In this document: in pieces, positions 1-64,000 of the stretch | How positions within the stretch are numbered: position 1 is the first letter of the stretch | Layout of the letters: each line of letters begins with the position of its first letter | Assembly: GCA_965207855.1 (NCBI GenBank) | Contig: OZ242310.1 | Span: forward strand, 5,128,151 to 5,192,150 | Source of the DNA: Candidatus Poribacteria bacterium | GTDB lineage: Bacteria; Poribacteria; WGA-4E; WGA-3G | Reading direction: 5' to 3' | DNA: 64,000 nucleotides | The notes under the pieces: model-generated | The model's input: the letters and a program-made list of their open reading frames with translations, nothing else | What the model was told of the DNA's origin: nothing | The model's database searches: none | Program-made: the position numbers and the translations under genes

Positions 1-64
1 TGCCAGTTCAGAACCGGCAGCGGTAATTAAGATATTCATATTTTAGACTATCGACCTCCTATCT

Positions 65-2695
<2,631 letters not shown>

Positions 2696-2697
2696 AT

Positions 2698-3657
2698 TTA
2701 GGGTTGTGGATTGTGGGTTGTGGGTTGTCGGTGTTGATTGCTAATCTTCAAGGTCTCTTGAAGGTTCTGGATACCGGCAGTTGTCCCGACGGCAGTGACA
2801 CAGGCAGCACCGGTTGCGGATGCTAATTCCATCGTCGCCTTTAGGTCCCAGTTCATGATGGTCCCAGCGAGAAAACCCGCGGCATAAGCGTCGCCTGCCC
2901 CCGTTGCATCAACAACATCCACAGGATATGCCGGTGCTAAGTGTTCCGCCTCTGGTGTAGCGGCGTAACTTCCGTTTTCACCCATTTTAATGGCGATGGT
3001 GTCAATACCGTAGTTACCGCGCAAAAATTGGGCGATCTCTCTGTAATCAGACAGACCTGTGAGATATTGTGCTTCAACGATACTCGGCATAAAGATGTCT
3101 ACATAAGGCAAACACGGCTCAAGCGTCTCCATCCACTTTCCAGTGGCATCATACGCTGTGTCAAGTGAAGTGGTTATACCCAACGTCTTGGCTATTCGGA
3201 GAACGTTTGCCATCGGAGTTCCGTCAAAACTGGGCATGACAAGCGCGCCAGCGATGTGCAAAATCTTGACAGTTCTGATAAGGTCCCAATCAAGGTCTGC
3301 TTCACAAAGTTCACCGTTTGCGCCGATATAGTGATAGAAAGTCCGTTCCCCATCAGAAGCAATCGCGACAAACGTAAATGAAGTGCTGACATCGGTATCT
3401 TGTCGCATGCCTACTGCGTTGACACCGTTGTCCGTGAGTCCCTGCAGGATGAGATCACCGAAAGCATCAGCACCAACTTTGCCCATTGCGCCAGCAGAGA
3501 TACCGAGACGCGCGAGTGCGATAGCCGTGTTGTTGGCACAGCCTCCGGTATGGATTTCGAGTTCATCAAAGAGTGCTAATTTTCCTTTTTCGGGGAACTG
3601 ATCTATCGGCCGTCCTAACACATCAACGACATAAATGCCGAGGGATAGCACATCCAT
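2698..3657 (-). CDS. PfkB-family carbohydrate kinase (ribokinase-like)
   Basis: C-terminal DATGAGDAYAAGF PfkB motif; GG dipeptide near N-terminus; C-terminal tail encoded by GGGTTGT heptamer repeats. Confidence 0.8.
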   Translation of the reverse strand: MDVLSLGIYVVDVLGRPIDQFPEKGKLALFDELEIHTGGCANNTAIALARLGISAGAMGKVGADAFGDLILQGLTDNGVNAVGMRQDTDVSTSFTFVAIASDGERTFYHYIGANGELCEADLDWDLIRTVKILHIAGALVMPSFDGTPMANVLRIAKTLGITTSLDTAYDATGKWMETLEPCLPYVDIFMPSIVEAQYLTGLSDYREIAQFLRGNYGIDTIAIKMGENGSYAATPEAEHLAPAYPVDVVDATGAGDAYAAGFLAGTIMNWDLKATMELASATGAACVTAVGTTAGIQNLQETLKISNQHRQPTTHNPQP

Positions 3658-3689
3658 GGTTCACCTCATCTCCTTGAGACAATTTTCTT

Positions 3690-5624
3690 TTAACGCTCGG
3701 TATTAGGGCGAAAAATTACCAAAGTATCACTATTTGTATCAAAATTTCCGCCCGCTGTTATGTCAGTAAAATTTCGAGAAGTCCACCCGATAATATAGGG
3801 TTGAGGGTTCAAACCCGTCCCCATCATCAGATATTGCAATACACCCTCTTGTTGTAGGATTCTCGCGAACGCTTCTCGCGTGTCGTTGAGTTCCACATCA
3901 GGCGGCATCTTTGACGTGGAATGCAGCCGGAGATGCGCTGTCGAAAGTTCGGTCTCTTGTTTCGGATTCGTACGGAGTGGAATGTCTCCTAAGTAAGTTA
4001 TTTGCTTACCTGTGACGCGCCACGCGTCTTCAAGTTCAACGGGCAGTTGCTGCGTAAATGCTTCCTTGATATAAGTCGTCGGGTGCCACGGCTCTACAAA
4101 GGCTCCTTGCAGTTGAACATCTGAATCATGCATCAACGTTCCAATCCGTTGGGTCAGTTCAGTTTCCTGATGGCGAATAAAAGTTCCGTCTGGAAACCCA
4201 AAGGATGTTTCTGTCCGTGCTACAGTCCTTATAGAAACAAAACTTTGTAGATGCGCACGCTGTCGCTCAGGATAGACCGACAAGATCGACAGTTGGTCTG
4301 CTGTCATCTTGTTAGGCAAAATATTTCTCGCCACCGCAATTGTGCACACCGAAAAGAAAATAAAGAGGCAGCTGCCTATCCAGTAACTGGACGATTTTCG
4401 TTTAGACCTCCCAAAATTGAGCAAGAGACCTCCGAAAATGAGAAGGTACACCGGTAAGACCACCGCCAATAGTTTAATGAGTGGCACTTGGGTCGGCATT
4501 TTTGAGAGAAATTGTTTATAAATCCGCTCCTCATGTTGACGAGAAAGCGCGTACTGATCTGCAAGATGTCGTGGAGATTTACCCGACTCACTCAGCAAAT
4601 GTTGCCAGAAGGCTTCACCTATCTTTTGCTCCGAGAGTGGCAACGCATTGTAATCATAAGCGAGACAGAGAATTTGCCCATCCCCAAAGTTTCGTTTTGC
4701 AACGTAAATTTCTTCCTTTGTACCGATTAACGTTTCATATCCGACTTTCGGTGCAAACACAATGCGTTCAAATAAAGTTCCATCGCTACCAGAAGCATGA
4801 AAACCGAGTTGTTCATATAAGGCATCAGAGAGTGTATCTGTTTTTTCTATACCGTTCAATTCAACGGGTAGGAAAGGTTCTACAAAACTGCCACGCAGTG
4901 CGTTAAAGCTACCGCCACCGGACATAATAAGGGTGCCGCCTCGTTGGACCCAATCAAGTAATGCTGTCTGTTTTGCTTTAGAGACATGTCTCTCTGTCAA
5001 AAAGGTCTCACGGATAACAAGGACATCAACAGCACTATAACCGATCCAATCCCGTAGCAGTGAGGTTGAATCCGGTAGGTATTTGACATGCACCTGTGCG
5101 CCGTTGGTAACCTTTAATTGTCTTTTGTCAATAAATCGTTTTAACTTATCACCGCTCGGTGCCAGCACCAACACGAGATAGTCTTTACGTGCGATAGGTG
5201 TGGGTAACAGCACTTCGTGGAACGCATCAGTGTCATAAGCATGTAAGCGTTCACTTTCTACAGGTACCGTGGACAGAAGTTTTATAACAAGTCGGGTCGC
5301 ATTTTTCGGGCAGTAAACATAGAAGTGCTTCTGCTGTCGTCCGGTTGGGCTGAGCCGCAGTGGGGTGGCGTATCGTTCAAAAGGTGTATCTGAAGTAAAA
5401 TTCTGGACCTCCACCACCAGTTTCCCAGTAAATACATCCGGTTCATCCTGACTCCAGACAGTAACAGTCAAGGGTGCCCATGTTCCTGTTTTGTAGCCGT
5501 CGCTGAATCCAAAGGTTGCATTCTCAACTTCCACGGCACCGTAGGCAACAGAGGCTGAAAAAAGCGAAAGGTAGAGCAGTATTCTCATTTCACCTACTCC
5601 AACGGAATTGAGGTTAGAATGCAC
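3690..5624 (-). CDS. large membrane protein of unknown function (signal peptide, central TM pair; GldG/ThuA-like GATase1-type segment)
   Basis: 644 aa; N-terminal hydrophobic signal; LIKLLAVVLPVYLLIFGGLLL and CLFIFFSVCTIAVA TM helices; VDVLVI...LLDWVQRGGTLIMSGG segment resembles class-I GATase-like/GldG domains. Confidence 0.5.
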   Translation of the reverse strand: MHSNLNSVGVGEMRILLYLSLFSASVAYGAVEVENATFGFSDGYKTGTWAPLTVTVWSQDEPDVFTGKLVVEVQNFTSDTPFERYATPLRLSPTGRQQKHFYVYCPKNATRLVIKLLSTVPVESERLHAYDTDAFHEVLLPTPIARKDYLVLVLAPSGDKLKRFIDKRQLKVTNGAQVHVKYLPDSTSLLRDWIGYSAVDVLVIRETFLTERHVSKAKQTALLDWVQRGGTLIMSGGGSFNALRGSFVEPFLPVELNGIEKTDTLSDALYEQLGFHASGSDGTLFERIVFAPKVGYETLIGTKEEIYVAKRNFGDGQILCLAYDYNALPLSEQKIGEAFWQHLLSESGKSPRHLADQYALSRQHEERIYKQFLSKMPTQVPLIKLLAVVLPVYLLIFGGLLLNFGRSKRKSSSYWIGSCLFIFFSVCTIAVARNILPNKMTADQLSILSVYPERQRAHLQSFVSIRTVARTETSFGFPDGTFIRHQETELTQRIGTLMHDSDVQLQGAFVEPWHPTTYIKEAFTQQLPVELEDAWRVTGKQITYLGDIPLRTNPKQETELSTAHLRLHSTSKMPPDVELNDTREAFARILQQEGVLQYLMMGTGLNPQPYIIGWTSRNFTDITAGGNFDTNSDTLVIFRPNTER

Positions 5625-5748
5625 GTCGCATGAATCAGAATCAAAATCAACGGTATGAAGCCCGTATAGGCTTCCGAATCAACGGTATGAAGTCCGTATG
5701 GACTTCACCGGGGCATGAACCGGGGCGAGTACGCCGCAAAACCGCTCC
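5617..5748. repeat. REP-like dispersed hairpin repeat (two AATCAACGGTATGAA-hairpin units plus GGGGC...GCCGCAAAACCGCTCC tail)
   Basis: AATCAACGGTATGAAGCCCGTATAGGCTTC and AATCAACGGTATGAAGTCCGTATGGACTTC units; inverted copy at 42969..43102. Confidence 0.8.
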
Positions 5749-6659
5749 TATTGGGTTGCCCCAACAAGACGCGCCGGATTGTTAACAAGTCTCGTCTTCA
5801 CTGCCCCTGCAAAAGAATGCGTGCTAAAAACGCCGTTTCCTAACATAATCATTGACGCAACACCACCTTCTGCCTCAATCTGTGAGATTGTATCAATGAC
5901 CCGTGCGTCCCTGAGCAAACCACTCTCTACTGAAAACTGCTTTGAGACAGCAAAGCAGGCGTTAAACAGTTCGGCACTGGAACTGGCGCGCGTAAGCGTT
6001 CGCAAAGTGTCCAAAGCCACATCAGCAGCATGATTAATACGAAGGGTTTGCTCCGGGTTTCTGAGGACTTCGCTTGTCTGAATCGGTCCGAAGTATCGAT
6101 AATAGATAGGTTGCTCCGCAATCGGCAACCTATCGGCGACCAAAGGCGCGCCTTCCTTCAACTTGACGAGACACCCCCCGTGGTATTGTGAGCATACATC
6201 TCCGAGTCCGGTGCGATTTTCTACTTCTGCGACATGTGCCACCATCGCAAGCGATTCTGTATCCTTGCGGAGACTTAAGAATTCATTGAGTGCATAGGCT
6301 GTTGCGAGTGCAGCGGCACCGCTAAGCCCGAAACCGCAGCCGAGTGGTAACGGGGATGTTAGGTCTACTCTTATGCCTGTAAGCCCAGTGTTTTGAATCA
6401 ACCGCTCAACAACAGCAAGCACTGTCGGAAAATTGATACTTTCCCCGTTAAATAGCACCTCTGTTTCATGGCAGTCAGAAATAGTAACGTTCACACCCTC
6501 TGTAACCGTAAATCCCATCCCAAGTGAGTGCATACGGGTTGCGTCGGAATGCGGAATAATCTTGAAGACACAAGAGATATTGCCGGGGGCATAAGCTCTC
6601 GCCATCTTTTTAACGATTAAATCTGAACTGCTACGTCCGTTGTCCTTGCAGATGCCCAA
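5748..6659 (-). CDS. GHMP-kinase superfamily protein (archaeal-type shikimate/pantoate-kinase-like)
   Basis: Gly/Ser-rich phosphate-binding loop PLGCGFGLSGAAALATAYAL; N-terminal AYAPGNIS resembles archaeal GHMP-type shikimate kinase start; start may be the internal Met (MARAYAPGN). Confidence 0.5.
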   Translation of the reverse strand: MGICKDNGRSSSDLIVKKMARAYAPGNISCVFKIIPHSDATRMHSLGMGFTVTEGVNVTISDCHETEVLFNGESINFPTVLAVVERLIQNTGLTGIRVDLTSPLPLGCGFGLSGAAALATAYALNEFLSLRKDTESLAMVAHVAEVENRTGLGDVCSQYHGGCLVKLKEGAPLVADRLPIAEQPIYYRYFGPIQTSEVLRNPEQTLRINHAADVALDTLRTLTRASSSAELFNACFAVSKQFSVESGLLRDARVIDTISQIEAEGGVASMIMLGNGVFSTHSFAGAVKTRLVNNPARLVGATQ

Positions 6660-6788
6660 TTGTTAACAACCCTTTCATAACCCAAAGCCGATTGGAATCA
6701 ATCAAAACCACCGTGAAATAGATCGCTTATGTGCGAGTATGCTGCAAAACATAGTGGAACGGTGGCGAGATTTAATAGTTTAAAAATT

Positions 6789-8192
6789 CTACACATTGCG
6801 TTGCGGCGGGGCATACCTTGGATGGAATGCGCCCTCACCACATTGTCCTTCCTCTATTTTTGCGGCTTGTCCGCCACCGGTGACGGAGCATCTCGCGCCA
6901 TCTAATTCCGGCAGCACATATCGTTGGAACCATGCCCCCATCTGTTGTCGCATGTCATCTATTCGGGCAGTCTGAGACTTTTCATCTATCAGATTTTTCC
7001 GTTCATCCGGGTCGTTCACCAAATCATAGAGTTCATGGGGTCCATACGGATATCTGTGGACGTATTTCCACTCTTGCGTCCGAATCATACGGACGGGCCC
7101 GTATTCATCGAAGACGACAATTTCATCTTTAGCATCGTTCGTTTCGCCAGAAAGCGCGGAAACAAAACTTCTGCCCGGTGACATATCGTCATTCGGATCG
7201 GGTAGACCGAGGTAATCCAGGAGTGTCGGCATGAAATCGTATTGGCTGACCATCGCTTCACTGACGCGCCCCTCTGGAATCCTGCCGGGTTGACTGATAA
7301 TGAAGGGGACTTTGACGGAATTTTCATACATATTCAGCGGGAACGTCCCGTTGCCTTTATGCCAAAATCCGTGATGCCCGCAGGAGTAGCCGTTGTCGCT
7401 ACTGAAAACAACGAGCGTATTTTCACGGATGCCGAGTTCGGTAAGCCTATCAAGAATCCGCCCGACGTTTAAATCGAGTGCTGTTATCGCTGCAAAGTAG
7501 CCTTTCAACGACTCACGGTTGCCCATGTGAACAGCGGCGCCCTGTACTGCCCACGGATGCAACGCCTCCTGTGGACAGGTTTTGAAGGGGCAATCGTCAT
7601 AGGAGTCAACGATGTCTTGTGGATGCCCTGTGAACGGGGTATGTGGTGCGTTATAGTTGACGCTGAGATAGAAAGGTCCGTCTTTGTTTGCCGAGATAAA
7701 GTTCAACGCGTCATCGGTGATGACATCAGTGAGGTAGCCGGGTTGTATCTCAACCTGTCCATCCCGAATCATGTCGGCGTCATTATATTTGCTGCCGCCA
7801 GTGAGCAAAGCGAACCAGTGGCTGAATCCGTGCTGTGGTGTTAGACTGTCGCCGAGGTGCCATTTGCCGCTCAATCCGACTGTATAATCATTTTCTGCGA
7901 GTACATCTGTATAACAGGTGAGTCCATCAAGGTATCGGGCAGGATTGGGTGGCATGTTTCCGTCGCGAATCCAGTCGTGGACACCGTGTGCCGAAGGGAT
8001 ACGTCCTGTCATGAGACTGGCGCGTGCTGGAGAACAGACGGGACTTGTGCAGAAGAAATTGGGGAAGCGTGTGCCTTCTGAAGCCAATTGGTCGAGATAA
8101 GGTGTGCGTACCTCGTCGTTCCCGCAGCACCCTGCTGCCCAGGGTCCCTGGTCGTCTGTTAGAACAAAAATGACATTTGGTTTGTTTTCCAT
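6789..8192 (-). CDS. sulfatase (formylglycine-dependent arylsulfatase family)
   Basis: 467 aa; CTSPVCSPARASLMTGR C-x-P-x-R sulfatase signature; no obvious signal peptide. Confidence 0.85.
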   Translation of the reverse strand: MENKPNVIFVLTDDQGPWAAGCCGNDEVRTPYLDQLASEGTRFPNFFCTSPVCSPARASLMTGRIPSAHGVHDWIRDGNMPPNPARYLDGLTCYTDVLAENDYTVGLSGKWHLGDSLTPQHGFSHWFALLTGGSKYNDADMIRDGQVEIQPGYLTDVITDDALNFISANKDGPFYLSVNYNAPHTPFTGHPQDIVDSYDDCPFKTCPQEALHPWAVQGAAVHMGNRESLKGYFAAITALDLNVGRILDRLTELGIRENTLVVFSSDNGYSCGHHGFWHKGNGTFPLNMYENSVKVPFIISQPGRIPEGRVSEAMVSQYDFMPTLLDYLGLPDPNDDMSPGRSFVSALSGETNDAKDEIVVFDEYGPVRMIRTQEWKYVHRYPYGPHELYDLVNDPDERKNLIDEKSQTARIDDMRQQMGAWFQRYVLPELDGARCSVTGGGQAAKIEEGQCGEGAFHPRYAPPQRNV

Positions 8193-8246
8193 ATTGAATC
8201 CTCCGTTCCATTAGTAGAGTTGGTGCGATAGTTTGTATTTTCTTCC

Positions 8247-8867
8247 TTACGCTTGCTCACTGATAGGGCCACTTCCTTTTTGCAATTCGTTAAGAAGGCG
8301 AACGATGTCGCGGTAGCATTTATCAAAGGAATCCGTTTGAAGTGCCTGCTCAAAATCAAAAAGTGCTGTGAGCGCGGGTTGGTCGCGCGTCTCATGATAT
8401 GTTCTACCGGTTTGCATTCGCTGGCGCAACCACTCCTTTGCTCCCCGGATTGCTTCTGGATTGTCCGGGGGATTAAGATCGTTCCTTAATCCTCTCCGTC
8501 CCCGAAGTGACTTGGCTGCTGCAAGGAACCATGACTCAAACTCGTATTTTGCTAATACAACAGCAATTGGTATATCGCTACGAGTTCGTGATGCTCGATT
8601 AAGCAGGGCGGGGCCGAGTTCCGCTGGACAGTCATCATCACTGTCAAGGATAATAAGTATAGCACCTTGTACCCCAATTTTTTCAACTGCTAATTCAACT
8701 CTTTGTTCAAGTTCTCCGTCTTTGACAATTTGGTTTCTGTGAACTCGGATGGGGCGCGGTATATCAACCGTCAACTCTGGATAAAGTTCCTTCGCTACAC
8801 GTCGGATCAAGATCGGTACAGCTACCACATCGCCAGCTCCCTCGACAATACAACCTATTTTGATCAT
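8247..8867 (-). CDS. DUF4276-like small protein with TOPRIM-like signature (candidate nuclease partner of adjacent ATPase)
   Basis: 206 aa; N-terminal IVEGAGD (conserved Glu) and ILDSDDD (DxD) resemble TOPRIM catalytic motifs; AKYEFESWFLA motif; start overlaps the upstream ATPase stop. Confidence 0.6.
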   Translation of the reverse strand: MIKIGCIVEGAGDVVAVPILIRRVAKELYPELTVDIPRPIRVHRNQIVKDGELEQRVELAVEKIGVQGAILIILDSDDDCPAELGPALLNRASRTRSDIPIAVVLAKYEFESWFLAAAKSLRGRRGLRNDLNPPDNPEAIRGAKEWLRQRMQTGRTYHETRDQPALTALFDFEQALQTDSFDKCYRDIVRLLNELQKGSGPISEQA

Positions 8868-10117
8868 TATCTGTGCTCGCTACTCTTCTCTCCTCTATTA
8901 GATTTTCCATTCTTGGGACCAAAGATTCGGAGTTGTTTAACGTTTTCAGTAGAAATTATAGATGCCGGGTCGGGTTGCAATTGATCGCAGCGCAAGAGTT
9001 CTCCGATTGTAAACAGTTTATCACGCACGACAGATCTGCTAACTTCGTCAACAGGAGCAATTACCGTATTTCCATCATGAGCTTCAACAGCGAGAATTGA
9101 ATCCACGTCCAAGTGTTTGTCCTCAAGGAGGTCCGGACTATGACAGGTGGTAATCACCTGTGCCTTGTAGGCAGGATATCGAAACTCATCAAACAACACC
9201 CCCGTCATTGCAGGATAGATCGCGATTTCTGGTTCTTCAATTCCCACAAGTGGTACGCGTTTTCGCGCGTCGTGATTTCCCTGAAACAATGCTACCAGAA
9301 TCCCTAACAAGCGGAGCGTACCATCAGACATATTACTTGCAAGAAATCGCCAAGGGTGTTTGTCTCCCGCTACATCCTGCCTGAACGCTAATGTTTCCTT
9401 GCTGCCAAACTTTTCAATTTCTACGCCACGAACACCAGGCACAATTATTGCCAGATATTCCTCAATGTCTTGTTTCGCAATGGGTGAAAGTTGGGCAAAA
9501 ACACTGGTAAGGTTTCTGCCATCACGAAGCAGCAGATCTCCAGGATCCGGGTCTTGGAGGTCTCGAATTTTATCAGGATTAAGATTGTAAAATCCCATCC
9601 GAGAAAATGCATCGTAGACAGGACGAAATTCGGGCAATCCAGAAGCATTCACCAGATAGAGTCGGTCTGTTGCAGCAGCTGGTGCCACCTTCATACTTGT
9701 GTCTGTCACAACACCATTATCAATACGGAAGTATTCCTTTAGGGTCTGACCCCGCTCATTTTGAACGCTACACTCTTCCGTCCGAACCTCATAACCTCCC
9801 GGTGAACGCTTCCTGATTTGGAAAGCATAGTGGCCCGTAAAATCTTCTGGCAAAGTGAATTCAAGGCGAATGCTAAAATGGTTTGGATGTCCGCGAGAGC
9901 GGCGGAGAACATCATTGATCCCGCCTCGGTCGCGTATCGCATGGTCAAGCGATAAATTCAACGCATCAGCAACAAATCGCAAGGCATCCAAGAAATTACT
10001 CTTGCCCGAACCGTTGCGACCTACAAGGAATGTTAAAGGTCCCAATCGCACATCACACGCAGCAATGCTCTTATAGTTTTTCAGAACGACCCTTGTGATA
10101 AAGGTTGAATCTCTCAT
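8867..10117 (-). CDS. ABC/SMC-like AAA ATPase (AAA_15/AAA_21 type, OLD/AriA-like)
   Basis: 416 aa; Walker A GRNGSGKSNFLDALRF; C-terminal LVGIEEPEIAIYP Walker B/D-loop typical of OLD-family ABC ATPases. Confidence 0.75.
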   Translation of the reverse strand: MRDSTFITRVVLKNYKSIAACDVRLGPLTFLVGRNGSGKSNFLDALRFVADALNLSLDHAIRDRGGINDVLRRSRGHPNHFSIRLEFTLPEDFTGHYAFQIRKRSPGGYEVRTEECSVQNERGQTLKEYFRIDNGVVTDTSMKVAPAAATDRLYLVNASGLPEFRPVYDAFSRMGFYNLNPDKIRDLQDPDPGDLLLRDGRNLTSVFAQLSPIAKQDIEEYLAIIVPGVRGVEIEKFGSKETLAFRQDVAGDKHPWRFLASNMSDGTLRLLGILVALFQGNHDARKRVPLVGIEEPEIAIYPAMTGVLFDEFRYPAYKAQVITTCHSPDLLEDKHLDVDSILAVEAHDGNTVIAPVDEVSRSVVRDKLFTIGELLRCDQLQPDPASIISTENVKQLRIFGPKNGKSNRGEKSSEHR

Positions 10118-10226
10118 GTTACTATACCTTATATCTTAATGTGGACGTTTGCACACAAAGACTGTATCTATATTAGAACTCATAATTACTGATACGCCAT
10201 TGTGAGATTTGCCGCATTTATGAAAA

Positions 10227-10250
10227 CACAAACTAACAGTTTGTGCTACA
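10227..10250. repeat. palindromic box ACAAACT-N-AGTTTGT + GCTACA tail (family member 1 of 5)
   Basis: CACAAACTAACAGTTTGTGCTACA; other members at 11214..11238, 24093..24117 (degenerate), 24291..24317, 50429..50453. Confidence 0.75.
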
Positions 10251-10269
10251 TTTCCGAGCTTCACTACAG

Positions 10270-11151
10270 TTATGCTACCGGAAATGCCTCACCCACGAGC
10301 GGTTTGCCATCCTCCACCTCAATTGTCGGAACGAGGACGTGATTGGGTGACTGTGCGTTATTATAGCAGACATCTTGCGCCATGAAAATCATAACGAACG
10401 CTCGGCGTTGATACTCCGTGACGTTTGGGGGTGTACCGTGCCAGTTGAGGCAGTGATGGAACATACATTCGCCTGCTTTTAATTCCACAGGAACGCCGTG
10501 GCTGATGTCCAACTTCTGCCTTTCCGACCACTGATTCGGCGAGGGTTCACGTCCTTCTTCACGTGCTTTCGCGGCTGCCGCATCCGCCTCGGCTCTTGCG
10601 GTGACAGAGAAGCGTTCATCTTTATGGCTCTTGGGCATAACGTGCATGCATCCGCTATCGACTGTCGCATCGTCCAAAGCAAGCCAGCAGCTGACGATGT
10701 TCGGTGGACTCAGGGGCCAGAAGAAGAAGTCGTGATGGAATCCGAAATGACCGTTGTCGTGGGGTGGCTTGGAAATAACCTGATCGTGCCAGAGACGGAC
10801 TTCGGGGGTATCCAGCAGTGCGCGTGCTGTGCCTGCGATGAGCGGATGGTGAATGGCTGCCTTATAGTGCGGCTCTCGCTTCCACATGTTGACGTATTGA
10901 TGGATTGCGCGTGGGTGGCCGCGCTGCCGATCCAGTTGCGTGTCATGCCGATCGTGTCCGTATTTGAACTCTGGCGACGACTCATCCCCTTCAGTGAGTT
11001 CCAATTCAATGATAGCATCTAACCCAGCACGCATGGCATCAACACCGTCGCTATCCAAAACTTTTCCAAACTTGAGATACCCGTTTTCCTGAAAAAACTT
11101 GATCTGTTCCTGTGTTATCATTGCGCTTCTCCACGTGTATTTGATGTACAT
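10270..11151 (-). CDS. phytanoyl-CoA dioxygenase (PhyH) family Fe/2OG oxygenase
   Basis: 293 aa; HxD...H arrangement (FHHDFFFW ... HCLNWHGTPPN) typical of the PhyH family. Confidence 0.7.
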   Translation of the reverse strand: MYIKYTWRSAMITQEQIKFFQENGYLKFGKVLDSDGVDAMRAGLDAIIELELTEGDESSPEFKYGHDRHDTQLDRQRGHPRAIHQYVNMWKREPHYKAAIHHPLIAGTARALLDTPEVRLWHDQVISKPPHDNGHFGFHHDFFFWPLSPPNIVSCWLALDDATVDSGCMHVMPKSHKDERFSVTARAEADAAAAKAREEGREPSPNQWSERQKLDISHGVPVELKAGECMFHHCLNWHGTPPNVTEYQRRAFVMIFMAQDVCYNNAQSPNHVLVPTIEVEDGKPLVGEAFPVA

Positions 11152-11213
11152 TATATCATTTCTGAAATTATATCTCGTGTTTATACTACGTTTATGAAGG
11201 TGACCCCTGACTG

Positions 11214-11238
11214 CACAAACTAAAAGTTTGTGCTACAA
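11214..11238. repeat. palindromic box ACAAACTAAAAGTTTGT + GCTACAA tail
   Basis: CACAAACTAAAAGTTTGTGCTACAA. Confidence 0.75.
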
Positions 11239-11280
11239 CAGTTCGTGTTTGTTACGGCACACGGCGTGTGCCTACTACTT

Positions 11281-12039
11281 TTAAATCGGAAATTGATGAT
11301 TGCCAGCGGTTAGCCCGCCATCAATGACGAAAACTGCGCCCGTTGCGAAACTTGCCTCATCGGAGGCGAGGAAAAGGGCAGCGTTGGCGATGTCAACGGG
11401 TTGCCCGATGCGTCCGAGCGGATACCACGGCGTGATTTCGTCCAAGATGTTTGGGTTGCGTTCAATCATCGGTTCCCAAACTTCGGTCTGAATTGTTCCG
11501 GGACAGATACAGTTGATACGTATGTTGTCTTTACCGTGCGCGACTGCCATAGAGCGGGTCAGTGCGATAACGCCACCTTTCGCAGCAGAATAGGCGTGAA
11601 TCGCCTGTAACCCGATAAGCCCGTTGACTGAGGCAATGTTGACAATGCTACCGTCACCACGCTTTTGCATGACAGGAATGACGGTGTTGGAACAGTGGCT
11701 GGTGCCTCGGAGTGCGACTGCCAAATTTGCCTCCCAGTTGTTGTTGAGCACATCGGCTGTCGAACAGATGGCGTTGTTCACAAGGATGTCAACTGTGTCG
11801 TAGGTATCAACAGCCTTCGTGATGAGTCGTTCTGCCTCGGTAGCATCAGAGACATCGGCGTTGACAAATAGTGCCTCGCCGCCTGCATCGGTTATGGCAG
11901 AGACAGTTGACGTTCCAGTGGCATCGTTTATATCATTAACAAGGACTTTGGCTCCCTCTTCGGCGAACCGTAGGGCTACGGCTCTGCCGATACCTCGACC
12001 AGCTCCTGTGACAATGGCAATTTTATTATTTAACCGCAT
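11281..12039 (-). CDS. SDR-family short-chain dehydrogenase/reductase
   Basis: [12 protein letters not shown] Rossmann motif; catalytic YSAAK; 252 aa. Confidence 0.9.
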
Positions 12040-12076
12040 CTACTTTTGACCTACATCTTTTTCGTGAAAGTGAAAA

Positions 12077-12103
12077 GTCGCGAGCAAAGCTCGCTCCTAC
12101 AAG
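12077..12103. repeat. GCGAGC-N3-GCTCGC hairpin box with CTCCTACAAG tail
   Basis: GTCGCGAGCAAAGCTCGCTCCTACAAG; second copy GTCGCGAGCACAGCTCGCTCCTACAG at 41978..42003; tail-only copy CTCGCTCCTACAACTG at about 24381..24397. Confidence 0.7.
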
Positions 12104-12124
12104 AAGATACTCTCGTATATTTTC

Positions 12125-12886
12125 CTAATGTTGCAATGTTTGTGAAATAAAAAGTTTCGTGCGTTCGTGCTGTGGGTTATCAAAGAAATCTGCGGGTGCT
12201 GCCTCCTCAACGATTAGTCCCTCATCAAAAAATAGGACTCGGTCAGCGACTTCACGGGCAAAACCCATCTCGTGGGTAACAACAAGCATCGTCATGCCAG
12301 AGTGTGCTAACTCACGCATCACATCAAGGACCTCTGTAATCATCTCCGGGTCAAGCGCACTTGTCGGCTCATCGAAGAGCATAATCTTGGGTTCCATGGC
12401 TAAGGCTCTTGCGATTGCGACGCGCTGTTGCTGTCCACCCGAAATTTCTGCGGGGTACTTGTCCGCTTGGTCTGCAATATTGACACGTTCTAAGAGTGCT
12501 AAAGCCTGCGATTCTGCTTCGCTCTTGGGTATCTTTCTGACCCGGATGGGCCCTAATGTTATATTCTGCAGATTCGTCAGGTGCGGAAACAGGTTGAATT
12601 GTTGAAAGACCATACCGACCTCGCGGCGGATAAGGTCGATATTACGGAGGTCATTGGTGAGTTCAATTCCGTCAACGACAATTTTGCCGCGTTGATGTTC
12701 CTCAAGTCGGTTCAGCGTCCTGATGAACGTGGACTTCCCTGAACCGGAGGGACCGCAGATCACAGCACGCTCGCCTTTTTGGAACGAGGTTGTAACACCT
12801 TTAAGGACATGGAAATCGTCAAACCATTTGTGTACATCCTCGCAGACAATAATAGGATCGTTTGTTGCGTTTTCAAGAGTAGCCAT
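12125..12886 (-). CDS. amino-acid ABC transporter ATP-binding protein (AapP/GlnQ-like)
   Basis: Walker [10 protein letters not shown]; [16 protein letters not shown]; 253 aa polar amino-acid ABC ATPase architecture. Confidence 0.9.
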
Positions 12887-12969
12887 TTTTTTAAATCCGT
12901 TGTGGTATCGGGGTTCAAACCCCGCCTACAGTGTATTGCAGAAAATCGGGTGGGGCAACCCCGCCCCTA

Positions 12970-14187
12970 CTACAAGTTTTTTCCAACACCGAGCGCTTCT
13001 TCAACTTTTTGGCTGACGTAGGACATTGAATAACTAAAAACAAAATAGATGACGGCAACAAAGATATATACCTCGGCTTGCAATCCGAGCCAATCGGGGT
13101 TTGCGATAACGCTTTTCGCAATGCCCAAGAGATCGAGTAACCCGACGATGGTAACGAGTGATGTATCCTTGAAGAGTGCTATGAATTGCCCAACAATCGC
13201 CGGTATAACAGAACGGAGGGCTTGTGGCAAAACGATAAATAGCATTGTCAGTGGATAGTTGAGTCCAACTGCTTGTGCGGCTTCATATTGTCCCCTCGGA
13301 ATCGCTTGAAGTCCGCCCCGGACGTTCTCCGCCATGTAAGCCGCAGAGAAGAGTGTTATCCCCAGCATCGCTCGCAGAACTTTATCAAGGCGGATATTGT
13401 CGGGCATAAAAATCGGGATCACGACCTGTGCCATAAACAGGATTGTGACCAACGGTACGCCGCGAACTATCTCAATATAGGCGGTTGAAACCCATTTAAC
13501 AGCAGGTAAAGTGCTCCGTCTTCCGAGTGCGAGTAGGACACCGAGCGGAAAACAGAAACAGATACCGACAGCTGCGAGAATCAGCGTAAGCAGCAATCCA
13601 CCCCAATTTGTTGTGAGGACGACATTCTCGCCGAAACCGTGTAGCATTATGAGGGTCCACGGAAAAGAGAATAACCATCCAACGAGGACCCAGCGGCGTA
13701 TCTTCGGAAATACGCCTGCGCTACGGCTCCCAAGAAAGAGAAAGACTGCGAGCAGGACGACCGCGCCGAGTATCCATCCGCGCGTCGCCCAACCAAAGGT
13801 TGGTATACCCATCGATAGAAGTGCAATTATGATCCCAACGCCTCCGATGCCGACAGCAAACCTGAGTGTCAATCCACCCCAAATTCCGCCACTCAAACCT
13901 GCCAACGCGCAGACGGTATAAAGGACGATCCAAACGCGCCAGACTTCGGCTATAGGATAGGCACCAATCGCAAAAAGTTGCAGATTCGCCGGGATAACGC
14001 CCCACGTCGCATCCGTGAACGCCCAGACCAAAATGCCCTTCAAAAGGAGGTATACACAGCCGAGAGTGACAAGGGTTAAGAGCGTGTTGTACCATGTGCT
14101 AAAGAGGTTTTCTTTAATCCACGCTAAAACACCTTTTGAACTCTTAGGCGGTCTAATTTCTTCTGTAAACTGTGATTCAGGTACCAT
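12970..14187 (-). CDS. amino-acid ABC transporter permease (AapM/YhdY-like)
   Basis: 405 aa polytopic membrane protein; EAA-loop-like region; operonic with ATPase and second permease. Confidence 0.8.
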   Translation of the reverse strand: MVPESQFTEEIRPPKSSKGVLAWIKENLFSTWYNTLLTLVTLGCVYLLLKGILVWAFTDATWGVIPANLQLFAIGAYPIAEVWRVWIVLYTVCALAGLSGGIWGGLTLRFAVGIGGVGIIIALLSMGIPTFGWATRGWILGAVVLLAVFLFLGSRSAGVFPKIRRWVLVGWLFSFPWTLIMLHGFGENVVLTTNWGGLLLTLILAAVGICFCFPLGVLLALGRRSTLPAVKWVSTAYIEIVRGVPLVTILFMAQVVIPIFMPDNIRLDKVLRAMLGITLFSAAYMAENVRGGLQAIPRGQYEAAQAVGLNYPLTMLFIVLPQALRSVIPAIVGQFIALFKDTSLVTIVGLLDLLGIAKSVIANPDWLGLQAEVYIFVAVIYFVFSYSMSYVSQKVEEALGVGKNL

Positions 14188-14252
14188 AGATATTGTTCGT
14201 TAGAAGAAGAGCCACAGCCTAACAGGCTATGCTACAACTATAGGTTTTTTCG

Positions 14253-15422
14253 TCATCGTCTAACACGGTTAATCCAGCGATTGTACCAATTCATAGCCGC
14301 CGATGTTGTCAAACTCATAATCAAATAACTCACCATAATCATTGCAAACACAGGTATGGATTGCCCCGTTTGGAGCATCATCGTGTTACCAATGCTGAAC
14401 ACATCTGGGAAACCGATAGCAATCGCTAAGCTTGAGTTTTTGGCGAGGTTGAGGTACTGACTCGTGAGCGGCGGTACGATGATCGGGACGGCTTGCGGTA
14501 GAACAACTAACTGCAGGGTTTGTGCTTCGCTTAATCCGACAGCTTTCGCAGCCTCGCGTTGCCCTTTCACAACGGCTTGTATGCCACTTCTCACGACTTC
14601 AGCGATGAAGGCTCCCGTATAAACAGAAAGCCCGATTAAAAGTGCGGAGAATTCAGGGGATAAACTGATGCCACCAACGAAGTTAAAACCTCTCAAAACA
14701 GGTGGGTCGAGTCTGAACGGCTTTTCTGGGGTCAGAAACCACCCGATCAGTGCAATGATTAGGAAAGCAGGGAGTGCCCACTTGGCACGAAATCCAGGCA
14801 TCTCGAGTTGGCGAAGTTGTCTCGCACGTAGGACATAGAGAATTGCAGCTACGATAAGACCTACGAGAAGATAGACACTCCATACCTTGAAACCCGAAGT
14901 CGGTTCAGGTGAAGGGAGGTAGACCCCGCGCTGGTTAATGAAAACATCTCCAAATAGTGAGATACTGTCTCGAACTCTCGGCAGTTGAAGGATGACGGCA
15001 GTATACCAAAATAGTATCTGGAGTAGAAGGGGAACGTTTCGGAAACACTCGACATAGACAGCAGCAACAGTTCGGATAAGCCAATTGCTCGAAAGGCGAG
15101 AAATACCAACAATGAGCCCCAGAACTGTTGCACATACAATTCCTATGAGACTCACTTTTAGGGTGTTCACCACTCCTACCCAAAATGCCTTAAGATAGGT
15201 ATCTGAAGGCGCGTATTCAATCCCTTCAGAAATATCAAATCCGGCTTCATTCTCCAGAAATTCGAGATTCAGCGTTAGCCCAAGGTTGTTCAATCCCCTG
15301 AGCATATTCATGTAGAGGATACCCGCTAAGAGGAGAACACCTATAAGAAAAAGGACTTGGAGTAGCACGCGTAGGACGCGAACATCTCGCCAGAAAGGAA
15401 TTGTCGTAGAATTTAGTGCCAT
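14253..15422 (-). CDS. amino-acid ABC transporter permease (AapQ/YhdX-like)
   Basis: 389 aa polytopic membrane protein, same operon. Confidence 0.8.
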   Translation of the reverse strand: MALNSTTIPFWRDVRVLRVLLQVLFLIGVLLLAGILYMNMLRGLNNLGLTLNLEFLENEAGFDISEGIEYAPSDTYLKAFWVGVVNTLKVSLIGIVCATVLGLIVGISRLSSNWLIRTVAAVYVECFRNVPLLLQILFWYTAVILQLPRVRDSISLFGDVFINQRGVYLPSPEPTSGFKVWSVYLLVGLIVAAILYVLRARQLRQLEMPGFRAKWALPAFLIIALIGWFLTPEKPFRLDPPVLRGFNFVGGISLSPEFSALLIGLSVYTGAFIAEVVRSGIQAVVKGQREAAKAVGLSEAQTLQLVVLPQAVPIIVPPLTSQYLNLAKNSSLAIAIGFPDVFSIGNTMMLQTGQSIPVFAMIMVSYLIMSLTTSAAMNWYNRWINRVRR

Positions 15423-15576
15423 TTTTTAATAGTTGTCAGTCGTCAGCAGTCAGTGGCTCATCGTGGTAGTTGTCAACACTTTCACCTACCACAACGTTCT
15501 TTGACTGTCAATTGGCTGCTGACAACCGATAGCCATTGAAGCATTTACCTCAGTCTGCCGTATAGTGATGCTTCCG

Positions 15577-16638
15577 CTAACGGAACGGCATTGCGTAGAG
15601 GAGTCCGCCTTGCGTCCACGACTTATTGACCCCGCGGGGTAGCCCCAGGGGTGTGAGGTTGCGTTCAAAGATTTCACCGTAGTTGCCGACAGCCGAAACG
15701 ACTTGATGCGCCCAATCCTTTGACAAACCGAGTTTTTCTCCGATATCGCCGGTTTTGCCTAAGAAGCGTTGGATTTCTGGGTTCTGGGTTTCAAAAGTAC
15801 TGGCATTGGCTTGTGTAATGCCGTGTTCTTCAGCGAAAAAGGTAGCGTAAACGGTCCAGCTCACGACATCGTTCCACTTATTATCACCATGGACGGTAAC
15901 AGGTCCGAGGGGTTCCTTTGAGATGGTCGCCTCAAGTATAATATGCGCCTCTGGATCTTTGAGAACTTGGCGCCGTGCGACCAACTGAGATTTATCAGAG
16001 GTTACAACATCACACCGCCCCTGTTCGTAACTGTTGTAGAGCGTATCAATTTCTTCAAAAACAACGGGGTTGAAATCAACACCCAAAGCCCGCATCGTGT
16101 CTGTTAAGTTCAACTCAGTGGTGCTACCTGCCGTCACACCGATACTTGCGCCTGCCAATTCCTCCAGCGAAGTGACACCGAGTTCTTTCGGGAGCATAAA
16201 TCCCTGCCCATCATAAAAGGTTGGGGGTGCGAAATCCGCGCCGACTTGGGTATCGCGCGTAAGCGTCCACGTTGTATTTCGGATCAAGACATCTATTTCG
16301 CCTGTCTGTAAGGCGGGAAAACGCTCAGGTGCTTTCAAGGGAACGAATTCTACTTTGCTGGGATCACCGAGCACAGCGGCAGCAATCGCTCTCCCATAAT
16401 CCACATCAAAGCCGGTCCATTCACCATTTTCATTGAGGAATCCAAAGCCGGGCAGGCTACCGTGTACCCCACAAATTAACCGTCCTCTGTTTTTAACTCT
16501 GTCCAAAACGCCGTCTTCGCTGCTCGCGAGTAGCGGCATCATCAACGAAGTCACTAAAATTAATACGAAAACACGAAACAAAAATTTGTGCACAAAAAAA
16601 TCCTCTCTTTTTGGTGTGACCGCTATCGCAGCGGTCAT
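15577..16638 (-). CDS. amino-acid ABC transporter periplasmic substrate-binding protein (AapJ-like)
   Basis: 353 aa; N-terminal hydrophobic signal; first gene of the J-Q-M-P order typical of general L-amino-acid transporters. Confidence 0.75.
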   Translation of the reverse strand: MTAAIAVTPKREDFFVHKFLFRVFVLILVTSLMMPLLASSEDGVLDRVKNRGRLICGVHGSLPGFGFLNENGEWTGFDVDYGRAIAAAVLGDPSKVEFVPLKAPERFPALQTGEIDVLIRNTTWTLTRDTQVGADFAPPTFYDGQGFMLPKELGVTSLEELAGASIGVTAGSTTELNLTDTMRALGVDFNPVVFEEIDTLYNSYEQGRCDVVTSDKSQLVARRQVLKDPEAHIILEATISKEPLGPVTVHGDNKWNDVVSWTVYATFFAEEHGITQANASTFETQNPEIQRFLGKTGDIGEKLGLSKDWAHQVVSAVGNYGEIFERNLTPLGLPRGVNKSWTQGGLLYAMPFR

Positions 16639-16861
16639 TGTAAGGAAGTATGTTGATTAAGGTTTTTTATTTTCATTCGGTCCATCTTTATACATTTTAT
16701 CAAACTGTGGTTATGCTGTCAAGGGAATTAATCCTGCCCTATTTCGTGCAATTGGTTATAAAGAATGTCCCATTTGGGGCAGTAATTTCTGGTTCAGTTT
16801 GCCAAGTGTTCTGTCCAGTGCTTTTCAGATCGGCACAAAATTTGCTGCATTAAACTGCACT

Positions 16862-16896
16862 TGACACATTTCAAGAGCCGTGCTAACATAGTTGAA
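16862..16896 (+). promoter_or_regulatory. sigma70-type promoter candidate for the TPR gene
   Basis: TTGACA, 17-nt spacer, TAACAT, about 25 nt upstream of RBS AAGGAGA and ATG at 16923. Confidence 0.4.
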
Positions 16897-16922
16897 ATAA
16901 ATACTCGCCAAGGAGAAAAGAG

Positions 16923-18161
16923 ATGAAACAGTTCATAATCGCAGAAATTTGTATTATTGTCGCCCTTGCTGGCGGATTCTGGTTGGGGCGCGTCACAAAC
17001 AAGAGTGAAAGTTATGCCCACTATTACGACAACGCTGACAAAGCTTGGACAGAAGCACAGACGCTCGACAATCCACCTATAACATTAGATGAGCCAGACA
17101 AAAACCGTTTGCGAAAAGTCCGCGCTGCTTATCGTGAAGTTTTTGAAAAATACCCTGACAGCCTCTGGGCAGATGATGCGATCTATCAACTCGCCTCCCG
17201 TATCCCACGTACAGATGAAGAGGCTTTTGCGCTCTTTCGCCGACTCATCAACAATTATCCGGACAGTGAGTTGGCAGACGATTCGATGTACGCCATTGCT
17301 TTTGCCTCTTACCAGATTGCGGAGGAGTTAAAACGGACAGGGACACTTGAATCACTTGCGGCATATTACGACCGCGCTCTCACACTTTATAATCAATTAA
17401 TTGCGGCGTATCCAGGGAGTGAACTGTCGGAACAGGCGCAGTTTAACACGGCGATGTGCTACTACGGCAAAGGTGAATTGAATATCGCGCTCGCACAACT
17501 GGATGCGCTCCGGGAACCCTTCAGCGATAGTCCCCTTCTCTACCAGATTCTGTACGTTACTGGCGAAATTTATCTCAAGAAGCAAGAATACGAAAATGCG
17601 CGAGTGGAATTCACAAACGTCGTTGATTCGGGTGATCCTATCTTGGCACCGCTTGCGAGTTTCGGTATCGCGCAGACCTATCTCGCGGAAGGTACATACG
17701 AGGAGGCGGTAGCAGCCTATCAAACGGTTATCGATTTGTATCCAGACTCGAAAGCCGGGCAAGATGCGCACTTCTATAGGGGATGGGCTTATGAAAGACT
17801 CGGTAAGTATGACGAAGCGATCGCCCAACTTGAAACAGCGATCGATTTGTATCCGCGCAACGAAAATGCTGCTAATTCGCAAATTTATGTTGGACAAATC
17901 GCCTACGCCAACAACGATATGGCGAGTGCTATTGAGGCGTATCAGAAGGTCGCCGATAACAGCACTTATGATTACGACAACCGTCGTCAAGCGCAATATT
18001 GGGTTGGCAAAATCTATGAAGACAACGGTGACACGGAGTTAGCGGTTGAGGCATATCGGAAATTACTCACCCAATTTTCGGAACCACATAAAGAAGGCGC
18101 GCACCCTTCAAACAGTATCAGCGAAACGTATATTCAGAACTTAAGGGGTACAGGACTCTAA
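16923..18161 (+). CDS. TPR-repeat protein (YbgF/CpoB-like, N-terminal membrane anchor)
   Basis: 412 aa; N-terminal hydrophobic helix; multiple 34-aa TPR-like repeats (YPDS...AIYQLA, YPDSELADDS, YPGSELSEQAQF, YPDSKAGQDAHF). Confidence 0.8.
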   Translation: MKQFIIAEICIIVALAGGFWLGRVTNKSESYAHYYDNADKAWTEAQTLDNPPITLDEPDKNRLRKVRAAYREVFEKYPDSLWADDAIYQLASRIPRTDEEAFALFRRLINNYPDSELADDSMYAIAFASYQIAEELKRTGTLESLAAYYDRALTLYNQLIAAYPGSELSEQAQFNTAMCYYGKGELNIALAQLDALREPFSDSPLLYQILYVTGEIYLKKQEYENARVEFTNVVDSGDPILAPLASFGIAQTYLAEGTYEEAVAAYQTVIDLYPDSKAGQDAHFYRGWAYERLGKYDEAIAQLETAIDLYPRNENAANSQIYVGQIAYANNDMASAIEAYQKVADNSTYDYDNRRQAQYWVGKIYEDNGDTELAVEAYRKLLTQFSEPHKEGAHPSNSISETYIQNLRGTGL

Positions 18162-19346
18162 GGCTTGTGCTAAGTCTGCGAGAATATCCGCAACATCTTC
18201 AAGCCCAACCGAGATTCTGACCAAGCCATCTGTAACGCCGGTGCGGTGTCTAATCTCCGCGGGTACATGTGAATGCGTTGTTGAGGCAGGATGGCAAATG
18301 AGGGTGCGTACGTCGCCCAAACTGACGGCGAGTGAGCAGAGTTGAAGTTGATCGACAAGGCTTTCACCGGCAGCGTGTCCACCTTTCAGTTCCATCGTTA
18401 TCATACCCCCGAAGGCATCCATTTGGGCCTTGGCGAGTTCGTGTTGTGGGTGGCTGCGCAGACCGGGATAACAGACCCGTGCCACTGCTGGGTGCGCCTC
18501 AAGGAACGCCGCGAGGCGTCCAGCATTTTCACAGTGTCGTGTATAGCGCAACGGTAGCGTCGCGATGCCGTGCAGCGTTAGCCACGCATTGAACGGACTG
18601 ATGACCGCTCCAAAGTTGCGTAACGCCCCTTCTTTGGCACGCGTAATGAACACCTTTTCTCCGACAATCGCACCGGCGATAACTGCCCCGTTGCCGCTGA
18701 GATACTTTGTCATACTATGAACGACGACATCGATACCGAGTGGAATCGGTTGCTGTCCGCACGGCGTTGAAAATGTGTTGTCGATAATTGAGGTTACGCC
18801 GTGTGCTTTCGCGATCTCGGCAGCCTTTCGCAAGTCAACCAGTTTTAAGAGCGGATTTGTCGGACTTTCAAGATAGAGCACCTTTGTATCCGTTCTGATG
18901 GCGCGTTCAATTTGCGCCGGATCTGTGGCATCAACAAATGTTGTTTCGACCCCGAACCGCCGAAGGTCTTCATTGAGGATTTGGAAGGTAGCGGAATAGA
19001 GATTTTCCATAGCGACCACATGCCCGCCATCGGCTAAAGCAGTAAGGAGTGCAACGCTGATGGCCCCCATTCCCGATGCTGTTGCGAGTGCGGCTTCACC
19101 GCCTTCAAGGACAGCGAGCTTCTCCTCTAATATATCTTGTGTCGGATTGCCCCAGCGGGTATAGACGTAACCACTTTCTTCGTCTCGGAATGCTTCCGCA
19201 CATTCAGCAGCTGTTGCGAACCGGAACGTGCTGTTTTGATAGATGGGTGGTAATAGTGGGGTTCCACTTTTTTCGGTGGTGTCTTTTGAGGTTTCACCCG
19301 CATGGATGGCTTGGGTTGTTTTACCTAAATTCTTCTGAGATGTCAT
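18141..19346 (-). CDS. PLP-dependent Cys/Met-metabolism enzyme (methionine gamma-lyase / O-acetylhomoserine sulfhydrylase family)
   Basis: 401 aa; HSMTKYLSGNG with PLP-lysine; family length; 21-nt convergent overlap with the TPR gene end. Confidence 0.85.
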   Translation of the reverse strand: MTSQKNLGKTTQAIHAGETSKDTTEKSGTPLLPPIYQNSTFRFATAAECAEAFRDEESGYVYTRWGNPTQDILEEKLAVLEGGEAALATASGMGAISVALLTALADGGHVVAMENLYSATFQILNEDLRRFGVETTFVDATDPAQIERAIRTDTKVLYLESPTNPLLKLVDLRKAAEIAKAHGVTSIIDNTFSTPCGQQPIPLGIDVVVHSMTKYLSGNGAVIAGAIVGEKVFITRAKEGALRNFGAVISPFNAWLTLHGIATLPLRYTRHCENAGRLAAFLEAHPAVARVCYPGLRSHPQHELAKAQMDAFGGMITMELKGGHAAGESLVDQLQLCSLAVSLGDVRTLICHPASTTHSHVPAEIRHRTGVTDGLVRISVGLEDVADILADLAQALESCTP

Positions 19347-19877
19347 TCAAGAAAACTCCTTTTGATAACCTTCAAGTGCCAACAATTGGCGTTTCCGCTC
19401 TATACCACCGCCGTAGCCCCCCAATGTCCCGTCGCTTCTAATGACCCGATGACACGGTATGAAAATAGAAACAGCATTTGCCCCGACTGCACTGCCGACA
19501 GCCCTCACAGCCTTCGGGTTCCCTATTTCTTCGGCGATCCATCTGTAGCTGCGTACCTCTCCATGAGGAATCTGTCGGATAGCATCCCAGACCTCGTTTT
19601 GGAAGGGAGTTCCGCCCTCTACTCGGACCGGGAGCGTGGCGGTATCAAACGGTTGACCGGCAAAATATCGGTCAAGCAGCACCTCCATACGAGTCAGCAC
19701 GGGATACTGAACTCGAAGGTGGGAGGGTTCATCGCATGGAAAGTCATCGGTAAAGAACAGATGTGAAATGTAATCCTGATCTGCCGCAACTATACCGATA
19801 GGTCCGATTGGAGACGCGTAGGCAATAGCCCGCGAAGCAAAGTCATCTTGTTTAGGAAATGTTTTCAATGGATTCAT
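19347..19877 (-). CDS. ogt: methylated-DNA-protein-cysteine methyltransferase
   Basis: 176 aa; active-site IPCHRVI motif; C-terminal HTH-like region. Confidence 0.85.
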   Translation of the reverse strand: MNPLKTFPKQDDFASRAIAYASPIGPIGIVAADQDYISHLFFTDDFPCDEPSHLRVQYPVLTRMEVLLDRYFAGQPFDTATLPVRVEGGTPFQNEVWDAIRQIPHGEVRSYRWIAEEIGNPKAVRAVGSAVGANAVSIFIPCHRVIRSDGTLGGYGGGIERKRQLLALEGYQKEFS

Positions 19878-19929
19878 TTTTTTTAATTTGACCTCCAGTC
19901 TGTTATTATGCTATGTTATAGCGTAAATT

Positions 19930-20328
19930 ATGGCTATATTTGAAGCACCTGACCAACTTTACAGTTATATCAGTGAACTCTTTGAAGAAATCGCCACGCT
20001 CCCAGAAGCACAAGCGGCACTCAAGTCGTTGAACCTGCGTGTTCAGTTCAACTACACCCAACCCGACTGCACAATGACGCTAACGGCAGCGAATGGCGAA
20101 TGGACAATTGTTCGCGGTATCGGCGAAGATACTGACCCAGATGTTGAACTCACGATGACAGGCGATGTTGCCTACAAATTTTGGACGGGTGAACTCAACG
20201 TCATGGGTGCGCTAACGACGCGTGAGATTGGCGTTATCGGTTCGCTTGGCAAGGTCATGCGCCTCGCGCCTCTCATTAAGACAGCAGTCCGTTATAACCG
20301 TGAACGAGAAACCGGTTGCGATTCATAA
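19930..20328 (+). CDS. SCP2 (sterol-carrier-protein-like) domain protein
   Basis: 132 aa; alpha/beta lipid-binding pattern resembling SCP-2; weak assignment. Confidence 0.4.
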   Translation: MAIFEAPDQLYSYISELFEEIATLPEAQAALKSLNLRVQFNYTQPDCTMTLTAANGEWTIVRGIGEDTDPDVELTMTGDVAYKFWTGELNVMGALTTREIGVIGSLGKVMRLAPLIKTAVRYNRERETGCDS

Positions 20329-20332
20329 CGTT

Positions 20333-20440
20333 AGGACTTACGCAAACTGGACAGATAAAGGACGTTTTTGCTGAAAACGTCGTTATTTCGGTGTTTTTAA
20401 CCGGCTAAATCCCTAACCCCCCATATCCCCCTTATCAGGG
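20333..20440. repeat. degenerate copy of the MITE-like element (left TIR + internal core, right TIR missing)
   Basis: AGGACTTACGCAAACTGG ... TTTTTAACCGGCTAAATCCCTAACCCCCCATATCCCCCTTATCAGGGGGG, immediately before RBS and ATG 20459. Confidence 0.55.
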
Positions 20441-20458
20441 GGGTAGAAGGAGATTTCA

Positions 20459-21250
20459 ATGGAAACTGACACCCTATTAGAGACGATTGAACCTCACGTT
20501 ACACAGTTACGGGAAGAAGGTTGGTGTGTCTTGGAGAACGTTATTCCGGCTGATGTTGTTGCCGCGGTCTGTGAAGAGGTCGAAACATCAGAAACTGACT
20601 ATAACGCGTTCAGCAAAGAGAACGGCAGATGGGAACGCAACGTTATCAGTTTTATGCCGAAATTTGCTGAACATCTCGCGAATGCGCGGCTCCTCGCTGT
20701 TATTCAACAGTTGTTGGGACCGCAAGTACGGATCTCTCAGACGGAATACAAGATTCGTCCACCCCACTATGAATTGGTGCGTGCGTATCACTCTGATTTT
20801 CCTTATGATCTGAACCAGAAATGGCACATTCCACAACCGTTTCCGAGTGCTGTTATTGGTATTACAACGCTCTGGATGCTCTCGGAGTTCACGACGGAAA
20901 ACGGCGGCACCTGGATTGTTCCGAAAACGCACGTAGACCTTCGGAATCCGAGAGGCAAAGCAGACGGTATTGGTGACCGAAACCCCCTTGATGGTGAAAT
21001 GCAAGCCACTGGTGGCGCGGGCAGTGTCCTCATCATGGATAGCCGAATTTGGCACTCTAACGCAGAAAATCCGAGTGCGGGTAAACGAACTGCTGTCGTT
21101 GTTAGATACGCACCGTGGTGGCTCAATTTGGAACTCTTCGGTGTGAATACTGCAACGATTCCGGGCGAGACCTTCGATAAACTACCGGATGATGTTAAAC
21201 TTCTTTACGAACACCGCGCAGAAAACCGTGAACCGACTGTTTGGGTTTGA
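20459..21250 (+). CDS. PhyH-family Fe/2OG dioxygenase (second paralog)
   Basis: 263 aa; HSDFPYD ... WHSNAENPS His/Asp/His arrangement; RBS GAAGGAG upstream. Confidence 0.65.
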   Translation: METDTLLETIEPHVTQLREEGWCVLENVIPADVVAAVCEEVETSETDYNAFSKENGRWERNVISFMPKFAEHLANARLLAVIQQLLGPQVRISQTEYKIRPPHYELVRAYHSDFPYDLNQKWHIPQPFPSAVIGITTLWMLSEFTTENGGTWIVPKTHVDLRNPRGKADGIGDRNPLDGEMQATGGAGSVLIMDSRIWHSNAENPSAGKRTAVVVRYAPWWLNLELFGVNTATIPGETFDKLPDDVKLLYEHRAENREPTVWV

Positions 21251-21360
21251 TTGTCTGAATCAGGATTTACAAGATTATAGAATTTTCAAGATTGTGGACT
21301 TTCTATGATTAACAACAGGCTTTTACAGAATTACTAAATTTTGGACAATTTTGAAAGTAC

Positions 21361-21470
21361 GATAGACATTTCGCCCCGCTGGGGCTTTGGTCCTGGGGAA
21401 ATCGCACGTGCTATAGACATTTCGCCCCGAAATCAACGGTATGAATGCGCGTGTGGCATTCACCGGGGGC
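21361..21470. repeat. composite REP-like repeat (ATAGACATTTCGCCCCG module x2 + AATCAACGGTATGAATGC-hairpin)
   Basis: GATAGACATTTCGCCCCGCTGGGGCTTTGGTCCTGGGG ... TATAGACATTTCGCCCCGAAATCAACGGTATGAATGCGCGTGTGGCATTCACCGGGGG. Confidence 0.75.
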
Positions 21471-21613
21471 TGCTCGTAAGCGCATCCGAGTTTATTTTTC
21501 TGCAAGTTGCGTTTGTGTAAACAACCATGAGAAAAATCGAAAACGCTTTGAAAACTCGGTAGTAAACACGACCAGAATTGTCCAAACGATAAGTAAAAAA
21601 AGGATAATTCCTC

Positions 21614-22042
21614 ATGTCAACAACACTTGTACACATTGGTGTCCGCACGACGGACTTGGAAAAGAGCATCCGCTTTTGGCGCGATGCCCTCGGCTTGCGC
21701 GTCTTTTCAACGATGAACGGCTGCTACGATCTCACGGATGGCTATCATAACTTCCGCGTCTTCCAGCACGGCGGGCCTGACCGTCCGAAGCATGTCGGCG
21801 GTATGTTGGACTATCTACATATCGGTGTGCGTGTCCCGAATTTGCGAGAGGCGGCAGAACGCTGTGAAGACCTCGGTTTTGAGATTACCTGGGAAGGTTT
21901 AGATGGCAGCAAACCTTACGATCCGAACTCGGACGATCTCCCTTCGGTCGCTTTCAAGGTGGAAGACCCAGACGGCATTGTCGTTGATATTACGGAGCAA
22001 GACGACCAGTGGCCAGGGGTCGATATTGCGAGCAAAAGTTGA
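21614..22042 (+). CDS. VOC-family (glyoxalase/bleomycin-resistance/dioxygenase) protein
   Basis: 142 aa; LVHIGVRTTDLEKSIRFWRDALGL VOC N-terminal motif. Confidence 0.75.
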   Translation: MSTTLVHIGVRTTDLEKSIRFWRDALGLRVFSTMNGCYDLTDGYHNFRVFQHGGPDRPKHVGGMLDYLHIGVRVPNLREAAERCEDLGFEITWEGLDGSKPYDPNSDDLPSVAFKVEDPDGIVVDITEQDDQWPGVDIASKS

Positions 22043-22061
22043 ATGGTTGTCGAATTTCCGA

Positions 22062-22240
22062 CGCTTCTAATACAACCCCCCTTTATCCCCCCTTATCAGG
22101 GGGGAAAGTCACTCGCTTCTAATACAACCCCCCTTTATCCCCCCTTATCAGGGGGGAAAGTCACTAACCGCGCGCTCTGAAAACGCGATTGAATTCACCG
22201 TTTATTCCCCCTTATCAGAGGGGAAGGTCACCCTTTATCC
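22062..22240. repeat. tandem array (2 exact 52-bp units + 1 degenerate) of a palindromic CCCCCCTTATCAGGGGGG element
   Basis: CGCTTCTAATACAACCCCCCTTTATCCCCCCTTATCAGGGGGGAAAGTCACT repeated exactly at 22062-22113 and 22114-22165; degenerate third copy about 22200-22240. Confidence 0.85.
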
Positions 22241-22265
22241 GCCGGCAAGCTGGGGGAATGATTTC

Positions 22266-22982
22266 TTACTCATCCCCACCCCCTAAAACTCCTAACCGAA
22301 ATAGGTAATAGACGAGTGTTAGGAGACTTGTCACTGCTGCGGCGACGTAGGTCAAGAACGCTGCATTTAGGACTTTGCTGGCATGTCGACTTTCTTCAGG
22401 TGAAAGCATTCCGGCTTCATCTATTGCAATCCTGGCGCGTCTGCTTGCGTCCCATTCAACGGGAAGCGTGACTAAGGCAAAAACAACGCCTACCGTAAAG
22501 AGTCCAACACCTATAAGTATCAAGCCCGCCATCTGGAGAAAGAATCCTGCTATCATCACGATATAGGCAAAGGTTGAGCTGAAGTTGGTTGCGGGGACGA
22601 GGGCACTACGCAAGCTTAGCATCGCATAACCGTGTGCGTCCTGCATGGCGTGTCCTGCTTCATGACAGGCGACTCCTATTGCGGAAAGCGATTGGCTTGA
22701 ATAGACATCTTCGGAAAGTCGCAATGTTTTCTCGCGTGGATCGTAATGGTCGCTTAAAAAACCCTGTGCGCGTTCAATCCGCACGCCGCTGACGCCGTGT
22801 TTATTCAGCATGAGTTGTGCGGCTTGCGCGCCTGTTAACCCGCTCCGTGAACCGACTTGTGAATATTTTGAGAAAGTTCTTTTTGTGCGAAACGTTGCGT
22901 ATAGGGACAACGCGAGTCCCGGTGCGAGGAACACGAAATACAGTGGGTCAAAGAAACCCCAAAACATGATATGTACCTCCAA
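22266..22982 (-). CDS. membrane zinc metallopeptidase (YugP/Zn_peptidase_2-like)
   Basis: 238 aa; HEAGHAMQ HExxH motif; N- and C-terminal TM helices. Confidence 0.7.
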   Translation of the reverse strand: MEVHIMFWGFFDPLYFVFLAPGLALSLYATFRTKRTFSKYSQVGSRSGLTGAQAAQLMLNKHGVSGVRIERAQGFLSDHYDPREKTLRLSEDVYSSQSLSAIGVACHEAGHAMQDAHGYAMLSLRSALVPATNFSSTFAYIVMIAGFFLQMAGLILIGVGLFTVGVVFALVTLPVEWDASRRARIAIDEAGMLSPEESRHASKVLNAAFLTYVAAAVTSLLTLVYYLFRLGVLGGGDE

Positions 22983-23111
22983 ATTGTGTTTTATTTCTGT
23001 TGTTAGATATTATCAGATTTAAGGGAATTATACCGGATATTTTTGTAAAATTCAAGTAATTTTTGACACATTTCGTTGTCTGAATCAGGATTTAGGAGGC
23101 GCGACGTCGTG

Positions 23112-23140
23112 ATTCATAGTTTTCATAGTTTTCATAGTAA
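23112..23140. repeat. tandem 9-bp iteron-like repeats TTCATAGTT x3 (last copy TTCATAGTAAC)
   Basis: GATTCATAGTTTTCATAGTTTTCATAGTAACATT; inverted copies GTTACTATGAA at about 23228..23238 and 23328..23338. Confidence 0.6.
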
Positions 23141-23399
23141 CATTTTGAAAATTGCGCCTTTAAAACCCGCATAAAGTCAGGTACAGCGTGGGTTGGTCGG
23201 CTATCTATGAAAAGGGTGTTTTTTTGCTGTTACTATGAATCGGCATTTTTCGGTTCTCAGCATTGCCCTTGTAACGCCACGGGCGGCGTGGGTTTGGACG
23301 ACTTTCTCCTTTTAGGGATTTTGGAGGGTTACTATGAAAGTGACGTGGCGTGAATATAGTTTTAACTTAACGATATATTTCTTTGTAATTTCCCTTAAA

Positions 23400-23421
23400 A
23401 ATGTTACACTGGTGTAACATT
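23400..23421. promoter_or_regulatory. perfect 10-bp-arm inverted repeat (candidate operator) AATGTTACAC-TG-GTGTAACATT
   Basis: Exact reverse-complementary arms; additional half-sites GTGTAACATT at 23433..23442 and 23521..23530 and AGTAACATTTT at about 23137; inside a 700-bp ORF-free region. Confidence 0.5.
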
Positions 23422-23713
23422 TTGTGTCGGGTGTGTAACATTAGAGAACGCAGTGGTCATAAGGGTTCGTTGGTGTTTCGTTCCCAATTTTCTGTTGTGA
23501 AAAAAAATAATTTGGCGAAAGTGTAACATTTTTGAGGTAGCGGTCAATTGAAGAACGCGAGAAATAGGTGTGTATTATTTCTACTTTGATGCCAGTGGAT
23601 TCGTCAACACAGCTTGGGTTTACTATAAATGTTTCACCCTTATAGGGTTTTGGACCCTGGGATACCTGATTGTGCCAATAGAGGACAAGGCGTGCATTAT
23701 GCTCCTGATGCTC

Positions 23714-23959
23714 CTATGGTGCATGCCAGAGGACATCTCCCAGAGAATTTGACATACCTGGCGGACGTTTCCCATAGGTAGTTTCTATAGGTGGGGACTT
23801 ACGTTCCTTGTTGATTCTACGAAGGAAATCCTCAAAGGTATCTATACCAAAGAATTGAAAAGAGGCACGTACCGCTGGTGGAATTGCAAGTATGACGAGA
23901 ATAATAGTGAGTAGAACAAGGCTCTTGGTTAGCGCAATGATTATTTCAGTGTTTTCCAT
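23714..23959 (-). CDS. small hypothetical membrane protein
   Basis: 81 aa; one strong TM helix (LVLLTIILVILAIPP); no RBS checked; weak. Confidence 0.3.
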   Translation of the reverse strand: MENTEIIIALTKSLVLLTIILVILAIPPAVRASFQFFGIDTFEDFLRRINKERKSPPIETTYGKRPPGMSNSLGDVLWHAP

Positions 23960-24290
23960 TTTTTCTCCTTACGCCGAAAAGAGCAGTTATCTAACTCTCC
24001 GGACGTGAACCACAATAGGTTATTCAAACAACATTAGCTAATCTCCTCTTGTTTATTCATTGAGTATTTTAACACAAAGTGCCACAAGAATGCAAACAAA
24101 AAGTTTACGCTACAAAACCTCTACGGGTAATCAACCATCTTTGATAAAAAACGAGGTCTACATGCCTAAAATCTTGTAAGTAGCAACTTGAATCACTGTA
24201 ACAGAATTCTCTCAACTTTCTTTCGCCTGCTCTACAACAGTATCGGCTTCTTGCTGTAGCTGCTTAGCCCGATTGCGGGTATTGAGGAGG

Positions 24291-24317
24291 CACAAACTAA
24301 AAGTTTATGCTACAAAG
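24291..24317. repeat. palindromic box ACAAACTAAAAGTTTAT + GCTACAAAG tail
   Basis: CACAAACTAAAAGTTTATGCTACAAAG; degenerate neighbour CAAACAAAAAGTTTACGCTACAAAA at 24093..24117. Confidence 0.7.
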
Positions 24318-24410
24318 AGGGTTAAGGTGTGTTACGGCTGACGCAATATAGCGGGCATGAAGAAATATCCAAGCAAAAACACTCGCTCCTACAACTGAAA
24401 CCGCCCTGAA

Positions 24411-25334
24411 CTACAGTAATCTCCCAATTCCCTCCAAAATATACCCAACAATATTAGGTGTAGATTCCCGATCTATCCATTCAAGGCGGGGGTCTTTGCG
24501 GAACCATGTGAGTTGCCGTTTGGCAAAACGACGGGTGTTCTGCTTCAACTGCGAGATGGCTTCTATATACGTACACTCCCCATCCAGATACGCTATCAAC
24601 TCTCTATAGCCGAAACTTTGGAGGGCGACGGTGTCACGCGCATAACCTACCGCTAATAACGATTCGACTTCGGCAATCAACCCATTCGCAAGCATTATAT
24701 CGACACGCTGCTCAATACGACGATAAAGCAATGCACGCGGCATTGTCAGGCAGAAGGCGATAAACGGGTAGCGTTGTTTTTCAGGATGCCACTGCTGTTG
24801 GAGCGCGGACATGGGGGTGCCTGTTAGCTCATAGACTTCTAAGGCACGGATGACGCGGACGAGGTTGTTGGGATGGATGCGGTCAGCAGATTCTGGATCA
24901 CAGGCACGGAGTCGTTCGTGGAGGACATCAACGCCGTGTTGTGCTGCTTCCGCCTCAAGCCGTTCACGGAGTACAGCATCTGCCCCGGGTCCTTCAAATA
25001 AGCCGTCAACAACTGCTCGGAAGTAGAGACCAGCACCACCGACGAGTAGTACTCGCTTACCTCTGTTTTGGATGTCAGTGATTGCTGTGTCCGCGAGGCG
25101 TTGATAATCGGCAACGGAGAAGGGTTCGGAAATGTCTACACAATCTATGAGGTGATGCCGTGCCAGCTGCAGTTCTTCAGAAGTCGGTTTGGCGGTGCCG
25201 ATGTCCATCTGTCGGTAGATTTGGCGGGAATCGACGGAAATAATTTCGGCATCAAGGCGTTGCGCCAATTGAATCGCTATCTCTGTTTTGCCAACCGCTG
25301 TAGGACCGAGGAGGCAGATGAGTTTTGCGTTCAT
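24411..25334 (-). CDS. miaA: tRNA dimethylallyltransferase
   Basis: P-loop GPTAVGKT; start chosen at MNAKLICLL, whose ATG overlaps the mnmA TGA stop (ATGA). Confidence 0.9.
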   Translation of the reverse strand: MNAKLICLLGPTAVGKTEIAIQLAQRLDAEIISVDSRQIYRQMDIGTAKPTSEELQLARHHLIDCVDISEPFSVADYQRLADTAITDIQNRGKRVLLVGGAGLYFRAVVDGLFEGPGADAVLRERLEAEAAQHGVDVLHERLRACDPESADRIHPNNLVRVIRALEVYELTGTPMSALQQQWHPEKQRYPFIAFCLTMPRALLYRRIEQRVDIMLANGLIAEVESLLAVGYARDTVALQSFGYRELIAYLDGECTYIEAISQLKQNTRRFAKRQLTWFRKDPRLEWIDRESTPNIVGYILEGIGRLL

Positions 25335-26434
25335 TTGTCGCGGGAGTCTACAATCCAACCGCCGCCGAGGACGTATTCGCCGTCATAAAAGACGGTGGCT
25401 TGTCCGGGGGTAATCGCTCGGCGGGGTTCGTCAAACTTCACGACTGCTTCTGTGTCGCTGACAGGAGAAATGGTCGCTGGACCGCCGTCATCACGGGATC
25501 GGACTTTAACGTGGGCGCGGATCGGTTCTGTCAACTCCTCAATAGCGATGAGGTTGATGCGTTCAACGTACATCGTGTCCTCAAGGAGCGCATCGGAGTC
25601 GCCGACAACGACGGTATTCTCCTTTGCGTTGAGCTGCGTCACATAGAGCGGTTTGCCGACTGCAATGCCTAACCCGCGCCGCTGACCGACGGTGTAAAAC
25701 GGTACGCCTTCATGCTTACCGAGAACGTTGCCTTCCTGGTCCACAATATCGCCGCCCTGAATCTTTTCAGGTACTCTGTCTTGGAGGAAACGTTTGTAAT
25801 TGGTGTCAGCAACAAAGCAGAGCTCTTGGCTCTCAATCTTTTCAGCAGTGCGCAATTGATACTTTCGGGCAAGGTCGCGGACCTCGGTTTTCGTGTACTC
25901 ACCGAGAGGCATCATGGCGCATTGTAATTGCTCCTGTGTGAGCGCGGCAAGGAAATAAGACTGGTCTTTGCTGACATCGCGCGCTTTGCGTAAGAGATAA
26001 CGACCTGTCTCTGGGTGTTGCTCAACACGAGCATAGTGTCCTGTGGCGATAGCATCACATTCCAACGTCTTGGCGAGGTCAAGGAGCCTACCAAATTTCA
26101 ACTCCCTGTTACATACCATACACGGACTGGGGGTCCTGCCGACGAGGTACTCGTCTACGAAATAATCGATAATCTGTTCTCGGAAAGCGTCCTCGTAGTT
26201 TACGCCGTAGAAGGGGATACCGAGTTGTGTGGCGACGCGGCGTGCGTCCTCAATTCCCTCAAGCGAGCAGCAGTTGGGACGCTCAGGTTCTACTTCGATT
26301 GTATCAGGCGCGCCGAGGCGCATGGTGATGCCGGTGACATCATATCCCACGTCAACCATCATGGCGGCGGTGACGGAACTGTCTACGCCTCCGCTCATTG
26401 CGACGAGAACTTTCTTCATTAGGATACCTGCCAA
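25331..26434 (-). CDS. mnmA: tRNA-specific 2-thiouridylase
   Basis: PP-loop VLVAMSGGVDSSV; 367 aa; conserved Cys residues. Confidence 0.9.
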   Translation of the reverse strand: MAGILMKKVLVAMSGGVDSSVTAAMMVDVGYDVTGITMRLGAPDTIEVEPERPNCCSLEGIEDARRVATQLGIPFYGVNYEDAFREQIIDYFVDEYLVGRTPSPCMVCNRELKFGRLLDLAKTLECDAIATGHYARVEQHPETGRYLLRKARDVSKDQSYFLAALTQEQLQCAMMPLGEYTKTEVRDLARKYQLRTAEKIESQELCFVADTNYKRFLQDRVPEKIQGGDIVDQEGNVLGKHEGVPFYTVGQRRGLGIAVGKPLYVTQLNAKENTVVVGDSDALLEDTMYVERINLIAIEELTEPIRAHVKVRSRDDGGPATISPVSDTEAVVKFDEPRRAITPGQATVFYDGEYVLGGGWIVDSRDK

Positions 26435-27615
26435 TCCTCGTTTCCGGCGTAACGGTCATCGTACACATCTTCATTAAGCGACAGCCCAAGCCCAGGGGTA
26501 TCCGGGACTGTGAACGTGCCATCAGTGAAATCGTAGTTAGAAGTATCCACAACATCACTTGTGAGCGTTGCGACTTCGCCATAGAGGAAATGGGGAATGG
26601 TTTTACCGAATTGGAGGCTGAGGTAAAAACCGAGCAGAGACCCCCAGTTATGTGGGGCACACTGGACATTGTGGACAGCAGCCATATCGGCAAGCCGCCG
26701 CCACCCCGTAACACCCAGTCCTTTCATGTCGTGCTGAATGACATCAATCACGCCAGCTTCAAAGAAGGGGTCGTAAAATTCGAGCGGGTCGCGTGTCCGG
26801 GTCTCGCCATCAGCAATAAGCACTTTCAACCCTCTTTCTTGGATGAAAGCCTTTAGGTTGCGATACAACTCAACATCCTCATCAAACATCTCTTCAATCC
26901 AAAAGACATTGCAATCGCTTGTTTCATTAAGGAAGGTGATGACTTCGTCATAGGTGTATGCATTATTTGCATCGACGAGGATATTGAAACCTTCGCCTGC
27001 GGTACTACGGGCGAGTTGGACGAGTTCTATGTCTCGCTGTAGACCGGCTTTGCGTTCCATGAGATGGTTCCCGCGTCCCATCTTCATTTTGCAAGCGGTA
27101 AACCCGTTGGCGAGACTGCTTTTGACATCGTTCTCAATTCGCTTGAGCCCCTCAGCCTTCGTCTCGTAGAGGAGATCGTTGAAATAGATAGTGCTGTCGT
27201 AAGCAGGCAACCCGTTTGAGAAGCCATCACCGCCAATAAGCTGATAGGCTGGCTTGCCGAGGATTTTGCCGATAGTATCCCAGAGTGCGTTTTCAAGTCC
27301 ACGGAATTCGGGAGCGATACCGTCTTCAGGATTCAAGAGATCGAACGGATTTTGGTTGAGTACGCCTTGTGCATCCTCAGCAGTCGTTGTCGCCCAACTG
27401 CCAGCACCCCAACCAAGTACTCCATCGTCGGTGTGAATACGGATGATACGTTCTTTCCATTTCCCGTTTGGGTCAGGTTGTTTTATCTCCGGTGCTTGAG
27501 AGTTACACCCGATAGCAGGCTGGTCAATTTCGATCGTGACCTGCTCAACTTTGGTAATTTTGATACCGGTTGGATAGTCTGGCACAGTTAGAAATCTCCT
27601 TCCGTTGCCCGGCAA
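26419..27615 (-). CDS. enolase-superfamily enzyme (mandelate racemase / muconate lactonizing / sugar-acid dehydratase family)
   Basis: 398 aa; MR/MLE barrel-domain acidic ligands (ILVDANNAYT, WIEEMFDED, DVIQHDM). Confidence 0.75.
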   Translation of the reverse strand: MPGNGRRFLTVPDYPTGIKITKVEQVTIEIDQPAIGCNSQAPEIKQPDPNGKWKERIIRIHTDDGVLGWGAGSWATTTAEDAQGVLNQNPFDLLNPEDGIAPEFRGLENALWDTIGKILGKPAYQLIGGDGFSNGLPAYDSTIYFNDLLYETKAEGLKRIENDVKSSLANGFTACKMKMGRGNHLMERKAGLQRDIELVQLARSTAGEGFNILVDANNAYTYDEVITFLNETSDCNVFWIEEMFDEDVELYRNLKAFIQERGLKVLIADGETRTRDPLEFYDPFFEAGVIDVIQHDMKGLGVTGWRRLADMAAVHNVQCAPHNWGSLLGFYLSLQFGKTIPHFLYGEVATLTSDVVDTSNYDFTDGTFTVPDTPGLGLSLNEDVYDDRYAGNEDWQVS

Positions 27616-27667
27616 ACCAGATATGATAAACCCTTAGAATTCTATTGGAAATCACATACCGCCTTCC

Positions 27668-28927
27668 TTAATTTTCCGAGTCAAGACCTTCGGCATCAGG
27701 TTCAATTGCAAGCAGCAGTTCATTGAGGGCATCTTTGACCATATCGTTGGTTTCGGTCTCCCGATAGAAGACATCAAGTGTGTGGGGCAGATTATCGTAC
27801 TGGTCAGCCTCATCTATTTGCTTTATCAAAGCAGGTTTCTTGAGAAGTTGAACAATACGGAGCCTGTCCTCATGGTTAACGACTTCGGGGTTTGTCAATA
27901 TGGCGATTAAACGCGGTGCTAATCCATCAGCGAGTCCATTTTCGGCATAATGGTGTAGCGTATCAATAGCAGCCTGTTTCGTGTTGAGACTCGATCCGTT
28001 TGTGAGGATTGCGAGGAGACCGTCAACAGCTCCTGCGTCGGGGTACTTCTGTAGTGCCTTAGCAATGTCCATCCGTACGGTGTCATCAGCGTCGTCAAGT
28101 GCATCAATCATCTTAGCTGTCGGATGTTCTTTGAGGAACATCATAGACTTTGCGGCAGCCCGTCGTACAACTGGATTTGCATCGCCTAATCCCTCAATGA
28201 TTCTACCTTCGGAGCCTTCGTTGCCGAGCAGATAGAGTGCGGTGTTAATTTCCATTTTCAACCCTTCATCAGTGGTTGCATTATGGAGTGCCTCTAACCC
28301 CGCGGCAGCGGATGTGTCGCCTATATCCCCTACGATACGGACGAGCTGAATTTTCACGGCAGGCGGTGTACTGCTGTCGCCAGCTGTTTTCAGGAGATCG
28401 TTAATAGCTGCGCTCCCGATTCCCGTCAAGATTTGAATGAAATCGCCGTGGACGGCGCGATATCGGTTTTTAACGAGGTCTTCCAAAATGAAAGGGACAG
28501 CCGGTGCGCCCCTATCAATGAGGACCTGTATGGCATCCTTTTGTACTCTATGCCGTTCACCAAGGAGTTGCAGAATTTTCTTTATTTCATACTCACCCAA
28601 TTGACCAATGCGCTGGTCACGCTCGCTTTGGTATCTGGCTTCTACATTGTGGGTTTTAGCGGCACCGGTTGAAATAGCGTTGCTATAAGCAAGAATGAGG
28701 AGTGCGCGAGGTTCAACCTTATTTTCCTCTTCCTGTTCAGCCCGTTCAAGGTGCTGGGCGGCCTCCAGTGAGAGTCCTGCAAACAACTTACCTCTTCCGA
28801 CTTCAAGTTGGGTGATGACCTGTTCCTGCCGGCAGCCGAAGCTTATAACCCCCATAAGCAGTAATATCATCAAAAGTTTCTTCATGTTCCGTTTATCTTT
28901 TCCTCCTGGAATCTCGATTATATTCAC
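27668..28927 (-). CDS. HEAT/PBS-lyase-repeat lipoprotein
   Basis: 419 aa; signal peptide + FGC lipobox-like; repeated HEAT motifs (VRRAAAKSM, VRMDIAKAL). Confidence 0.65.
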   Translation of the reverse strand: MNIIEIPGGKDKRNMKKLLMILLLMGVISFGCRQEQVITQLEVGRGKLFAGLSLEAAQHLERAEQEEENKVEPRALLILAYSNAISTGAAKTHNVEARYQSERDQRIGQLGEYEIKKILQLLGERHRVQKDAIQVLIDRGAPAVPFILEDLVKNRYRAVHGDFIQILTGIGSAAINDLLKTAGDSSTPPAVKIQLVRIVGDIGDTSAAAGLEALHNATTDEGLKMEINTALYLLGNEGSEGRIIEGLGDANPVVRRAAAKSMMFLKEHPTAKMIDALDDADDTVRMDIAKALQKYPDAGAVDGLLAILTNGSSLNTKQAAIDTLHHYAENGLADGLAPRLIAILTNPEVVNHEDRLRIVQLLKKPALIKQIDEADQYDNLPHTLDVFYRETETNDMVKDALNELLLAIEPDAEGLDSEN

Positions 28928-29263
28928 CCGTTTGTGCCTCTGGTAGCGTGCATACTTTATAAATAATGAACATCAAGGGCAGTCTATAGCGCGTCGTTTG
29001 CAAATTGAAAAACACACAGATAACCTAAAGCTCCTGATTGCGGGCTGCGAACCTCGATGTCGGGTGAAGTTTGCACGCGAAGACGATTAAAGTCCTGCGC
29101 CTATAGATTTTTCATAACCTATCGGACAGAGGCTACCAATCCGAATAAGCACGATGTAAAGGGTATTGTAAAATAAATACACTTTTATGTCAACAAATTT
29201 AAGGGAAAATTAATAGGACTCTCCAGTTTTAGGCTTTCTGGTTTCCTATGTAAAAAGGTCCCA

Positions 29264-30463
29264 TCATTTACTAACGGCATCAAGCAGTTCACCGAGTGGA
29301 CGTTTGACGAGTCCGACTGTCTCCGTATTCTGGTGATATTGATAGAGCTTGTCGACAAGTCCCTCGACCGACTGTAAGGCTCGAAGCTGCCTTTGAAACG
29401 GCTCTCTCTTGAGAAGCTGCACGAGATATAAACGATTGTCTGGATCGCTAACGGTTCCACCGATGAGTAGCATTGTAATCGGCTTTGCTAAGCCGCCCGT
29501 GAGCTTGTTTTGTCCATAAATATCAAGTGTATCAATCGCCGCTTGTTTCGGGTCTTTGTTTAGTTCACTGGTGAGGATCTTCACAAGTGGGTCAACAGCA
29601 GCAGCATCCTGATGGACGGCGAGTGCCTTTACAAGTGATGCGACGACTTCGGAGTCATCGTCTTCCAATCCTGCAATGAGTACCTTCGTTGATATGTCCG
29701 CAATATCTACCATGGCTTTAGCGGCGGCGCGTCGGACAGCAACATCGCTATGATTTAGGCCGTCGATGATGGCCTGCTTATATGCCGCCTCACCCAGTTG
29801 ATAGAGCGTTGTGTTAATCTCCATCGCCAAGGCAGCGTCGTCCGTCTGACTTTGCAGGGTTTTTAATGCGTCTATGCTTTTGGTGTCATTGATTTGAGAT
29901 AACACCTGTACCAACTTAATCTTGAGCGCAGGCGGGGTCATTTCATCAGTGAGTTCGGCTAAAATTAAGTCAAGACCGTCAGCGCCTATCTGGACGAGCA
30001 TCTCTGTAAAATTTTCGTGAAGTGCGGGATATCTCCCTTTCGCGAGGCTCTCAAGAATTATCGTCGATACTTCGGGTCCCTTATCCACAAGTGCCTGTAA
30101 ACCGGCTCTTTGTACGCGTGAGGGTGTGCTGAGAATTTGCAGAATCTGCCTTATTTCAGCATCCGTCAGTTCTTGTATGCGTTGCGTTCGCTGATTCTTG
30201 AATTTGGCTTCAACCCCGAGGCTGGCAGCGTCTCCGGTAGCCAGTCCATGAGAATAAGCAATAACAAGTAAGGCGCGCGGTTCAAGTTTATTTGCCTCTT
30301 CCTGCTCCGCTTTTTCAAGCAATTCAACGGCTTCCAAAGCGTTCCCGCTATCAATCAATTTACTCTTGCCCACTGATAGATTGCTCGGACCTCTCTGTTT
30401 TGTTTCGCAACCGAAACTCGCGAGCAGTAGGACGAGCAGTGGGATAGTTATAACTTTTTTCAT
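29264..30463 (-). CDS. HEAT/PBS-lyase-repeat lipoprotein (paralog of previous)
   Basis: 399 aa; signal + FGC; N-terminal region aligns with the neighbour (LEKAEQEEANKLEPRALLVIAYS versus LERAEQEEENKVEPRALLILAYS). Confidence 0.65.
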   Translation of the reverse strand: MKKVITIPLLVLLLASFGCETKQRGPSNLSVGKSKLIDSGNALEAVELLEKAEQEEANKLEPRALLVIAYSHGLATGDAASLGVEAKFKNQRTQRIQELTDAEIRQILQILSTPSRVQRAGLQALVDKGPEVSTIILESLAKGRYPALHENFTEMLVQIGADGLDLILAELTDEMTPPALKIKLVQVLSQINDTKSIDALKTLQSQTDDAALAMEINTTLYQLGEAAYKQAIIDGLNHSDVAVRRAAAKAMVDIADISTKVLIAGLEDDDSEVVASLVKALAVHQDAAAVDPLVKILTSELNKDPKQAAIDTLDIYGQNKLTGGLAKPITMLLIGGTVSDPDNRLYLVQLLKREPFQRQLRALQSVEGLVDKLYQYHQNTETVGLVKRPLGELLDAVSK

Positions 30464-30667
30464 TACGTCCTGTTTTCCTCCTGAAAATGTTTCTTATAGA
30501 AGCAGTCGTCTCAATATCGGAATTAGCGTGTTGCAAAGTTATAAGGTGCAGACTACAACACTATATTAGGAAAAACATCTCTATAACAATACCACAAAAT
30601 CTTGAAAAAGTCAAGTGCGGATTTTTGGAACGTCAGAAAGGGTCGCTCTGCTGATTGGAAAATGGTG

Positions 30668-30696
30668 TTGACGCACTGTTAAATTCGGGTTATACT
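30668..30696 (+). promoter_or_regulatory. strong sigma70-type promoter candidate upstream of the M14 peptidase gene
   Basis: TTGACG (30668-30673), exact 17-nt spacer, TATACT (30691-30696); about 185-nt leader before ATG at 30885. Confidence 0.5.
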
Positions 30697-30721
30697 TTTT
30701 GGTATCTTTGTAAAAAACACA

Positions 30722-30843
30722 GAACTTACGCAAAATTGGAGCGTTACGCCTATTCACCCGCGCTCGGTGCGGTTAGGAAACCGTGAAGAAACACCCCAGC
30801 AAAAACCCTACCGGGGGAAGTGCGTAAACCCTAAAAACAAATC
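30722..30843. repeat. degenerate MITE-like copy located in the 5' leader of the M14 peptidase gene
   Basis: Left end GAACTTACGCAAAATTGG (compare AGGACTTACGCAAATTTGG); right end GGAAGTGCGTAAACCCT (compare GGAGGTGCGTAAGTCCT). Confidence 0.45.
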
Positions 30844-30884
30844 GGAGGTGCGACAGCAGCCTACTTCTGTCGGAAGCAACTACC

Positions 30885-33614
30885 ATGAAAAAATATCTAC
30901 TGAAACTCGAAAATATAACACGTTGGTCTATATGCATCATATCGCTCATCTGTGCAGTGTTGCTACAAGTGCCAGTGCAAGCGCAGCTGACCCCTCCAGA
31001 AGAAGTCCTTGGGTTTCAGGTCGGTGCCGACTATAAAGTGGCAGGATGGCAGACGGTTTCTGATTACATGCGGCACCTCGCCGAGAACTCTGATCGGATT
31101 CTGTTAGAGACCCTCGGTAAAACGACAGAAGGCAACGATTTTCTGATGTTCCTGATTTCCGCGCCGGAAAATCTGGAGAACCTGGCACGTTATCAAGAGA
31201 TTCAGAAACAGATCGCATTGCCACGCGCGCCGATAACAGAAGACGATCGATCGGAATTAGATGCGTTGGCGCAAGCCGGTAAAGCGGTCGTGCTGATTAA
31301 CTGTAATCTGCACTCCACAGAGATTGCCTCATCGCAAATGTCAATGGAATTTGCGTATGAATTTGCGACCACGGACAGTCCACAAATTCAGAAAATTCTT
31401 GAAAATGTGATAATTCTGCTCATCCCATCCGCTAACCCTGACGGTTTGGATATTGTCGTGGATTGGTATAACCGCACGGTCAGGACGCCCTATGAAGGTT
31501 CAGAAATCCCGTGGTTGTATCATAAATACACGGGACACGATAACAATCGCGATTGGTTCATGCTCACACAGATAGAGACGCAACTCCTGACGCGCGTGCT
31601 TTACGAAGAATGGTTTCCCGAAGTCGTCTATGACGTACATGAGATGAGTTATCGCGGTCCTCGGTTTGTAATTCCCCCGTATTTTGAACCCGTTAACCCA
31701 AATATCCCACCGCTCCTACAACGGACACTTTCGCTAATTGGCGCGCAGCTGGCATTCGATTTAACAAGTGAGGGGTTTACAGGCGTGCTTTCAAGTGCTG
31801 TCTACGATACATGGTGGCACGGCGGATTTCGGACAGTCCCGTATCGCCACAATATGGTAGGGATTTTGACGGAAGCGGCACGGGTCGAGATAGCGACCCC
31901 AATCTTCCAACCGCATCACACTTTAAGAGGGTATCGTCGGGGGTTGGACGCATACACGCTTCGTACGAATTTCCCGGAACCGTGGCCCGGAGGGTGGTGG
32001 CGACTGCGAAATATTGTAGAATACGAGAAGGCGGCGGCATTGTCAATTCTTGATTTCGTTGCTGAGCATCGGGTGATGTTGAAGACTAACTTTTACAAGA
32101 TGGGACTTAACGCGAGAACAAAAGGAGAAAATGAACCGCCTCGGGCGTTTCTTATTCCAACGCAGCAGCGCGATATTCATACAACTCTTAAGATGTTAGA
32201 CATTTTGCAACGCGGGGGTGTAGAGATTCATCAAGCAAATGCCCCCTTTACTGCAGATGGTGTAGAATACCCCGCGGAAACTTACGTTGTTTTAATGTCG
32301 CAACCGTTTCGGGCGCACGCGAAGGACCTGCTTGAAGTCCAACGCTACCCGGAACGCCGTCCGTCGCCGGAATCACCACCGGAACGTCCTTATGACATCG
32401 CTGGCTGGACGCTACCTTTACAAATGGGGGTCCGAACGATTGCGGTTGTGCATCCGTTTGAAGCGGATCTAAGTCAGATACCTAACATATCGCGTTCGGA
32501 GTCGTATCCCATCACGTTTTCCCTTTTAGTGGACTCAAGTCTGGTGCCTGTATTGCCACAAGTGGAAGGGAGTCTGGAGGGTGTCCCTGAACCGAAGGGT
32601 TATCTGTTCGAGAATCGAACGAACGCTGAAGCGATTGTCCTCAACCGCCTATTTAATGCGAAATCAGAAGATAATAGCCCGAAGTATACGTTCTATCGAG
32701 CAGATCGAGAAGTAAATAGCGGCGGCAAAGTATTTCCGCGTGGGAGCATTCTGATTAGAACAACAGCACTCCCGTTACAAGAGATGGAAACAATGGAAGC
32801 ACTCGCGTCAGAGTTCGGCATCCGTATTTACGCCGATGAATCCATTGATGAAAAGACCTTAGCTCGGTCGTTTTCAAAGATAGCGGCACCGCGCCTGGGT
32901 CTCTATAAGCCGTGGACGGCAAATATGGATGAAGGGTGGACACGCTGGGTTTTAGATACGCACGAGTTCACCTACAATAGCCTCACGAATGCAGAAATTC
33001 AGGCAGGACATTTGGTGGATCGCTACGACGTGATCATTTTGCCGGATTTCGGTGCTTCCGGTATTCTCAACGGACATGCAACCGGAAAATTACCGCCGGA
33101 ATACGTCGGGGGTATTGGCACAGAAGGCCTGGCGAATTTGCGGGCATTCGTGGAGGACGGCGGCACGCTTATCTGCTTGAATCGTGCGACAGAACTCCCA
33201 TTGGAATACTTTGGGCTTGGTGAAAAAGGTATCGTCAATGTGGTCAAGAAAGCAAATCAACCGAAAGAAGACGCTTTTTTCTGTCCGGGTTCACTCTTAC
33301 GGGTCCGTATAGATACAAGGCATCCGATAGGGTATGGGTTGGATCGGGACATGGCGATCTTCTTTAAATCGGGACCGGTTTTTGACGGTGTGCGTGGGGA
33401 TGTGAAAGCTGTAGCGACGTATCCAGAATTCAATCCGTTGATGAGTGGGTGGCTTGAAGGTGAGAAACGGATTCGGCAGAAGACTGCGCTGCTGGAAACA
33501 TCGCTTGGAGATGGACGTGTGGTCTTGTTCGGTTTCAAACCGCAGCATCGCGGGCAATCCTATGGGACTTTTAAGCTGCTTTTCAATGCGATTTATTATA
33601 GTACCGTGCCGTAA
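30885..33614 (+). CDS. secreted M14-family zinc carboxypeptidase with large C-terminal extension
   Basis: 909 aa; signal peptide; M14 motifs (HSTEIAS; SANPDG; NRDW); about 500-aa C-terminal region of unknown function. Confidence 0.75.
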   Translation: MKKYLLKLENITRWSICIISLICAVLLQVPVQAQLTPPEEVLGFQVGADYKVAGWQTVSDYMRHLAENSDRILLETLGKTTEGNDFLMFLISAPENLENLARYQEIQKQIALPRAPITEDDRSELDALAQAGKAVVLINCNLHSTEIASSQMSMEFAYEFATTDSPQIQKILENVIILLIPSANPDGLDIVVDWYNRTVRTPYEGSEIPWLYHKYTGHDNNRDWFMLTQIETQLLTRVLYEEWFPEVVYDVHEMSYRGPRFVIPPYFEPVNPNIPPLLQRTLSLIGAQLAFDLTSEGFTGVLSSAVYDTWWHGGFRTVPYRHNMVGILTEAARVEIATPIFQPHHTLRGYRRGLDAYTLRTNFPEPWPGGWWRLRNIVEYEKAAALSILDFVAEHRVMLKTNFYKMGLNARTKGENEPPRAFLIPTQQRDIHTTLKMLDILQRGGVEIHQANAPFTADGVEYPAETYVVLMSQPFRAHAKDLLEVQRYPERRPSPESPPERPYDIAGWTLPLQMGVRTIAVVHPFEADLSQIPNISRSESYPITFSLLVDSSLVPVLPQVEGSLEGVPEPKGYLFENRTNAEAIVLNRLFNAKSEDNSPKYTFYRADREVNSGGKVFPRGSILIRTTALPLQEMETMEALASEFGIRIYADESIDEKTLARSFSKIAAPRLGLYKPWTANMDEGWTRWVLDTHEFTYNSLTNAEIQAGHLVDRYDVIILPDFGASGILNGHATGKLPPEYVGGIGTEGLANLRAFVEDGGTLICLNRATELPLEYFGLGEKGIVNVVKKANQPKEDAFFCPGSLLRVRIDTRHPIGYGLDRDMAIFFKSGPVFDGVRGDVKAVATYPEFNPLMSGWLEGEKRIRQKTALLETSLGDGRVVLFGFKPQHRGQSYGTFKLLFNAIYYSTVP

Positions 33615-33712
33615 AAAATACAAGCAGATTAGAGAATAATGGCATATTTTGTATCATACTTTAACTTGCGCGCTGTCAAGCGCGCTTCTTCTAAGGAAAG
33701 GAAATTCTAACG

Positions 33713-34081
33713 ATGGCAGTTACGTTTCATCACGTTCATCTTCGGTGCGAGGACTTGGACGGTTCAGTCAGTTATTATGAAAAGATCTTTGATGGAAAAG
33801 TCTTAGAAACAGTCGATGTTGGCGGGTTAAAAGTTGTCCGTATGGAAGTCGGCGGGGAACGGATATTCCTCTCTCCCAAATTAGGTGATATGGAGGTAGA
33901 AGATACCAGCGGCAATCCGCGCTGGGGGCTCTACCAACTTGCATTCATTGTAGAAAACCTTGACGCGACCGTCACGGAACTCCAGGCGAAAGGTGCAGAA
34001 CTCGACTATCTGAGACCTGAGATTATGCGGGCGTTTTTTAAGGGCCCTGACAACGTTCAGATAGAGCTCATTGAGGTGTAA
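33713..34081 (+). CDS. VOC-family (glyoxalase-like) protein
   Basis: 122 aa; FHHVHLRCEDLDGSVSYYEKIF N-terminal VOC motif. Confidence 0.7.
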   Translation: MAVTFHHVHLRCEDLDGSVSYYEKIFDGKVLETVDVGGLKVVRMEVGGERIFLSPKLGDMEVEDTSGNPRWGLYQLAFIVENLDATVTELQAKGAELDYLRPEIMRAFFKGPDNVQIELIEV

Positions 34082-34213
34082 TCGTTCGCAAAAATTATCC
34101 CCTCGTTCCGACAAATCGTGTTGGGTGAGGGTCCGTGCCTCACCCTTCTCCGTATCCGTCCATAGTGTATTGGTCATTGAAAACTTACCATAACGTGAGT
34201 TGAAAAAAAATTA

Positions 34214-35113
34214 ATGATAAAAAAAGAATTTAGAAACGAAGATCCGCCTGGTAAGATCATTGCCTTTGTATTGTTTCTCGTTTCTCTCTTGGGCGGGAAT
34301 TCGCTCGCTGTTAAAATCAGTTTGCAAGGCATTCCGCCGCTGAAAATGGCATTTCTTCGTTATATATTAGGGACGCTTGCTGTTGGTGGTGTGGGCTTTT
34401 TCCAGGGAATATCGATGCGGTTGCGTTTTGAGGAAGTGCGCCGGTTGTCCGTCGTTGCGGTATTGCACGCATTGCATACCGTTCTGTTGAACATCGGCAC
34501 TGAGTTCACTATCGCTTCTCGCTCAACCATTTTCTTTGCGCTTTATCCAATTTTTACTGTCGTATTCGGGCACTTTTGGCTTCCGGACGATCGGCTCTCT
34601 GTTCGGAAGATATTGGGGATTCTTTCTGCCTTTGGTGGGGTCATTGCAGCCATCGCACCGAACCTACGAGGCGGTGGCACCTTGGAGCACCTCATCGGAG
34701 ACCTGATTGTGACGCTGGCTGGCTGTCTCTTTGGACTCCGCATTACACTCACGAAGGTGTTTGTTCAAGATATTTACCCGCATCGACTCCTCGTCTGGTT
34801 GTTAGGTTTAAACATTCCCTGTTTTCTGGTTTTAAGTTATTTCTTCGAGCGTGGGAAACCGATTGCATTGACGTTGGCAAACGGAGCAGGCATGCTCTAT
34901 CAAGGCTGGATACTCACGGGTTTTTGCTTTTTGACGTTGACCTGGGTGCTAAGAAAATACAAAGCGAGCAAATTGGCAGTCTTGTATTTTGTCATGCCTG
35001 TGTCGGGTGTATTGTTTAGCAACCTGTTTTTAGGGGATGAACTGTCGTTGAGTATATTAGCAGGAACTGTATTGATAGGCGTAGGAATTTATCTTGTAAA
35101 TATGAGGGATTAA
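34214..35113 (+). CDS. DMT-superfamily (EamA-like) transporter
   Basis: 299 aa; about 10 TM helices; duplicated EamA-like halves. Confidence 0.8.
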   Translation: MIKKEFRNEDPPGKIIAFVLFLVSLLGGNSLAVKISLQGIPPLKMAFLRYILGTLAVGGVGFFQGISMRLRFEEVRRLSVVAVLHALHTVLLNIGTEFTIASRSTIFFALYPIFTVVFGHFWLPDDRLSVRKILGILSAFGGVIAAIAPNLRGGGTLEHLIGDLIVTLAGCLFGLRITLTKVFVQDIYPHRLLVWLLGLNIPCFLVLSYFFERGKPIALTLANGAGMLYQGWILTGFCFLTLTWVLRKYKASKLAVLYFVMPVSGVLFSNLFLGDELSLSILAGTVLIGVGIYLVNMRD

Positions 35114-35141
35114 AATTGAAGGATTTCAGTTTAGCACACTT

Positions 35142-36554
35142 TTAAACTTCTTCCTTCCTATAAGCGTCCAATTTGCGGTGTAGGGTTCGGACTCCAATAT
35201 CAAGAATTTTCGCCGCCTCTGTCTTATTTCCACCGGCTTCCGCGAGGGTTTTCTGGATAGCCGCGCGTTCAATTTCTGCCATTGTCATGCCGACCTTGCC
35301 AATGACTTCCTCATCATACACTGCCACGGGTTTGCTGTCTGTCCTTTTTGTCCCTTCTTGGGGTTCCACGGGATTAACGATAGGTAACATTCCATCCTGA
35401 TTGCGATTCTCAAGCACTTTCGCAATTGTCGAAAGTACCTCCAACGTTTTCCTGAGAATGTCGGCTGCGTCATCAACCTCGTTAATCTGCATCCAACTGG
35501 TATCCTCATCAGGAATTAAGGGTGGCATATCATCCCTTGCGGCAGCGGTCGGATCCAGCGATCGGATTGCAGAGAAGATCAGCCCGATAATTGTCTTGTA
35601 AACTGCTATATTTTCTGTGGTAATGGCACTGGTGGTGGGGTCCACGACTTGTAAAGAGGTTCCAGATTGATTCGGAAGCCCGACCTCTCCAGAGATTTCG
35701 GTACCGACAACCTGCGTAGGTGCGAGTTGCGTGCCTGACACTTGAACAGGCAGTGCCGTAATCTGTTCAGATTCCGAATCTATTGGAAAGTCTTTAAGTT
35801 GGAGTTCATCGGTTGTCGCCACAATGATAGCAGACTCAATAGCATTTCTGAGTTGGCGGACGTTACCGTGCCATTCTGCATTTTGGAGATAACCGAGTGC
35901 TTCGGGTGTTATGCCGGTAATTGCTTTTCCATGGTCTTCACTTAATTCGGAGATGAACGCATTAACAAAGAGTGGAATATCCTCGCGTCGGTCGCGCAGG
36001 GGTGGGATGTGGATGCGAAAGAGATTCAACCGATAATAGAGATCTTGTCTAAATTTCCTATCTTTAACGGACTTTGCGAGGTTGATATTCGTTGCGGCGA
36101 TAATTCGGACATCGACTTTTATATTTTTTTCTCCACCGAGTCGGGTGAATTCTTGCGACTCTAAGACCCGCAGAAATTTTACCTGTACTTCGGGCGACAT
36201 TTCGCCGACCTCATCAAGGAAGAGCGTCCCACCGTTTGCTTGCTCAAACACGCCGCGGCGTTGGCTTGACGCGCCTGTAAACGCGCCTCTTTCATGTCCG
36301 AAGAGTTCGCTTTGGAGGAGGTCTTGGTAAAATGCACCGCAGTTGACGGCTTTGAAGGGTCGGTCTTTACGGGGGCTACTTTCGTGTATAGCCTCGGCGA
36401 TGACATCTTTCCCAACACCCGTTTCGCCCGTAATGAGGACAGTCGCTTTCGTGGGTGCGACCTGTTCGACTTGACGCAAAACCGTCCGCATCGGTGCGGA
36501 TTCACCGATAATGCGTCGTGAACTATCGCCGATAACGAGCTTTGGAAGATCCAT
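35142..36554 (-). CDS. sigma54-dependent Fis-family activator-type AAA+ ATPase lacking an N-terminal sensor/receiver domain (PspF-like)
   Basis: Walker A GETGVGKD; sigma54-contact GAFTGA (ERGAFTGA); Walker B LFLDEVGE; C-terminal Fis-type HTH (KTEAAKILDIGVRTLHRKL); about 160-aa low-complexity linker; protein begins directly with the AAA+ domain. Confidence 0.85.
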   Translation of the reverse strand: MDLPKLVIGDSSRRIIGESAPMRTVLRQVEQVAPTKATVLITGETGVGKDVIAEAIHESSPRKDRPFKAVNCGAFYQDLLQSELFGHERGAFTGASSQRRGVFEQANGGTLFLDEVGEMSPEVQVKFLRVLESQEFTRLGGEKNIKVDVRIIAATNINLAKSVKDRKFRQDLYYRLNLFRIHIPPLRDRREDIPLFVNAFISELSEDHGKAITGITPEALGYLQNAEWHGNVRQLRNAIESAIIVATTDELQLKDFPIDSESEQITALPVQVSGTQLAPTQVVGTEISGEVGLPNQSGTSLQVVDPTTSAITTENIAVYKTIIGLIFSAIRSLDPTAAARDDMPPLIPDEDTSWMQINEVDDAADILRKTLEVLSTIAKVLENRNQDGMLPIVNPVEPQEGTKRTDSKPVAVYDEEVIGKVGMTMAEIERAAIQKTLAEAGGNKTEAAKILDIGVRTLHRKLDAYRKEEV

Positions 36555-36595
36555 CTTCTTTTGTCCTTAGCCTAACCTGATACTGCTTTTTCTTA

Positions 36596-37660
36596 TCATT
36601 TTTGCTTGAGATGCTTCTCTACGAGTAAATCAATGAGTGGTCGATAAGTTGAGTTGTGCAAATGTTCTTTGTACCAGTCCACATAGGTACCATCTTTTAG
36701 ATGTTCTTGAATCATTCGATTTTCTTCCAAAAGCGTCCATAGATTATGGGTAGCTCGATTACAAAAGCCAAAAGTTCTATTTTTTTTTAGCCCTTCCAAA
36801 CCATACTCCTGACAAGCGGGACATTGGCAATTTTCCAATTTTTTTAATTCTTGTGGATTTGGCACAGGGACCTTCCAATTGCCAAGGCTAGCCACAGAAC
36901 GATCAGCAATGCCAGGTAACTGTACAAGTCCCCGTGCGGCGCGAACGCGCCAGCCTGCTGAATCTACTGAATCCATTCCTAACAAAGACGCGATATGCAG
37001 TGTAGCTGTTCCGCCCACTCCAAAGAGATGTAAATTCTGATCAGCAAACACGTTGCGGATCTGATGAATTTTGTCCAGCAAATCTTCACTGGACATAGAT
37101 TTAGGTGCACGCAAAAGATTAGGTACAATTCCGCCAATAGCAAAAATTGGTTTTTCTCGGAGTTGTGCATTCGCTTCAAACTGACAAAGATATTTGTCTA
37201 AGTGACGACTAATATGAAGGACCGGCACATACTCATCATGAGAATACTTCTGATTAACCGCCATCGTTTGTTGAAGACACTTAAGCTGATCCTTATCGTT
37301 CATATCCGGCATAGGAATGTAGTCTTGAGGAACTGCATACCAATTAGGCTTTGCTTGTTCCACAAATTCTTCGTACTCGAGGCGTGGTACTTCAACCCCA
37401 TTTTGCGAAAATTTGAACGCGCCGTTATCCAAGTAGATCTCCATATGTTCTGGAACGCCAAGACTAGTGTGTAACCCCATTTCCATGGCGCGGCAACGGC
37501 GAGTAGGACTTTGATGAAAATACACATAGGAAACCATTACAGCACGTAACTTTTCCAAATAGTAAGGTGAATCAGGATTCCATACCAGCGGCTTAATACT
37601 GCCAAGATTCAGCCCCGCAACGATTTCCATACCTAATCTCCTCTGATTATCATAAGACAC
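36596..37660 (-). CDS. TGT-family transglycosylase-like protein, divergent second paralog (DpdA-like candidate)
   Basis: 354 aa; zinc site CQCPACQEY...THNLW parallels Tgt CTCYTCQNF...H; LDNGAFKF in place of Tgt [10 protein letters not shown]; FGVGGTATL like Tgt GVG motif; canonical tgt is already present at 537..1712. Confidence 0.7.
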   Translation of the reverse strand: MSYDNQRRLGMEIVAGLNLGSIKPLVWNPDSPYYLEKLRAVMVSYVYFHQSPTRRCRAMEMGLHTSLGVPEHMEIYLDNGAFKFSQNGVEVPRLEYEEFVEQAKPNWYAVPQDYIPMPDMNDKDQLKCLQQTMAVNQKYSHDEYVPVLHISRHLDKYLCQFEANAQLREKPIFAIGGIVPNLLRAPKSMSSEDLLDKIHQIRNVFADQNLHLFGVGGTATLHIASLLGMDSVDSAGWRVRAARGLVQLPGIADRSVASLGNWKVPVPNPQELKKLENCQCPACQEYGLEGLKKNRTFGFCNRATHNLWTLLEENRMIQEHLKDGTYVDWYKEHLHNSTYRPLIDLLVEKHLKQK

Positions 37661-37666
37661 CGGTCC

Positions 37667-39439
37667 TCACCTATTGCTGGTTTGATTGCGAACACCTTCA
37701 AGGTACTTAAAAGCATTAATTTCCTCTCGCTCCGCTTGAGAATTAGGTTTTTTCATTTTCACTAAAATGGGAAAATTTACCATCTGACCCGATAATAGTG
37801 CCTCGCCTACCTCAAGATTCGGAAGTAAGTTTGCTTCCTCCTCACCTAACGACTCAACGACCCTTTTCACAAAAATCTGATCAGCTGGGTTTACCATTCG
37901 CATGATAATATAAGAGTTGCATTGAGAAAGAGTGGTCTCGTCAAGTCGCGAAGGCCGTTGACTGATTACAACCAATCCGATGTTGAATTTCCTTCCTTCC
38001 TGAGCAATCTGCTTAGTTATGGTGATGGACTGTTGTTCGGCAGAAGAAGTACCGCGCCCAGGAACGAAATTGTGCGCTTCCTCAAGTACTAATAAAAAAG
38101 GCCATTGAAGTTTTTTGGCAACTTTGGCCTCAAATAATTCTTCCGCAATAATACTGTAAATTGTTGCCTGGAAATCTCCAGTATAGCCTGCCATGGACAC
38201 AATTGAAATTTTACCATCCTGAACTAGCTCCTTACGATCTTGAGGCATAGGTTTCGAGTCACCCGCAATCTCTTGATTGATTCTTTCCATTCTAAGAAGT
38301 TGGGATGCTGCCCTCCGAGCTCTTTTGTATATTCCCTCTAGAGTTCCAGGTATGTGTCCTTGCAAAGGTAGATTCCTCCAACAGATCTGACTTAGATACT
38401 CAAAATCGTCACGATTACCACTACGGGCATCTCTTATTGATTGAACAGCAGCATCCGCTATATTGGCAATTAGCCAAAGATCGGGTTTAATACCATTTTG
38501 ATGAATCCAATTATCATTAAGTCTATTAGCTAGCCAGTCTATCCTTTCATGTTCTTCAGCTTCGTAAAATCTCCTGGTTGCAGCAAATAAATCACCGAAT
38601 AAGGTCTCCATTGGAGGTGTTAGGTTGTATCCAAGATTGTTAACAATCTGTGCCACTGTATCTGCTTCTTGCTCAAAAATCGGGATGGTAGCGTAGTACC
38701 GATCAACCCGCTCATGATCTTGAAACTGTTCACTATCTGCTAGTCCTGAGTAATCCCCATGCGGATCGAAAACAACCATTGGATATTGTTTATCCGCCAA
38801 TTGTTCAATAATCCGCCGGGCTGCCCAACTCTTTCCAGCCCCTGTCATTGCAAGGATAGCCAAATGGCGAGTAACTATGGCGTGTCCATCCACTTTCACA
38901 TCAACCTTAGAACGGTTAGAAAGAGTAGCAATATCTAGTGCCCTAGTTTGATCCTCTGCTAAATTTCCCACTAAAATACGTTCTAGATCTTTTGAACCTG
39001 GTCCATAAGCACTAGTAGCTGGTTTAGGAGGATATCGCAAACTTTCAAGTTTACCGGATTCTTTATTTTTTGACTCACCGGACTCTTCACTTTCTAACTC
39101 AGCGGATTCTTCCTTTCCTAATTGTTCATATCCCAGTACTTGGCATACGGCTGATACCATCTCACGACTTAGAGAAAGTACAGTTTCCAGAGGATCAGTC
39201 TGTGTTTCTGCCAGTTCGTGCCCCGCTTCAGCTGGGAAGAGAGGGTTGATACGTTCTATCCTTTGGACCTTTGCCCAAACCCTTATTTCTTTTAACTCTT
39301 CGCTATCTCCCAACTCATTTAACATAGCATCCACTGCGATGATATCCTGTTCACGGATCGCTTCGGGCGTTACAGCAAGACGAAATTCTTTACTTGTACT
39401 TTCACCAACAAGTGTCCCAACGATTCTTTCTTTTTCCAT
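37667..39439 (-). CDS. HerA-like (DUF87/FtsK-HerA superfamily) ATPase
   Basis: 590 aa; Walker A LAMTGAGKS; LLVLEEAHNF Walker B; GRKFNIGLVVISQRPSRLDETTLSQCNSYIIMRMVNPADQ block characteristic of HerA/DUF87 ATPases; N-terminal barrel-like region. Confidence 0.75.
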   Translation of the reverse strand: MEKERIVGTLVGESTSKEFRLAVTPEAIREQDIIAVDAMLNELGDSEELKEIRVWAKVQRIERINPLFPAEAGHELAETQTDPLETVLSLSREMVSAVCQVLGYEQLGKEESAELESEESGESKNKESGKLESLRYPPKPATSAYGPGSKDLERILVGNLAEDQTRALDIATLSNRSKVDVKVDGHAIVTRHLAILAMTGAGKSWAARRIIEQLADKQYPMVVFDPHGDYSGLADSEQFQDHERVDRYYATIPIFEQEADTVAQIVNNLGYNLTPPMETLFGDLFAATRRFYEAEEHERIDWLANRLNDNWIHQNGIKPDLWLIANIADAAVQSIRDARSGNRDDFEYLSQICWRNLPLQGHIPGTLEGIYKRARRAASQLLRMERINQEIAGDSKPMPQDRKELVQDGKISIVSMAGYTGDFQATIYSIIAEELFEAKVAKKLQWPFLLVLEEAHNFVPGRGTSSAEQQSITITKQIAQEGRKFNIGLVVISQRPSRLDETTLSQCNSYIIMRMVNPADQIFVKRVVESLGEEEANLLPNLEVGEALLSGQMVNFPILVKMKKPNSQAEREEINAFKYLEGVRNQTSNR

Positions 39440-39441
39440 GA

Positions 39442-41001
39442 TTACCTACCTTCTGCAGTTGGCCGAAAGATCCAATCTCGGTGTTTCATATAAATCGCCT
39501 GCACCAACACCTTTCGCATATCTTCATCGCTAACTTCACCCTTCTGCAGGCTCACCCCTAGTGTATAACGAATCATTTTGTCGTACGCTTTTGTCATCCA
39601 GCTAGGCACATGGGCAAACTTATCCACGATATCCAAACCGACGGGAAATCCATAATTAGGCAAAAGACGCGAATATAAATATACACGCCTCACAGCTTCT
39701 TTCACTTGGTCTTCTCCAAGTTTAGAAAAAACCTCAACCCTAATGGGTTCAGTATTTTCGTTAACCTGAACATAGGTGCCCTTTATGGAAGGAAAACCAA
39801 ACTGCCTGCCATCTCTCAAGCAGGAAAAATCCACTTGCGAACTTTCTGATTCATTTGGAAGTCGAATTTGACCTGACCCCAAACCGATAGTCGACTTGTT
39901 TACTTTCCAAGACTCAGAATATTCTCCAGTATTAAGAAGCCAAGCCAAGAGAAGATTATCTGTATAACCTAACCTATCCATCAAATTTTTAGGAGAAGTA
40001 AGGTCAGAAAGACCAAACATGTCATTGAAATAGTTCTGTTTTCCCTTTTCACGTAGACTACGAAAAACACGTTTAAGTAATATCGCCTCAGAGAAATTCC
40101 GCGACTTTCCTCGTTCCACTACTCCCGCAATGATAGGACGAGGTTCCCTATTTAGTGCCACAGAAATCAATTTTCTATAGAGAAATGCAATCCATGACAA
40201 CGGTTCAAAAAGCCGAAGATCTGCCCATTCATCGGACCTCCCGCCAGCCATATCTGGATAAATATCAAGACGGGCTTCTTTAAGAAAATCTTCCTTCAAC
40301 TGATTTGCTTGTTCTTTATCACCCGAATAGTGTTTTAGAAACAGGTTAATATCCGCTTCAGTAAAAGGTGTATGACCTGCATAAGCGTCCATCAAATAAA
40401 CCAGCGGACCTTGGAACAATAGGACTCTTATATCTGGATTGCGGTTCAACGCTGAAAGTCCACCCAGTAACTCAGCAGTAATGCGGACAATATCTGTGAA
40501 GTCCTCCCGCTCCTTACTGCCTCCTTCAAGATCTCCGAAGACTACCGGGTAATAGCCAAAATTCTCCCGCTCTGCCAGATTCCCTTCACCGACACGTACT
40601 GCATAAGATCCTACGCGCAACAAGATAGGGACTTGAGATAATTCTGACTGACCAATTCCGCCATCAATAAAACTAACTAGTTCGTTTTGAAACTCCTCCC
40701 AAACTGTATTTTTGACTGAAAACGTCTGAAGGATAGGATTTTCTCGCGTTCCTCTATTAGTCTGATCTATAGCCTGACGCAAATGAGTTATAAAACAAGC
40801 TGTATTACGATAATAGTTATCTCGCAAATTTTCAGCTACTAACAGCGATTTTTCCATTATCTTCATCATTAACTGAGGCTGACGAAGAAGATCCTCTTGT
40901 ACATCGTTCTCGGGCAATCGCTCATTTACCTCCGATTGGTCATCTTGTGTATCTCTATCAGGAGTACCCGTATCAATAGATCTCGTATTTAATTTCACCA
41001 T
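39442..41001 (-). CDS. NurA-like nuclease candidate (HerA partner), function unproven
   Basis: Start reassigned to ATG 41001 (MVKLNTRS), preceded by a strong GGAGG RBS and 7 nt after the upstream stop; FIDGGIGQSE resembles the NurA N-terminal Asp motif; stop abuts the HerA start. Confidence 0.4.
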   Translation of the reverse strand: MVKLNTRSIDTGTPDRDTQDDQSEVNERLPENDVQEDLLRQPQLMMKIMEKSLLVAENLRDNYYRNTACFITHLRQAIDQTNRGTRENPILQTFSVKNTVWEEFQNELVSFIDGGIGQSELSQVPILLRVGSYAVRVGEGNLAERENFGYYPVVFGDLEGGSKEREDFTDIVRITAELLGGLSALNRNPDIRVLLFQGPLVYLMDAYAGHTPFTEADINLFLKHYSGDKEQANQLKEDFLKEARLDIYPDMAGGRSDEWADLRLFEPLSWIAFLYRKLISVALNREPRPIIAGVVERGKSRNFSEAILLKRVFRSLREKGKQNYFNDMFGLSDLTSPKNLMDRLGYTDNLLLAWLLNTGEYSESWKVNKSTIGLGSGQIRLPNESESSQVDFSCLRDGRQFGFPSIKGTYVQVNENTEPIRVEVFSKLGEDQVKEAVRRVYLYSRLLPNYGFPVGLDIVDKFAHVPSWMTKAYDKMIRYTLGVSLQKGEVSDEDMRKVLVQAIYMKHRDWIFRPTAEGR

Positions 41002-41008
41002 TATCCTC

Positions 41009-41812
41009 CTATCCTTTTGAACAAATTTCAACCCCAAGTTGCTGCAAAACCCGTTTTGCTTCGTTTGTGTGAAAAGCACTCACAGGTAAACCAGTTAATT
41101 GGTTAACTACCCACTTGAGAGGGACTTGTTTATTTTCTATCTGCACATACCACATCTGGTATTTGGGAATATTGCGTTCTTTTGCAAGTGCAACATTTAT
41201 TCTCTCCATTATTTGTTCGGGAGTTAGTACAATTTCAATGCCCCGAAGAGATGCCCGACCTTGTTTAACAACCTCCGTATGATTATCGGGAGGTAGTGAT
41301 ACACTCTTACGTAGCCAGCTGTGAAGTTCTGCCAATTTGCATCCCATCGATCCTTGAGAAACGGTCACATTGAGATTAGTGGAAGTTACCGATTTATACC
41401 CATCTAATACCCTCAAATAGTCTCTCCCCATGCTTATGAAAAACTCTTGGTATTGTTTGCTATTTAAAATTTGATCAAGTTGGTTCAGAGTCGGTTTTTG
41501 CAATTCTTTAACTCGTTGCGGTGTCATTCGATGATCATAGTTAGGAATTCGTTCACCATCCGAAATCAATCCAAATCTTGCTGATAAAATATACACATCA
41601 AGTGATTGTTTCCCAGATGGGTGTGCACGCAGGAACTTACTCATCACCCGAAATGGCGGTCCATCATAGCGTTTTAAGGCGGGTAGTAAACCTTGATCGG
41701 AGCGTTTCGCCCTGGAACACGAGAGAATCAGCAAGCGTAGATTTGAAGAAGTTTCTTTTTTACACATTGTATTTACTATTCCAAGTTTACTATTCCAACC
41801 CGTTATAAACAT
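41009..41812 (-). CDS. hypothetical protein with N-terminal LLILSCSRAKR motif (DUF328/YaaA-like start), operonic with NurA-like/HerA/TGT-like genes
   Basis: ORF in track; true start may be the internal Met (MCKKE, about 41767); stop 7 nt upstream of the NurA-like start. Confidence 0.5.
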   Translation of the reverse strand: MFITGWNSKLGIVNTMCKKETSSNLRLLILSCSRAKRSDQGLLPALKRYDGPPFRVMSKFLRAHPSGKQSLDVYILSARFGLISDGERIPNYDHRMTPQRVKELQKPTLNQLDQILNSKQYQEFFISMGRDYLRVLDGYKSVTSTNLNVTVSQGSMGCKLAELHSWLRKSVSLPPDNHTEVVKQGRASLRGIEIVLTPEQIMERINVALAKERNIPKYQMWYVQIENKQVPLKWVVNQLTGLPVSAFHTNEAKRVLQQLGVEICSKG

Positions 41813-41920
41813 GTCGCCCCGAAATCAACGGTATGAATGCCATATGGCATTCCCCGGGGACTTGGTGGAGGGGATGTCTATTTTTCTATAGACATATCGC
41901 CCCGCTGGGACTGTCCTCAG
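41812..41920. repeat. composite REP-like repeat (same family as 21361..21470)
   Basis: TCGCCCCGAAATCAACGGTATGAATGCCATATGGCATTCCCCGGGG ... TATAGACATATCGCCCCGCTGGGACTGTCC. Confidence 0.75.
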
Positions 41921-41977
41921 TGATATTGTAACGACTTTTTCTATGAGGTATTTCAAGTAAACAGAATCGTGGAATAA

Positions 41978-42003
41978 GTCGCGAGCACAGCTCGCTCCTA
42001 CAG
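41978..42003. repeat. GCGAGC hairpin box with CTCCTACAG tail (copy 2)
   Basis: GTCGCGAGCACAGCTCGCTCCTACAG. Confidence 0.7.
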
Positions 42004-42073
42004 CAAAAAGCTGGAATTCGGGAATACCTCCTACGAGAAAACTAAACGCTCTTACTGTCTTACTAAGTCTTCG

Positions 42074-42817
42074 TTATCGATTTTGTATAATCTCAAGTAA
42101 TTGTTGCGGGTCTTGTTTGACTTGCTCAAAGACCTGAAAGCCTTCACTACATGCCGCTTCACACAGTTTTCTCAAGACGACTCCCTTTATCGACCAATTC
42201 GTGGCACGGATGGCTTTTGCCAAATTTCGTCCTGTCTCAATAACGTGGACATTGGACAAACTCTCATCAACGACACGCCTATGGCTCGGTGCGAGTAGGA
42301 AAATCAGGGGTGCTGACCGTTCAATCTCAAAGACGCGTTGTAGGGATACAATATCTTCTTGCCTCAAGAGCGAGAAAACGAGGTCGTAGCGTTCAATTAA
42401 AGCAGCTATGGACTCAGGAACGCCGGTCTCGCCGAACTCTAAGACCTCAGCGTCGTGAAGGGGTGCCATATCAAAAGGAATGATAGTGTCGTCCTCGTTA
42501 ACAGGCGTTTTTCTTTCGTCAACACGACACGCATACCACGGAAAATAAAGATCGAGCGTCGTCTCACCATACCCTTCGTGTCCGCGAATTTGTTTTAATC
42601 CGTGGCGCAATTGCGTATGCATGGGACCCGTGAACATCTCTCCAGCGGGTGCGGTGTAGTCTCTATCTTCGTGATACCACCCCTCGGCATTGTAACCGCA
42701 GAGTTCTTTTATTCTCGCCTTAAGGCGTTCCGGTGAAACGGTATCCTCACGCTGAAGAGGGTTATCGGGTTTATATTTTTGTCCGGTTGTGTAAGGACTC
42801 AAGATCAATATTTTCAT
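42074..42817 (-). CDS. hypothetical protein with N-terminal MKILILSPYTTGQK motif; flanked on both sides by REP-like repeats
   Basis: 247 aa ORF; N-terminal motif related to the start of the 41009..41812 protein; no recognisable catalytic motif. Confidence 0.5.
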   Translation of the reverse strand: MKILILSPYTTGQKYKPDNPLQREDTVSPERLKARIKELCGYNAEGWYHEDRDYTAPAGEMFTGPMHTQLRHGLKQIRGHEGYGETTLDLYFPWYACRVDERKTPVNEDDTIIPFDMAPLHDAEVLEFGETGVPESIAALIERYDLVFSLLRQEDIVSLQRVFEIERSAPLIFLLAPSHRRVVDESLSNVHVIETGRNLAKAIRATNWSIKGVVLRKLCEAACSEGFQVFEQVKQDPQQLLEIIQNR

Positions 42818-42968
42818 GTGTGAATAGTCATAAGTTAATAGTTATAAGTTATAAGTTAAGGACAAGAGGCTCTTTAACTTCAGGACGGACACAATTTTGG
42901 TTAGATGGAGATCTTTGAAAAACACAGACGTTTGGGTGGCACGGGTTGGGAAACCCAACCCCTACGCA

Positions 42969-43102
42969 GGTTTGCGGCGTACTCGCCCCGGGGAATGCCA
43001 TAAGGCATTCATACCCCGGTTCATGCCACACGGCATGAATACCGTTGATTTAAAGCCTTTATAGGCTTTATACCGTTGATTCTGATTCATGCGACGTGCA
43101 TC
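42969..43102. repeat. REP-like dispersed hairpin repeat, inverted copy of 5617..5748
   Basis: GGTTTGCGGCGTACTCGCCCCGG...GAATGCCATAAGGCATTC...CATGCCACACGGCATG...AAAGCCTTTATAGGCTTT...TTGATTCTGATTCATGCGACGTGCATC matches the reverse complement of 5617..5748. Confidence 0.8.
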
Positions 43103-43160
43103 ATGCTACAAAAGAGCAGCATGCGCCAGTCCAAAACTTATAACTGAAAACCGACAACTC

Positions 43161-44360
43161 TTATGCTTGCTGCGGTCGCTCTTGATTCCAGAGATACACA
43201 ATAGGGCTCGCGATGAAGACTGAGGAATAGGTCCCGACCAATACACCAACGATAAGTGCTAAGGCGAACGTGTTAATCTCCTCACCGGAAGTCGTGATGA
43301 TGAAGATAACCAGAACAACAAAGAGAGTTGTTAAAGAGGTAATAACCGTCCGACTGAGCGATTGGTTGATGCTTCGGTTCAGCACGGTCGTGTAATCAGT
43401 GCCGCGTAAAGTTTGTGTGTTTTCCCGAATCCGGTCAAACACAACAATCGTGTCATTGAGTGAATACCCGATAATCGTCAGGAACGCCGCCACTGTGGGC
43501 AGATTAATCTCTTTCGATAGCACAGCAAAAATACCTAAGGTAATCAGGACATCGTGGACGAGGGCGGCAATTGCCCCGATAGCGAAACGGAATTCAAACC
43601 GCCAAGAGATGTAAGCTAACAAAATAACGATCGACCAGAGCACAGACCAGAGTGCTGCCCACTTGAGATCACGCCCGACGCTGGGAAGGACTTCCGAGAC
43701 ATTGACACCTCCAACAAGTGCTTGCCAATCGTTTCCGCCTTCGAGTAGGGCATCTGTGAGGATTCTGCCGACACTCGCTTGGATTTGGACATGTGCGTTC
43801 TCGCTCAAATCAATTCCGAAGGGATTGGCAAAGGTTAACTGGATGGCGTTGCTGTCGGCAACAGTGTCGAGTGCCGTAATCTCATTGCGTTGTCGCAGAT
43901 TGCCATCAATGAGTTCAACAGTTTCCCCAACTTCCAATAGGTGCGATTTTTCAACAGCACTGCTCACCTGCAGACGCATGGTAGTCGCATCACCCGGATC
44001 CGCCATAATCGGAATATCAATCAACTGCTGCTGAAATTCCGGACGGTGTCCCATAGAGATAGACGCTTCATTTCTGCTTTCATCTATCTGTATCGCGGCA
44101 CGTTCATAACCGATTTCAGCAAGTTTGGACTGCAATTCCGCCTCTGTGACGACTCTGTTGAACTTGGCTTGAATTTTAACGCCGCCCCGAAAGTCAATCC
44201 CAAAGTTCGGTCCCTGATGGATGACGAGGAAAACCACGCCGATAACGATGATCACCGCTGATAACACAAATCCAGTGCGGTATTTGCTGATAAAATCGAA
44301 GTTTGTATTTCTGAGTAATTCCAATTCTCTGTCCTTTTGAAAAGGTGCATTTACAAGCAC
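43161..44360 (-). CDS. secF: protein translocase subunit SecF (extended periplasmic domain)
   Basis: 399 aa; six TM helices in the SecF pattern; directly downstream of secD. Confidence 0.85.
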   Translation of the reverse strand: MLVNAPFQKDRELELLRNTNFDFISKYRTGFVLSAVIIVIGVVFLVIHQGPNFGIDFRGGVKIQAKFNRVVTEAELQSKLAEIGYERAAIQIDESRNEASISMGHRPEFQQQLIDIPIMADPGDATTMRLQVSSAVEKSHLLEVGETVELIDGNLRQRNEITALDTVADSNAIQLTFANPFGIDLSENAHVQIQASVGRILTDALLEGGNDWQALVGGVNVSEVLPSVGRDLKWAALWSVLWSIVILLAYISWRFEFRFAIGAIAALVHDVLITLGIFAVLSKEINLPTVAAFLTIIGYSLNDTIVVFDRIRENTQTLRGTDYTTVLNRSINQSLSRTVITSLTTLFVVLVIFIITTSGEEINTFALALIVGVLVGTYSSVFIASPIVYLWNQERPQQA

Positions 44361-44374
44361 GCAAGGTTTTTATG

Positions 44375-46324
44375 TTAAATGCTGAGTTTTTGCACGTCCC
44401 TATTTCCGACTGACCAACCGTACATTTCGCGTGTGACGACAATCGCTGTAAACATACTTGCGAGGATACCGATACCCAGTGTTAAAGCAAATCCTTTAAT
44501 CGGACCTGTGCCAAAGTGATACAGGACGAGCGCGGTAAAGAATGTCGTCAGGTTGGCATCTAAAATCGTTATAAATGCCCGTTGATAGCCGCTTTCGATA
44601 GCAGACCAGACGGTTTTACCGGTTCGCAATTCCTCTCGAATTCGCTCAAAAATGAGTACATTCGCGTCAACAGCCATACCGATAGTGAGTACAAGCCCAG
44701 CGATACCGGGCAGCGTCAACGCTGCGCCAAATCCCGCCAAGGCACCCAGAATGATGAGCATATTAAAAACGAGGGCGGTAATAGCGATGATCCCGGATAA
44801 ACGGTAGTAGATCATCACGAAAATTAAGACCCCTCCCAAACCGATGAGCACGGCTTTAATGCCATCATCAATGGATTCTTGCCCAAGCGTAGGACCGACT
44901 GTCCGCTCTTCGGCGATCTGGACACCGACAGGAAATGCCCCGGCTTTCAGGATATTGGAAAGGTAACTGGCTTCCTCGTAAGTGAAGTTGCCTTGAATAA
45001 TGGCGTTTCCGACAATTTGGTCTTGAATAACAGGTGCGGATTGGACTCTTCCGTCAAGGAGAATCGCTAAGTGTTCACCGATATGGTCGCCCGTGACTTC
45101 CGCAAACTTGCGTCTCCCAATACTATCAAAACTCATCGAAACCACTATGTCGAAACTCGTTCTCCCAGTAGAAGGTCCCGCATCGTTGATCCGATCACCG
45201 CTCAGGAGGACTGGACTTTCTAAGACGTACCAGTTGCCTGTCTCGTAGTGGTATCGGATTTCGCTATCTTCGGGTATATTATCCGGTGGCGGTGTATCAG
45301 CAGTTCCACTCCACAAACTTCCGCCGGTTGGTGATTTTTTAACGAGTTTAAATTCGAGTCTCCCCATTGTCTTGACGATTTGGAGCGGTTTTGAGGAATC
45401 TTTGGCACCGGGGAGTTCAACAATGATTCGGGGGTGATTTGCTTCCCGACGGATAGAGGGTTCCGAAACGCCGAAGGCATCGACGCGATTTCGGAGCACA
45501 ATGAGGACCTGTTCGATCGCCTGTTCGGTATATTTTTCTATGCCTGATGTGCTGAGTTTCAACTGGTATGTAGATTGTGTTTCTGTTTCGGCTTGAATTT
45601 GTGCGTCCTCAAAAAATTCAATTTCGTTCAAGAGCCCCTCGGCTTTTTCAACATAGGCAGCCTTTTGTGTAGCATCCGCTCGGAGCCGGGACGGAATACC
45701 GACAAGCACATTCAGGATATCCTGATCACTCACCTGTTGAACATCTCGACATAAGACATCCTCGGCGCGAAGCCGTTCGGGAATAGAGAGTGCGTGTTCG
45801 CGGAGCAGTGCCGCTTTGGAGGTTTCTAAATCCACCTCAAGTACAAGGTGTACACCACCCTTAAGGTCCAATCCTAACTTTAACCGGCTATCGGGTATGA
45901 GTCGCCGGAGGGTTCCCGGTAGACTTCCGTATAGGTGCAGATTTTCAAGTGTGGCGCGTGGGTTTTGAAGAGCCTTCTCCGAAAGAAGTCGGACGTAAAA
46001 TTCGCGTGCCTCCGTGGTATCAAATTCATAATCAAGCGTTTCCTCAAGCCCCAGTTTCCTTAAATGGACCCGGAAGACATCCTGAAGTTCAAAGGTTGTA
46101 TCCTGGAAGTTGATGCCTTCGGGGTATTCGACTTCTGCGAGGTTCACTTTAAAAGCCTTATCCTCACTGACTTCAAAAGTTGGGAGTTTTTCCTGCATCC
46201 AAAGCGGTAGGTTTCCGTACAACGGATTGTAGAAATTATCCGGAGTCGGGATGAGGTATAGCGCGGCAAACACCAAAACCCCAAGGATTAAAACAATTTT
46301 CCAGACACTAAATCTGTACATCAA
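44375..46324 (-). CDS. secD: protein translocase subunit SecD
   Basis: 649 aa; N-terminal TM, large periplasmic domain, C-terminal 5-TM block with GMAVDANVLIFERIRE motif. Confidence 0.9.
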   Translation of the reverse strand: MMYRFSVWKIVLILGVLVFAALYLIPTPDNFYNPLYGNLPLWMQEKLPTFEVSEDKAFKVNLAEVEYPEGINFQDTTFELQDVFRVHLRKLGLEETLDYEFDTTEAREFYVRLLSEKALQNPRATLENLHLYGSLPGTLRRLIPDSRLKLGLDLKGGVHLVLEVDLETSKAALLREHALSIPERLRAEDVLCRDVQQVSDQDILNVLVGIPSRLRADATQKAAYVEKAEGLLNEIEFFEDAQIQAETETQSTYQLKLSTSGIEKYTEQAIEQVLIVLRNRVDAFGVSEPSIRREANHPRIIVELPGAKDSSKPLQIVKTMGRLEFKLVKKSPTGGSLWSGTADTPPPDNIPEDSEIRYHYETGNWYVLESPVLLSGDRINDAGPSTGRTSFDIVVSMSFDSIGRRKFAEVTGDHIGEHLAILLDGRVQSAPVIQDQIVGNAIIQGNFTYEEASYLSNILKAGAFPVGVQIAEERTVGPTLGQESIDDGIKAVLIGLGGVLIFVMIYYRLSGIIAITALVFNMLIILGALAGFGAALTLPGIAGLVLTIGMAVDANVLIFERIREELRTGKTVWSAIESGYQRAFITILDANLTTFFTALVLYHFGTGPIKGFALTLGIGILASMFTAIVVTREMYGWSVGNRDVQKLSI

Positions 46325-46434
46325 TCACTCCTAAGACATTAGAATAGTTGTTAGTTCAATAGCCGTCAGCCGTTAGCCGTCAGGAAGAGGACTCTGGTTT
46401 ATCAGAAAATCTTTTTACTGACAGCGACTCCAAA

Positions 46435-46507
46435 CGCGCCTGGGAGGAATCGAACCCCCGACACGAGGCTTAGGAAGCCCCTGCTCTGTCCCCTGAGCTA
46501 CAGGCGC
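46435..46507 (-). tRNA. tRNA-Arg (anticodon CCT)
   Basis: Reverse complement folds as a cloverleaf: acceptor GCGCCTG/CAGGCGC, D-arm GCTC-AGGGGACA-GAGC, anticodon stem GGGGC/GCCTC with loop TTCCTAA, T-arm GGGGG-TTCGATT-CCTCC; discriminator G; no encoded CCA. Confidence 0.85.
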
Positions 46508-46515
46508 ATATACCT

Positions 46516-47031
46516 CTAATATTTAACGAGAGAAAAAACATCGTACTTCGGAACTCTCTCTCTGCCGTTGAGCTCGGTCAATTCAACCAAAATAGCAATA
46601 CCGACGATGTGTCCTTGTAGTTTTTCGATGAGACGAACAGATGCCATAAGCGTTCCACCCGTCGCTAAGAGATCGTCACATATCAGCACTTTACTATCTT
46701 TCGGGAAGGCATCTCGATGAATTGCGATCGTATCACTACCGTATTCAAGATCATAAGTGACCTCATATTTATCAAAGGGTAATTTCCCGCTTTTCCGAAT
46801 GGGGACAAAGGCAGTGCCGAGCCGGTAGGCGAGAGCAGAGCCAAAAATGAAGCCGCGTGCGTCTATGCCAACGACAGCATCAATCGCTTCAAACTTATAA
46901 CGGAGTGCGAACTCATCAATAACCTTATGAAAAACGGTTGGATTTCCTAAAAGTGGTGTGATGTCTTTAAATGAAACACCCGGTTTCGGAAAATCGGGTA
47001 TGTCTCGAATGAACTGCGAAAAATCGTGCAT
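46516..47031 (-). CDS. apt: adenine phosphoribosyltransferase
   Basis: 171 aa; PRPP-binding VLICDDLLATGGT. Confidence 0.9.
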   Translation of the reverse strand: MHDFSQFIRDIPDFPKPGVSFKDITPLLGNPTVFHKVIDEFALRYKFEAIDAVVGIDARGFIFGSALAYRLGTAFVPIRKSGKLPFDKYEVTYDLEYGSDTIAIHRDAFPKDSKVLICDDLLATGGTLMASVRLIEKLQGHIVGIAILVELTELNGRERVPKYDVFSLVKY

Positions 47032-48134
47032 TATGTCCCTTTCTCCTCCTGATGCGGGTGTATCATAATTTTCATTCCTTTTCTGGATTCCATTGCCTCA
47101 AACGCTTTGTCGATCTCAACGAGCGGAAAGTGGTGTGTGATCAGGGGTTTCACCCGCACTAACCCCTTTTCAAGGAGTCGAACTGCTAACTCATGGTGGC
47201 GCGGTACGCATCCGTGCGACCCTGTGACGAAACACTCTTTATAGTGGATAGTATTTGAGAGCACACTCATCGGTCGCATGGTTTTTGGTAACCCCCCGAA
47301 TAGATTGACATACCCGCGGTGTGCGACCATTTCAACGGCTTGTTCGTGCGCTTCAACAGAACCACAGGTCGTAACGACGATATCGGGGCCCTCGCCGTCT
47401 GTTTCTTCTTTGCATCTCTCAATGACATCTTCCTCTTCGGAAGCGATGTAAGCGTCCGCCTCGTAAAACTTTGCGATCTCCATACGGAGCTTGCTCCGTT
47501 GTACACCGATGACCTTTGTGGCGCCCATAACGCGTGCGAGGTCAATCATCATACATCCGATGGGTCCGAGACCGATAATCACCACGGTTTTTCCGAGTGA
47601 CATGTTGATGAGTTCCAGCCCGTTGATGGCACACGCGAGGGGTTCAGCAAGCGCTGCTTCATCAAAACTGAGTGATGCATCGAACGGTGTAACGGGGCCT
47701 TCCTCTAAAACGAGGCGGGGGAGTTTCATATATTGCGCGAACGCCCCTGGGATTTGGTAACCAATAGCGTAGTTGATGTGGCAGTTGTTCCCAAGTCCAT
47801 CCCGACACCAACGACACTGCCCGCACGGCACATCCGCACCAATTGACACACGGTCCCCTTCCCTGACGCGCGTTACGTTTTTGCCTGTTTTAACGACAAC
47901 ACCCGAATTTTCGTGTCCGATAATCGTCGGAGGTTTAACTCTGGGGTTCCCGTGATGGAGAATGCGGACATCAGAACCGCAGATACTGACGGCTTCCACG
48001 CGCATTAAAGCGGCGTCATCGTCAATTTCGGGTTCGGGTACTTCTCTCACGCTTAAATTGTCAAGACTCTCAAGTATAGCCGCTTTCATAATTTTTAACT
48101 GTTTGCTCCTGGGCATCGTTCCACTATGTTCCAC
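47031..48134 (-). CDS. zinc-dependent medium-chain alcohol/polyol dehydrogenase (threonine/sorbitol dehydrogenase-like)
   Basis: 367 aa; catalytic Zn ligands (CGSD, GHE), structural Zn Cys cluster (CGQCRWC); NAD Rossmann GLGPIG. Confidence 0.85.
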   Translation of the reverse strand: MEHSGTMPRSKQLKIMKAAILESLDNLSVREVPEPEIDDDAALMRVEAVSICGSDVRILHHGNPRVKPPTIIGHENSGVVVKTGKNVTRVREGDRVSIGADVPCGQCRWCRDGLGNNCHINYAIGYQIPGAFAQYMKLPRLVLEEGPVTPFDASLSFDEAALAEPLACAINGLELINMSLGKTVVIIGLGPIGCMMIDLARVMGATKVIGVQRSKLRMEIAKFYEADAYIASEEEDVIERCKEETDGEGPDIVVTTCGSVEAHEQAVEMVAHRGYVNLFGGLPKTMRPMSVLSNTIHYKECFVTGSHGCVPRHHELAVRLLEKGLVRVKPLITHHFPLVEIDKAFEAMESRKGMKIMIHPHQEEKGT

Positions 48135-48237
48135 GATGGCTTTTGGTAAAGTCAGAAACCTTTCCGTAGCCTAAAGCAGGTTCTCAAACTAATCGAAAAC
48201 TTGGACAGAATGTAATGAAGCACGATTCAGATTTAAC

Positions 48238-48337
48238 AGGACTTACGCAAATTTGGTATATGCACCAAGAATTCGTTGTTTTTAACCCCCTAAATCCCCC
48301 TTATCAAGGGGACTTTAAGAGGAGGTGCGTAAGTCCT
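48238..48337. repeat. MITE-like element of about 100 bp with 11-bp terminal inverted repeats and internal CCCCCTTATCAAGGGG core
   Basis: Left end AGGACTTACGC, right end GCGTAAGTCCT (exact reverse complement); internal TTTTTAACCCCCTAAATCCCCCTTATCAAGGGG. Confidence 0.65.
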
Positions 48338-48340
48338 AAT

Positions 48341-49405
48341 TTAATGAAAATGCTCACCAGACGGATGAAGCAAAACTTTTGCGTAAAATTCACGCTGGTC
48401 TCGCATTTTATGTAACATGTCGGAACTATCCCTTAAAGGTACTTTATGGGTTATCAGGGGCGCGAGCGTTAGCATGTTAGAAGCCATTGCTTGAAGTACA
48501 GTCCGCCAGTCATCGTCGTTGCCTGCGGCACTATAATCGGAATTCCAAGTCCCGAAAACACTCACCTCACGCCGCATTACTTGCGATATAAGCGTCGCCG
48601 GTAGGGTTACATCCGCAGCAGGATTACCGAGCAAAACAACGCTGCCCGCACGTCCGGCACTACTGAGCGCATGCTGATAGGTGGCGGGAACTCCCGCAGC
48701 CTCAATACAGATATGCGCGCCCTTTCCGTCAGTATGTGTCTCTATAATCTCAACCGGCTCCCCAACTAAAGTATTAAATACCTTATCAAAACCGAGTTGT
48801 TTCGCCAGTCGGAGTTTCTCCGCGACAATATCAAAGAGAAATATCTCCGCTGCGCCCATTATTCTTGCCCACTGGGCAGTCATCAACCCGATAGGTCCGG
48901 CACCAAAGATGGCAACAGTCTTTCCAGCAAGCGAGGTTTGAACGCGACGGAGTGCGTGTAGTGCGACTGCAGCGGGTTCTGTCATCGATGCTTCTTCGAG
49001 TGTCACGCCTTGCGGAATAGGAATTAAATTTTGCTGGGGCGCGACGACATATTCAGCGAAAGCACCATCACTGCGCGAACCGAGATAGTCGTAGTCATGA
49101 CACTGGACATACTTTCCCTGTTCACACGCCGAACATTTGCCGCACCAGAGCAGTGGAAAGACGGCAACAGGATCGCCGGGACTTAACTCTTCAACGGCGG
49201 GACCACACGCGTCAACAATACCCGCAAATTCATGTCCGCAGATCGTGGGAAAACTATAGGTGCCTTTGACAAAAATTCTCGGAATATCCGAACCGCAGAC
49301 CCCACAGAAACCGATTCGGACGCGGACCTCTCCGTCAGCAAGATGTGGCACGGGCACCTGTTCTAATCGTAAATCTCCAATTCCGTGAAGAACCAGTGCT
49401 TCCAT
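48341..49405 (-). CDS. zinc-dependent medium-chain dehydrogenase (second MDR paralog)
   Basis: 354 aa; CGVCGSD, GHEFAG, CGKCSAC Zn motifs; GAGPIG Rossmann. Confidence 0.85.
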   Translation of the reverse strand: MEALVLHGIGDLRLEQVPVPHLADGEVRVRIGFCGVCGSDIPRIFVKGTYSFPTICGHEFAGIVDACGPAVEELSPGDPVAVFPLLWCGKCSACEQGKYVQCHDYDYLGSRSDGAFAEYVVAPQQNLIPIPQGVTLEEASMTEPAAVALHALRRVQTSLAGKTVAIFGAGPIGLMTAQWARIMGAAEIFLFDIVAEKLRLAKQLGFDKVFNTLVGEPVEIIETHTDGKGAHICIEAAGVPATYQHALSSAGRAGSVVLLGNPAADVTLPATLISQVMRREVSVFGTWNSDYSAAGNDDDWRTVLQAMASNMLTLAPLITHKVPLRDSSDMLHKMRDQREFYAKVLLHPSGEHFH

Positions 49406-49477
49406 GTTTTTAATAGTTGCCAGTTATCAGTCGTCAGTCATCAGTTAAAGAGAGATTTGAGGCATCAGCATCCTCTT

Positions 49478-50278
49478 TTAACGGCTATCCAATAACCGAT
49501 AACTATCGTTTTTTTTCCCTTCGAGTCCGAGTGCAATAGCCTGCTGCGTCCGTTGGATGTTTTCAGCGCGTGAACCTGATTTGTGGAAGACGCTACTTGT
49601 CCCGCCGACTAAGATATGGGCACCTGCGGACACCATTTTAGGGATATTCTCAAAACTGACGTTCCCGTCAACTTCAATGGGTATCTGAATCCCGTGTTCG
49701 TCCAAAAAAGCACGACATTCCGCAATCTTTCGGAGCGTTGCTGGCACCATCTTCTGTCCTGCAAACCCGGGATTCACCGTCATAATCAGGACAAAATCGA
49801 GTCGGTCAAGGACGTAATCCAATGCAGAAAGCGGGGTTGCTGGATTCAGCGCAGCACCTGCTTTGATGTTGGACGCTTGAATTATGGATAACGTTCTATC
49901 AAGATGTGTCGCTGATTCAACGTGAACGGCTATCTGTTGCACACCAATTTCCGAGACTGCTTCAACAAAGAAATCGTTATTTTCCACCATAAGGTGAATG
50001 TCAAAATCGGTGTCTGTTTTCGTGCGTAGCTGCTGAATAAGCGCGAGTCCAATCGGCATATTCGGGACGAAATGCGCGTCCATCAAATCGAAATGTAGCA
50101 TGTCAACGCCAGCGGTTTCTAATTCTCGAATATCGGCTTCTAAGTTGCACAAATCTGCACACATCACCGACGGTGCGATTTGGATGTGCGGTTTTGAAGA
50201 TGCTGGACTTTCAACAGGCAAGATAACACTCCCAGTGTCCAAAATTCTGTCTTTATTATTCTTAAGATAGACTTTCAA
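49478..50278 (-). CDS. ribulose-phosphate 3-epimerase family protein (N-terminally extended)
   Basis: MCADLCNLEADIRELETAGVDMLHFDLMDAHFVPNM matches the Rpe/AlsE N-terminal signature; about 35-aa N-terminal extension. Confidence 0.75.
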   Translation of the reverse strand: MKVYLKNNKDRILDTGSVILPVESPASSKPHIQIAPSVMCADLCNLEADIRELETAGVDMLHFDLMDAHFVPNMPIGLALIQQLRTKTDTDFDIHLMVENNDFFVEAVSEIGVQQIAVHVESATHLDRTLSIIQASNIKAGAALNPATPLSALDYVLDRLDFVLIMTVNPGFAGQKMVPATLRKIAECRAFLDEHGIQIPIEVDGNVSFENIPKMVSAGAHILVGGTSSVFHKSGSRAENIQRTQQAIALGLEGKKNDSYRLLDSR

Positions 50279-50428
50279 ACGAAGCCTTTAAGCCTTTAAT
50301 AGTATAGCATAAAACGAAGAATTTGTCAAATTTTTGAATAGGGAAATAGAGTGTTTAGTTGTCAGTTAACGTGAGTTTGATAAAGATTGCCACTTGTAGC
50401 GCACACTTTCAGTTTGCGCCGTATCGCT

Positions 50429-50453
50429 CACAAACTAAAAGTTTGTGCTACAC
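50429..50453. repeat. palindromic box ACAAACTAAAAGTTTGT + GCTACAC tail
   Basis: CACAAACTAAAAGTTTGTGCTACAC. Confidence 0.75.
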
Positions 50454-50541
50454 GTCGATGGCTTTGGAATGTGAAAATAGCACTTTCAAAACATCCGAAA
50501 TGTTTAATCAAACCGGTGTTATGTATAATGAGGAAGGTTTA

Positions 50542-51576
50542 TTAATACGACAAAGCCTCGCGGAGTTGCGCGTCAAGGTCATCTGGGGGTTCAAACGGGA
50601 GGTCAATGGGTTGGTGAGAGATCACACTTGCATAGATGCCCAAAACGGCGTTGAACTGGTGGAGTGCAAGTTTTAGATTCGTTTCGACTGGACGGGTATC
50701 GTCTTCAAGCCAGTCGAACATCGCCTGTGTCAGACGCGCCTGTGCGAGGTCGTTGTTTGCACGCCATTCGTCAGGTGTTGTTTGATGCTTCTCTACTTTC
50801 TCGGTAGAAACAATCTGCCATCCAGCGAATTCTTCAAATCGCACGTATCCGGTTTCACCGTATGCTGTCACGCGGCAGTGTGTGTGAACAGCAGTGTCGT
50901 TGGTTACACGGGGTGATGTCCAGCCGGTGTTCCAGAGACCGTAGACCCCGTTTTCAAACAAAACTTGACATGAAGTCGTGTCTGGGGCAGGATAGTCGCT
51001 ATCAAGCAACTCGGCACCGCTCGCTGTTCCGAAGACCCTGACGATAGGAGAATCGTTGTTCAGGGACATCGCCCAATCAATGATATGCGTGCCTTGGGCA
51101 GTGAGGTTCATACCACACGAAAAATCTAAAAAGTTAACCGCTCCTAATTCACCGTTCTGCACTGCCCTTCGACAGTTGATGAATCCCGGATGCCAGCGGA
51201 ATTGTTTTCCAACCCCGAATTTTGTATCGGTCTCAGCCTCTAATTCAGACAAAAAACGCCAGTCTGAAACGCTACAAGCGATCGGTTTTTCGACAATACA
51301 CGCTGGCACACCGAGTTCAGAGACCATCGGTATGAGTTCACGCCACTGGTCAGGCATAGCGACGAGGTGAACGAGGTCGGGCTGCTCTGCACGGAGCATC
51401 TGCTCGGCATTTGCATAACCTGTGATCCCAAAGGTTTCAGCAAATTTCTCGCGTCGGGTTGTATCTGAACGATTGGCACACGCGACTAACTCGGCTTTCG
51501 GAATTTGTTGATAGGCATTGGCATGACCGTAGGCTCTACCGCCGCAGCCGATGATTGCGCTGCGATATTTGGGCAT
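50542..51576 (-). CDS. Gfo/Idh/MocA-family NAD(P)-dependent oxidoreductase
   Basis: 344 aa; N-terminal Rossmann AIIGCGGRAYGHA; family length. Confidence 0.8.
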   Translation of the reverse strand: MPKYRSAIIGCGGRAYGHANAYQQIPKAELVACANRSDTTRREKFAETFGITGYANAEQMLRAEQPDLVHLVAMPDQWRELIPMVSELGVPACIVEKPIACSVSDWRFLSELEAETDTKFGVGKQFRWHPGFINCRRAVQNGELGAVNFLDFSCGMNLTAQGTHIIDWAMSLNNDSPIVRVFGTASGAELLDSDYPAPDTTSCQVLFENGVYGLWNTGWTSPRVTNDTAVHTHCRVTAYGETGYVRFEEFAGWQIVSTEKVEKHQTTPDEWRANNDLAQARLTQAMFDWLEDDTRPVETNLKLALHQFNAVLGIYASVISHQPIDLPFEPPDDLDAQLREALSY

Positions 51577-51768
51577 TATATAAACATCCTTAACTGATTG
51601 CTGGCAATAGATAGCGAGGTTAGATGAAGGTAAAAAAATAAATCGGGTAATTTTTTAACCAAACTCGGTGCGGTTGGAAAACCGCACCTACCGGACCGGG
51701 GGAGTGTTGGAATTACCCATTTAAATACTTAATCTTCATGAAACCTCGCCAGCGGCGTAAATACAAAA

Positions 51769-52605
51769 TTAACGTTCTAACTTTACGCTCGCCCAAACCG
51801 TTGTTAAACGTCCTTTTGGCGAGACAGGCGTGAACCCAAAGAGCCTACCGAGTCCTTTGTCCATGATCTCATTGATGTCGGCTTCGCTTAAAGCGGTATT
51901 GAAGACAGCGACATCGTCCATGAGTCCCCACCCGGGTCGCTGGTCGGGCATCCCGCCAATGTTGAGGGCTTGTCCTGTTAATCCAAAAACGCCACCGGTA
52001 TTGGCTTGCGCATCAACCTTGCCGTCTACATAGGCTATCATCTTCTTACTATCGTATGTGAAAGCGATGTGGTGCCACTGGTCATCGTTGACGAGCGTTG
52101 GACCGGAGACCCATGAGGGTGCGAGCTGGCCACTGCCAATCTCAACCTTCCCGTGCCCACCACCTCTTCCGGGTCCAAAGATGTTCAACAGGTTGGTATA
52201 CATGAAGTTAATGATGGCATGGTCGTCGTTACAACAACCACCCAAAACGACTTTATCCTTTTTCTTCAGTTTCACCCACGTCGTTGCGGTGTATTCCTCA
52301 GCACAACTGTCCAAACTTTTTGAAGTCTCAACCCTTGCAATCTGGAAGTCGTTATCACCGGAGAGACTCAACGCCTTATCAAATTTCCCATCGTCGACCA
52401 ATTCGGCACCTTTAAGCAATTCCGCATCATTGCCGTTATCGGTAGAATCGGGAGACATATCGTTTTTGACTTCATCAAAGAGCCATACGCCAACGATGTT
52501 TTTGGTATCAATTGCCGCATCGCTCACGGGTGTAAGCATCAAGGAGATAACCATTAAGCAAATTATCCCGAAAATAGATAAGTTTCGCACAGCATTACCC
52601 TCCAT
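51769..52605 (-). CDS. secreted LamG/concanavalin-A-like lectin domain protein
   Basis: 278 aa; signal peptide; LamG-type sandwich signature (DDQWHHIAFTYD, LNIGG, DDVAVFNTALSEADINEIM). Confidence 0.55.
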   Translation of the reverse strand: MEGNAVRNLSIFGIICLMVISLMLTPVSDAAIDTKNIVGVWLFDEVKNDMSPDSTDNGNDAELLKGAELVDDGKFDKALSLSGDNDFQIARVETSKSLDSCAEEYTATTWVKLKKKDKVVLGGCCNDDHAIINFMYTNLLNIFGPGRGGGHGKVEIGSGQLAPSWVSGPTLVNDDQWHHIAFTYDSKKMIAYVDGKVDAQANTGGVFGLTGQALNIGGMPDQRPGWGLMDDVAVFNTALSEADINEIMDKGLGRLFGFTPVSPKGRLTTVWASVKLER

Positions 52606-52890
52606 AATTGGAATTGCTGGACATCCTATCTCAATAATATGAAAAAGTCAAAGGAAAAAAGTATGCAGCCTTCCGCTGAATCTGGTAGAATAGAGAAAAC
52701 ACGGAAATAAAAAATAGTAGCGTTACAAAAATCTGTGTAAACATAAAGACTCAATTTGTCGTTTTTAATCAAGAATCAATTTTAAATTACCTCCCTATCA
52801 CTGCGAACGGTCGTTTTTTATAAGGCCTTATCATGCCGCGCTCCTTAATATTCACAGAAACGCAGTAAATAGGACAAACCGAGAGTATAC

Positions 52891-55800
52891 GTGCAGATAC
52901 ATTTTTTGCTAAAATTTGTAGACCAGTTAACCTTAAAAGCGCGAAATCTGCTGTTAAAAACTGGACTTATCCTTATCATTGTAATCTCTGCAATGTCTGA
53001 AGTCGCTGTGAGTCGTATCGCTGAAGAAGAAACCGAATCGACAGAAGAAACGCAAACAGAGGCTACAAACCCCCGCCAACGCGCCGCCACTCCTGATACC
53101 GAGGTATCCGAGACCCCTGAGGAACATCAGCATTACACTGAATTCGGCCTGTCCAACCGCAACCCCTTTGATAGTGGTAGTGCGTCAAAACACTTCATCT
53201 GGCAGAATCGCGATCAGCAAGAATGGCAGGCACTGGATACAGCGCAAGAAACTGAAGACCCAGAGCCGACAACCGATAGCGATCGCCTCATACAACCCTA
53301 CTTAGACAGTCTCCGAAGATGGCGGTATCCCCCAGACATGACCGACCTCAGCAAACTCTACAATTGGAAACCGAAGCCGAAACGGGACGAAGAAGGTATC
53401 GCGCTCCCCATGGATTCCAATCTCAAGATTACAGGCTTACAATCCGTAACGATAGAGGCAAATAAGACTCACTACTTCGGAGAAGGGGATCTGAACCGAT
53501 ACGGCGGATACGGTTATGGTGGCGGATACGGGAGTTACTCATCGGGACTCGACTTAGGGCTCACATCGTCGTACGGTTATGAGGATTTCGGCTATAGCAG
53601 CGGCGGATTTGGGGGTGGATACGGTTCAGGGCTTGGAAGTGGATATAGCAGTTACGGAGGCGGCTATAGTAGCGGATATGGCAGCGGGTATGGGGGATAT
53701 GGTGGGTATGGGAGTGGCGGTGTTCCGCGAGCAACAGGCTTTAACCTACGACAGATTCAGCAGTTCGGTCTCCACGGTCGTGTCGGACAACGGACGCATA
53801 TTGCCGTAGATTACAGTGCCGGTGGCAGCAGTTTCGGCAGCGGTGGCTACGGCGGCTACGGTGGTGGCTATGGCGGCTACGGCGGTGGGTATGGTATAGG
53901 GGGTGCGAAGGAGCAGAAGATTAAAATCTGGTATGAAGGTACCCCGGATAGTATTATAAAAACGTTCTCTTTCGGCGACATCACACTCAGCTTACCGAAT
54001 ACCCGTTTTTTGAATATCAATCGGAACTTATTCGGGCTTGAAGGCGTTTTTGAATGGAAAAACGCACGTCTGACAGCGTTCGGTTCCCGGAGCAAGGGAA
54101 TACGCGAGGTACGGACTTTCCGAGGACAATCGCGGCGCGCAGGTGGAGGCTACGGGTACGGCCCCCGTGGCATTCAGATTCAAGACACCAACTATGTTAA
54201 AAGCAGGTTCTACCACATCCATAGAGATGAAGATGGTGCCCTTCATGAGGCATATCTGCCCATAAAAGCAGGGAGCGAAGAAATTTACATCGATGATGGT
54301 GTTGTGGGCAACAACCAAGGCGGTAAAAGGACGAGTCGCGGCTATTTCAACCCACAGTTCACCGGGCAAGACTACAATATAGACTATGAAACGGGTGAGA
54401 TAGAATTTCTCTCGCCGATTTCGGCGAGTTACACCATCGTTGTGGCGTACGAATATCTGGGTAGTGGTGGCGGCAGTGTTGGAAACCCCGAAGAAGTCTT
54501 TGTCGACGAAAACGGAGATGGGACCCTTGATGAGGAAGGGGAAGAAGTCGGCTACGTTGTGCTAAAAGAGAAGGGTTTCCGTGGGACAGAGGCGACCCAC
54601 GTCTACAGTCTCGGCAACCGAAACATTAATCCGCGCGACTTCACACTCACAATCATTCGCCAAGGACAAAGTGATACGTTCCAAACGAGTAGCGGTTCCG
54701 CCGCTTACATCGAAATTTTCGGTTTGGACCAAAACGGCGATGGTAATATCGATGCCCAGTTCATAGACTACGATAGAGGTATTCTTCGTTTTCCAACAAC
54801 CTACGGCAGCCATCCGTTTCAAATCACAGATCCGAACCACCCCTACTATGCCTACCGTGATACGCTCAGCAACAACGCCATCTATCTTGAAGGTGTCCGA
54901 ACAGATGCCCAAATCTATACGATTATCGCCGATTACGCGTATCAATCAGAGACCTACAACGTCGGCTTATTCGTCATTCCAAACAGTGAAACCGTTCGCC
55001 TCAACGGTCGTCTCCTGACCCGCGACACCGATTATATGATGCTGTATGAGGTTGGCACGCTCCGTTTTTTCAGGCAGCTCGATGAGTTTGATGAAATTGT
55101 TGTGGAATTTGAAAAGACACCGTTCGGCGGTTCATCACAACAGGCTGTCGTCGGTGCCTGGTTAGAGTACACACATAAACCGAAGCCTAAATCGGGAAGA
55201 GAACAGAGCCTTGAGGATAGATTTAACCGATTAGGCGGTATGCAAACGATGGACCCGACGCTTGGCACCGGAACCCAAGACGCTTTCGGTGAAACTTTTT
55301 CGAGAGGCAGAAGCGGTGGCTTCGGAAGGAGTGGTTTCGGCGGCGGTTTTGGACGTAGCGGATTTGGTAGCGGCTTCGGGGGCAGTGGCTTTGGGGGCGG
55401 TTACAGCAGTTACGGCGGTCTCGGCGGTAGGTCTCGGAGTTACGGCAGCTACGGCAGCAGGATGAACTACTTCAATCCTGTTTTCCAAAAAGGATTCGCG
55501 TTATCAACGGGTTATATTCTGAATACCGGCCAAAAACCGGCGGAAATACCAGATGTCAACAGCGTTCCCAACCGTTTACAAGCGGTCAACGTAAACACCA
55601 GTTTCGGCAGAGAATTTAATATTGCAGGCATCTTCAATCTATTACCGTTCATTAATATGCGCAACTTCCCACTTTCCCTCGACTTTAGTGGGGAAGCCGC
55701 TTACTCACATAATAACCCGAATAGTATAGGGGTTGCACTCATTGATAGTATGGAGGGTGCGAAGGAAGCGACAACGGTGCCCACGCTGAAATACAACTGG

Positions 55801-58800
55801 AAACATAGCAGTCTACCTTATGTTTCACGAAACCAAACGACAACTGGAAATCCATCGGATTATCGAGTGATACCGACCCATGAAAACAGAGCCATTTTTA
55901 GGGTTGTCCTGAAAGATAAAAACGAATCCGAAGCCATCGGAAACTACATGCGAAACCGGGATGTCCCTGCTTCCTCAATCCAACCGCTCTCCCTCTCGAC
56001 CGAAGAACGGCTTATTATGGAACTCGGTTACGATTTCAGAGATGTCGTTGCAGAATGGGGAGGCTTTTCAAACGGTCTATCCGCATCAGGTGTAGATTAT
56101 TCGGAACGCGGTTTCCTCGAAATCTGGCTACGCGTCCAAGGCGACGATAATGTGACACTGCACTTGAACCTCGGTGTCGTGAACGAAGATACCGATGAAG
56201 ACCAGCGGTTGGACAGCGAAGACCTTCCTGATACGCTAATTGACACAAATGGGGATGGCAGTGTCGATGCCTTAGATTTGGACTTGGAGAATCTCTCAGA
56301 CGTTGACCGCTATCGCGGAAACGGCGCACTGGATACCGGTGAAGACGTAGGATGGAATTACGATGGACCTCTGGGTGGCATCTCTGTGGGTGAAGATAAC
56401 CAGATCCTGGACAGCGAAGACCTCAACGGGGACGGTGTACTCGATGGTGCCGATGCCTACTTTGAAATCTCAATCCCACTCAATGAGATCCCGAATGAAT
56501 GGATCAAAAGCAAAAATGCAAATGACTGGATGTTCCTGAGTATTCCGCTCTCGAAATTTACGCCAACGGGTTCGCGGCTCCCCAGTCTTGTATTCGTGCA
56601 ACACTTCCGGTTCTGGTTGAGCAAAAACGCACCCGGCAACGCACAAGGCACCTTGCAGTGGGCATCCATAGAAATTGTTGGAAACAAATGGCAACAAGGA
56701 ATTATAACCCGCTCCGCCTCGCAAATCAATCCGGAGATTGAACCTACACTTAGCGATCCTGCGCTTACACCTACAGATGAAACACTCTCAACAAGCACAA
56801 TCGTCGAGGATACACTCGAAAAGTTCATCATTGGCACAAAAGACAACTTCAGCTACGATGATTATCAGAGCGCGTATCTTGACATTGAGGACAATGAACT
56901 CTTCAAAAAACTGCATCCATTTACAGCAACGTCCCTCGGCTTTCAAACGCAACAGCAACGCGAACAGACGCTGAGTCTTGAGTATTATCTCTTTCCGGGA
57001 TCTTACGGCGTTACTTCTAAACAACTGAAAGGTTTAACGCAAAGCGAAGGGCAAGACTTTAGCAAGCACGATACGCTCCGATTTTGGCTCTATGGTGATA
57101 AAAGCGATACAACTTTTGTTTTGCAACTCGCCCCGACCGTCCGCACCGGCTATCGCAGCTCGTTTTATAGTTCAGACCCGTTCGTTGATCAGACACAGGA
57201 AGAAGAGGTCAATGTTTTTGAGAATCTAACAGACTATTATGAATATACGGTGCCGATCGACTTTGATGGCTGGAAATTGATTGAAATTGATCTACAGGAC
57301 TTGCACAGGAACGTCTATCCCGATGTAGTGGTCAGCGATCCGCAGTCAGCAATCAGCGATCCCTCTCTTGTAGGAACAGAGATACCACCCCCCACTACGG
57401 ATAGCCAACCGATAGACGATGCCCCCGATGGACACCCTGATGGCTTCGCGATTCGTGGGAGAAACAGCGCGCGACTCTCGATTAAAAACATTGGTGGTAT
57501 CCTATTGGGTATTCGTAATGACACCGAGCGTGAAATCAGCGGTGAGATCTGGGTGAACGAGATCCATCTCGGCGATCCGCTTGTTCGTGCCGGATGGGCG
57601 CGGCGTGGCAATATGTCAGTCGGTCTCGGTAATATTGTTAAGTTGCGGGGCGGTTATGCGAGCCAAGACAAAGACTTTGAAAGCGGTGCTGGCGAAGTCG
57701 GCAGACAACGGCTTTCTTCACGCGGATACAGCACGACGAACAACGATTACAACGTTGATGCAGATGTTACGCTCTTCTCGTGGTTACCCGTCCGATATGC
57801 CATCCGCCAACAGGAAACGGAAACCGAGAGTCAGCGGGGCGGTTATAGTAGTTTTCAGAGCGGGAAAAGCGAAATTCGGAGTCGAGACTTTTCTGTTCAA
57901 TTCAACCGAAATCCGTTTCCAAACCTCGGCTTCGCTTATAACTATCAAGATTTCTGGAACGAACGTCAAGGCACGCAAATTAGCCATCTCTATACCGGCA
58001 GTTTCCGTTACGATCTCGGTTCAAAGCTCGGCGTTAATGCGCAGTATCGCCACGAGGATATACTTGCCAAACCGGAAACCGCGACAGATACGGCTTCAAC
58101 TTCCAGCTCCTATTATAGTTACGGTTACGGCAGAAATCGGGACGAAAAGACAGATAGTGGTACAATAACGTTAAATATTAATCCGACAAACGTCTTCAGC
58201 CTGAGTCCAACTTACGACATCAGCCGGACGCTTGAAAGACGAGAAGATCGAAGTTCCAGTGTGTCCTTTGGTAGTAATGTAGCAACAGCGTCAGAACCGG
58301 CTGAACCCGAAGAAGAGATAGAACCCGACTTTTCAATTGCGCAACGCGAACATCGCTTGTCGCTCACACCGCGTCTGAATCGGGATCTGCTTGGGATGCG
58401 ACCGACTGTCACAAGCCGGATGAGTTTCCGTGAGAATTGGTTCAGCGAAGAAAAAAATGCGTCGCTCAATGGAAACGTCAGCCTTGGTATGAATCTACGC
58501 ATCGAAAAATGGTTCGGATGGCTCTTAAATGGCAGTCAGCAGTCAGCAATCGGCAATCAGCAATCAGCAGATCGTGTTCCAGGAGAAAACGCTGTATCTG
58601 CCACAAAGGAGTTACCGATAACCGATAACCAACAACCGACAACTCTTACAGAACAGTTACGTGAAGATGGTATTGATGAGACCCAAATCCAAGAGCTTGA
58701 AGAAAAGCGTGGTGATTGGATTGAACGCGATAAAACAGCGGAAGGCGAACCGCGAATAGCGAATAGCGAACCGCCAACGGTTTCCAACAGCCAACAACAG

Positions 58801-59634
58801 GATGGGCTTCTGAACCGAATGCTAAAAAGTTTTACCGTTAGCACGAACGCCAACTTTACAGCAACCGAATCGTATCGGCGGCTTGCATCCGGTCAGTCAA
58901 TTATGGAAATCTATTCGCTTGCCGAAGATGCCAAGGAACGGACGAACTCGCGGCGGAGCAACCGTTACACGTTGCGAAGCTCGGTAGATCCATGGAAATG
59001 GGCATCCTTTGGGGCAAACGTCAGTACCTCTGATAGTTTCCGAAAGAGCTCAGCCAGCATTTATACATCACACGCAGAAGCTTATGAAACCGACCTAAAA
59101 CTGACTGCGAAGGAAACCACCAGCTTCCAACTCCGTTATAGTTTCACGAAACGAGACAATACAACACAGGAAACGACGCTCAGCGATAGTGCCGCGCACA
59201 CACCCTCACTCAGCTGGATACACACATGGGGGAAAGAGATTCGGACGGCATTGGGGATTCGCACGACTTTCCAAGATCAGCAGCGCAGTGGTATTCAAAG
59301 CAACGCCTTTATCGTCACACCAAATCTGAGTGTTGATTACCGCTACCGGACAGAAAATGGGATACGCCTCCCGTTTTTCGGCAGAATCCCACTGCAACAC
59401 GATTTGGAGTTAACCAACACCCTCTCTTGGGCGATTCGGCGGGAGCAATTCGGTGCCAACCGTGAAGAACGTTCGGAACGCTACGAGACAACGCTGCGCG
59501 TCGGATACAAAATTAGTACGCATATTACGGCAAACCTCCACCTCGGTGTCAGCTACAATAACGACAGAGTTGAAGAGGGTAGGGACTTCCTTTCCATTGC
59601 AAGCGCGCTGACCATCCGCGGCGAGATTCAGTAA
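52891..59634 (+). CDS. giant (2247 aa) secreted Gly/Tyr-rich surface protein with acidic Ca-binding-type repeats and a beta-rich C-terminal region; SprA-like is a tentative comparison only
   Basis: Single uninterrupted ORF; N-terminal signal/anchor; acidic low-complexity stretch; repeated GGYGYGGGYGS tracts; clustered D-x-D-x-D-G segments (DTNGDGSVDALDLD, DSEDLNGDGVLDGADAY); C-terminal about 700 aa with alternating hydrophobic pattern. Confidence 0.7.
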   Translation: MQIHFLLKFVDQLTLKARNLLLKTGLILIIVISAMSEVAVSRIAEEETESTEETQTEATNPRQRAATPDTEVSETPEEHQHYTEFGLSNRNPFDSGSASKHFIWQNRDQQEWQALDTAQETEDPEPTTDSDRLIQPYLDSLRRWRYPPDMTDLSKLYNWKPKPKRDEEGIALPMDSNLKITGLQSVTIEANKTHYFGEGDLNRYGGYGYGGGYGSYSSGLDLGLTSSYGYEDFGYSSGGFGGGYGSGLGSGYSSYGGGYSSGYGSGYGGYGGYGSGGVPRATGFNLRQIQQFGLHGRVGQRTHIAVDYSAGGSSFGSGGYGGYGGGYGGYGGGYGIGGAKEQKIKIWYEGTPDSIIKTFSFGDITLSLPNTRFLNINRNLFGLEGVFEWKNARLTAFGSRSKGIREVRTFRGQSRRAGGGYGYGPRGIQIQDTNYVKSRFYHIHRDEDGALHEAYLPIKAGSEEIYIDDGVVGNNQGGKRTSRGYFNPQFTGQDYNIDYETGEIEFLSPISASYTIVVAYEYLGSGGGSVGNPEEVFVDENGDGTLDEEGEEVGYVVLKEKGFRGTEATHVYSLGNRNINPRDFTLTIIRQGQSDTFQTSSGSAAYIEIFGLDQNGDGNIDAQFIDYDRGILRFPTTYGSHPFQITDPNHPYYAYRDTLSNNAIYLEGVRTDAQIYTIIADYAYQSETYNVGLFVIPNSETVRLNGRLLTRDTDYMMLYEVGTLRFFRQLDEFDEIVVEFEKTPFGGSSQQAVVGAWLEYTHKPKPKSGREQSLEDRFNRLGGMQTMDPTLGTGTQDAFGETFSRGRSGGFGRSGFGGGFGRSGFGSGFGGSGFGGGYSSYGGLGGRSRSYGSYGSRMNYFNPVFQKGFALSTGYILNTGQKPAEIPDVNSVPNRLQAVNVNTSFGREFNIAGIFNLLPFINMRNFPLSLDFSGEAAYSHNNPNSIGVALIDSMEGAKEATTVPTLKYNWKHSSLPYVSRNQTTTGNPSDYRVIPTHENRAIFRVVLKDKNESEAIGNYMRNRDVPASSIQPLSLSTEERLIMELGYDFRDVVAEWGGFSNGLSASGVDYSERGFLEIWLRVQGDDNVTLHLNLGVVNEDTDEDQRLDSEDLPDTLIDTNGDGSVDALDLDLENLSDVDRYRGNGALDTGEDVGWNYDGPLGGISVGEDNQILDSEDLNGDGVLDGADAYFEISIPLNEIPNEWIKSKNANDWMFLSIPLSKFTPTGSRLPSLVFVQHFRFWLSKNAPGNAQGTLQWASIEIVGNKWQQGIITRSASQINPEIEPTLSDPALTPTDETLSTSTIVEDTLEKFIIGTKDNFSYDDYQSAYLDIEDNELFKKLHPFTATSLGFQTQQQREQTLSLEYYLFPGSYGVTSKQLKGLTQSEGQDFSKHDTLRFWLYGDKSDTTFVLQLAPTVRTGYRSSFYSSDPFVDQTQEEEVNVFENLTDYYEYTVPIDFDGWKLIEIDLQDLHRNVYPDVVVSDPQSAISDPSLVGTEIPPPTTDSQPIDDAPDGHPDGFAIRGRNSARLSIKNIGGILLGIRNDTEREISGEIWVNEIHLGDPLVRAGWARRGNMSVGLGNIVKLRGGYASQDKDFESGAGEVGRQRLSSRGYSTTNNDYNVDADVTLFSWLPVRYAIRQQETETESQRGGYSSFQSGKSEIRSRDFSVQFNRNPFPNLGFAYNYQDFWNERQGTQISHLYTGSFRYDLGSKLGVNAQYRHEDILAKPETATDTASTSSSYYSYGYGRNRDEKTDSGTITLNINPTNVFSLSPTYDISRTLERREDRSSSVSFGSNVATASEPAEPEEEIEPDFSIAQREHRLSLTPRLNRDLLGMRPTVTSRMSFRENWFSEEKNASLNGNVSLGMNLRIEKWFGWLLNGSQQSAIGNQQSADRVPGENAVSATKELPITDNQQPTTLTEQLREDGIDETQIQELEEKRGDWIERDKTAEGEPRIANSEPPTVSNSQQQDGLLNRMLKSFTVSTNANFTATESYRRLASGQSIMEIYSLAEDAKERTNSRRSNRYTLRSSVDPWKWASFGANVSTSDSFRKSSASIYTSHAEAYETDLKLTAKETTSFQLRYSFTKRDNTTQETTLSDSAAHTPSLSWIHTWGKEIRTALGIRTTFQDQQRSGIQSNAFIVTPNLSVDYRYRTENGIRLPFFGRIPLQHDLELTNTLSWAIRREQFGANREERSERYETTLRVGYKISTHITANLHLGVSYNNDRVEEGRDFLSIASALTIRGEIQ

Positions 59635-59800
59635 CATCCTTAGCATAACCCAGAAAAAAAATTGAACAGAAAAGCAATCTATGGTATAGTGGCTATCGGT
59701 TAAAGGTTGTCGGTTAAGAGACCTCGTGGAATTCAATCACTACGTACGTAACTGCCACAACCAATAACCAATAACCAACAACCATCAGCAAAGGATAAAT

Positions 59801-62551
59801 ATGATAGGAAATAATACAGACATACCCCGCCCAGAGTATCCACGTCCAGATTTTCAACGCGGCACATCAGAAGGTATTGACTGGATATGCCTCAACGGCA
59901 CGTGGGAGTTCGCTTTTGATCCAGATGATACGGGTGAACAAGAGAAGTGGTTCACCCCTGAATCAATTGCCGATTCACCGTGGACGTTGAAAATACAGGT
60001 GCCGTACCCTTGGGAAAGCCTCGCAGCATGGGGAGAAGAAGCGCAAGCGGATAACGAAAACTACCTGAGCAAAAATGCCTATCTCACACCTGAAGAGGTC
60101 ACCTGCGGCGGTATAGAGCGGAGCGGCAATTACCGTGAAGCACCCCGACACACCATCGGATGGTACCGTAAAACCGTATCCGTTCCAGAAACATGGAACG
60201 GGAAACGGACGATTCTGACTTTCGGTGCAGTGGACTGGCACGCAAAAGTTTGGGTAAACGGCGAATACATCGGTGAACATGAGAATGGATACCTTCCGTT
60301 TGAACTTGACATCACAGACGCACTAACACCCGGAGCATCTACAGTCATCGTCGTTCGTGCTTATGACGCGCAGGACCACAGTGAACAACTCGCTGGAAAA
60401 CAGATAGGTTGGTATGAACGCACCAGCGGCATCTGGCAGACGGTTTACCTTGAACCCAGAAATGCGACGTACATCAAGCAGTGCCATATCACCCCTGATA
60501 TTGATAACAGCACTGCCACACTTGACATCACTATTGACGGAGAAGTCAGTGCGGGAACCACGCTTAATTGGCAGTGCGTTTCTCCTTTGGGAGAAATAGC
60601 CGTCAGCGGTCAGCGGTCAGCAGTCGGTGGAACAGAAGCCGACAACACCGTGAAAGGTATAGGGACGGGGACTACACTTACAATTCCTATCAATATTCCC
60701 CGAGAACACCTCCACCTTTGGGATGTGGATACACCCCACCTCTATAATGTCACACTGACGTTGACATCAGGGGAATCTGTTATCGACAGGGTTTTCACCT
60801 ACTTTGGGATGCGGAAAGTGTCCATTGCAAAAGCCCCAGGTGGGGACTACCAGTATATCTACCTTAATAACCGTCCCGTTTACTTACTCGGTGCTCTGAA
60901 TCAGTCTTTCAATCCGGAAGGTGTATATACCTTCCTTACAGACGAAGCGATCCGACGGGACATCGAACGCGCAAAGGAATTTGGGTTCAACTTCCTGCGT
61001 TTGCATATTAAAGTAGACGAACCGCGCCTCTATTACTGGGCTGATAAGTTAGGTATGCTCTTTATGTGCGATATTCCTAACTTCGGCAGCTACACAGAGA
61101 AAGCACAGGCACGATTTGTAGAGACGCTTCGCGGGAACATCGCGCGCGATTACAATCACCCGTCAATCATCTCATGGTGCAATTTCAACGAAACGTGGGG
61201 CCTCGGCGGTAGAGAATACAAAGAGATGCCTGAACGCCAGGAATGGGTGCGTGAGATGTATCACCTCGCTAAATCCTTAGATGAGACGCGTCTGATAGAA
61301 GACAACTCGCCATGTCTATACGACCACGTGGAAACCGACATCAACTCGTGGCACTTCTACATTAATGATTATGAACAAGCGAAGGAACACATCGCGAACG
61401 TTGTCCAAGAGACGGACCCGGGTTCGGTGTTTAACTACGTTGGTGGTAACGTACAGACGGATGCGCCGTTGATTAATAGTGAATACGGCGGTATCTCAGC
61501 CGGTGCGGGGGATAAGGATGTCTCTTGGTGTTTCAAATACCTTACGAACGAACTCCGCCTCCATCCGAAAATCTGCGGTTACATCTACACGGAGTTGCAG
61601 GACATCGAATGGGAGCACAACGGTTTTATGAACTACGACCGATCAATAAAGGCGTTCGGATACGACTATCTGGATATCAATACACTTGACTTTATCGCCA
61701 TCGACTATCCGCCCGGTAAAACAGTTGCACCGGGTGAAGGGATAAAAGCCGACATTTACGCCAGCCACTTCTCACATAAAACCATTACAGGGACAACCCT
61801 CCACTGGCAACTGGACACAATGTCGGCAACTGGACACATTACACGGGGATATGTCTCAGGAAAAGTTGAGATTCCATTCCCACAATATCAGGTGCAGCAG
61901 GTGCATGAACTCGAACTTGTCGTGCCAGACATTCATCAGGCAGTCGGCACCTTGCACATCTGGGTAACAGATGACACAGATGTTGTCGTCGCCCGTAATT
62001 TTATCAACTTCGAGCACTTCGTAGCGGCGGTTGACCCAATCGAATCAAACGATCCAAAACGGATGACGCTCAACTACGCCCCTGGCAATATATCCGCATC
62101 CTCTTGGAAGGAACCAACAAGGCGTGAACAACTTTTCTCTGCGGTTGGGAACGGTTATGTGGAATATGAGATCTCATTGCCAGAGGGCCTTAATCCAGCA
62201 GATGTTGCAGAAATGGAACTCATTTTTGAAGCCTCCAGCGCGTCCGGTGGTGCCCGTCAAACGGAGCCGGAGAAACATCCATCGGATGTAACAATTTCTG
62301 TCAACGGCGTTGAAATCGACACTATCCGCATCTCCGATTGTCCGGCAGACGCCCGCGGTGTACTCTCTTACATCCACGGAGAACCGGGTATCTATGGCTA
62401 TCTTCACAATATCAAGTTTGAGGCATCAGATATTTTGAAGGGTGCATCAGACACGCTAACAGTCCGTTATGCAGCGAAAGATGGATTCGCACTCTACGGT
62501 GCGCGCATGGGTAGATACCCGACTGGACCGCATCTGCGTATTGGTTTTTAA
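59801..62551 (+). CDS. glycoside hydrolase family 2 (beta-galactosidase/beta-mannosidase-like)
   Basis: 916 aa; GH2 sugar-binding-domain motif WHAKVWVNGEYIGEHENGYLPFELDIT; TIM-barrel FNFLRLHIK, NETWG, NSEYGG catalytic-region motifs. Confidence 0.8.
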   Translation: MIGNNTDIPRPEYPRPDFQRGTSEGIDWICLNGTWEFAFDPDDTGEQEKWFTPESIADSPWTLKIQVPYPWESLAAWGEEAQADNENYLSKNAYLTPEEVTCGGIERSGNYREAPRHTIGWYRKTVSVPETWNGKRTILTFGAVDWHAKVWVNGEYIGEHENGYLPFELDITDALTPGASTVIVVRAYDAQDHSEQLAGKQIGWYERTSGIWQTVYLEPRNATYIKQCHITPDIDNSTATLDITIDGEVSAGTTLNWQCVSPLGEIAVSGQRSAVGGTEADNTVKGIGTGTTLTIPINIPREHLHLWDVDTPHLYNVTLTLTSGESVIDRVFTYFGMRKVSIAKAPGGDYQYIYLNNRPVYLLGALNQSFNPEGVYTFLTDEAIRRDIERAKEFGFNFLRLHIKVDEPRLYYWADKLGMLFMCDIPNFGSYTEKAQARFVETLRGNIARDYNHPSIISWCNFNETWGLGGREYKEMPERQEWVREMYHLAKSLDETRLIEDNSPCLYDHVETDINSWHFYINDYEQAKEHIANVVQETDPGSVFNYVGGNVQTDAPLINSEYGGISAGAGDKDVSWCFKYLTNELRLHPKICGYIYTELQDIEWEHNGFMNYDRSIKAFGYDYLDINTLDFIAIDYPPGKTVAPGEGIKADIYASHFSHKTITGTTLHWQLDTMSATGHITRGYVSGKVEIPFPQYQVQQVHELELVVPDIHQAVGTLHIWVTDDTDVVVARNFINFEHFVAAVDPIESNDPKRMTLNYAPGNISASSWKEPTRREQLFSAVGNGYVEYEISLPEGLNPADVAEMELIFEASSASGGARQTEPEKHPSDVTISVNGVEIDTIRISDCPADARGVLSYIHGEPGIYGYLHNIKFEASDILKGASDTLTVRYAAKDGFALYGARMGRYPTGPHLRIGF

Positions 62552-62647
62552 ATGATTAAATCTGAGCTGCTACGGACGATGTCCTTAGCAGTATTTCAAT
62601 TGTTAAAAAAGCATTCATGACCTAAAGTCGCTTGTTCCAATTTAGAA

Positions 62648-62692
62648 AATCAACGGTATGAATGCCGCATGGCATTCCCCGGATGCCGACAA
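62648..62692. repeat. REP-like hairpin repeat unit
   Basis: AAATCAACGGTATGAATGCCGCATGGCATTCCCCGGATGCC. Confidence 0.7.
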
Positions 62693-62725
62693 CGGAGGCA
62701 TCGCCCGAGAGGAGTAGTTAAAAAA

Positions 62726-63835
62726 ATGGCAAGCCCTGAATTTGTATTCACGCGTTATTCTAACTTAGAGATTTCTTGGCCCTTCGTACACGAACAGATG
62801 GTGAACCGGTTAGAAGAGCTCGGCGTAACACTTGTTCTCAACACCGACAGCCGAGACCCCATCCACGAACAGGTCGATTTAAGTGAAACTATTGGAATAT
62901 CTCACTTCGGTGGAAACCTAACCGAAGCCTGTATCGCGGCAGCTCCAAAGCTCAAAGTGCTTGGCGCGATGACAGATAATTCCGGACACGGCATTCCGTA
63001 TCAGGCACTTCAGGCGCGCGGGATCCCAGTGATTGAATCGACGCGAGCGTGGTCGCAATCCGTGGCGGAATGCGCTTTCGGTCTCGCTTTGTCTTCGCTA
63101 CGCCGGACAGCACAGTGGCACCTGCGGATGGCAAATCGTGAAAAACTCTGGGATTGGGAAAACCCAATGTGGGGTTCACTCAAGGCGCGGGAAAGCGGGG
63201 CACCCCTCGATAAACTCCCCGCCGCACACCAGTTCTGTGACGATCCGGATTTCGTTAACGGCGACCTCGGCACGAAAAACATCGGGGTTATTGGACTCGG
63301 GCAAATTGGCGGAAAAATCGCGAAATGGTGTCGGGTTTTCGGGGCAACAGTGACGGGTTTTGATCCATACATCCCGGACGAACTCCTTCAAGAGTGGGAT
63401 GTACAACGGACTGACATGGACACGCTTGCGGAGACTTCAGATATCGTGTTTGTAGCGGTCCCCCCGACCCCGTCAGCGCGACATCTGTTGAATCGAGAAC
63501 GCATCAATCATCTGCGGAAAGGCAGTCTGGTTGTTGTGATTACGCGTGCACACGCTGTGGATATGGAAGCGTTGCGAGAACGGATTGTAAAAGATGAACT
63601 CGCTGGTGCCTTCGACGTTTACGACATCGAACCCGTCCCTATCGATGACGAACTGCGCAATCGAGACAATGTTGTCCATACACCGCATATCGCCGGTAGA
63701 ACAGAAGATTCCAACTTACGCGTGGCAGATATGACGATAGACGATTTTGTGCGCGTGCTAAACGGTGAAACACCACTCGGCGCGTTAACACCGAAAGCCG
63801 TTGAGGTCCGAACCTCACCCAACCCGAATCAATAG
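62726..63835 (+). CDS. D-isomer-specific 2-hydroxyacid dehydrogenase family (NAD-binding)
   Basis: Start moved to MASPEFVF because the upstream part of the track ORF overlaps a REP-like repeat; GVIGLGQIGGKIA Rossmann; catalytic R, E...H (HTPHIAG) pattern. Confidence 0.8.
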   Translation: MASPEFVFTRYSNLEISWPFVHEQMVNRLEELGVTLVLNTDSRDPIHEQVDLSETIGISHFGGNLTEACIAAAPKLKVLGAMTDNSGHGIPYQALQARGIPVIESTRAWSQSVAECAFGLALSSLRRTAQWHLRMANREKLWDWENPMWGSLKARESGAPLDKLPAAHQFCDDPDFVNGDLGTKNIGVIGLGQIGGKIAKWCRVFGATVTGFDPYIPDELLQEWDVQRTDMDTLAETSDIVFVAVPPTPSARHLLNRERINHLRKGSLVVVITRAHAVDMEALRERIVKDELAGAFDVYDIEPVPIDDELRNRDNVVHTPHIAGRTEDSNLRVADMTIDDFVRVLNGETPLGALTPKAVEVRTSPNPNQ

Positions 63836-64000
63836 CAAGTAGTTGTCGGTTGTCAGTTAAGAGGCAACGTGTAACAACCCACCTTAGCTTGGGCGTTTCA
63901 ACAAGGGTAGATTGTTACCAAAGTCTTCTTAACCCACAACCGACAGCCGATACCCAACAACCATTAACACAAAAATGTCCTCCAAAATAGTATATAAAAA

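Follow-up and report, generated by a model that had tools for sequence, protein, structure and literature searches.

REP-like repeats have mostly been studied in Proteobacteria and are thought to move as inverted doublets with the help of a flanking RAYT gene. The miniatures of IS200/IS605 insertion sequences, known as palindrome-associated transposable elements, are moved as single strands by TnpA (Y1), while REP/BIME hairpins serve as targets for insertion sequences such as IS1397 and ISPpu9/10, which are of full size and code for proteins. In the Nostocaceae, the small dispersed repeats SDR1-8 (21-27 nt) are reportedly mobile, share a secondary structure with compensatory changes, insert into their own copies and into other short repeats (SDR5 into HIP1) and heptamer repeats, lie beside short tandem repeats and do not extend beyond one coherent clade; an RNA intermediate is said to have been proposed for them. 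According to Di Nocera et al. 2013 (PMC3733652), members of the GTAG and CGTC palindromic super-families carry an unpaired tag at one end and form a stem of 6-9 bp closed by a short loop; their sub-families have different stem residues that remain complementary, and GTAG is degenerate at positions 2 and 3 and replaced by GTGG in one family. Poribacteria are not among the phyla named in the available part of that account, and no description of a repeat of the kind reported here was found for Poribacteria in the literature.

Here, a 64,000-nt stretch of DNA (the window) from a member of the uncultivated sponge-symbiont phylum Poribacteria was analysed, for which a first-pass annotation had listed five loci with hairpin repeats. 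All five hold the elements described (Table 1). We interpret them as a REP-like family of non-autonomous single-stranded-DNA mini-transposons with a Y1 (HUH) enzyme of the RAYT/IS200 type, acting in trans, as the most likely engine, and we give this interpretation a probability of about 60%. The element belongs to a broadly familiar type of REP-like selfish DNA, and the findings imply no function for the host. In contrast to the repeats of Proteobacteria, it is a differently tagged single 35-nt hairpin with clean presence/absence between near-identical genomes, it nests in other hairpin repeats, and the local RAYT-type genes are flanked by a different repeat. It offers a tractable case for the minimal substrate of hairpin-guided DNA transposition and, because complete long-read Poribacteria chromosomes exist, a census is possible now.

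Table 1. Positions of repeat elements in the window
Feature	Position	Strand	Description
Composite copy A	5619..5738	+	120 nt; ends ATGCACGTCGCATG...CGAGTACGCCGCA; two tagged units and one half-hairpin inside
Host of composite copy A			degenerate hairpin GAGGTTAGA^...^AAACCGCTCC around 5619..5738
Tagged unit in copy A	5644..5676	+	AAATCAACGG TAT GAAGCC cgtata GGCTTC CG
Tagged unit in copy A	5677..5710	+	AATCAACGG TAT GAAGTCC gtat GGACTTC ACCG; 53.9 bits
3' half (GGCATGA ACCGGGG) of TCATGCC-type hairpin in copy A	5712..5725	+	
Second module, empty	21362..21385	+	ATAGACATTTC GCCCC gct GGGGC; REP-type hairpin of the family flanking RAYT-type genes
Second module, filled	21413..21470	+	loop holds tagged unit 21430-21465: ATAGACATTTCGCCCCG [AAATCAACGGTATGAATGCgcgtgtgGCATTCACCG] GGGGC; 53.8 bits
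Second module, filled	41805..41861	+	loop holds tagged unit 41822-41856; 60.2 bits
Second-module tags, head-to-head pair	41867..41911	.	inverted remnant 41867-41881 (-); empty degenerate copy ATAGACATATCGCCCCGCTGGGAC 41888-41911 (+)
Canonical GTAG-tagged REP hairpin	42943..42965	-	GTAG GGGTTGGG ttt CCCAACCC
Composite copy B	42973..43101	-	129 nt; ends same as copy A
Contents of copy B		-	AAAGCC(T) unit 43051-43081; TCATGCC unit 43017-43050; untagged GGG-TAT-GAATGCC hairpin 42989-43016
Single tagged unit	62647..62681	+	AAATCAACGG TAT GAATGCC gcat GGCATTC CCCG; 54.6 bits

Anatomy of the unit and covariation of its stems

One unit measures 35-36 nt, within the range of the short imperfect palindromes (20-40 nt) known as REPs, and consists of a 5' tag, (C)AAATCAA, and a palindrome in the order CGG, TAT bulge, 7-bp stem, loop of 4-5 nt, other stem half, unpaired C or A, and CCG (for example CGG-TAT-GAATGCC-loop-GGCATTC-C-CCG), the CGG/CCG lower helix being 85% paired. 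The exact tag AATCAACGGTAT occurs seven times in the window (5645+, 5677+, 21431+, 41823+, 62648+, 43039-, 43070-); at up to two mismatches 14 matches were counted against 6.1 expected, a number reached in none of 100 shuffles. The REP-like family of tag plus hairpin noticed at first pass was recovered: all seven tags are followed by a hairpin with a stem of 6-7 bp whose two halves change together: GAAGCC, GAAGTCC, GAATGC, GAATGCC (twice), AAAGCC(T) and TCATGCC are each matched by their exact complement. An eighth hairpin, GGG-TAT-GAATGCC-TTAT-GGCATTC-CCCG, is untagged (without AATCAAC).

The AATCAACG tag is common to at least five stem classes and stands 5' of a tetranucleotide GTAT that adjoins the stem invariably (51 of 51 units). 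GTAT is also the commonest 4-mer directly 5' of the stem among all perfect hairpins of the window (8 cases), the canonical REP tag GTAG being among the next commonest (5 cases); the canonical GTAG members are separate from the AATCAA units. With a size of about 35 nt, an imperfect palindrome and an unpaired tag 5' of the stem, the unit resembles REP/BIME and REPIN-RAYT elements of Enterobacteria and Pseudomonas, but it carries AATCAACG plus GTAT where REPs carry GTAG (or CGTC). As far as the available part of the account of the GTAG/CGTC super-families goes, the modular build is the same, while GTAT and the 9-nt 5' extension are absent from its description of tags (PMC3733652).

Among 51 distinct units, 96.4% of the stem cells were paired, which none of 500 shuffles equalled and which compares with 28-45% in slid controls, and six of the seven stem pairs showed changes on both sides. 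The compensatory substitutions proposed earlier are thus real, and a lack of conserved stem pairing in further copies, named in advance as evidence against them, was not observed. As in REPs, there are sub-families with complementary stem changes, GAATGCC, GAACGCC, GAAGCCC, GAAGTCC, GAAGTGC, GAATGAC, GAATGCT, AAAGCCT and TCATGCC each being found with the matching 3' half; the scan pattern fixes the first stem bases (NAA), so that the seeded copies are biased towards GAA and AAA stems. In a scan of public genomes a perfect hairpin of at least 6 bp followed directly after the tag for 53 of 74 seeds in Poribacteria loci and for one of 64 seeds in other taxa, and because these seeds were picked by tag alone the hairpin is no artefact of selection. 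Compensatory stems could partly arise without selection, via intrastrand template switching in palindromes. The 3' flank of units is in general (A/C)CCG, often with GGG next; CCCCGGGG, by which units were earlier said to be often trailed, stands in its exact form behind two units only.

Distribution and genomic setting

Hairpin-bearing copies were found at 54 loci from many Candidatus Poribacteria genomes and at none of 65 loci from other taxa; outside Poribacteria genomes they occurred only in metagenome contigs of unchecked origin. That the window is itself poribacterial is borne out by its SecF and GHMP kinase, which match Poribacteria proteins at 96-100%; a cyanobacterial origin, at first suggested by heptamer repeats and small hairpins, was rejected on these matches and on the mere two occurrences of HIP1. 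Like REPs, all window copies are extragenic, and only 11 of 90 tags fell into stop-free segments of at least 150 aa, though such segments cover 82% of bases. About 19 units were counted in about 190 kb (window plus syntenic relatives), which extrapolates, from a non-random sample, to about 500 per 5-Mb genome. Extragenic location and complementary stem subfamilies are shared with REP/BIME and REPIN-RAYT systems, and a copy number of the REP order (more than 100 per genome) would be shared as well if the extrapolation holds. The arrangement is different: BIMEs and REPINs form inverted doublets or alternating arrays, whereas 185 of 275 tags (67%) are singletons here and neighbouring tags at most 150 nt apart are mostly direct (44, against 5 inverted), and the BIME-like arrangement suspected in the first-pass annotation was not borne out. 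Furthermore, REPs lie at gene 3' ends, whereas divergent, promoter-side spacers are enriched here (28% of sites against 13% of spacers) and convergent ones are not. No significant strand bias against local GC skew was detected (odds ratio 1.5-2, p = 0.2-0.3). Unit positions on complete chromosomes give a hint, to which no claim is attached, of a switch between chromosome halves. The single unit at 62647..62681 sits between a GH2 gene and a 2-hydroxyacid dehydrogenase gene.

These data bear on the proposal that the repeats serve the host at the level of RNA or transcription, as terminators, mRNA stabilisers or small RNAs, the compensatory changes reflecting selection on RNA structure. REPs elsewhere have been reported as RNA elements (PMC3733652), the hairpin is stable, conserved and covarying, and every window copy lies between co-directional genes. 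The units, however, occur in both orientations relative to the flanking genes (3 sense and 2 antisense in the window, 29 sense and 51 antisense across loci), and it is the divergent spacers, not the convergent ones, that are enriched. A T-run after the hairpin, as in intrinsic terminators, is absent on either strand, the 3' flank reading CCCCGGG on one and ATACCGTTGATT on the other, and G.T and C.A mismatches are equal in number (6 and 6), so that neither strand is favoured for wobble pairs. No unit matched Rfam at gathering score, the sole window hit being a tRNA-Arg (46434-46508). Copies moreover differ between genomes that are 94-97% identical, and many lie inside other repeats. We therefore regard an RNA element, although suggested at first pass, as highly improbable.

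The repeats might alternatively be bound by a DNA-binding protein of the host, as BIMEs are by IHF and gyrase, and be kept for chromosome organisation with spread as a secondary matter. An intergenic, structured family with an estimated hundreds of copies per genome that persists across many Poribacteria species would suit such a role, but the sites are not conserved among close relatives and the copies pile up inside one another instead of spacing out, and we give this explanation hardly any credence.

Filled and empty sites

The mini-transposon interpretation draws on comparison with orthologous places in relatives, which leaves out sites 21430 and 62647. Segment 42973-43102 (130 nt, copy B plus base 43102) is missing in the relative L120, which is 97.2% identical over 19 kb, and the L120 junction, TAGCAT^AACCTGCG, is exact and without target duplication. 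The canonical GTAG REP hairpin of Table 1 lies 7 nt from this insertion point and belongs to a segment of about 150 nt that is present in the window and L120 and absent from L121 and L122. L121 in turn carries a composite at a place where the window and L120 have none. Unit 41822 occupies the loop of a second module whose L122 orthologue has an empty loop (GCACCCC tac GGGGTG). Copy A is present in L123 and L125 and absent in L126, and in L124 it contains 56 extra nt (one unit and half a hairpin). The direction of these events, gain or loss, is something we infer: some presence/absence differences may be deletions between short direct repeats made by the elements themselves, with uncertain polarity, and the 56 nt in L124 are a likely case.

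At four paralogous empty sites the sequence is identical to the joined flanks, which gives a unit length of 35-36 nt. Less exact matches differ from this by no more than 1-2 nt, and boundaries are fixed only to 1-2 nt because host loops vary (A/G) and the length of the C-run varies. A flank-paired stem of at least 5 bp was present at the junction of 24% of units against 5.5% of local controls, and 13 of the 14 composite copies listed lie inside a flank-paired hairpin, the exception being window copy B. Most of these composite hosts have CTAC after the 3' arm, as in GTAG REPs, and the degenerate host of window copy A ends in CTAT. Units are hosted by the loop of the ATAGACAT module, by GTAG-type REPs and by other units, which yields nested and tandem composites. 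In copy A, units 5644 and 5677 lie in the loop of the TCATGCC-type hairpin, whose 5' half survives in L124 and of which an intact version is found at 43017-43050(-).

Composites with the ends ATGCACGTCGCATG...CGAGTACGCCGCA range from 64 nt with one unit to 120-129 nt in the window. The first-pass annotation had described the two large ones as inverted 130-bp copies; they do lie on opposite strands with identical ends (26-nt arm, 100% complementary), but their sizes are 120 and 129 nt and their internal units differ. The DNA fold of copy B was calculated at -34.9 kcal/mol (z = -7.8). The 130-nt copies represent a composite element that is itself mobile. Neither unit nor composite has the terminal inverted repeats and target-site duplication of a MITE, since the ends of each are not inverted repeats of each other and junction duplication never exceeds 1 nt.

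The absence of target duplication and of terminal inverted repeats, the hairpins near the ends and the non-identical left and right ends (composite ATGCACG...GCCGCA) are features shared with IS200/IS605 miniatures; the single unit differs in having one hairpin only, and no parent element was found. It could be argued from the fixed, non-identical composite ends, and from the tnpB (OrfB_IS605) genes in Poribacteria loci L121, L130 and L156, that the units stem from one larger insertion sequence, e.g. IS200/IS605 with tnpB, as its fragments or as miniatures of its ends, instead of forming a separate family. The L156 tnpB element, however, has a CCCACACCTAAAGGAGTGGG hairpin at both ends, those of L121 and L130 are without AATCAACG at their ends, no gene recurs between inverted tags, and single 35-36 nt units have exact empty sites of their own, besides the predominance of singleton tags. 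The tnpB elements inspected were consequently rejected as parent, their ends being unrelated to the units, and an origin from a larger insertion sequence appears quite unlikely. With IS1397 and ISPpu9/10 the unit shares the use of palindromic repeats as insertion sites, but the insert is here the 35-nt hairpin repeat itself.

Where larger length differences were seen between the window and close relatives, several are due to these repeats. This matters for assembling and comparing Poribacteria genomes, and in sponge metagenomes the repeats can serve as ready-made markers to type strains of Poribacteria.

The second module and RAYT-type genes

The second module, consisting of ATAGACAT and a GCCCC/GGGGC stem, is a separate REP-type hairpin. 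Its sequence ATAGACATTTCGCCCCG was found four times in the window at up to three mismatches against 0.13 expected, and empty modules exist at 21362 and at the orthologous place in L122. Copies that had been described as fused to this module are instead units lying inside the loop of an independent hairpin.

A RAYT-type gene, the partner to be sought for a REP family, was found in the phylum: L104 encodes a 159-aa Y1_Tnp protein (PF01797, E = 4.7e-27). Among its homologues are proteins that their sources call RayT or REP-associated tyrosine transposase, as well as one designated a Candidatus Poribacteria transposase, and the gene neighbours of one homologue are conserved on several contigs, which come from three samples. 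At single-copy Y1 (RAYT-type) genes of Poribacteria, arrays of the second module flank the gene in four contexts, with the ATAGACAT modules inverted upstream and direct downstream. The flanking of a Y1 gene by the same repeat, which defines REPIN-RAYT systems, was thus seen for the second module in 4/4 contexts and not for the AATCAACGG unit. The phylum resembles REPIN-RAYT systems in having a single-copy Y1 gene flanked by hairpin repeats, but the flanking repeat is a module other than the unit. No AATCAACG unit was found in L127-L133 with the covariance model or in L255 by direct tag search, and the unit nearest to the L104 gene is 5 kb away; the known RAYT-type gene accordingly has the second module as its cognate repeat. 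When about 1,480 open reading frames from 548 kb were screened with a relaxed Y1 motif, one gene emerged, in L104, and none was found in 768 kb of metagenome loci, which gives one Y1 gene in about 1.3 Mb of unit-bearing sequence. No protein recurring between inverted tags was found. A 247-aa gene between sites 41822 and 43042 keeps its place in relatives without the repeats.

On the mini-transposon interpretation, units would be gained and lost cleanly, without target-site duplication, in intergenic DNA, and their repeated insertion into hairpin hosts would build the nested and tandem composites, one of which (ATGCACGTCGCATG...CGAGTACGCCGCA) would now itself move as a single unit. The mobilising enzyme probably recognises the hairpin and the tag; copying would in that case be limited to units with still-matching stem halves, and the stems of subfamilies would differ yet stay complementary. 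The most likely engine would be a RAYT/IS200-type Y1 (HUH) transposase that acts in trans and cuts and rejoins single-stranded DNA. Several observations stand against this: the RAYT-type genes are flanked by the second module, and at none of those inspected does a AATCAACG unit lie alongside; only one Y1 gene was found in about 1.3 Mb of unit-bearing sequence, 5 kb from the nearest unit; single and head-to-tail units prevail over inverted doublets; the tag is GTAT after AATCAACG, not GTAG or CGTC; and there is no significant strand bias against local GC skew. The AATCAA unit could also be a self-transposing single-hairpin element of about 35 nt that prefers other hairpin repeats, including the RAYT-cognate REPs, and parasitises the REP-RAYT system; it would be moved by a RAYT hijacked in spite of the unrelated tag, or through some enzyme or pathway that has so far no connection with elements of this type. 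This is possible but doubtful; the unit would then be one of the smallest mobile DNA elements for which both filled and empty sites are documented, and it would add a third tag class beside GTAG and CGTC.

Finally, the spread of the units might involve an RNA intermediate, as reportedly proposed for the small dispersed repeats of cyanobacteria, or some other route without HUH chemistry, with RAYT uninvolved. In favour of this are the flanking of RAYT-type genes by the other module and never by AATCAA units, and a behaviour reportedly typical of SDRs: very small size, self-nesting and short tandem repeats nearby. Against it, clean duplication-free insertion in or next to hairpins is what single-strand HUH chemistry would produce, the phylum has both canonical GTAG REPs and a RAYT-type gene, and no reverse transcriptase or other candidate was met in a search that was not systematic; we consider it unlikely. 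The SDR work of Elhai et al. 2008 is cited by PMC5861425 and PMC3116915. In comparison with SDRs as described, the nesting behaviour is alike, but the phylum, the sequence, the size (21-27 nt against 35-36 nt) and the candidate agent (an RNA intermediate against a Y1 transposase) differ, HIP1 has two occurrences only in the window, and the unit is not an SDR as so described.

Anatomy of the tagged unit

The first-pass annotation had described a family of hairpin repeats at five loci of the window, and the repeats were seen at all five; the feature is real and had been rightly spotted. The 12-mer AATCAACGGTAT occurs exactly seven times (Table), and with up to two mismatches it gives 14 matches against 6.1 expected, a number reached by none of 100 shuffles. 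As claimed, a hairpin with matching halves stands directly 3′ of every tag: the stems vary (GAAGCC, GAAGTCC, GAATGC, GAATGCC twice, AAAGCC(T) and TCATGCC), with a complementary 3′ half in all seven cases. The octamer CCCCGGGG, said to follow the units often, follows just two of them exactly, while the usual 3′ flank is (A/C)CCG, then often GGG. The second module, a separate REP-type (repetitive extragenic palindrome) hairpin with the sequence ATAGACATTTCGCCCCG, has four occurrences in the window when up to three mismatches are allowed (0.13 expected). The two long composite copies, A and B, have identical ends and different interiors, and all window copies are intergenic.

In an alignment of 51 distinct units, which were selected for hairpin presence, GGTAT is invariant, 96.4% of the cells of the 7-bp stem are paired and six of the seven pairs are changed on both sides; these pairing values were matched by 0 of 500 shuffles, and sliding the partner by 1-3 columns reduced pairing to 28-45%. 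Because of that selection, the fairer pairing test is a count on seeds picked by the tag alone, with no hairpin requirement: a perfect hairpin of 6 bp or more was present directly 3′ of the tag in 53 of 74 seeds in Poribacteria loci vs 1 of 64 in other taxa, and a long-loop hairpin in a further 5 of the 74 and in 3 of the 64. Stems stay complementary across subfamilies, and the true signal is the diversity of matched stems; repair templated inside palindromes may contribute to the compensatory changes independently of selection. Folding revealed a second, lower helix, CGG/CCG (85% paired, nearly invariant); a TAT bulge and a single unpaired C or A lie between it and the main stem, and the unit is therefore written as AATCAA + [CGG TAT GAATGCC N4-5 GGCATTC C CCG]. 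The same tag, AATCAACG, also precedes other stems, namely CCAAATGC, CCGAAT(G/A)C, CAGCATGC and CTGAATAC, in which the lower stem is perfectly paired, and for this reason the repeats are regarded as a tag-sharing super-family. When all perfect hairpins of the window are ranked by the 4-mer immediately 5′ of the stem, GTAT comes first (8 cases), and the canonical REP tag GTAG is among the next-ranked (5 cases).

The first six bases of the tag, (G/A)AATCA, are repeated in tandem three to four times directly 5′ of many units, with three copies in the window and four or more in the syntenic relative L124; an 8-mer version, AAATCAAG, is also present. The arrays could result from slippage or be traces of repeated insertion. 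An ORF call at 62669-63835 (ATG) begins within a repeat hairpin; the ATG at 62727, preceded by GAGGAG, is the likelier true start of this 2-hydroxyacid dehydrogenase.

Coordinates of repeat features and genes (window positions unless another genome or metagenome locus, L-number, is named)
Feature	Position	Strand	Remark
Exact AATCAACGGTAT tags	5645, 5677, 21431, 41823, 62648	+	exact search of window
Exact AATCAACGGTAT tags	43039, 43070	-	exact search of window
Eighth hairpin, GGG TAT GAATGCC ttat GGCATTC CCCG	42989-43016	-	without AATCAAC part
Composite copy A	5619-5738	+	
Composite copy B	42973-43101	-	
GGCATGA ACCGGGG in copy A	5712-5725		
Two units in copy A	5644-5710		
Intact TCATGCC hairpin	43017-43050		loop GTGT
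Extra hairpin, GATGCC gacaacgga GGCATC	62682-62702		
(G/A)AATCA tandem arrays	5632-5650; L124 ~11040-11075; L067 ~800-830		
Canonical GTAG REP hairpins	10249, 11236, 50451, 51691, 42965	-	
Further copies of GTAG CACAAACT ttt AGTTTGTG	14212, 24090, 24290		
(A)ACCCCC..ATCCCCCTTATCAGGGGG hairpin family	20414, 22062-22232, 48283		52-nt tandem duplication at 22062-22165
Short tandem repeats	15423-15454, 46353-46384, 49407-49438, 57331-58568, 59755-59790, 63934-63969		
tnpB (OrfB_IS605 / Cas12f-like) genes	L121 2355-2990; L130 1-1210; L156 ~9500-10600		

Distribution and gene context

A scan with the pattern AATCAACGGTATNAA over one genome per bacterial or archaeal species matched at least 119 stretches. 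Among the matches listed, 54 were hairpin-bearing stretches from Candidatus Poribacteria genomes of many isolates, and 65, from unrelated taxa, look like chance matches; among these genome-assembly matches the family was found only in Poribacteria. A metagenome scan matched at least 120 stretches, and the unit with a CCC tail was present in 101 of the 121 loci added by the metagenome and viral scans, a count in which the host taxon of the contigs played no part. One contig filed as viral (IMGVR_UViG_2744054414_000001, 1380-1450) carries a genuine tagged unit, an untagged hairpin and tandem heptamers, and is either a Poribacteria prophage region or a bacterial fragment mislabelled as viral. The window itself has a G+C content of 48% and just two occurrences of the cyanobacterial HIP1 octamer; its SecF shares 96% identity with proteins named Candidatus Poribacteria, its GHMP kinase is 100% identical to a database protein, and the remaining genes (sulfatases, GH2 hydrolase, PhyH) do not contradict Poribacteria.

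No second tag lies within 150 nt of 185 of 275 tags, and neighbouring pairs are direct in 44 cases and inverted in 5. With long open reading frames as a rough proxy for genes, 56% of sites were placed in co-directional, 28% in divergent and 16% in convergent spacers, vs 74%, 13% and 13% of background spacers. Units in co-directional spacers are sense in 29 and antisense in 51 cases (window sites: 3 and 2). No T-run was seen 3′ of the hairpin, G.T and C.A stem mismatches are equal in frequency, and an Rfam search of the window matched a tRNA only. These results on orientation, spacers, T-runs, mismatches and Rfam lend no support to an RNA or terminator role, the former having been offered in the first-pass annotation.

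Empty sites and nested repeats

Syntenic loci from relatives at graded distance were compared with the window by nucleotide identity (L120, 97.2%; L125, 97.3%; L124, 94.3%; L121, 88.7%; L126, 86.6%; L122, 83.8%). The 130 nt at 42973-43102, downstream of secF, are exactly missing from L120, where the junction TAGCAT^AACCTGCG is unambiguous and has no base duplicated. At 41805-41861 the window has a unit within the second-module loop, and in the L122 orthologue the loop of this module is 3 nt long (ATAGACATAG CACCCC tac GGGGTG). L121 carries a composite between two alcohol dehydrogenase genes, a spot without composite in the window and L120, and in L126 the composite is absent at the copy A site. 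Copy A of L124 has 56 extra nt, made up of one whole unit and the 5′ half of a TCATGCC hairpin, which identifies GGCATGA ACCGGGG in the window as the 3′ half of this hairpin, with two units held in its loop. Among the loci collected, exact empty paralogues with joined flanks were found for four units (TACGC^GTGTGG, TTTGGC^GGGTAT, GGAATC^GGAGTT and GGGTG^GGGTCT), and these delimit a unit of 35-36 nt from (C)AAATCAACGG to CATTCCCC(G); empty-site matches with one or two mismatches gave the same boundaries within 1-2 nt. The insertion/deletion polymorphism is clean and without target duplication. We infer the direction of each gain or loss event, and some differences may be deletions between short direct repeats made by the elements themselves.

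The hosts of the units are mostly other repeats. Units lie in the second-module loop (twice each in the window and L037, and in L072 and L106), in the loop of the GGCGAATAC...GTATTCGCC hairpin, at the loop edge of GTAG-type REPs, at the foot of the CCCCCTTATCAGGGGG hairpin and in other units. After removal of tandem neighbours and duplicate flanks, a junction stem of 5 bp or more formed between the flanks of 24% of units vs 5.5% of nearby control positions; units are enriched within other hairpins. Composites range from a minimal 64 nt with a single unit to 101-141 nt with two or three units, and 13 of the 14 composite copies listed are enclosed by a flank-paired hairpin, mostly with CTAC after the 3′ arm of the host, as in a GTAG REP. 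The host hairpin of copy A is degenerate and ends in CTAT; copy B is the exception to the flank-paired hosts and lies 7 nt from a GTAG REP. This host pattern indicates a nest of REP > composite > TCATGCC hairpin > tagged units.

Since canonical GTAG hairpins sit in the same window, classical REPs and the AATCAA-tagged family coexist. Three of the five are GTAG CACAAACT ttt AGTTTGTG, from a six-copy family, and the others are GTAG GTGCGGTT ttcc AACCGCAC and GTAG GGGTTGGG ttt CCCAACCC. In other Poribacteria genomes, AATCAACGG units often lie directly 5′ of an (A)ACCCCC..ATCCCCCTTATCAGGGGG hairpin. Short tandem 6-7 nt repeats of the CAGTCAG, CAGCAAT and CAACCGA types, in spacers and the region of a 2247-aa ORF, recall cyanobacterial STRR repeats, yet the genome is that of Poribacteria.

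Further differences between relatives were observed. A segment of about 150 nt downstream of secF (42817-42972), containing a GTAG REP, is present in the window and L120 and absent from L121 and L122; it is an older insertion layer at the spot of copy B. Between a short-chain dehydrogenase and a PhyH gene, L124 (5155-5668) is about 350-380 nt longer, two units included, and the window (11151-11281) has a GTAG REP alone. Inverted repeat clusters (41805-41911 and 42973-43101) lie on either side of a 247-aa gene without Pfam match (42074-42817). Because this gene keeps its place downstream of secF in repeat-less relatives, a role in mobility is improbable. What appears to be a variable anti-phage defence island, a 5.5-kb segment (36568-42083) with the cluster at 41805-41911 as its right edge, is missing from L120. 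It encodes a TGT/DpdA-like protein, a NurA-domain protein, a HerA-type ATPase (PADLOC HerA, E = 2e-61) and a DUF6884 protein that matches DpdC / PDC-M57A weakly.

Relation to known systems and a candidate transposase

The closest known systems are REP/REPIN-RAYT (REP-associated tyrosine transposase) systems and the GTAG/CGTC-tagged repeat super-families (PMC3733652, PMC3116915, PMC2817692). The AATCAA family carries neither a GTAG nor a CGTC tag and does not form inverted doublets with a flanking RAYT gene; because both defining features fail, it was not classed as REPIN. It works like a REP, but as a variant, and the repeats are best described as a variant of the REP-like mini-transposon theme. 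In behaviour, the small dispersed repeats (SDRs) of Nostocaceae, which are cited in PMC5861425 and PMC3116915, are closest. Among papers retrieved by a literature search combining Poribacteria with repeat terms (REP, MITE, REPIN, RAYT etc.), none describes repeats of this kind from the phylum. Although the general phenomenon is already known, this is a rich system, and the complete genomes now available make it testable.

A motif screen of the Poribacteria loci collected yielded one 159-aa protein, in L104 (chromosome OX638316.1), with a Pfam Y1_Tnp match (E = 4.7e-27). It has many homologues, some named at source "REP element-mobilizing transposase RayT" or "REP-associated tyrosine transposase" and one a Candidatus Poribacteria transposase. 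A RAYT-type gene, which the first-pass annotation suggested seeking, exists in the phylum; no tagged unit flanks any of the Y1 genes examined. One homologue, P0280, resembles a vertically inherited single-copy gene: its neighbours, a glycosyltransferase and a polysaccharide deacetylase, stay the same across several contigs of three samples. In four contexts (L104; L127; L128-L133; L255) the Y1 gene is flanked by arrays of ATA(G/A)ACATA plus a 6-7 bp stem and a 3-nt loop, inverted upstream and direct downstream with the tags facing the gene, and their stems co-vary (GCACTCC/GGAGTGC, TTGCTCC/GGAGCAA, TCGCTCC/GGAGCGA, CACCCC/GGGGTG). These arrays are the second module, which is the repeat associated with RAYT. 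The AATCAACGG unit gave no match in L127-L133 with a covariance model or in L255 by direct tag search, and in L104 a distance of 5 kb separates the Y1 gene from the closest unit. A RAYT-type gene with its own cognate repeat coexists with the tagged units.

Hairpin and tag would together form the recognition signal for a mobilising enzyme, so that copies with broken stems would stop spreading. The enzyme would probably be a Y1/HUH transposase acting on single-stranded DNA, since such chemistry leaves no duplication, reads hairpins and reaches loops when hairpins extrude. The mover of the AATCAA units could be the known RAYT type acting in trans or another paralogue; they could also be moved by a different route, e.g. 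the RNA route reportedly proposed for cyanobacterial SDRs.

IS605-type tnpB elements also occur in Poribacteria (Table) and were rejected as source of the units, the ends of the elements inspected being unrelated to them. The tnpB copy in L156 is bounded by CCCACACCTAAAGGAGTGGG hairpins, and in L130 tnpB adjoins the RAYT-type gene.

Follow-up and report, generated by a model that had tools for sequence, protein, structure and literature searches.

Organization of the locus

The window, that is, the whole 64-kb stretch of Poribacteria DNA that was analysed, contained two adjacent open reading frames on the minus strand, gene A and gene B, which were confirmed at the coordinates listed with their motifs in Table 1. 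The junction between them read AGATAATGATC, and the stop codon of A and the start codon of B overlapped by a single base (TAATG), consistent with the translational coupling through a shared stop/start at position 8867 that a preliminary description of this DNA had proposed. Among related loci, 38 pairs overlapped by 4 nt and 9 pairs by 1 nt. This conservation of the overlap (47 pairs) and the correlation between the A and B distances (Mantel r 0.57, p 0.002) indicated that the two genes were functionally linked. A 609-aa A-B fusion (P0261) was given no weight as evidence of the linkage because its linker resembled an out-of-frame read-through. The flanking genes encoded metabolic or transport proteins (a sulfatase, a GHMP kinase, a PhyH dioxygenase, an SDR, and an ABC amino-acid-type transporter), as had been described, and the GC content of the pair was unremarkable (46.9% vs. 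a window mean of 48.0%).

The spacer between PhyH and A was 152 bp long in the window; among related loci, 21 had one of just 17-18 bp and about 25 had one of 52-65 bp. The “palindromic repeat boxes” reported earlier at 10227..10250 turned out to be one hairpin, CACAAACT-GTT-AGTTTGTG, which occupied positions 10227-10245, 24 nt past the PhyH stop codon. Copies with at most 3 mismatches were found at 11214, 24291, and 50429, so that four sites were present in the window against 0.01 expected by chance. Because it recurred at these four sites, the hairpin was not specific to the pair; it belonged to a dispersed intergenic REP-like element that occurs genome-wide and lies outside the A/B system. 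The palindrome was thus real, but as a member of this family it could not be read as the scar of an insertion. Nor was it a rho-independent terminator in the terminator scan, which did not list it, its G-C pairs being too few. The fold of the spacer was no better than that of shuffled sequences (z = -0.82).

Table 1. Features of the A/B locus in window coordinates
Feature	Position	Strand	Basis
Spacer between PhyH and A, 152 bp, with AAGG Shine-Dalgarno sequence about 8-11 nt before the ATG	10118..10269	-	sequence
Gene A, 416 aa, ATG start, TAA stop at 8867-8869	8867..10117	-	open reading frame
A, Walker A/P-loop GRNGSGKSN, residues 33-41, Lys39	9995..10021	-	translation
A, most variable internal segment, about residues 91-150, insert after the Walker A helix	9668..9847	-	column entropy
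A, ABC signature-like motif MSDGTLR, residues 263-269	9311..9331	-	translation; conserved block
A, Walker B LVGIEEPE, residues 290-297	9227..9250	-	translation; aligns with TsOLD IEEPE
A, H-loop/switch TCHSPD, His326	9131..9148	-	translation; aligns with TsOLD THSP
TAATG stop/start overlap coupling A and B	8865..8869	-	sequence
Gene B, 206 aa, ATG at 8865-8867	8247..8867	-	open reading frame
B, IVEGAGD motif	8829-8849	-	translation
B, Glu9 in IVEGAGD, candidate TOPRIM catalytic glutamate, end of strand 1	8841..8843	-	conservation and AF2 model
B, ILDSDDD motif	8631-8651	-	translation
B, Asp75-Ser-Asp77, candidate TOPRIM DxD metal-binding motif after strand 3	8637..8645	-	conservation and AF2 model
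B, EFESW (Glu109, Glu111, Trp113), start of helix 4, family signature	8529..8543	-	translation and conservation

The ATPase encoded by gene A

Judged from its sequence, A is an ABC-type ATPase of the SMC/Rad50/OLD-like kind (AAA_21) and corresponds to HEC-01A. Pfam matched it to AAA_21 (2e-25), AAA_15 (7e-16), and SMC_N (2e-12), in agreement with the family proposed for it earlier, and the PADLOC model HEC-01A (PDLC04178) covered residues 2-388 (399 model positions) with an E-value of 1.9e-157 and 522 bits. By profile, the nearest solved relatives were TsOLD (6p74, 1.7e-9), GajA (2.6e-9), and PtuA (1.7e-8), and the AriA ATPase (8ux9, E 3.9e-3) was also among them. Translation verified the motifs GRNGSGKSN and LVGIEEPE named in the preliminary description. 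The protein contained the Walker A motif, the signature, the Walker B motif with its catalytic Glu, and the H-loop of an ABC ATPase, all of them invariant or nearly so. In 68 homologues, the invariant residues were G33, R34, N35, G36, G38, K39, S40, and N41 of Walker A; D265, G266, T267, and R269 of the signature-like motif; L290, G292, E294, E295, P296, and E297 of Walker B; and H326, S327, and P328 of the H-loop.

The column entropy reached 1.1-2.0 bits at about residues 91-150, compared with 0.2-0.5 bits in the core motifs. Variable inserts of HEC ATPases have been discussed (bioRxiv 10.1101/2024.01.29.577857), and by analogy with these we infer that this segment is a candidate sensor surface. 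Modelling A with AF2 on the 68 homologues gave a poor structure (pLDDT 55, pTM 0.42), which for that reason says nothing on the inserts or the A-B interface; it was kept out of the fold search and of the interpretation of the inserts.

The TOPRIM-like protein encoded by gene B

The sequence of B predicts a DUF4276/TOPRIM-like, metal-dependent nuclease that corresponds to HEC-01B. The preliminary description had linked the EFESW motif to DUF4276, and this family assignment proved correct: Pfam DUF4276 (PF14103) matched B at 5.4e-9 over profile positions 1-186 of 192, with 37.0 bits against a gathering threshold of 30.2, and all 122 diverse relatives matched it as well. The PADLOC model HEC-01B (PDLC04196) matched residues 1-194 of 197 with an E-value of 1.6e-75. 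Two independent papers describe DUF4276 as a TOPRIM-type domain and assign DUF4276/HEC-01B to TOPRIM, with a metal site like that of OLD (PMC12065111; bioRxiv 10.1101/2024.01.29.577857).

A TOPRIM layout was defined by a conserved Glu that ends strand 1 and a DxD motif after strand 3 in a β-α-β-α-β-α-β core. In the AF2 model of B (pLDDT 83.8), strand 1 comprised residues 2-9 and strand 3 residues 68-74, and E9 was accordingly placed at the end of strand 1 and D75-S-D77 after strand 3, as predicted for such a domain. The Glu and DxD residues pointed out before in IVEGAGD and ILDSDDD were thus present and appeared at the correct structural positions. E9 was invariant among the 60 close homologues, and its conservation across the 122 diverse representatives was at least 90%; D75 was invariant in both alignments, and D77 was at least 90% conserved among the close homologues. 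E109, E111, and W113 of the EFESW motif were invariant in the close homologues (n=60), and across the diverse representatives W113 remained invariant while E109 and E111 were at least 90% conserved. The acidic residues of this motif are probably additional acidic ligands. A Foldseek search with the B model gave no match below E 0.009 in the PDB and the BFVD viral structures, and two profile HMMs of B (A1 and A3) found no relative among the PDB sequences. In hhalign, the B-family profile A3 aligned its IVEGhGE with LLVEGKTE of P2 Old, but the probability of 0.3% was not significant. RloB was matched weakly by only 6 of the 122 representatives.

Assignment to HEC-01 and contexts of the family

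Since both proteins gave full-length matches to the HEC-01A and HEC-01B models, the pair is assigned by sequence to the PADLOC candidate system HEC-01 (Hma-embedded candidate 01; PADLOC-DB v2; Payne et al., bioRxiv 10.1101/2024.01.29.577857). A protein matching the A model was followed on the same strand by an adjacent protein matching the B model, with the genes overlapping by 1 nt. A also matched the PADLOC models of mad3, NsnB, and AbiLi. Of the searches suggested earlier, Pfam returned the expected families, and PADLOC gave a system name different from those first proposed.

The defence activity of HEC-01 itself is uncertain. Payne et al. found that their representative did not protect against the phages of their panel (bioRxiv 10.1101/2024.01.29.577857), and a cold-seep representative shielded E. 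coli B from one or more of the phages T4, T5, and T7 (PMC12881386); both tests used alleles other than the pair in the window. In another Poribacteria locus (L033), the same HEC-01 subfamily lay directly upstream of HmaA, a PtuA-like ATPase, and HmaB, and neighbours homologous to these were found in three more (L049, L057, and L061). Within other Poribacteria, the subfamily lay beside an Hma/Septu-like island and at two other sites. No relatives turned up in IMG/VR, and a single weak match (31% identity) was obtained among 50,697 phage records, both of which count against the defence reading. The plasmid collection gave three matches, all from Streptomyces; the searches did not point to carriage by phages or plasmids.

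A fixed chromosomal site

Of 75 Poribacteria species loci, all from genomes that carry a B homologue, 59 had the pair at the same PhyH/sulfatase site. In a small unbiased sample anchored on the sulfatase, all 5 distinct loci that kept PhyH upstream carried at least A, and one further locus (L107), in which the sulfatase stood in a different context without PhyH, lacked the pair. No empty site was seen among the 59 syntenic loci of the 75 B-carrying ones or among the 5 of 5 sulfatase-anchored loci with PhyH. The third-codon-position divergence of the pair was on average equal to that of its flanks. Synteny, composition, and average synonymous divergence together led us to reject a recent horizontal insertion, and the inserted defence islet of the preliminary description is not upheld. 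The variable presence that it had named as a check was not found either; instead, in a comparison that includes this small unbiased sample, allele sequence and copy number varied at a fixed site. The dN/dS values were about 0.09-0.20 for A and about 0.2 for B, which indicated that both genes are functional.

Fixation at one site across a lineage and a spacer of 17-18 bp to PhyH in 21 loci are unusual for defence cargo. An alternative is that the ATPase and the nuclease have been domesticated for housekeeping, for example in DNA repair, recombination, or RNA processing; they would then be inherited vertically and co-expressed with their metabolic neighbours, and would have no role in defence. 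Chromosomal OLD-family or RecF/SbcC-like ABC proteins may in some cases work in this way. Such a role would agree with a site that was never seen empty, with the purifying selection, with the unremarkable GC content and the flank-like average divergence at third positions, with the short spacer and its Shine-Dalgarno sequence, which suggest an operon, and with the absence of HEC-01 defence in Payne et al. The alleles at the site, however, make a housekeeping role unlikely.

Divergent alleles and variable content

Mean identity was 70.5% for A and 70.1% for B, compared with 91.2% for the flanking sulfatase, a contrast of about 70% beside 91% that is not normal for housekeeping genes. Genome pairs about 5% apart in their sulfatase nucleotides differed by 25-29% in A/B distance, and 28 allele clusters were obtained at 20% amino-acid distance among 53 genomes. 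The nearest neighbours of the alleles agreed with those of the flanks in only 9-12 of 53 cases, the dS of the pair was discordant with the flanks in both directions, and mosaic pairs existed (e.g., L023/L025, with a distance of 0.229 in A and 0.081 in B). The alleles therefore appear to be exchanged between lineages, which, like the mosaics, speaks against a housekeeping pair handed down with its neighbours. No 20-codon window had a dN/dS above 1 (the maximum was 0.64, in the disordered C-terminus of A), and diversifying selection was accordingly not demonstrated.

The content of the locus varied too. One locus held a tandem triplet of cassettes (L028), three showed an A-B-A arrangement (L015, L041, and L055), one of these with a 3' fragment of PhyH between its two cassettes (L055), one had A only, with B absent (L081), and one had a truncated A beside an intact B (L008). 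Tandem triplication, orphan A genes, and truncated copies at the locus, the occurrence of the same subfamily beside the Hma/Septu-like island and at two other Poribacteria sites, and the phage protection by the cold-seep representative likewise count against a housekeeping function.

Interpretation of the pair

We interpret the pair as a chromosomal HEC-01-type system, in which an ABC ATPase is translationally coupled to a predicted DUF4276/TOPRIM-like, Mg-dependent nuclease, and as an old resident of its site; the probability of this reading is about 0.75. To our knowledge, no mechanism is known for HEC-01. By analogy with OLD, Gabija, and PARIS, A would dimerise head-to-head around ATP and hold or gate B, the variable inserts of A would recognise a phage-derived cue, and the recognition would license B to cut nucleic acid and so stop the infection. 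B might target phage DNA, or RNA (e.g., tRNA) of the host or the phage. In Poribacteria, the system would have resided for long between the PhyH dioxygenase and sulfatase genes under purifying selection, with many divergent alleles that would be swapped between lineages by recombination and sometimes duplicated in tandem.

If A restrains a toxic B, the pair might also be a selfish, toxin-antitoxin-like addiction module that would persist at the site because its loss is lethal and would bring no net anti-phage benefit. The intact B beside a truncated A (L008) and the loci with an A without B (L081, L015, L041, and L055) misfit strict addiction, even if A and B are tightly coupled and no empty sites were found. 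Pfam describes AAA_21 as a “putative AbiEii toxin, Type IV TA system”, but this label is a family name and not a test. PARIS-type systems do act like TA pairs (PMC11464382); since a pair can behave as a TA module and still defend by abortive infection, addiction would be a sub-mechanism more than a true rival, and as a full explanation it is quite improbable.

For the HEC-01-type system, recognising the pair adds little by itself because PADLOC would label it automatically. A cassette of defence type that keeps its position throughout a lineage of symbionts and is hyperdiverse in sequence runs contrary to the presence/absence pattern that is usual, and bears on how immune diversity is kept up in obligate or host-restricted symbionts. 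We suggest tentatively that the PhyH/sulfatase site of sponge-associated Poribacteria may serve as an immune locus that is permanently occupied throughout the lineage, with dozens of old, recombining HEC-01 alleles, whose inserts would set the phage trigger under an “MHC-like” balancing selection. If so, the reshuffling would include exchange between A and B and the stacking of up to three tandem cassettes, in contrast to the usual gain and loss of defence islands. The approximately 80 natural alleles at one orthologous site, among them orphan, truncated, and tandem forms, provide a series for mapping the specificity of the ATPase and for asking whether DUF4276 is an active TOPRIM nuclease.

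Comparison with known systems

The preliminary description had placed the pair with PARIS, OLD, and Gabija; the ABC ATPase with a separate TOPRIM-type partner and the weak AriA, Old, and GajA matches of A are in keeping with this, but actual membership of PARIS or of a split OLD/Gabija system is very improbable because B matched only the HEC-01B models and DUF4276, and not AriB, DUF4435, or Toprim_Old, and because AriA matched A only over residues 220-332 (90 bits, 6.4e-26), far below the 522 bits of HEC-01A. The ATPases of OLD and GajA are the closest solved relatives of A. OLD and GajA, however, are each a single polypeptide in which the ATPase and TOPRIM domains are fused, whereas the two lie in separate reading frames here. 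Gabija further requires the GajB helicase, and no GajB/UvrD-like helicase gene was found beside A and B.

PARIS consists of the ABC ATPase AriA and the DUF4435 TOPRIM nuclease AriB (PMC11464382). It resembles the pair in having a split ABC ATPase and TOPRIM effector encoded by adjacent genes, and it offers a plausible model for the sequestration and release of the nuclease. The partner in PARIS is DUF4435 rather than DUF4276, A is distant from AriA in the profile comparison, and B, with 206 aa, is far smaller than AriB (35 kDa; PMC11464382). PARIS is often found in viral genomes (PMC11464382), whereas the HEC-01-type family was nearly absent from the phage and plasmid collections.

Related AAA_21-type ATPases with DUF4276/RloB TOPRIM-like effectors also occur in MADS (Mad3/Mad4), in the DUF4276 variants of Menshen NsnC, and in AbiL (AbiLi with the RloB-type AbiLii) (PMC12065111). 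MADS was rejected because A scored 84.9 bits against the NCBIfam MAD3 (NF047739) cut-off of 420, no further MADS or Menshen genes were nearby, where the flanking genes were metabolic, and AbiL was rejected because B is not RloB.

The closest counterpart remained HEC-01, with which the pair shares the order of an ABC ATPase gene followed on the same strand by a TOPRIM-like DUF4276 gene. Relatives of the pair in other Poribacteria adjoin Hma genes, as in the original discovery of HEC-01. The pair in the window differs in lying between metabolic genes, without Hma or a defence island, and in occupying a fixed site throughout a bacterial lineage, where its alleles are strongly diverse.

Family identity of the pair

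The ATPase gene (A) and the gene of its DUF4276/TOPRIM-like partner (B) met at the junction AGATAATGATC, where the TAA stop codon of A overlapped the ATG start codon of its partner by a single base. The stop/start sharing at 8867 noted in the preliminary description was therefore seen in the sequence, and all five of the motifs quoted there were found by translation as stated (Table). Also among the neighbours on the strand of the pair were a GHMP-kinase-like gene, an SDR and an ABC transporter, and no second copy of A or B was found within the 64-kb window. A 644-aa ORF at 3690-5624 on the minus strand had no Pfam match; its synteny was kept across Poribacteria, and it was fast-evolving (38-89% identity).

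Table. Coordinates of the pair, its motifs, flanking genes and intergenic elements in the window, and genes of the Hma island at the homologous locus L033
Feature	Position	Strand	Remark
A	8867..10117	minus	ORF, 416 aa
B	8247..8867	minus	ORF, 206 aa
GRNGSGKSN (A)	9995-10021	minus	translation
LVGIEEPE (A)	9227-9250	minus	translation
IVEGAGD (B)	8829-8849	minus	translation
ILDSDDD (B)	8631-8651	minus	translation
EFESW (B)	8529-8543	minus	translation
Sulfatase	6789..8192	minus, like the pair	flanking gene
PhyH-type dioxygenase (PhyH)	10270..11151	minus, like the pair	flanking gene
Hairpin CACAAACT-GTT-AGTTTGTG	10227-10245		in the PhyH-A spacer
Extended motif GTAGCACAAACT-N3-AGTTTGTG	10227-10245, 11214-11232, 24291-24309, 50429-50447		always intergenic
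HmaA helicase with NOV_C domain	L033		3.3e-193
PtuA-like (Septu-type) ATPase	L033		4.5e-132
HmaB DUF1156 methylase	L033		1.1e-114

Protein A matched AAA_21 (2e-25), AAA_15 (7e-16) and SMC_N in Pfam, and B matched DUF4276 with 37 bits (cut-off 30.2). Against PADLOC-DB, both proteins were matched over their full length by the models of the candidate anti-phage system HEC-01 (HEC-01A, PDLC04178, E 1.9e-157, 522 bits; HEC-01B, PDLC04196, E 1.6e-75). The non-HEC matches were far weaker, with AriA the best (90 bits, partial), followed by mad3, AbiLi, Old and GajA, and the NCBIfam match to MAD3 was below threshold (84.9 bits versus 420). Judged by these profile matches, the precise family of the pair is HEC-01, not PARIS or OLD. 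The preliminary description of a split OLD/PARIS-like defence pair was thus right in its protein calls and two-part logic, but not in the family.

Conserved features of A and B

In an alignment of 68 homologues of A, the Walker A motif (G33-N41), the signature-like MSDGTLR (263-269), the Walker B residues L290/G292/E294/E295/P296/E297 and H326-S327-P328 were invariant or nearly so. Unlike this highly conserved catalytic core, residues ~91-150, ~191-260 and 281-288 and the C-terminal tail clustered the variability of the protein. Among solved structures, the A-family profile matched the ATPase parts of T. scotoductus OLD (1.7e-9), GajA (2.6e-9) and PtuA (1.7e-8); those of SMC/Rad50 were also matched, and that of AriA weakly (3.9e-3). 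The AF2 model of A (pLDDT 55) was too poor for use.

The AF2 model of B, built with 60 homologues, was confident (pLDDT 83.8, pTM 0.77). Its N-terminal core was b1(2-9)-a1-b2(40-42)-a2-b3(68-74)-a3-b4(101-105)-a4, and the C-terminal half was helical. E9 at the end of strand 1 and D75-S-D77 after strand 3 were placed in the predicted fold in the TOPRIM arrangement. Residues E9, D75, E109, E111 and W113 were invariant among close homologues; across 122 diverse representatives, D75 and W113 were still invariant, and E9, E109 and E111 were kept in at least 90%. The B family was large, in that 2,836 clusters formed at 50% identity matched at E <= 1e-3, and no solved structure was found for any of its members. 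One homologous protein, P0261 (609 aa, from a high-GC organism), was an apparent one-polypeptide A-B fusion; its Arg/Pro-rich linker resembled an out-of-frame read-through. A frameshift or an error in gene calling may therefore account for it, as opposed to a true OLD-like fusion.

A permanently occupied chromosomal site

The homologous protein P0121 was 100% identical to A, and B homologues of 65-98% identity were annotated as Candidatus Poribacteria proteins. When a single genome from each GTDB species was scanned, 80 loci were recovered. Poribacteria or Poribacteria-like genomes accounted for 75, and in 59 of these 75 the genes were arranged as in the window, PhyH - A - B - sulfatase - (GHMP kinase). 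Six distinct loci anchored on the sulfatase, free of bias toward pair presence, were also considered. Four held A-B (L083, L084, L105 and L106), one held only an orphan-type A without B (L081, 4672-5895; L082 was identical), and one (L107) was in another context without PhyH. Nowhere among the 75 scan loci and the six sulfatase-anchored loci was the PhyH|sulfatase site found empty. The GC content of the pair was ordinary (46.9% versus 48.0% +/- 2.3 for the window), its GC3 was below that of the immediate flanks, and the mean third-codon-position distance was the same for A (0.47), B (0.45) and the sulfatase (0.45). Because no site was empty, the GC was ordinary and the third-position distance was flank-like, the pair is a long-standing resident of the PhyH|sulfatase site and not a recent insertion. 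The earlier picture of an inserted, variably present islet was not borne out; the site is permanently occupied in the lineage and it is the allele and copy number that vary instead. Outside Poribacteria, pairs of 58-63% identity occurred in Acidobacteriota and Clostridia MAGs, and collections of phages and plasmids contained almost no members of the family.

Several other features of these loci were observed. IS605 OrfB/TnpB (Cas12f-like) genes (512-1774 and 11206-11404) lay on either side of the PhyH-A-B-sulfatase-GHMP block in L106, and a Uma2-family endonuclease gene was inserted between the sulfatase and GHMP kinase in L105 (6592-7173). A second tandem sulfatase paralogue, absent from the window and ~85% identical to the window sulfatase (tblastn), was found just downstream of the first in L002, L003, L005, L009, L083, L084, L106 and ~30 other loci; its called product was 512 aa in L106, and 513-aa clusters (84-85% identity) were assumed to be the same paralogue.

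The palindromic boxes on the upstream side had been read as fitting an inserted islet, but they belong to a dispersed intergenic family: the extended motif occurred at 4 sites in 64 kb versus 0.01 expected, and it looks like a REP-like element of the source genome. The PhyH-A spacer of the window was 152 bp with an AAGG Shine-Dalgarno; it folded no better than its shuffles, and consensus scans of the upstream region gave nothing above background. In related genomes this spacer measured 17-18 bp at 21 loci; at others it measured 52-65 bp and carried another conserved hairpin, GGGGTTACAAACCCC. The short spacers suggest that in many species the pair is transcribed together with PhyH. A conserved hairpin element unlike that of the window, ATCGGGGTTACAAACCCCTCCTACAGCAGAGG, was present at the equivalent position in L002 (as two tandem copies), L004, L006, L012, L013, L017, L023-L025, L036, L048 and others; it could represent a second family of REP-like elements, or else a regulatory/terminator element that the loci share.

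Divergent and probably recombining alleles

Among 53 single-copy syntenic loci, A had a mean amino-acid identity of 70.5% and B one of 70.1%, versus 91.2% for the adjacent sulfatase. The distances of A and B were poorly related to those of the flanks (Spearman 0.37 and 0.44, respectively), and A shared its nearest neighbour with the sulfatase in just 9 of the 53 genomes, B in 12. In L011/L023, L019/L076, L003/L044 and L030/L036, the sulfatase nucleotide distance was ~5%, yet A and B differed by 25-29%. A was nearly identical between L006 and L007 (0.8%), whereas B and the sulfatase differed by 6%; between L023 and L025, A differed by 23% and B by only 8%. Synonymous divergence from the window was above that of the flanks in L020 and L055, and below it for A in L002 and L004. 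The divergence of A and B was correlated (Mantel r 0.57). Both were under purifying selection, with dN/dS of ~0.2 versus 0.05 for the sulfatase, and none of their 20-codon windows had a dN/dS above 0.64. Such a picture is consistent with divergent alleles that have persisted for long and been reshuffled by recombination, and no window gave a signal of positive selection.

Copy number also varied. Three tandem A-B cassettes lay between PhyH and the sulfatase in L028 (4929-10588), where copies 2 and 3 shared 88% identity in A and 86% in B, and copy 1 shared ~70% with each of them. In L015, L041 and L055, A-B was followed by an orphan full-length A without B, adjoining the sulfatase. A duplicated PhyH 3' fragment (residues 242-293; 10685-10839) lay between the cassettes of L055, before the orphan A, and is likely the scar of a cassette import via recombination within PhyH. 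In L008, A was cut to its first 61 codons (9758-9940), and an intact B (10001-10606) adjoined the sulfatase. No description of such a fixed-site, hyperdiverse, recombining allele series was found in the literature searched; the pair alone is of modest interest, and the series adds somewhat to it.

Proposed mechanism and comparison with known systems

Among the relatives, 38 pairs had a stop-start overlap of 4 nt and 9 pairs one of 1 nt, so translational coupling of A and B is conserved, and the catalytic motifs of both proteins are intact. By analogy with OLD, Gabija and PARIS (PMC11464382, Payne et al.), A would form an ATP-dependent ABC dimer whose variable inserts could sense an infection cue and thereby license the putative TOPRIM nuclease B. 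The substrate of B might be DNA or tRNA/RNA, and the pair may act either by degrading it directly or through abortive infection.

[quoted passage not shown] In a later study, a HEC-01 representative from cold-seep metagenomes was reported to shield E. coli B from one or more of the phages T4, T5 and T7 (PMC12881386). DUF4276 and RloB were placed among TOPRIM members in an independent classification, and Mad4 is a DUF4276 homologue (PMC12065111). The same subfamily was found at other sites in sixteen Poribacteria loci; in seven loci, the pair had PD40/hydrolase genes on one side and arrays of periplasmic-binding-protein genes on the other. In L033, an Hma island (10649-18740) was directly downstream of the pair, and homology clustering showed its neighbours in common with L049, L057 and L061. 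The pair in the window is a further member of the already known candidate system HEC-01, and the L033 pair sits in a defence island with Hma genes, the setting from which HEC-01 was originally defined.

What the first reader, a model, noticed from the sequence alone, without database searches (positions are those of the whole stretch)
22983..23713. 700-bp ORF-free region packed with iteron-like direct/inverted motifs and a perfect 22-bp palindrome
- Between the YugP-like gene start and a small ORF there is no credible CDS.
- The region holds three tandem TTCATAGTT repeats at 23112..23140, with inverted copies GTTACTATGAA at about 23228 and 23328.
- It also holds four or more copies of GTGTAACATT, one as the perfect inverted repeat AATGTTACAC-TG-GTGTAACATT (23400..23421).
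- A 19-mer TTGTCTGAATCAGGATTTA at 23076 is also found at 21251, forming direct repeats 1.8 kb apart that bracket the VOC and YugP-like genes.
- The region could be a densely regulated promoter, an ncRNA locus, or an iteron-type replication/partition site.
Basis: seen in the sequence. Interest (0 to 1): 0.55.

Follow-up and report, generated by a model that had tools for sequence, protein, structure and literature searches.

The report
Poribacteria-wide 140-bp intergenic repeat element
The motif-packed gene-free stretch is not a replication origin: it is a deletion scar upstream of a protease gene that holds one copy of an undescribed ~140-bp repeat element, built on three invariant copies of GTGTAACATT, found at many chromosomal sites in every sampled genome of the sponge-associated phylum Poribacteria.

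Summary
The interpretation changes.

- **Organism and locus.** The window is from a Candidatus Poribacteria genome. In this lineage a 4.5-kb DUF488-DUF488-RecQ cassette, a candidate defence module kept by close relatives, is missing at 23094/23101.
- **yugP promoter.** The first 90 nt hold the yugP promoter and 5'UTR, the only part conserved with yugP across species.
- **The element.** The palindrome and the GTGTAACATT copies (23393-23535) are one copy of a ~140-bp element. It consists of a palindrome, conserved inner blocks, an A-run and a third half-site.
- **Distribution.** The palindrome occurs at 112 or more loci in 43 assemblies, 42 titled Poribacteria and one untitled, with at least 9 copies on a single chromosome.
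- **Conservation.** Interiors are 50-60% identical between copies, while the 10-mers stay perfect.
- **Placement.** The palindrome end faces a gene start in 71 of 76 cases. The flanking genes are functionally unrelated; one site lies between nuoC and nuoD.
- **Negatives.** There is no Rfam match, no covariation, no conserved ORF, no consistent sigma-70 promoter and no linked transposase.
- **19-mer.** It is also a dispersed family word, not a private pair of repeats.

Best reading: a new family of interspersed, protein-recognised cis elements of MITE/BOX/Correia type. Its function is inferred, not shown.

The parts
22968..23060 (-). yugP 5'UTR (SD GGAGG) and promoter TTGAAT-17-TATAAT (23055-23027)
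   Evidence: The promoter scan scores 10 of 12. The same promoter and UTR are conserved up to the -35 in L198-L202, where YugP is 83-95% identical; conservation stops there.
23071..23094 (+). Copy 2 of the dispersed word TTGTCTGAATCAGGATTTA; copy 1 is at 21246-21269
   Evidence: (D6). There are 25 related copies (up to 3 mismatches) in 870 kb of other Poribacteria loci, usually followed by 8-9-nt ACAGGATT-type tandem units.
23094..23101 (.). Deletion junction. L001, L003 and L005 carry a DUF488-DUF488-RecQ cassette of about 4.5 kb exactly here, and L006 a related DUF488-containing insert
   Evidence: Window 20000-23094 and 23101-27000 align to L001 12999-9874 and 5314-1414. The junction sequences were read. 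The cassette or part of it lies upstream of yugP in the more distant L198-L200.
23111..23392 (+). Accessory left module. It has TTCATAGT(T/A)T tandem units (23113-23139), inverted copies GTTACTATGAA at 23229 and 23328, and an internal ~100-nt duplication (23172-23240 with 23272-23340)
   Evidence: The tandem copy number varies from 2 to 4 among close relatives. The whole module plus element recurs twice in OZ246958.1 (L025, L030) at 81-84% identity with sharp ends.
23393..23535 (+). One copy of the Poribacteria-wide ~140-bp element. Forward orientation runs from the palindrome to the third half-site
   Evidence: BLAST and nhmmer homology of nearly all fetched loci is confined to about 23390-23533. 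The 82-sequence alignment is A2.
23400..23421 (.). Perfect palindrome AATGTTACAC-TG-GTGTAACATT (half-sites 1 and 2)
   Evidence: The genome scan found it at 112 or more loci. In elements fetched without using the palindrome it matched 20/20 in six and 19/20 in one.
23433..23442 (+). Extra direct half-site GTGTAACATT. It is specific to one subfamily; most copies read GGTTATCGG here
23447..23467 (+). Inner inverted repeat AAC(G)C...GGGTT. The family consensus is AAACCCAGT-N4-GTAAGGGTTT
   Evidence: These are conserved blocks in A2. Pairing is no better than in column shuffles.
23500..23535 (+). A-run, TAATTTGG block and third half-site GTGTAACATT (23521-23530). It forms an 18-nt terminal inverted repeat with 23393-23410
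   Evidence: I2. The third half-site is exact in 81 of 98 oriented copies.
23547..23607 (+). Remnant copying the junction of two small genes (108 aa and 77 aa) that are intact in relatives
   Evidence: The stretch is 94-97% identical to L002 8330-8283 and L006 252-192. Homology with L003, L005 and L006 breaks at about 23546.
23714..23959 (-). 81-aa membrane-like ORF that closes the region. It is called as a gene in L001, L002 and L004
   Evidence: It has no Pfam match.

Best explanation
The 730-bp gap is the upstream spacer of yugP in a Poribacteria chromosome, at a spot where gene cassettes come and go. It has four kinds of content.

1. The conserved yugP promoter and leader.
2. A scar where a 4.5-kb DUF488-DUF488-RecQ cassette was lost.
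3. A short remnant of a small-gene pair.
4. Between these, copies of phylum-specific interspersed repeats.

The 'iteron-like' core is one copy of a ~140-bp element. The element is a perfect palindrome of the 10-mer GTGTAACATT, then ~85 nt with conserved blocks (GGTTATCGG, AAACCCAGT-N4-GTAAGGGTTT, a T-run and an A-run, TAATTTGG), then a third GTGTAACATT. That third copy forms a terminal inverted repeat with the first. In this subfamily a 290-bp module of TTCATAGTAAC repeats is attached to the left.

Shown: the copies are homologous, so the element spread as a unit. They number at least 9 per chromosome and, by rough extrapolation, tens. They lie in intergenic DNA with the palindrome end facing the start of the next gene. 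They keep the three 10-mers intact while the interior drifts to 50-60% identity.

Inferred: the 10-mers are recognition sites for a sequence-specific protein, a dimer on the palindrome plus a third site about 110 bp away. The element then works as a portable cis module placed 5' of genes, acting as operator, insulator or architectural site. It would be MITE-like in origin and retained by the host. In about one copy in five its TTAAGG(AG) end also supplies the ribosome-binding site of the next gene.
For: - **Distribution.** The palindrome occurs at 112 or more loci in 43 assemblies, 42 titled Poribacteria and one untitled. OZ246958.1 and OZ244821.1 each carry at least 9 copies, spread from 0.3 to 6.1 Mb. 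About 0.5 chance matches are expected for 20 fixed bases in 596 Gb.
- **Extent of the unit.** Homology between loci covers window 23390-23533 only.
- **Unbiased conservation.** Seven elements fetched through interior plus third half-site carry the palindrome at 20/20 (six) or 19/20 (one), at a fixed 58-59 nt. The third half-site is exact in 81 of 98 copies fetched through the palindrome.
- **Drifting interior.** Interior identity has a median of 49% between genomes and 55-61% within two genomes.
- **Orientation.** The gene on the palindrome side runs away from the element in 71 of 76 cases. A convergent context occurs once. The window copy obeys this rule, with yugP on the palindrome side and the 81-aa ORF on the other.
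- **Stable sites.** The element recurs next to the same genes in several species: a NuoD family appears in 9 loci, and the element was checked between nuoC and nuoD in L024, L029 and L106. GFO-type oxidoreductase and AhpC genes recur likewise.
- **Recent amplification.** One genome holds 8 copies with a median interior identity of 84% (up to 95%), most inside a ~600-nt composite repeat.
- **Locus history.**
Against: - No binding protein is identified, and nothing here shows binding or any effect on expression.
- The downstream genes have no common function.
- The distance to the gene start ranges from about 10 to more than 600 nt, which is unlike a classical operator.
- No consistent sigma-70 promoter lies inside the element.
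- No target-site duplication is visible, and no transposase was found in 112 neighbourhoods, so the mobile origin is inferred from homology alone.
- Most loci were fetched through an exact palindrome, so decayed copies are under-sampled. Some do exist.
- RNA-level action cannot be excluded. In about 20% of copies the palindrome must lie in the mRNA leader or between cistrons.
Confidence: 0.55

Rival explanations
1. It is a purely selfish non-autonomous transposon (MITE). The 10-mers are transposase-binding sites at and near the terminal inverted repeats, and the copies have no host function.
For: - Terminal inverted repeats of 12-18 nt, a size of about 140 bp, many copies, and an intergenic position.
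- Termini are conserved while the interior has diverged.
- A recently amplified subfamily exists in OZ244821.1.
- Single-strand folds close the element with the arm1:arm3 stem.
Against: - No target-site duplication is visible, and no transposase lies in 112 neighbourhoods.
- A 93% fixed orientation toward gene starts, with near absence from convergent gaps, is unusual for MITEs.
- Copies beside the same genes in several species keep perfect 10-mers although their interiors have drifted to about 50-60% identity. This argues for selection in place.
Confidence: 0.2
2. It is a structured RNA element, transcribed with the downstream gene as a 5' leader or intercistronic element. The hairpin next to the ribosome-binding site, and the alternative long-range pairing of the 10-mers, would control stability, processing or read-through.
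For: - The orientation relative to the downstream gene is fixed.
- In about 20% of copies the palindrome ends 12-40 nt before the start codon, so it must be in the mRNA.
- One position lies inside the nuo operon.
- The third 10-mer can compete with the second for pairing with the first.
- MFE z-scores are about -2 on both strands.
Against: - There is no Rfam match in the window or in 18 other loci.
- RNAalifold finds only stems made of invariant words, with a covariation term of 0.
- The inner stem pairs no better than shuffled columns: 86.0% against 85.6%, with 154 of 500 shuffles as high. On the gene-direction strand it has more mismatches.
- The sequence of the arms is conserved, not just their complementarity.
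Confidence: 0.17
3. It is a local, dense operator and promoter array that regulates yugP or the lost divergent cassette.
For: - The cluster lies 340-570 nt upstream of the yugP start, on the correct side.
- A real yugP promoter is in the region.
Against: - In six other Poribacteria species with conserved yugP and the same downstream synteny, the element is absent from the yugP upstream region. Conservation ends at the -35 in five of them.
- The same element precedes unrelated genes elsewhere.
Confidence: 0.04
4. It is an iteron-type replication origin or partition (centromere-like) site.
For: - Several direct and inverted copies of two short words lie within 430 bp.
- From memory, not tested: the palindrome core TGTTACAC..GTGTAACA resembles a parS half-site (TGTTNCAC).
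- Four of 54 downstream genes are ParA-like.
Against: - There are at least 112 loci, and copies are scattered along whole chromosomes rather than clustered.
- No rep or par gene lies next to the window copy.
- A 2-bp spacer separates the half-sites, unlike parS.
- The region is a deletion junction in this lineage.
Confidence: 0.02

Closest known systems
Correia elements (NEMIS/CREE) of Neisseria
   Same: Both are ~100-155-bp interspersed elements with terminal inverted repeats, present in many copies in intergenic DNA close to gene starts. Both are often co-transcribed, and both can supply expression signals to the neighbouring gene. (Description of Correia elements from general knowledge.)
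   Different: There is no sequence similarity. Correia elements have 26-bp inverted repeats, a TA target duplication and an IHF site. Here no duplication is seen, the left end carries an extra inverted copy that makes a perfect palindrome, and orientation toward the gene is almost fixed.
BOX elements of Streptococcus pneumoniae and ERIC/IRU elements of enterobacteria
   Same: All are modular interspersed repeats of about 100-300 bp with conserved blocks and variable-number internal units. No linked transposase is known, and effects on neighbouring genes are suspected. The window copy, with its TTCATAGT units varying from 2 to 4 and attached module, is similarly modular.
   Different: The sequences and the phylum differ. 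BOX and ERIC are defined by long imperfect dyad symmetry over the whole unit. Here symmetry is limited to three 10-mers and one short inner repeat.
REP/REPIN sequences with their RAYT transposases
   Same: Both involve a short, highly conserved palindrome repeated many times. Both are vertically maintained for long periods, and conservation is best explained by a dedicated protein.
   Different: REPs carry a GTAG or CGTC head (PMC3733652) and, from general knowledge, tend to lie at gene 3' ends. This element has neither head. It lies 5' of genes and almost never between convergent genes. No RAYT-like gene was seen nearby (not tested genome-wide).
Transcription-factor operators with an auxiliary site for DNA looping (lac, gal, deo type)
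   Same: Both have a perfect palindromic site near the gene start plus a further site about 110 bp upstream.
   Different: In a regulon only the operator is shared between promoters. Here the whole 140 bp is homologous between copies. The target genes are unrelated and the spacing to the gene start is not fixed.

Membership tests
Iteron-type replication origin / partition site | A single locus, or very few, per replicon, next to a rep or par gene | tested here: not met
   There are 112 or more loci, at least 9 per chromosome and scattered. The neighbours here are PhyH, VOC, YugP, MiaA and MnmA.
Iteron-type replication origin / partition site | Phased direct repeats of 17-22 bp with an AT-rich unwinding region and DnaA boxes | tested here: not met
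   The repeats are 9-11-nt words in mixed orientation at irregular spacing. No DnaA-box search was run.
parS (ParB-binding site) | A 16-bp palindrome with no central spacer, clustered near the origin | tested here: not met
   A 2-bp variable spacer is present. Copies lie from 0.3 to 5.1 Mb in OZ246958.1. The resemblance of the half-site is from memory only.
MITE | Terminal inverted repeats, length under 300 bp, many dispersed copies | tested here: met
   The inverted repeats are 12-18 nt, the length is about 130-150 bp, and there are at least 112 loci.
MITE | Target-site duplication flanking each copy | tested here: not met
   Flanks of about 100 copies were inspected and no direct repeat was evident. 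Old copies could have lost it.
MITE | A parent transposon with the same ends that encodes a transposase | tested here: inconclusive
   No transposase family recurs in 112 x 8 kb neighbourhoods. Whole genomes could not be scanned.
MITE | Filled and empty sites among related genomes | tested here: inconclusive
   The element is present in all six close relatives and absent upstream of yugP in six other species. The whole flank differs there, so no clean empty site is available.
REP/REPIN | GTAG or CGTC head on a 20-40-bp imperfect palindrome | tested here: not met
   The palindrome is AAAATGTTACAC..GTGTAACATTTT, with no such head. The criterion comes from PMC3733652.
REP/REPIN | Preference for 3' ends of genes or convergent gaps | tested here: not met
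   71 of 76 copies face a gene start, and a convergent context occurs once.
Transcription-factor regulon operator | Palindromic site upstream of genes | tested here: met
Transcription-factor regulon operator | Fixed position relative to the promoter, and functionally coherent targets | tested here: not met
   Distances run from about 10 to more than 600 nt. The targets are heterogeneous: NuoE, NuoD, AhpC, GFO oxidoreductase, ParA, BioD, Hen1, SNF2.
Known structured RNA family (Rfam 15) | Covariance-model match | tested here: not met
   Nothing was found at the gathering score in the window or in 18 further loci. Nothing credible appears at E up to 10 in 20900-24500.
Structured RNA (any) | Compensatory base changes that support helices | tested here: inconclusive
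   The helices made of the 10-mers never vary. The inner helix is not above shuffles. The left module shows no double changes in the forward fold and one in the reverse fold, in 8 sequences.
Integron attC site | RYYYAAC at the 5' end and GTTRRRY at the 3' end, in arrays next to intI | tested here: not met
   The order of the core-like words is reversed (GTTACAC first, GTGTAAC last). Copies are dispersed rather than arrayed, and no integrase lies in the neighbourhoods. The attC consensus is from memory.
Protein-coding gene / pseudogene | Reading frame kept between copies | tested here: not met
   The frame between the ATG in arm 1 and the TAA in arm 3 is split 22/31/29 over the three phases, and ORF lengths are scattered. 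Only 23547-23607 is a gene remnant.

The most novel reading that the evidence does not exclude
The element is a phylum-specific cis-regulatory or chromosome-architectural device. An unknown Poribacteria protein would bind the three invariant GTGTAACATT words, as a dimer on the palindrome plus a distal site. Through perhaps tens of portable modules per genome it would control or insulate the genes downstream of them, including complex I and peroxiredoxin genes. That would make it a global system with no described counterpart, recognisable from sequence alone in an uncultured phylum.
Probability: 0.3. Interest if true: 0.65.

Novelty: new member of a known kind. Interest (0 to 1): 0.42.

Why it matters
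Poribacteria are abundant sponge symbionts that have never been cultured, and almost nothing is known about how they control their genes.

- **A handle on an unknown protein.** The element has invariant recognition words, is restricted to the phylum, and has a fixed orientation toward gene starts. It can be counted, aligned, mapped against metatranscriptomes, and used as bait for a binding protein.
- **A practical marker.** It flags Poribacteria contigs, and it warns annotators that such motif clusters are not origins or private operators.
- **Genome dynamics.** The locus shows that the boundary upstream of yugP is a hot spot where defence, toxin-antitoxin and restriction cassettes are exchanged. 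Interspersed repeats sit at the junctions.

Tried and rejected
- **Rfam.** Scans of the window at the gathering score, of the region at E up to 10, and of 18 further loci gave nothing relevant.
- **Small protein.** The ATG in AATGTTACAC and the TAA in GTGTAACATT give a 41-aa ORF in the window. The frame is not kept across 82 copies.
- **Sigma-70 promoter inside the element.** Best PWM scores in the gene direction equal those of shuffled sequence, and positions are inconsistent.
- **RNA helices.** RNAalifold run forward finds only the invariant palindrome. With ribosum scoring both strands give the arm1:arm3 stem and the inner stem with equal energy. Inner-stem covariation is not above shuffles. 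G-U pairing favours the forward strand, but most of that comes from related subfamilies.
- **Coherent regulon.** Pfam on 54 downstream genes shows no common theme.
- **Linked transposase or integrase.** Clustering of 669 neighbouring ORFs plus Pfam on the largest families found PhyH, MR_MLE, ankyrin, WD40 and TPR, and no transposase.
- **Orthologues in the window.** I looked for window orthologues of genes that carry the element elsewhere, as an empty-site test. None exist.
- **81-aa ORF.** An exact look-up to obtain more relatives found nothing on record.
- **attC and parS.** Both were compared from memory and rejected on word order or spacing and on distribution.
- **Literature.** I found no paper on DNA repeats or this motif in Poribacteria.
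- **PIN-toxin reading of the 77-aa gene.** Pfam did not confirm it, so I describe 23547-23607 only as a gene-junction remnant.

Full report
**Observation**

Reading 20900-24300 and the repeat and pattern searches confirm every motif.
- TTCATAGTT occurs three times in tandem at 23113-23139, and the last unit reads TTCATAGTA.
- The word TTCATAGTAAC occurs exactly at 23131(+), 23229(-) and 23328(-).
- GTGTAACATT occurs exactly four times, at 23400(-), 23412(+), 23433(+) and 23521(+). There are no other exact copies in 64 kb.
- The palindrome at 23400-23421 is perfect and extends to 12-nt arms.
- The 19-mer occurs at 21251 and 23076 only.

The ORFs in the gap are 32-60 aa with no Pfam match. The flanks are yugP (Zn_peptidase_2, minus strand, ATG at 22967 behind a GGAGG) and an 81-aa ORF (minus strand, 23714-23959).

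**Where the window comes from, and what happened at this locus**

Contigs encoding the identical YugP protein include a Candidatus Poribacteria assembly, GCA_003635245.1. Aligning them to the window gave three results.
- In L001, which is 98-99% identical, the window is collinear except for a 4.5-kb block inserted exactly between 23094 and 23101, straight after the 19-mer. The block holds two DUF488 genes and a RecQ-like helicase. The junction sequences show a plain deletion or insertion with 2-3 nt of microhomology.
- L003 and L005 also carry this block, L006 carries a related DUF488-containing insert, and L002 and L004 lack it, like the window.
- In more distant Poribacteria (YugP 79-95% identical), the genes downstream of yugP (VOC, PhyH in five of the six, SCP2, MGMT-like, Cys/Met enzyme, TPR) keep their order. 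The upstream side is different every time: DUF488/RecQ in three, a restriction-modification gene, a PemK toxin pair with transposases, an amidohydrolase, an enolase-family gene.

DUF488 or RecQ genes lie upstream of yugP in three of these six, directly beside it in two. The window lineage has therefore most likely lost the cassette. The cassette proteins match PADLOC candidate-defence models (PDC-M45B at 5.9e-52, and DpdF/PsyrT-type helicase models). The site is thus a cassette-exchange hot spot, and the ORF-free stretch is its empty state.

Homology with L003, L005 and L006 breaks again at about 23546. The stretch 23547-23607 copies the junction of two small genes that are intact elsewhere in relatives.

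**The yugP promoter**

A TTGAAT-17-TATAAT match lies at 23055-23027. The same promoter and leader are conserved in five other species, and conservation stops at the -35. None of the motif cluster is conserved with yugP. Only a weak inner-block fragment appears in L198.

**The palindrome belongs to a phylum-wide element**

These lie in 43 assemblies; 42 are titled Poribacteria and one is an untitled MAG. Two complete chromosomes each have at least 9 copies, spread from 0.3 to 6.1 Mb. About 0.5 chance matches are expected.

Printing the flanks and BLAST/nhmmer show that homology extends over window 23390-23533 only. That stretch defines a ~140-bp unit:
- (CC)TTAAA, then the palindrome;
- about 85 nt containing GGTTATCGG, AAACCCAGT-N4-GTAAGGGTTT, a T-run, a variable stretch and an A-run;
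- TAATTTGGCGAAAA, then a third GTGTAACATT (alignment A2).

The third half-site is exact in 81 of 98 copies. As an unbiased check I scanned metagenomes for GTAAGGGTT-N30-60-GTGTAACATT. Seven hits were true elements, and they carry the palindrome at 20/20 (six) or 19/20 (one), at a fixed distance. The other hits, apart from one that starts at a contig end, were chance matches scoring at most 13/20.

Interiors are only 49% (between genomes) to 55-61% (within two genomes) identical. In OZ244821.1, eight copies have a median interior identity of 84% (up to 95%), and most sit inside a ~600-nt composite repeat. Variants that lack the 5' palindrome, or that have a hairpin-like 3' block, also exist.

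Extra elements found by chance in the fetched 8-kb loci, and the single copy in this 64-kb window, suggest tens of copies per genome. This is a rough extrapolation.

**The left module**

Positions 23111-23392, with the TTCATAGTAAC words, are shared with only a few loci. The complete 435-bp composite recurs twice in OZ246958.1 (L025, L030) at 81-84% identity, with sharp ends. The number of 9-nt units varies from 2 to 4 among close relatives. L005 has lost the DNA between two GTGTAACATTTT copies, which shows that the repeats promote rearrangement.

**Position and orientation**

With ORFs of at least 150 aa, the gene on the palindrome side is transcribed away from the element in 71 of 76 cases. 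The gene on the other side points toward the element in 48 cases and away in 17. A convergent context occurs once. The element is therefore associated with gene 5' ends, in a fixed orientation. The window copy conforms, with yugP on the palindrome side.

The distance to the start codon has a median of about 200 nt, but in 21% of cases it is 40 nt or less. In those cases the element's TTAAGG(AG) end serves as the ribosome-binding site.

The downstream genes are unrelated: NuoE, NuoD (the element lies between nuoC and nuoD in the loci checked), AhpC, GFO-type oxidoreductases, ParA-like, BioD, Hen1, SNF2. The same gene families recur across species, so many copies are old and stable.

**What it is not**

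- **A known RNA.** No Rfam family matches.
- **A demonstrable RNA structure.** RNAalifold finds only helices made of invariant words. The inner helix is 86.0% paired against 85.6% in shuffles. The left-module folds show almost no double compensations, none in the forward fold and one in the reverse fold. MFE z-scores are about -2 on both strands and are driven by the inverted repeats.
- **A coding sequence.** No reading frame is conserved.
- **A sigma-70 promoter.** No consistent promoter lies inside the element.
- **Linked to a transposase.** No transposase or integrase recurs nearby.
- **Already described.** The literature searches found no description.

**The 19-mer**

The 19-mer is also a family word. 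There are 25 related copies in 870 kb of other Poribacteria DNA, typically followed by 8-9-nt ACAGGATT-type tandem units. The two window copies do not bracket a mobile segment. Apart from 21280-21596, the VOC-yugP block between them is conserved. The variable DNA (21280-21596, and the cassette site at 23094) starts just to the right of each copy.

**Interpretation**

Shown:
- the motif cluster is one copy of a homologous, dispersed, phylum-restricted element;
- its three 10-mers are held invariant while the rest drifts;
- it sits 5' of genes in a fixed orientation;
- the surrounding gap is a deletion scar at a variable locus.

Inferred:
- the words are protein-recognition sites;
- the element acts as a portable cis module (operator, insulator or architectural site) of MITE-like origin.

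A purely selfish MITE and an RNA-level leader or intercistronic element remain live rivals. A yugP-specific operator array and an iteron or partition site are contradicted by the cross-species and distribution data. In kind it is closest to the Correia, BOX/ERIC and REPIN families. It shares no sequence with them and differs in word architecture and in its bias toward gene 5' ends.

**Verdict**

The original functional guesses are mostly not supported. The finding is a new family within a known kind of element. It is of moderate interest, because it is phylum-wide and strongly constrained, and because its function can be tested with existing metatranscriptomes and simple binding assays.

Noticed in passing
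Window 23094/23101; L001 5315-9873: The cassette missing from the window holds two DUF488 genes and a RecQ-like helicase. It matches PADLOC candidate-defence models (PDC-M45B at 5.9e-52, PDC-M45C, and DpdF/PsyrT-type helicase models). Across Poribacteria the flank upstream of yugP holds different defence, toxin-antitoxin, restriction-modification or transposase genes each time, so it is an island hot spot.
   Followed up: partly
Window 22062-22260: Downstream of the VOC gene lie two perfect 52-nt tandem units and two degenerate ones, each with the palindrome CCCCCCTTATCAGGGGGG. The 16-mer core recurs 17 times (up to 1 mismatch) in 870 kb of other Poribacteria loci, often next to the 140-bp element. 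A sub-threshold Rfam whalefall-1 hit (15 bits, E=2.3) lies here.
   Followed up: partly
Window 21357-21470; L001 5330-5400; L025 1150-1240: This is another repeat family: GTACGATAGACATTTCGCCCCG occurs twice, followed by a hairpin-like GAATCAACGGTATGAATGC...GGCATTCACCGGGG. Related copies flank the left module in relatives that keep the cassette.
   Followed up: no
Window 24093-24116 and 24293-24316; L002 7747-8854: A direct repeat CAAACAAAAAGTTTACGCTACAAA occurs 200 nt apart. L002 and L004 carry a 1.1-kb insert with a 108-aa and a 77-aa gene between window 24119 and 24197. A similar word (AAAGTTTATGCTACAAA) lies next to an element in L100.
   Followed up: no
Window 21280-21596: The segment just after the first 19-mer is replaced by about 100 nt of different sequence in L003, and is likewise unaligned in L005, L006 and L008. 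This is a second indel-variable spot that begins right after a copy of the 19-mer.
   Followed up: partly
L016, L019, L036, L061, L099 (OZ244821.1): A composite repeat of about 600 nt contains the 140-bp element and is present in at least six copies on one chromosome. It ends in a promoter-like TTAGTA-16-TATAAT followed by GATGCAAATTTATTTTTT. In L056 and L059 a similar sequence directly precedes a 19-mer family copy.
   Followed up: partly
L100, about 430 nt beyond the element's third half-site: A 408-aa ORF begins MKMTFKFRAKPTKTEERW, which by eye resembles a TnpB/IS605 OrfB N-terminus. It was the only transposon-like neighbour noticed and was not checked with Pfam.
   Followed up: no
L001 5515-5727: A 70-aa ORF lies between RecQ and the left module in cassette-bearing relatives. 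By eye it resembles HicB-type antitoxins. It has no significant Pfam or PADLOC match.
   Followed up: partly
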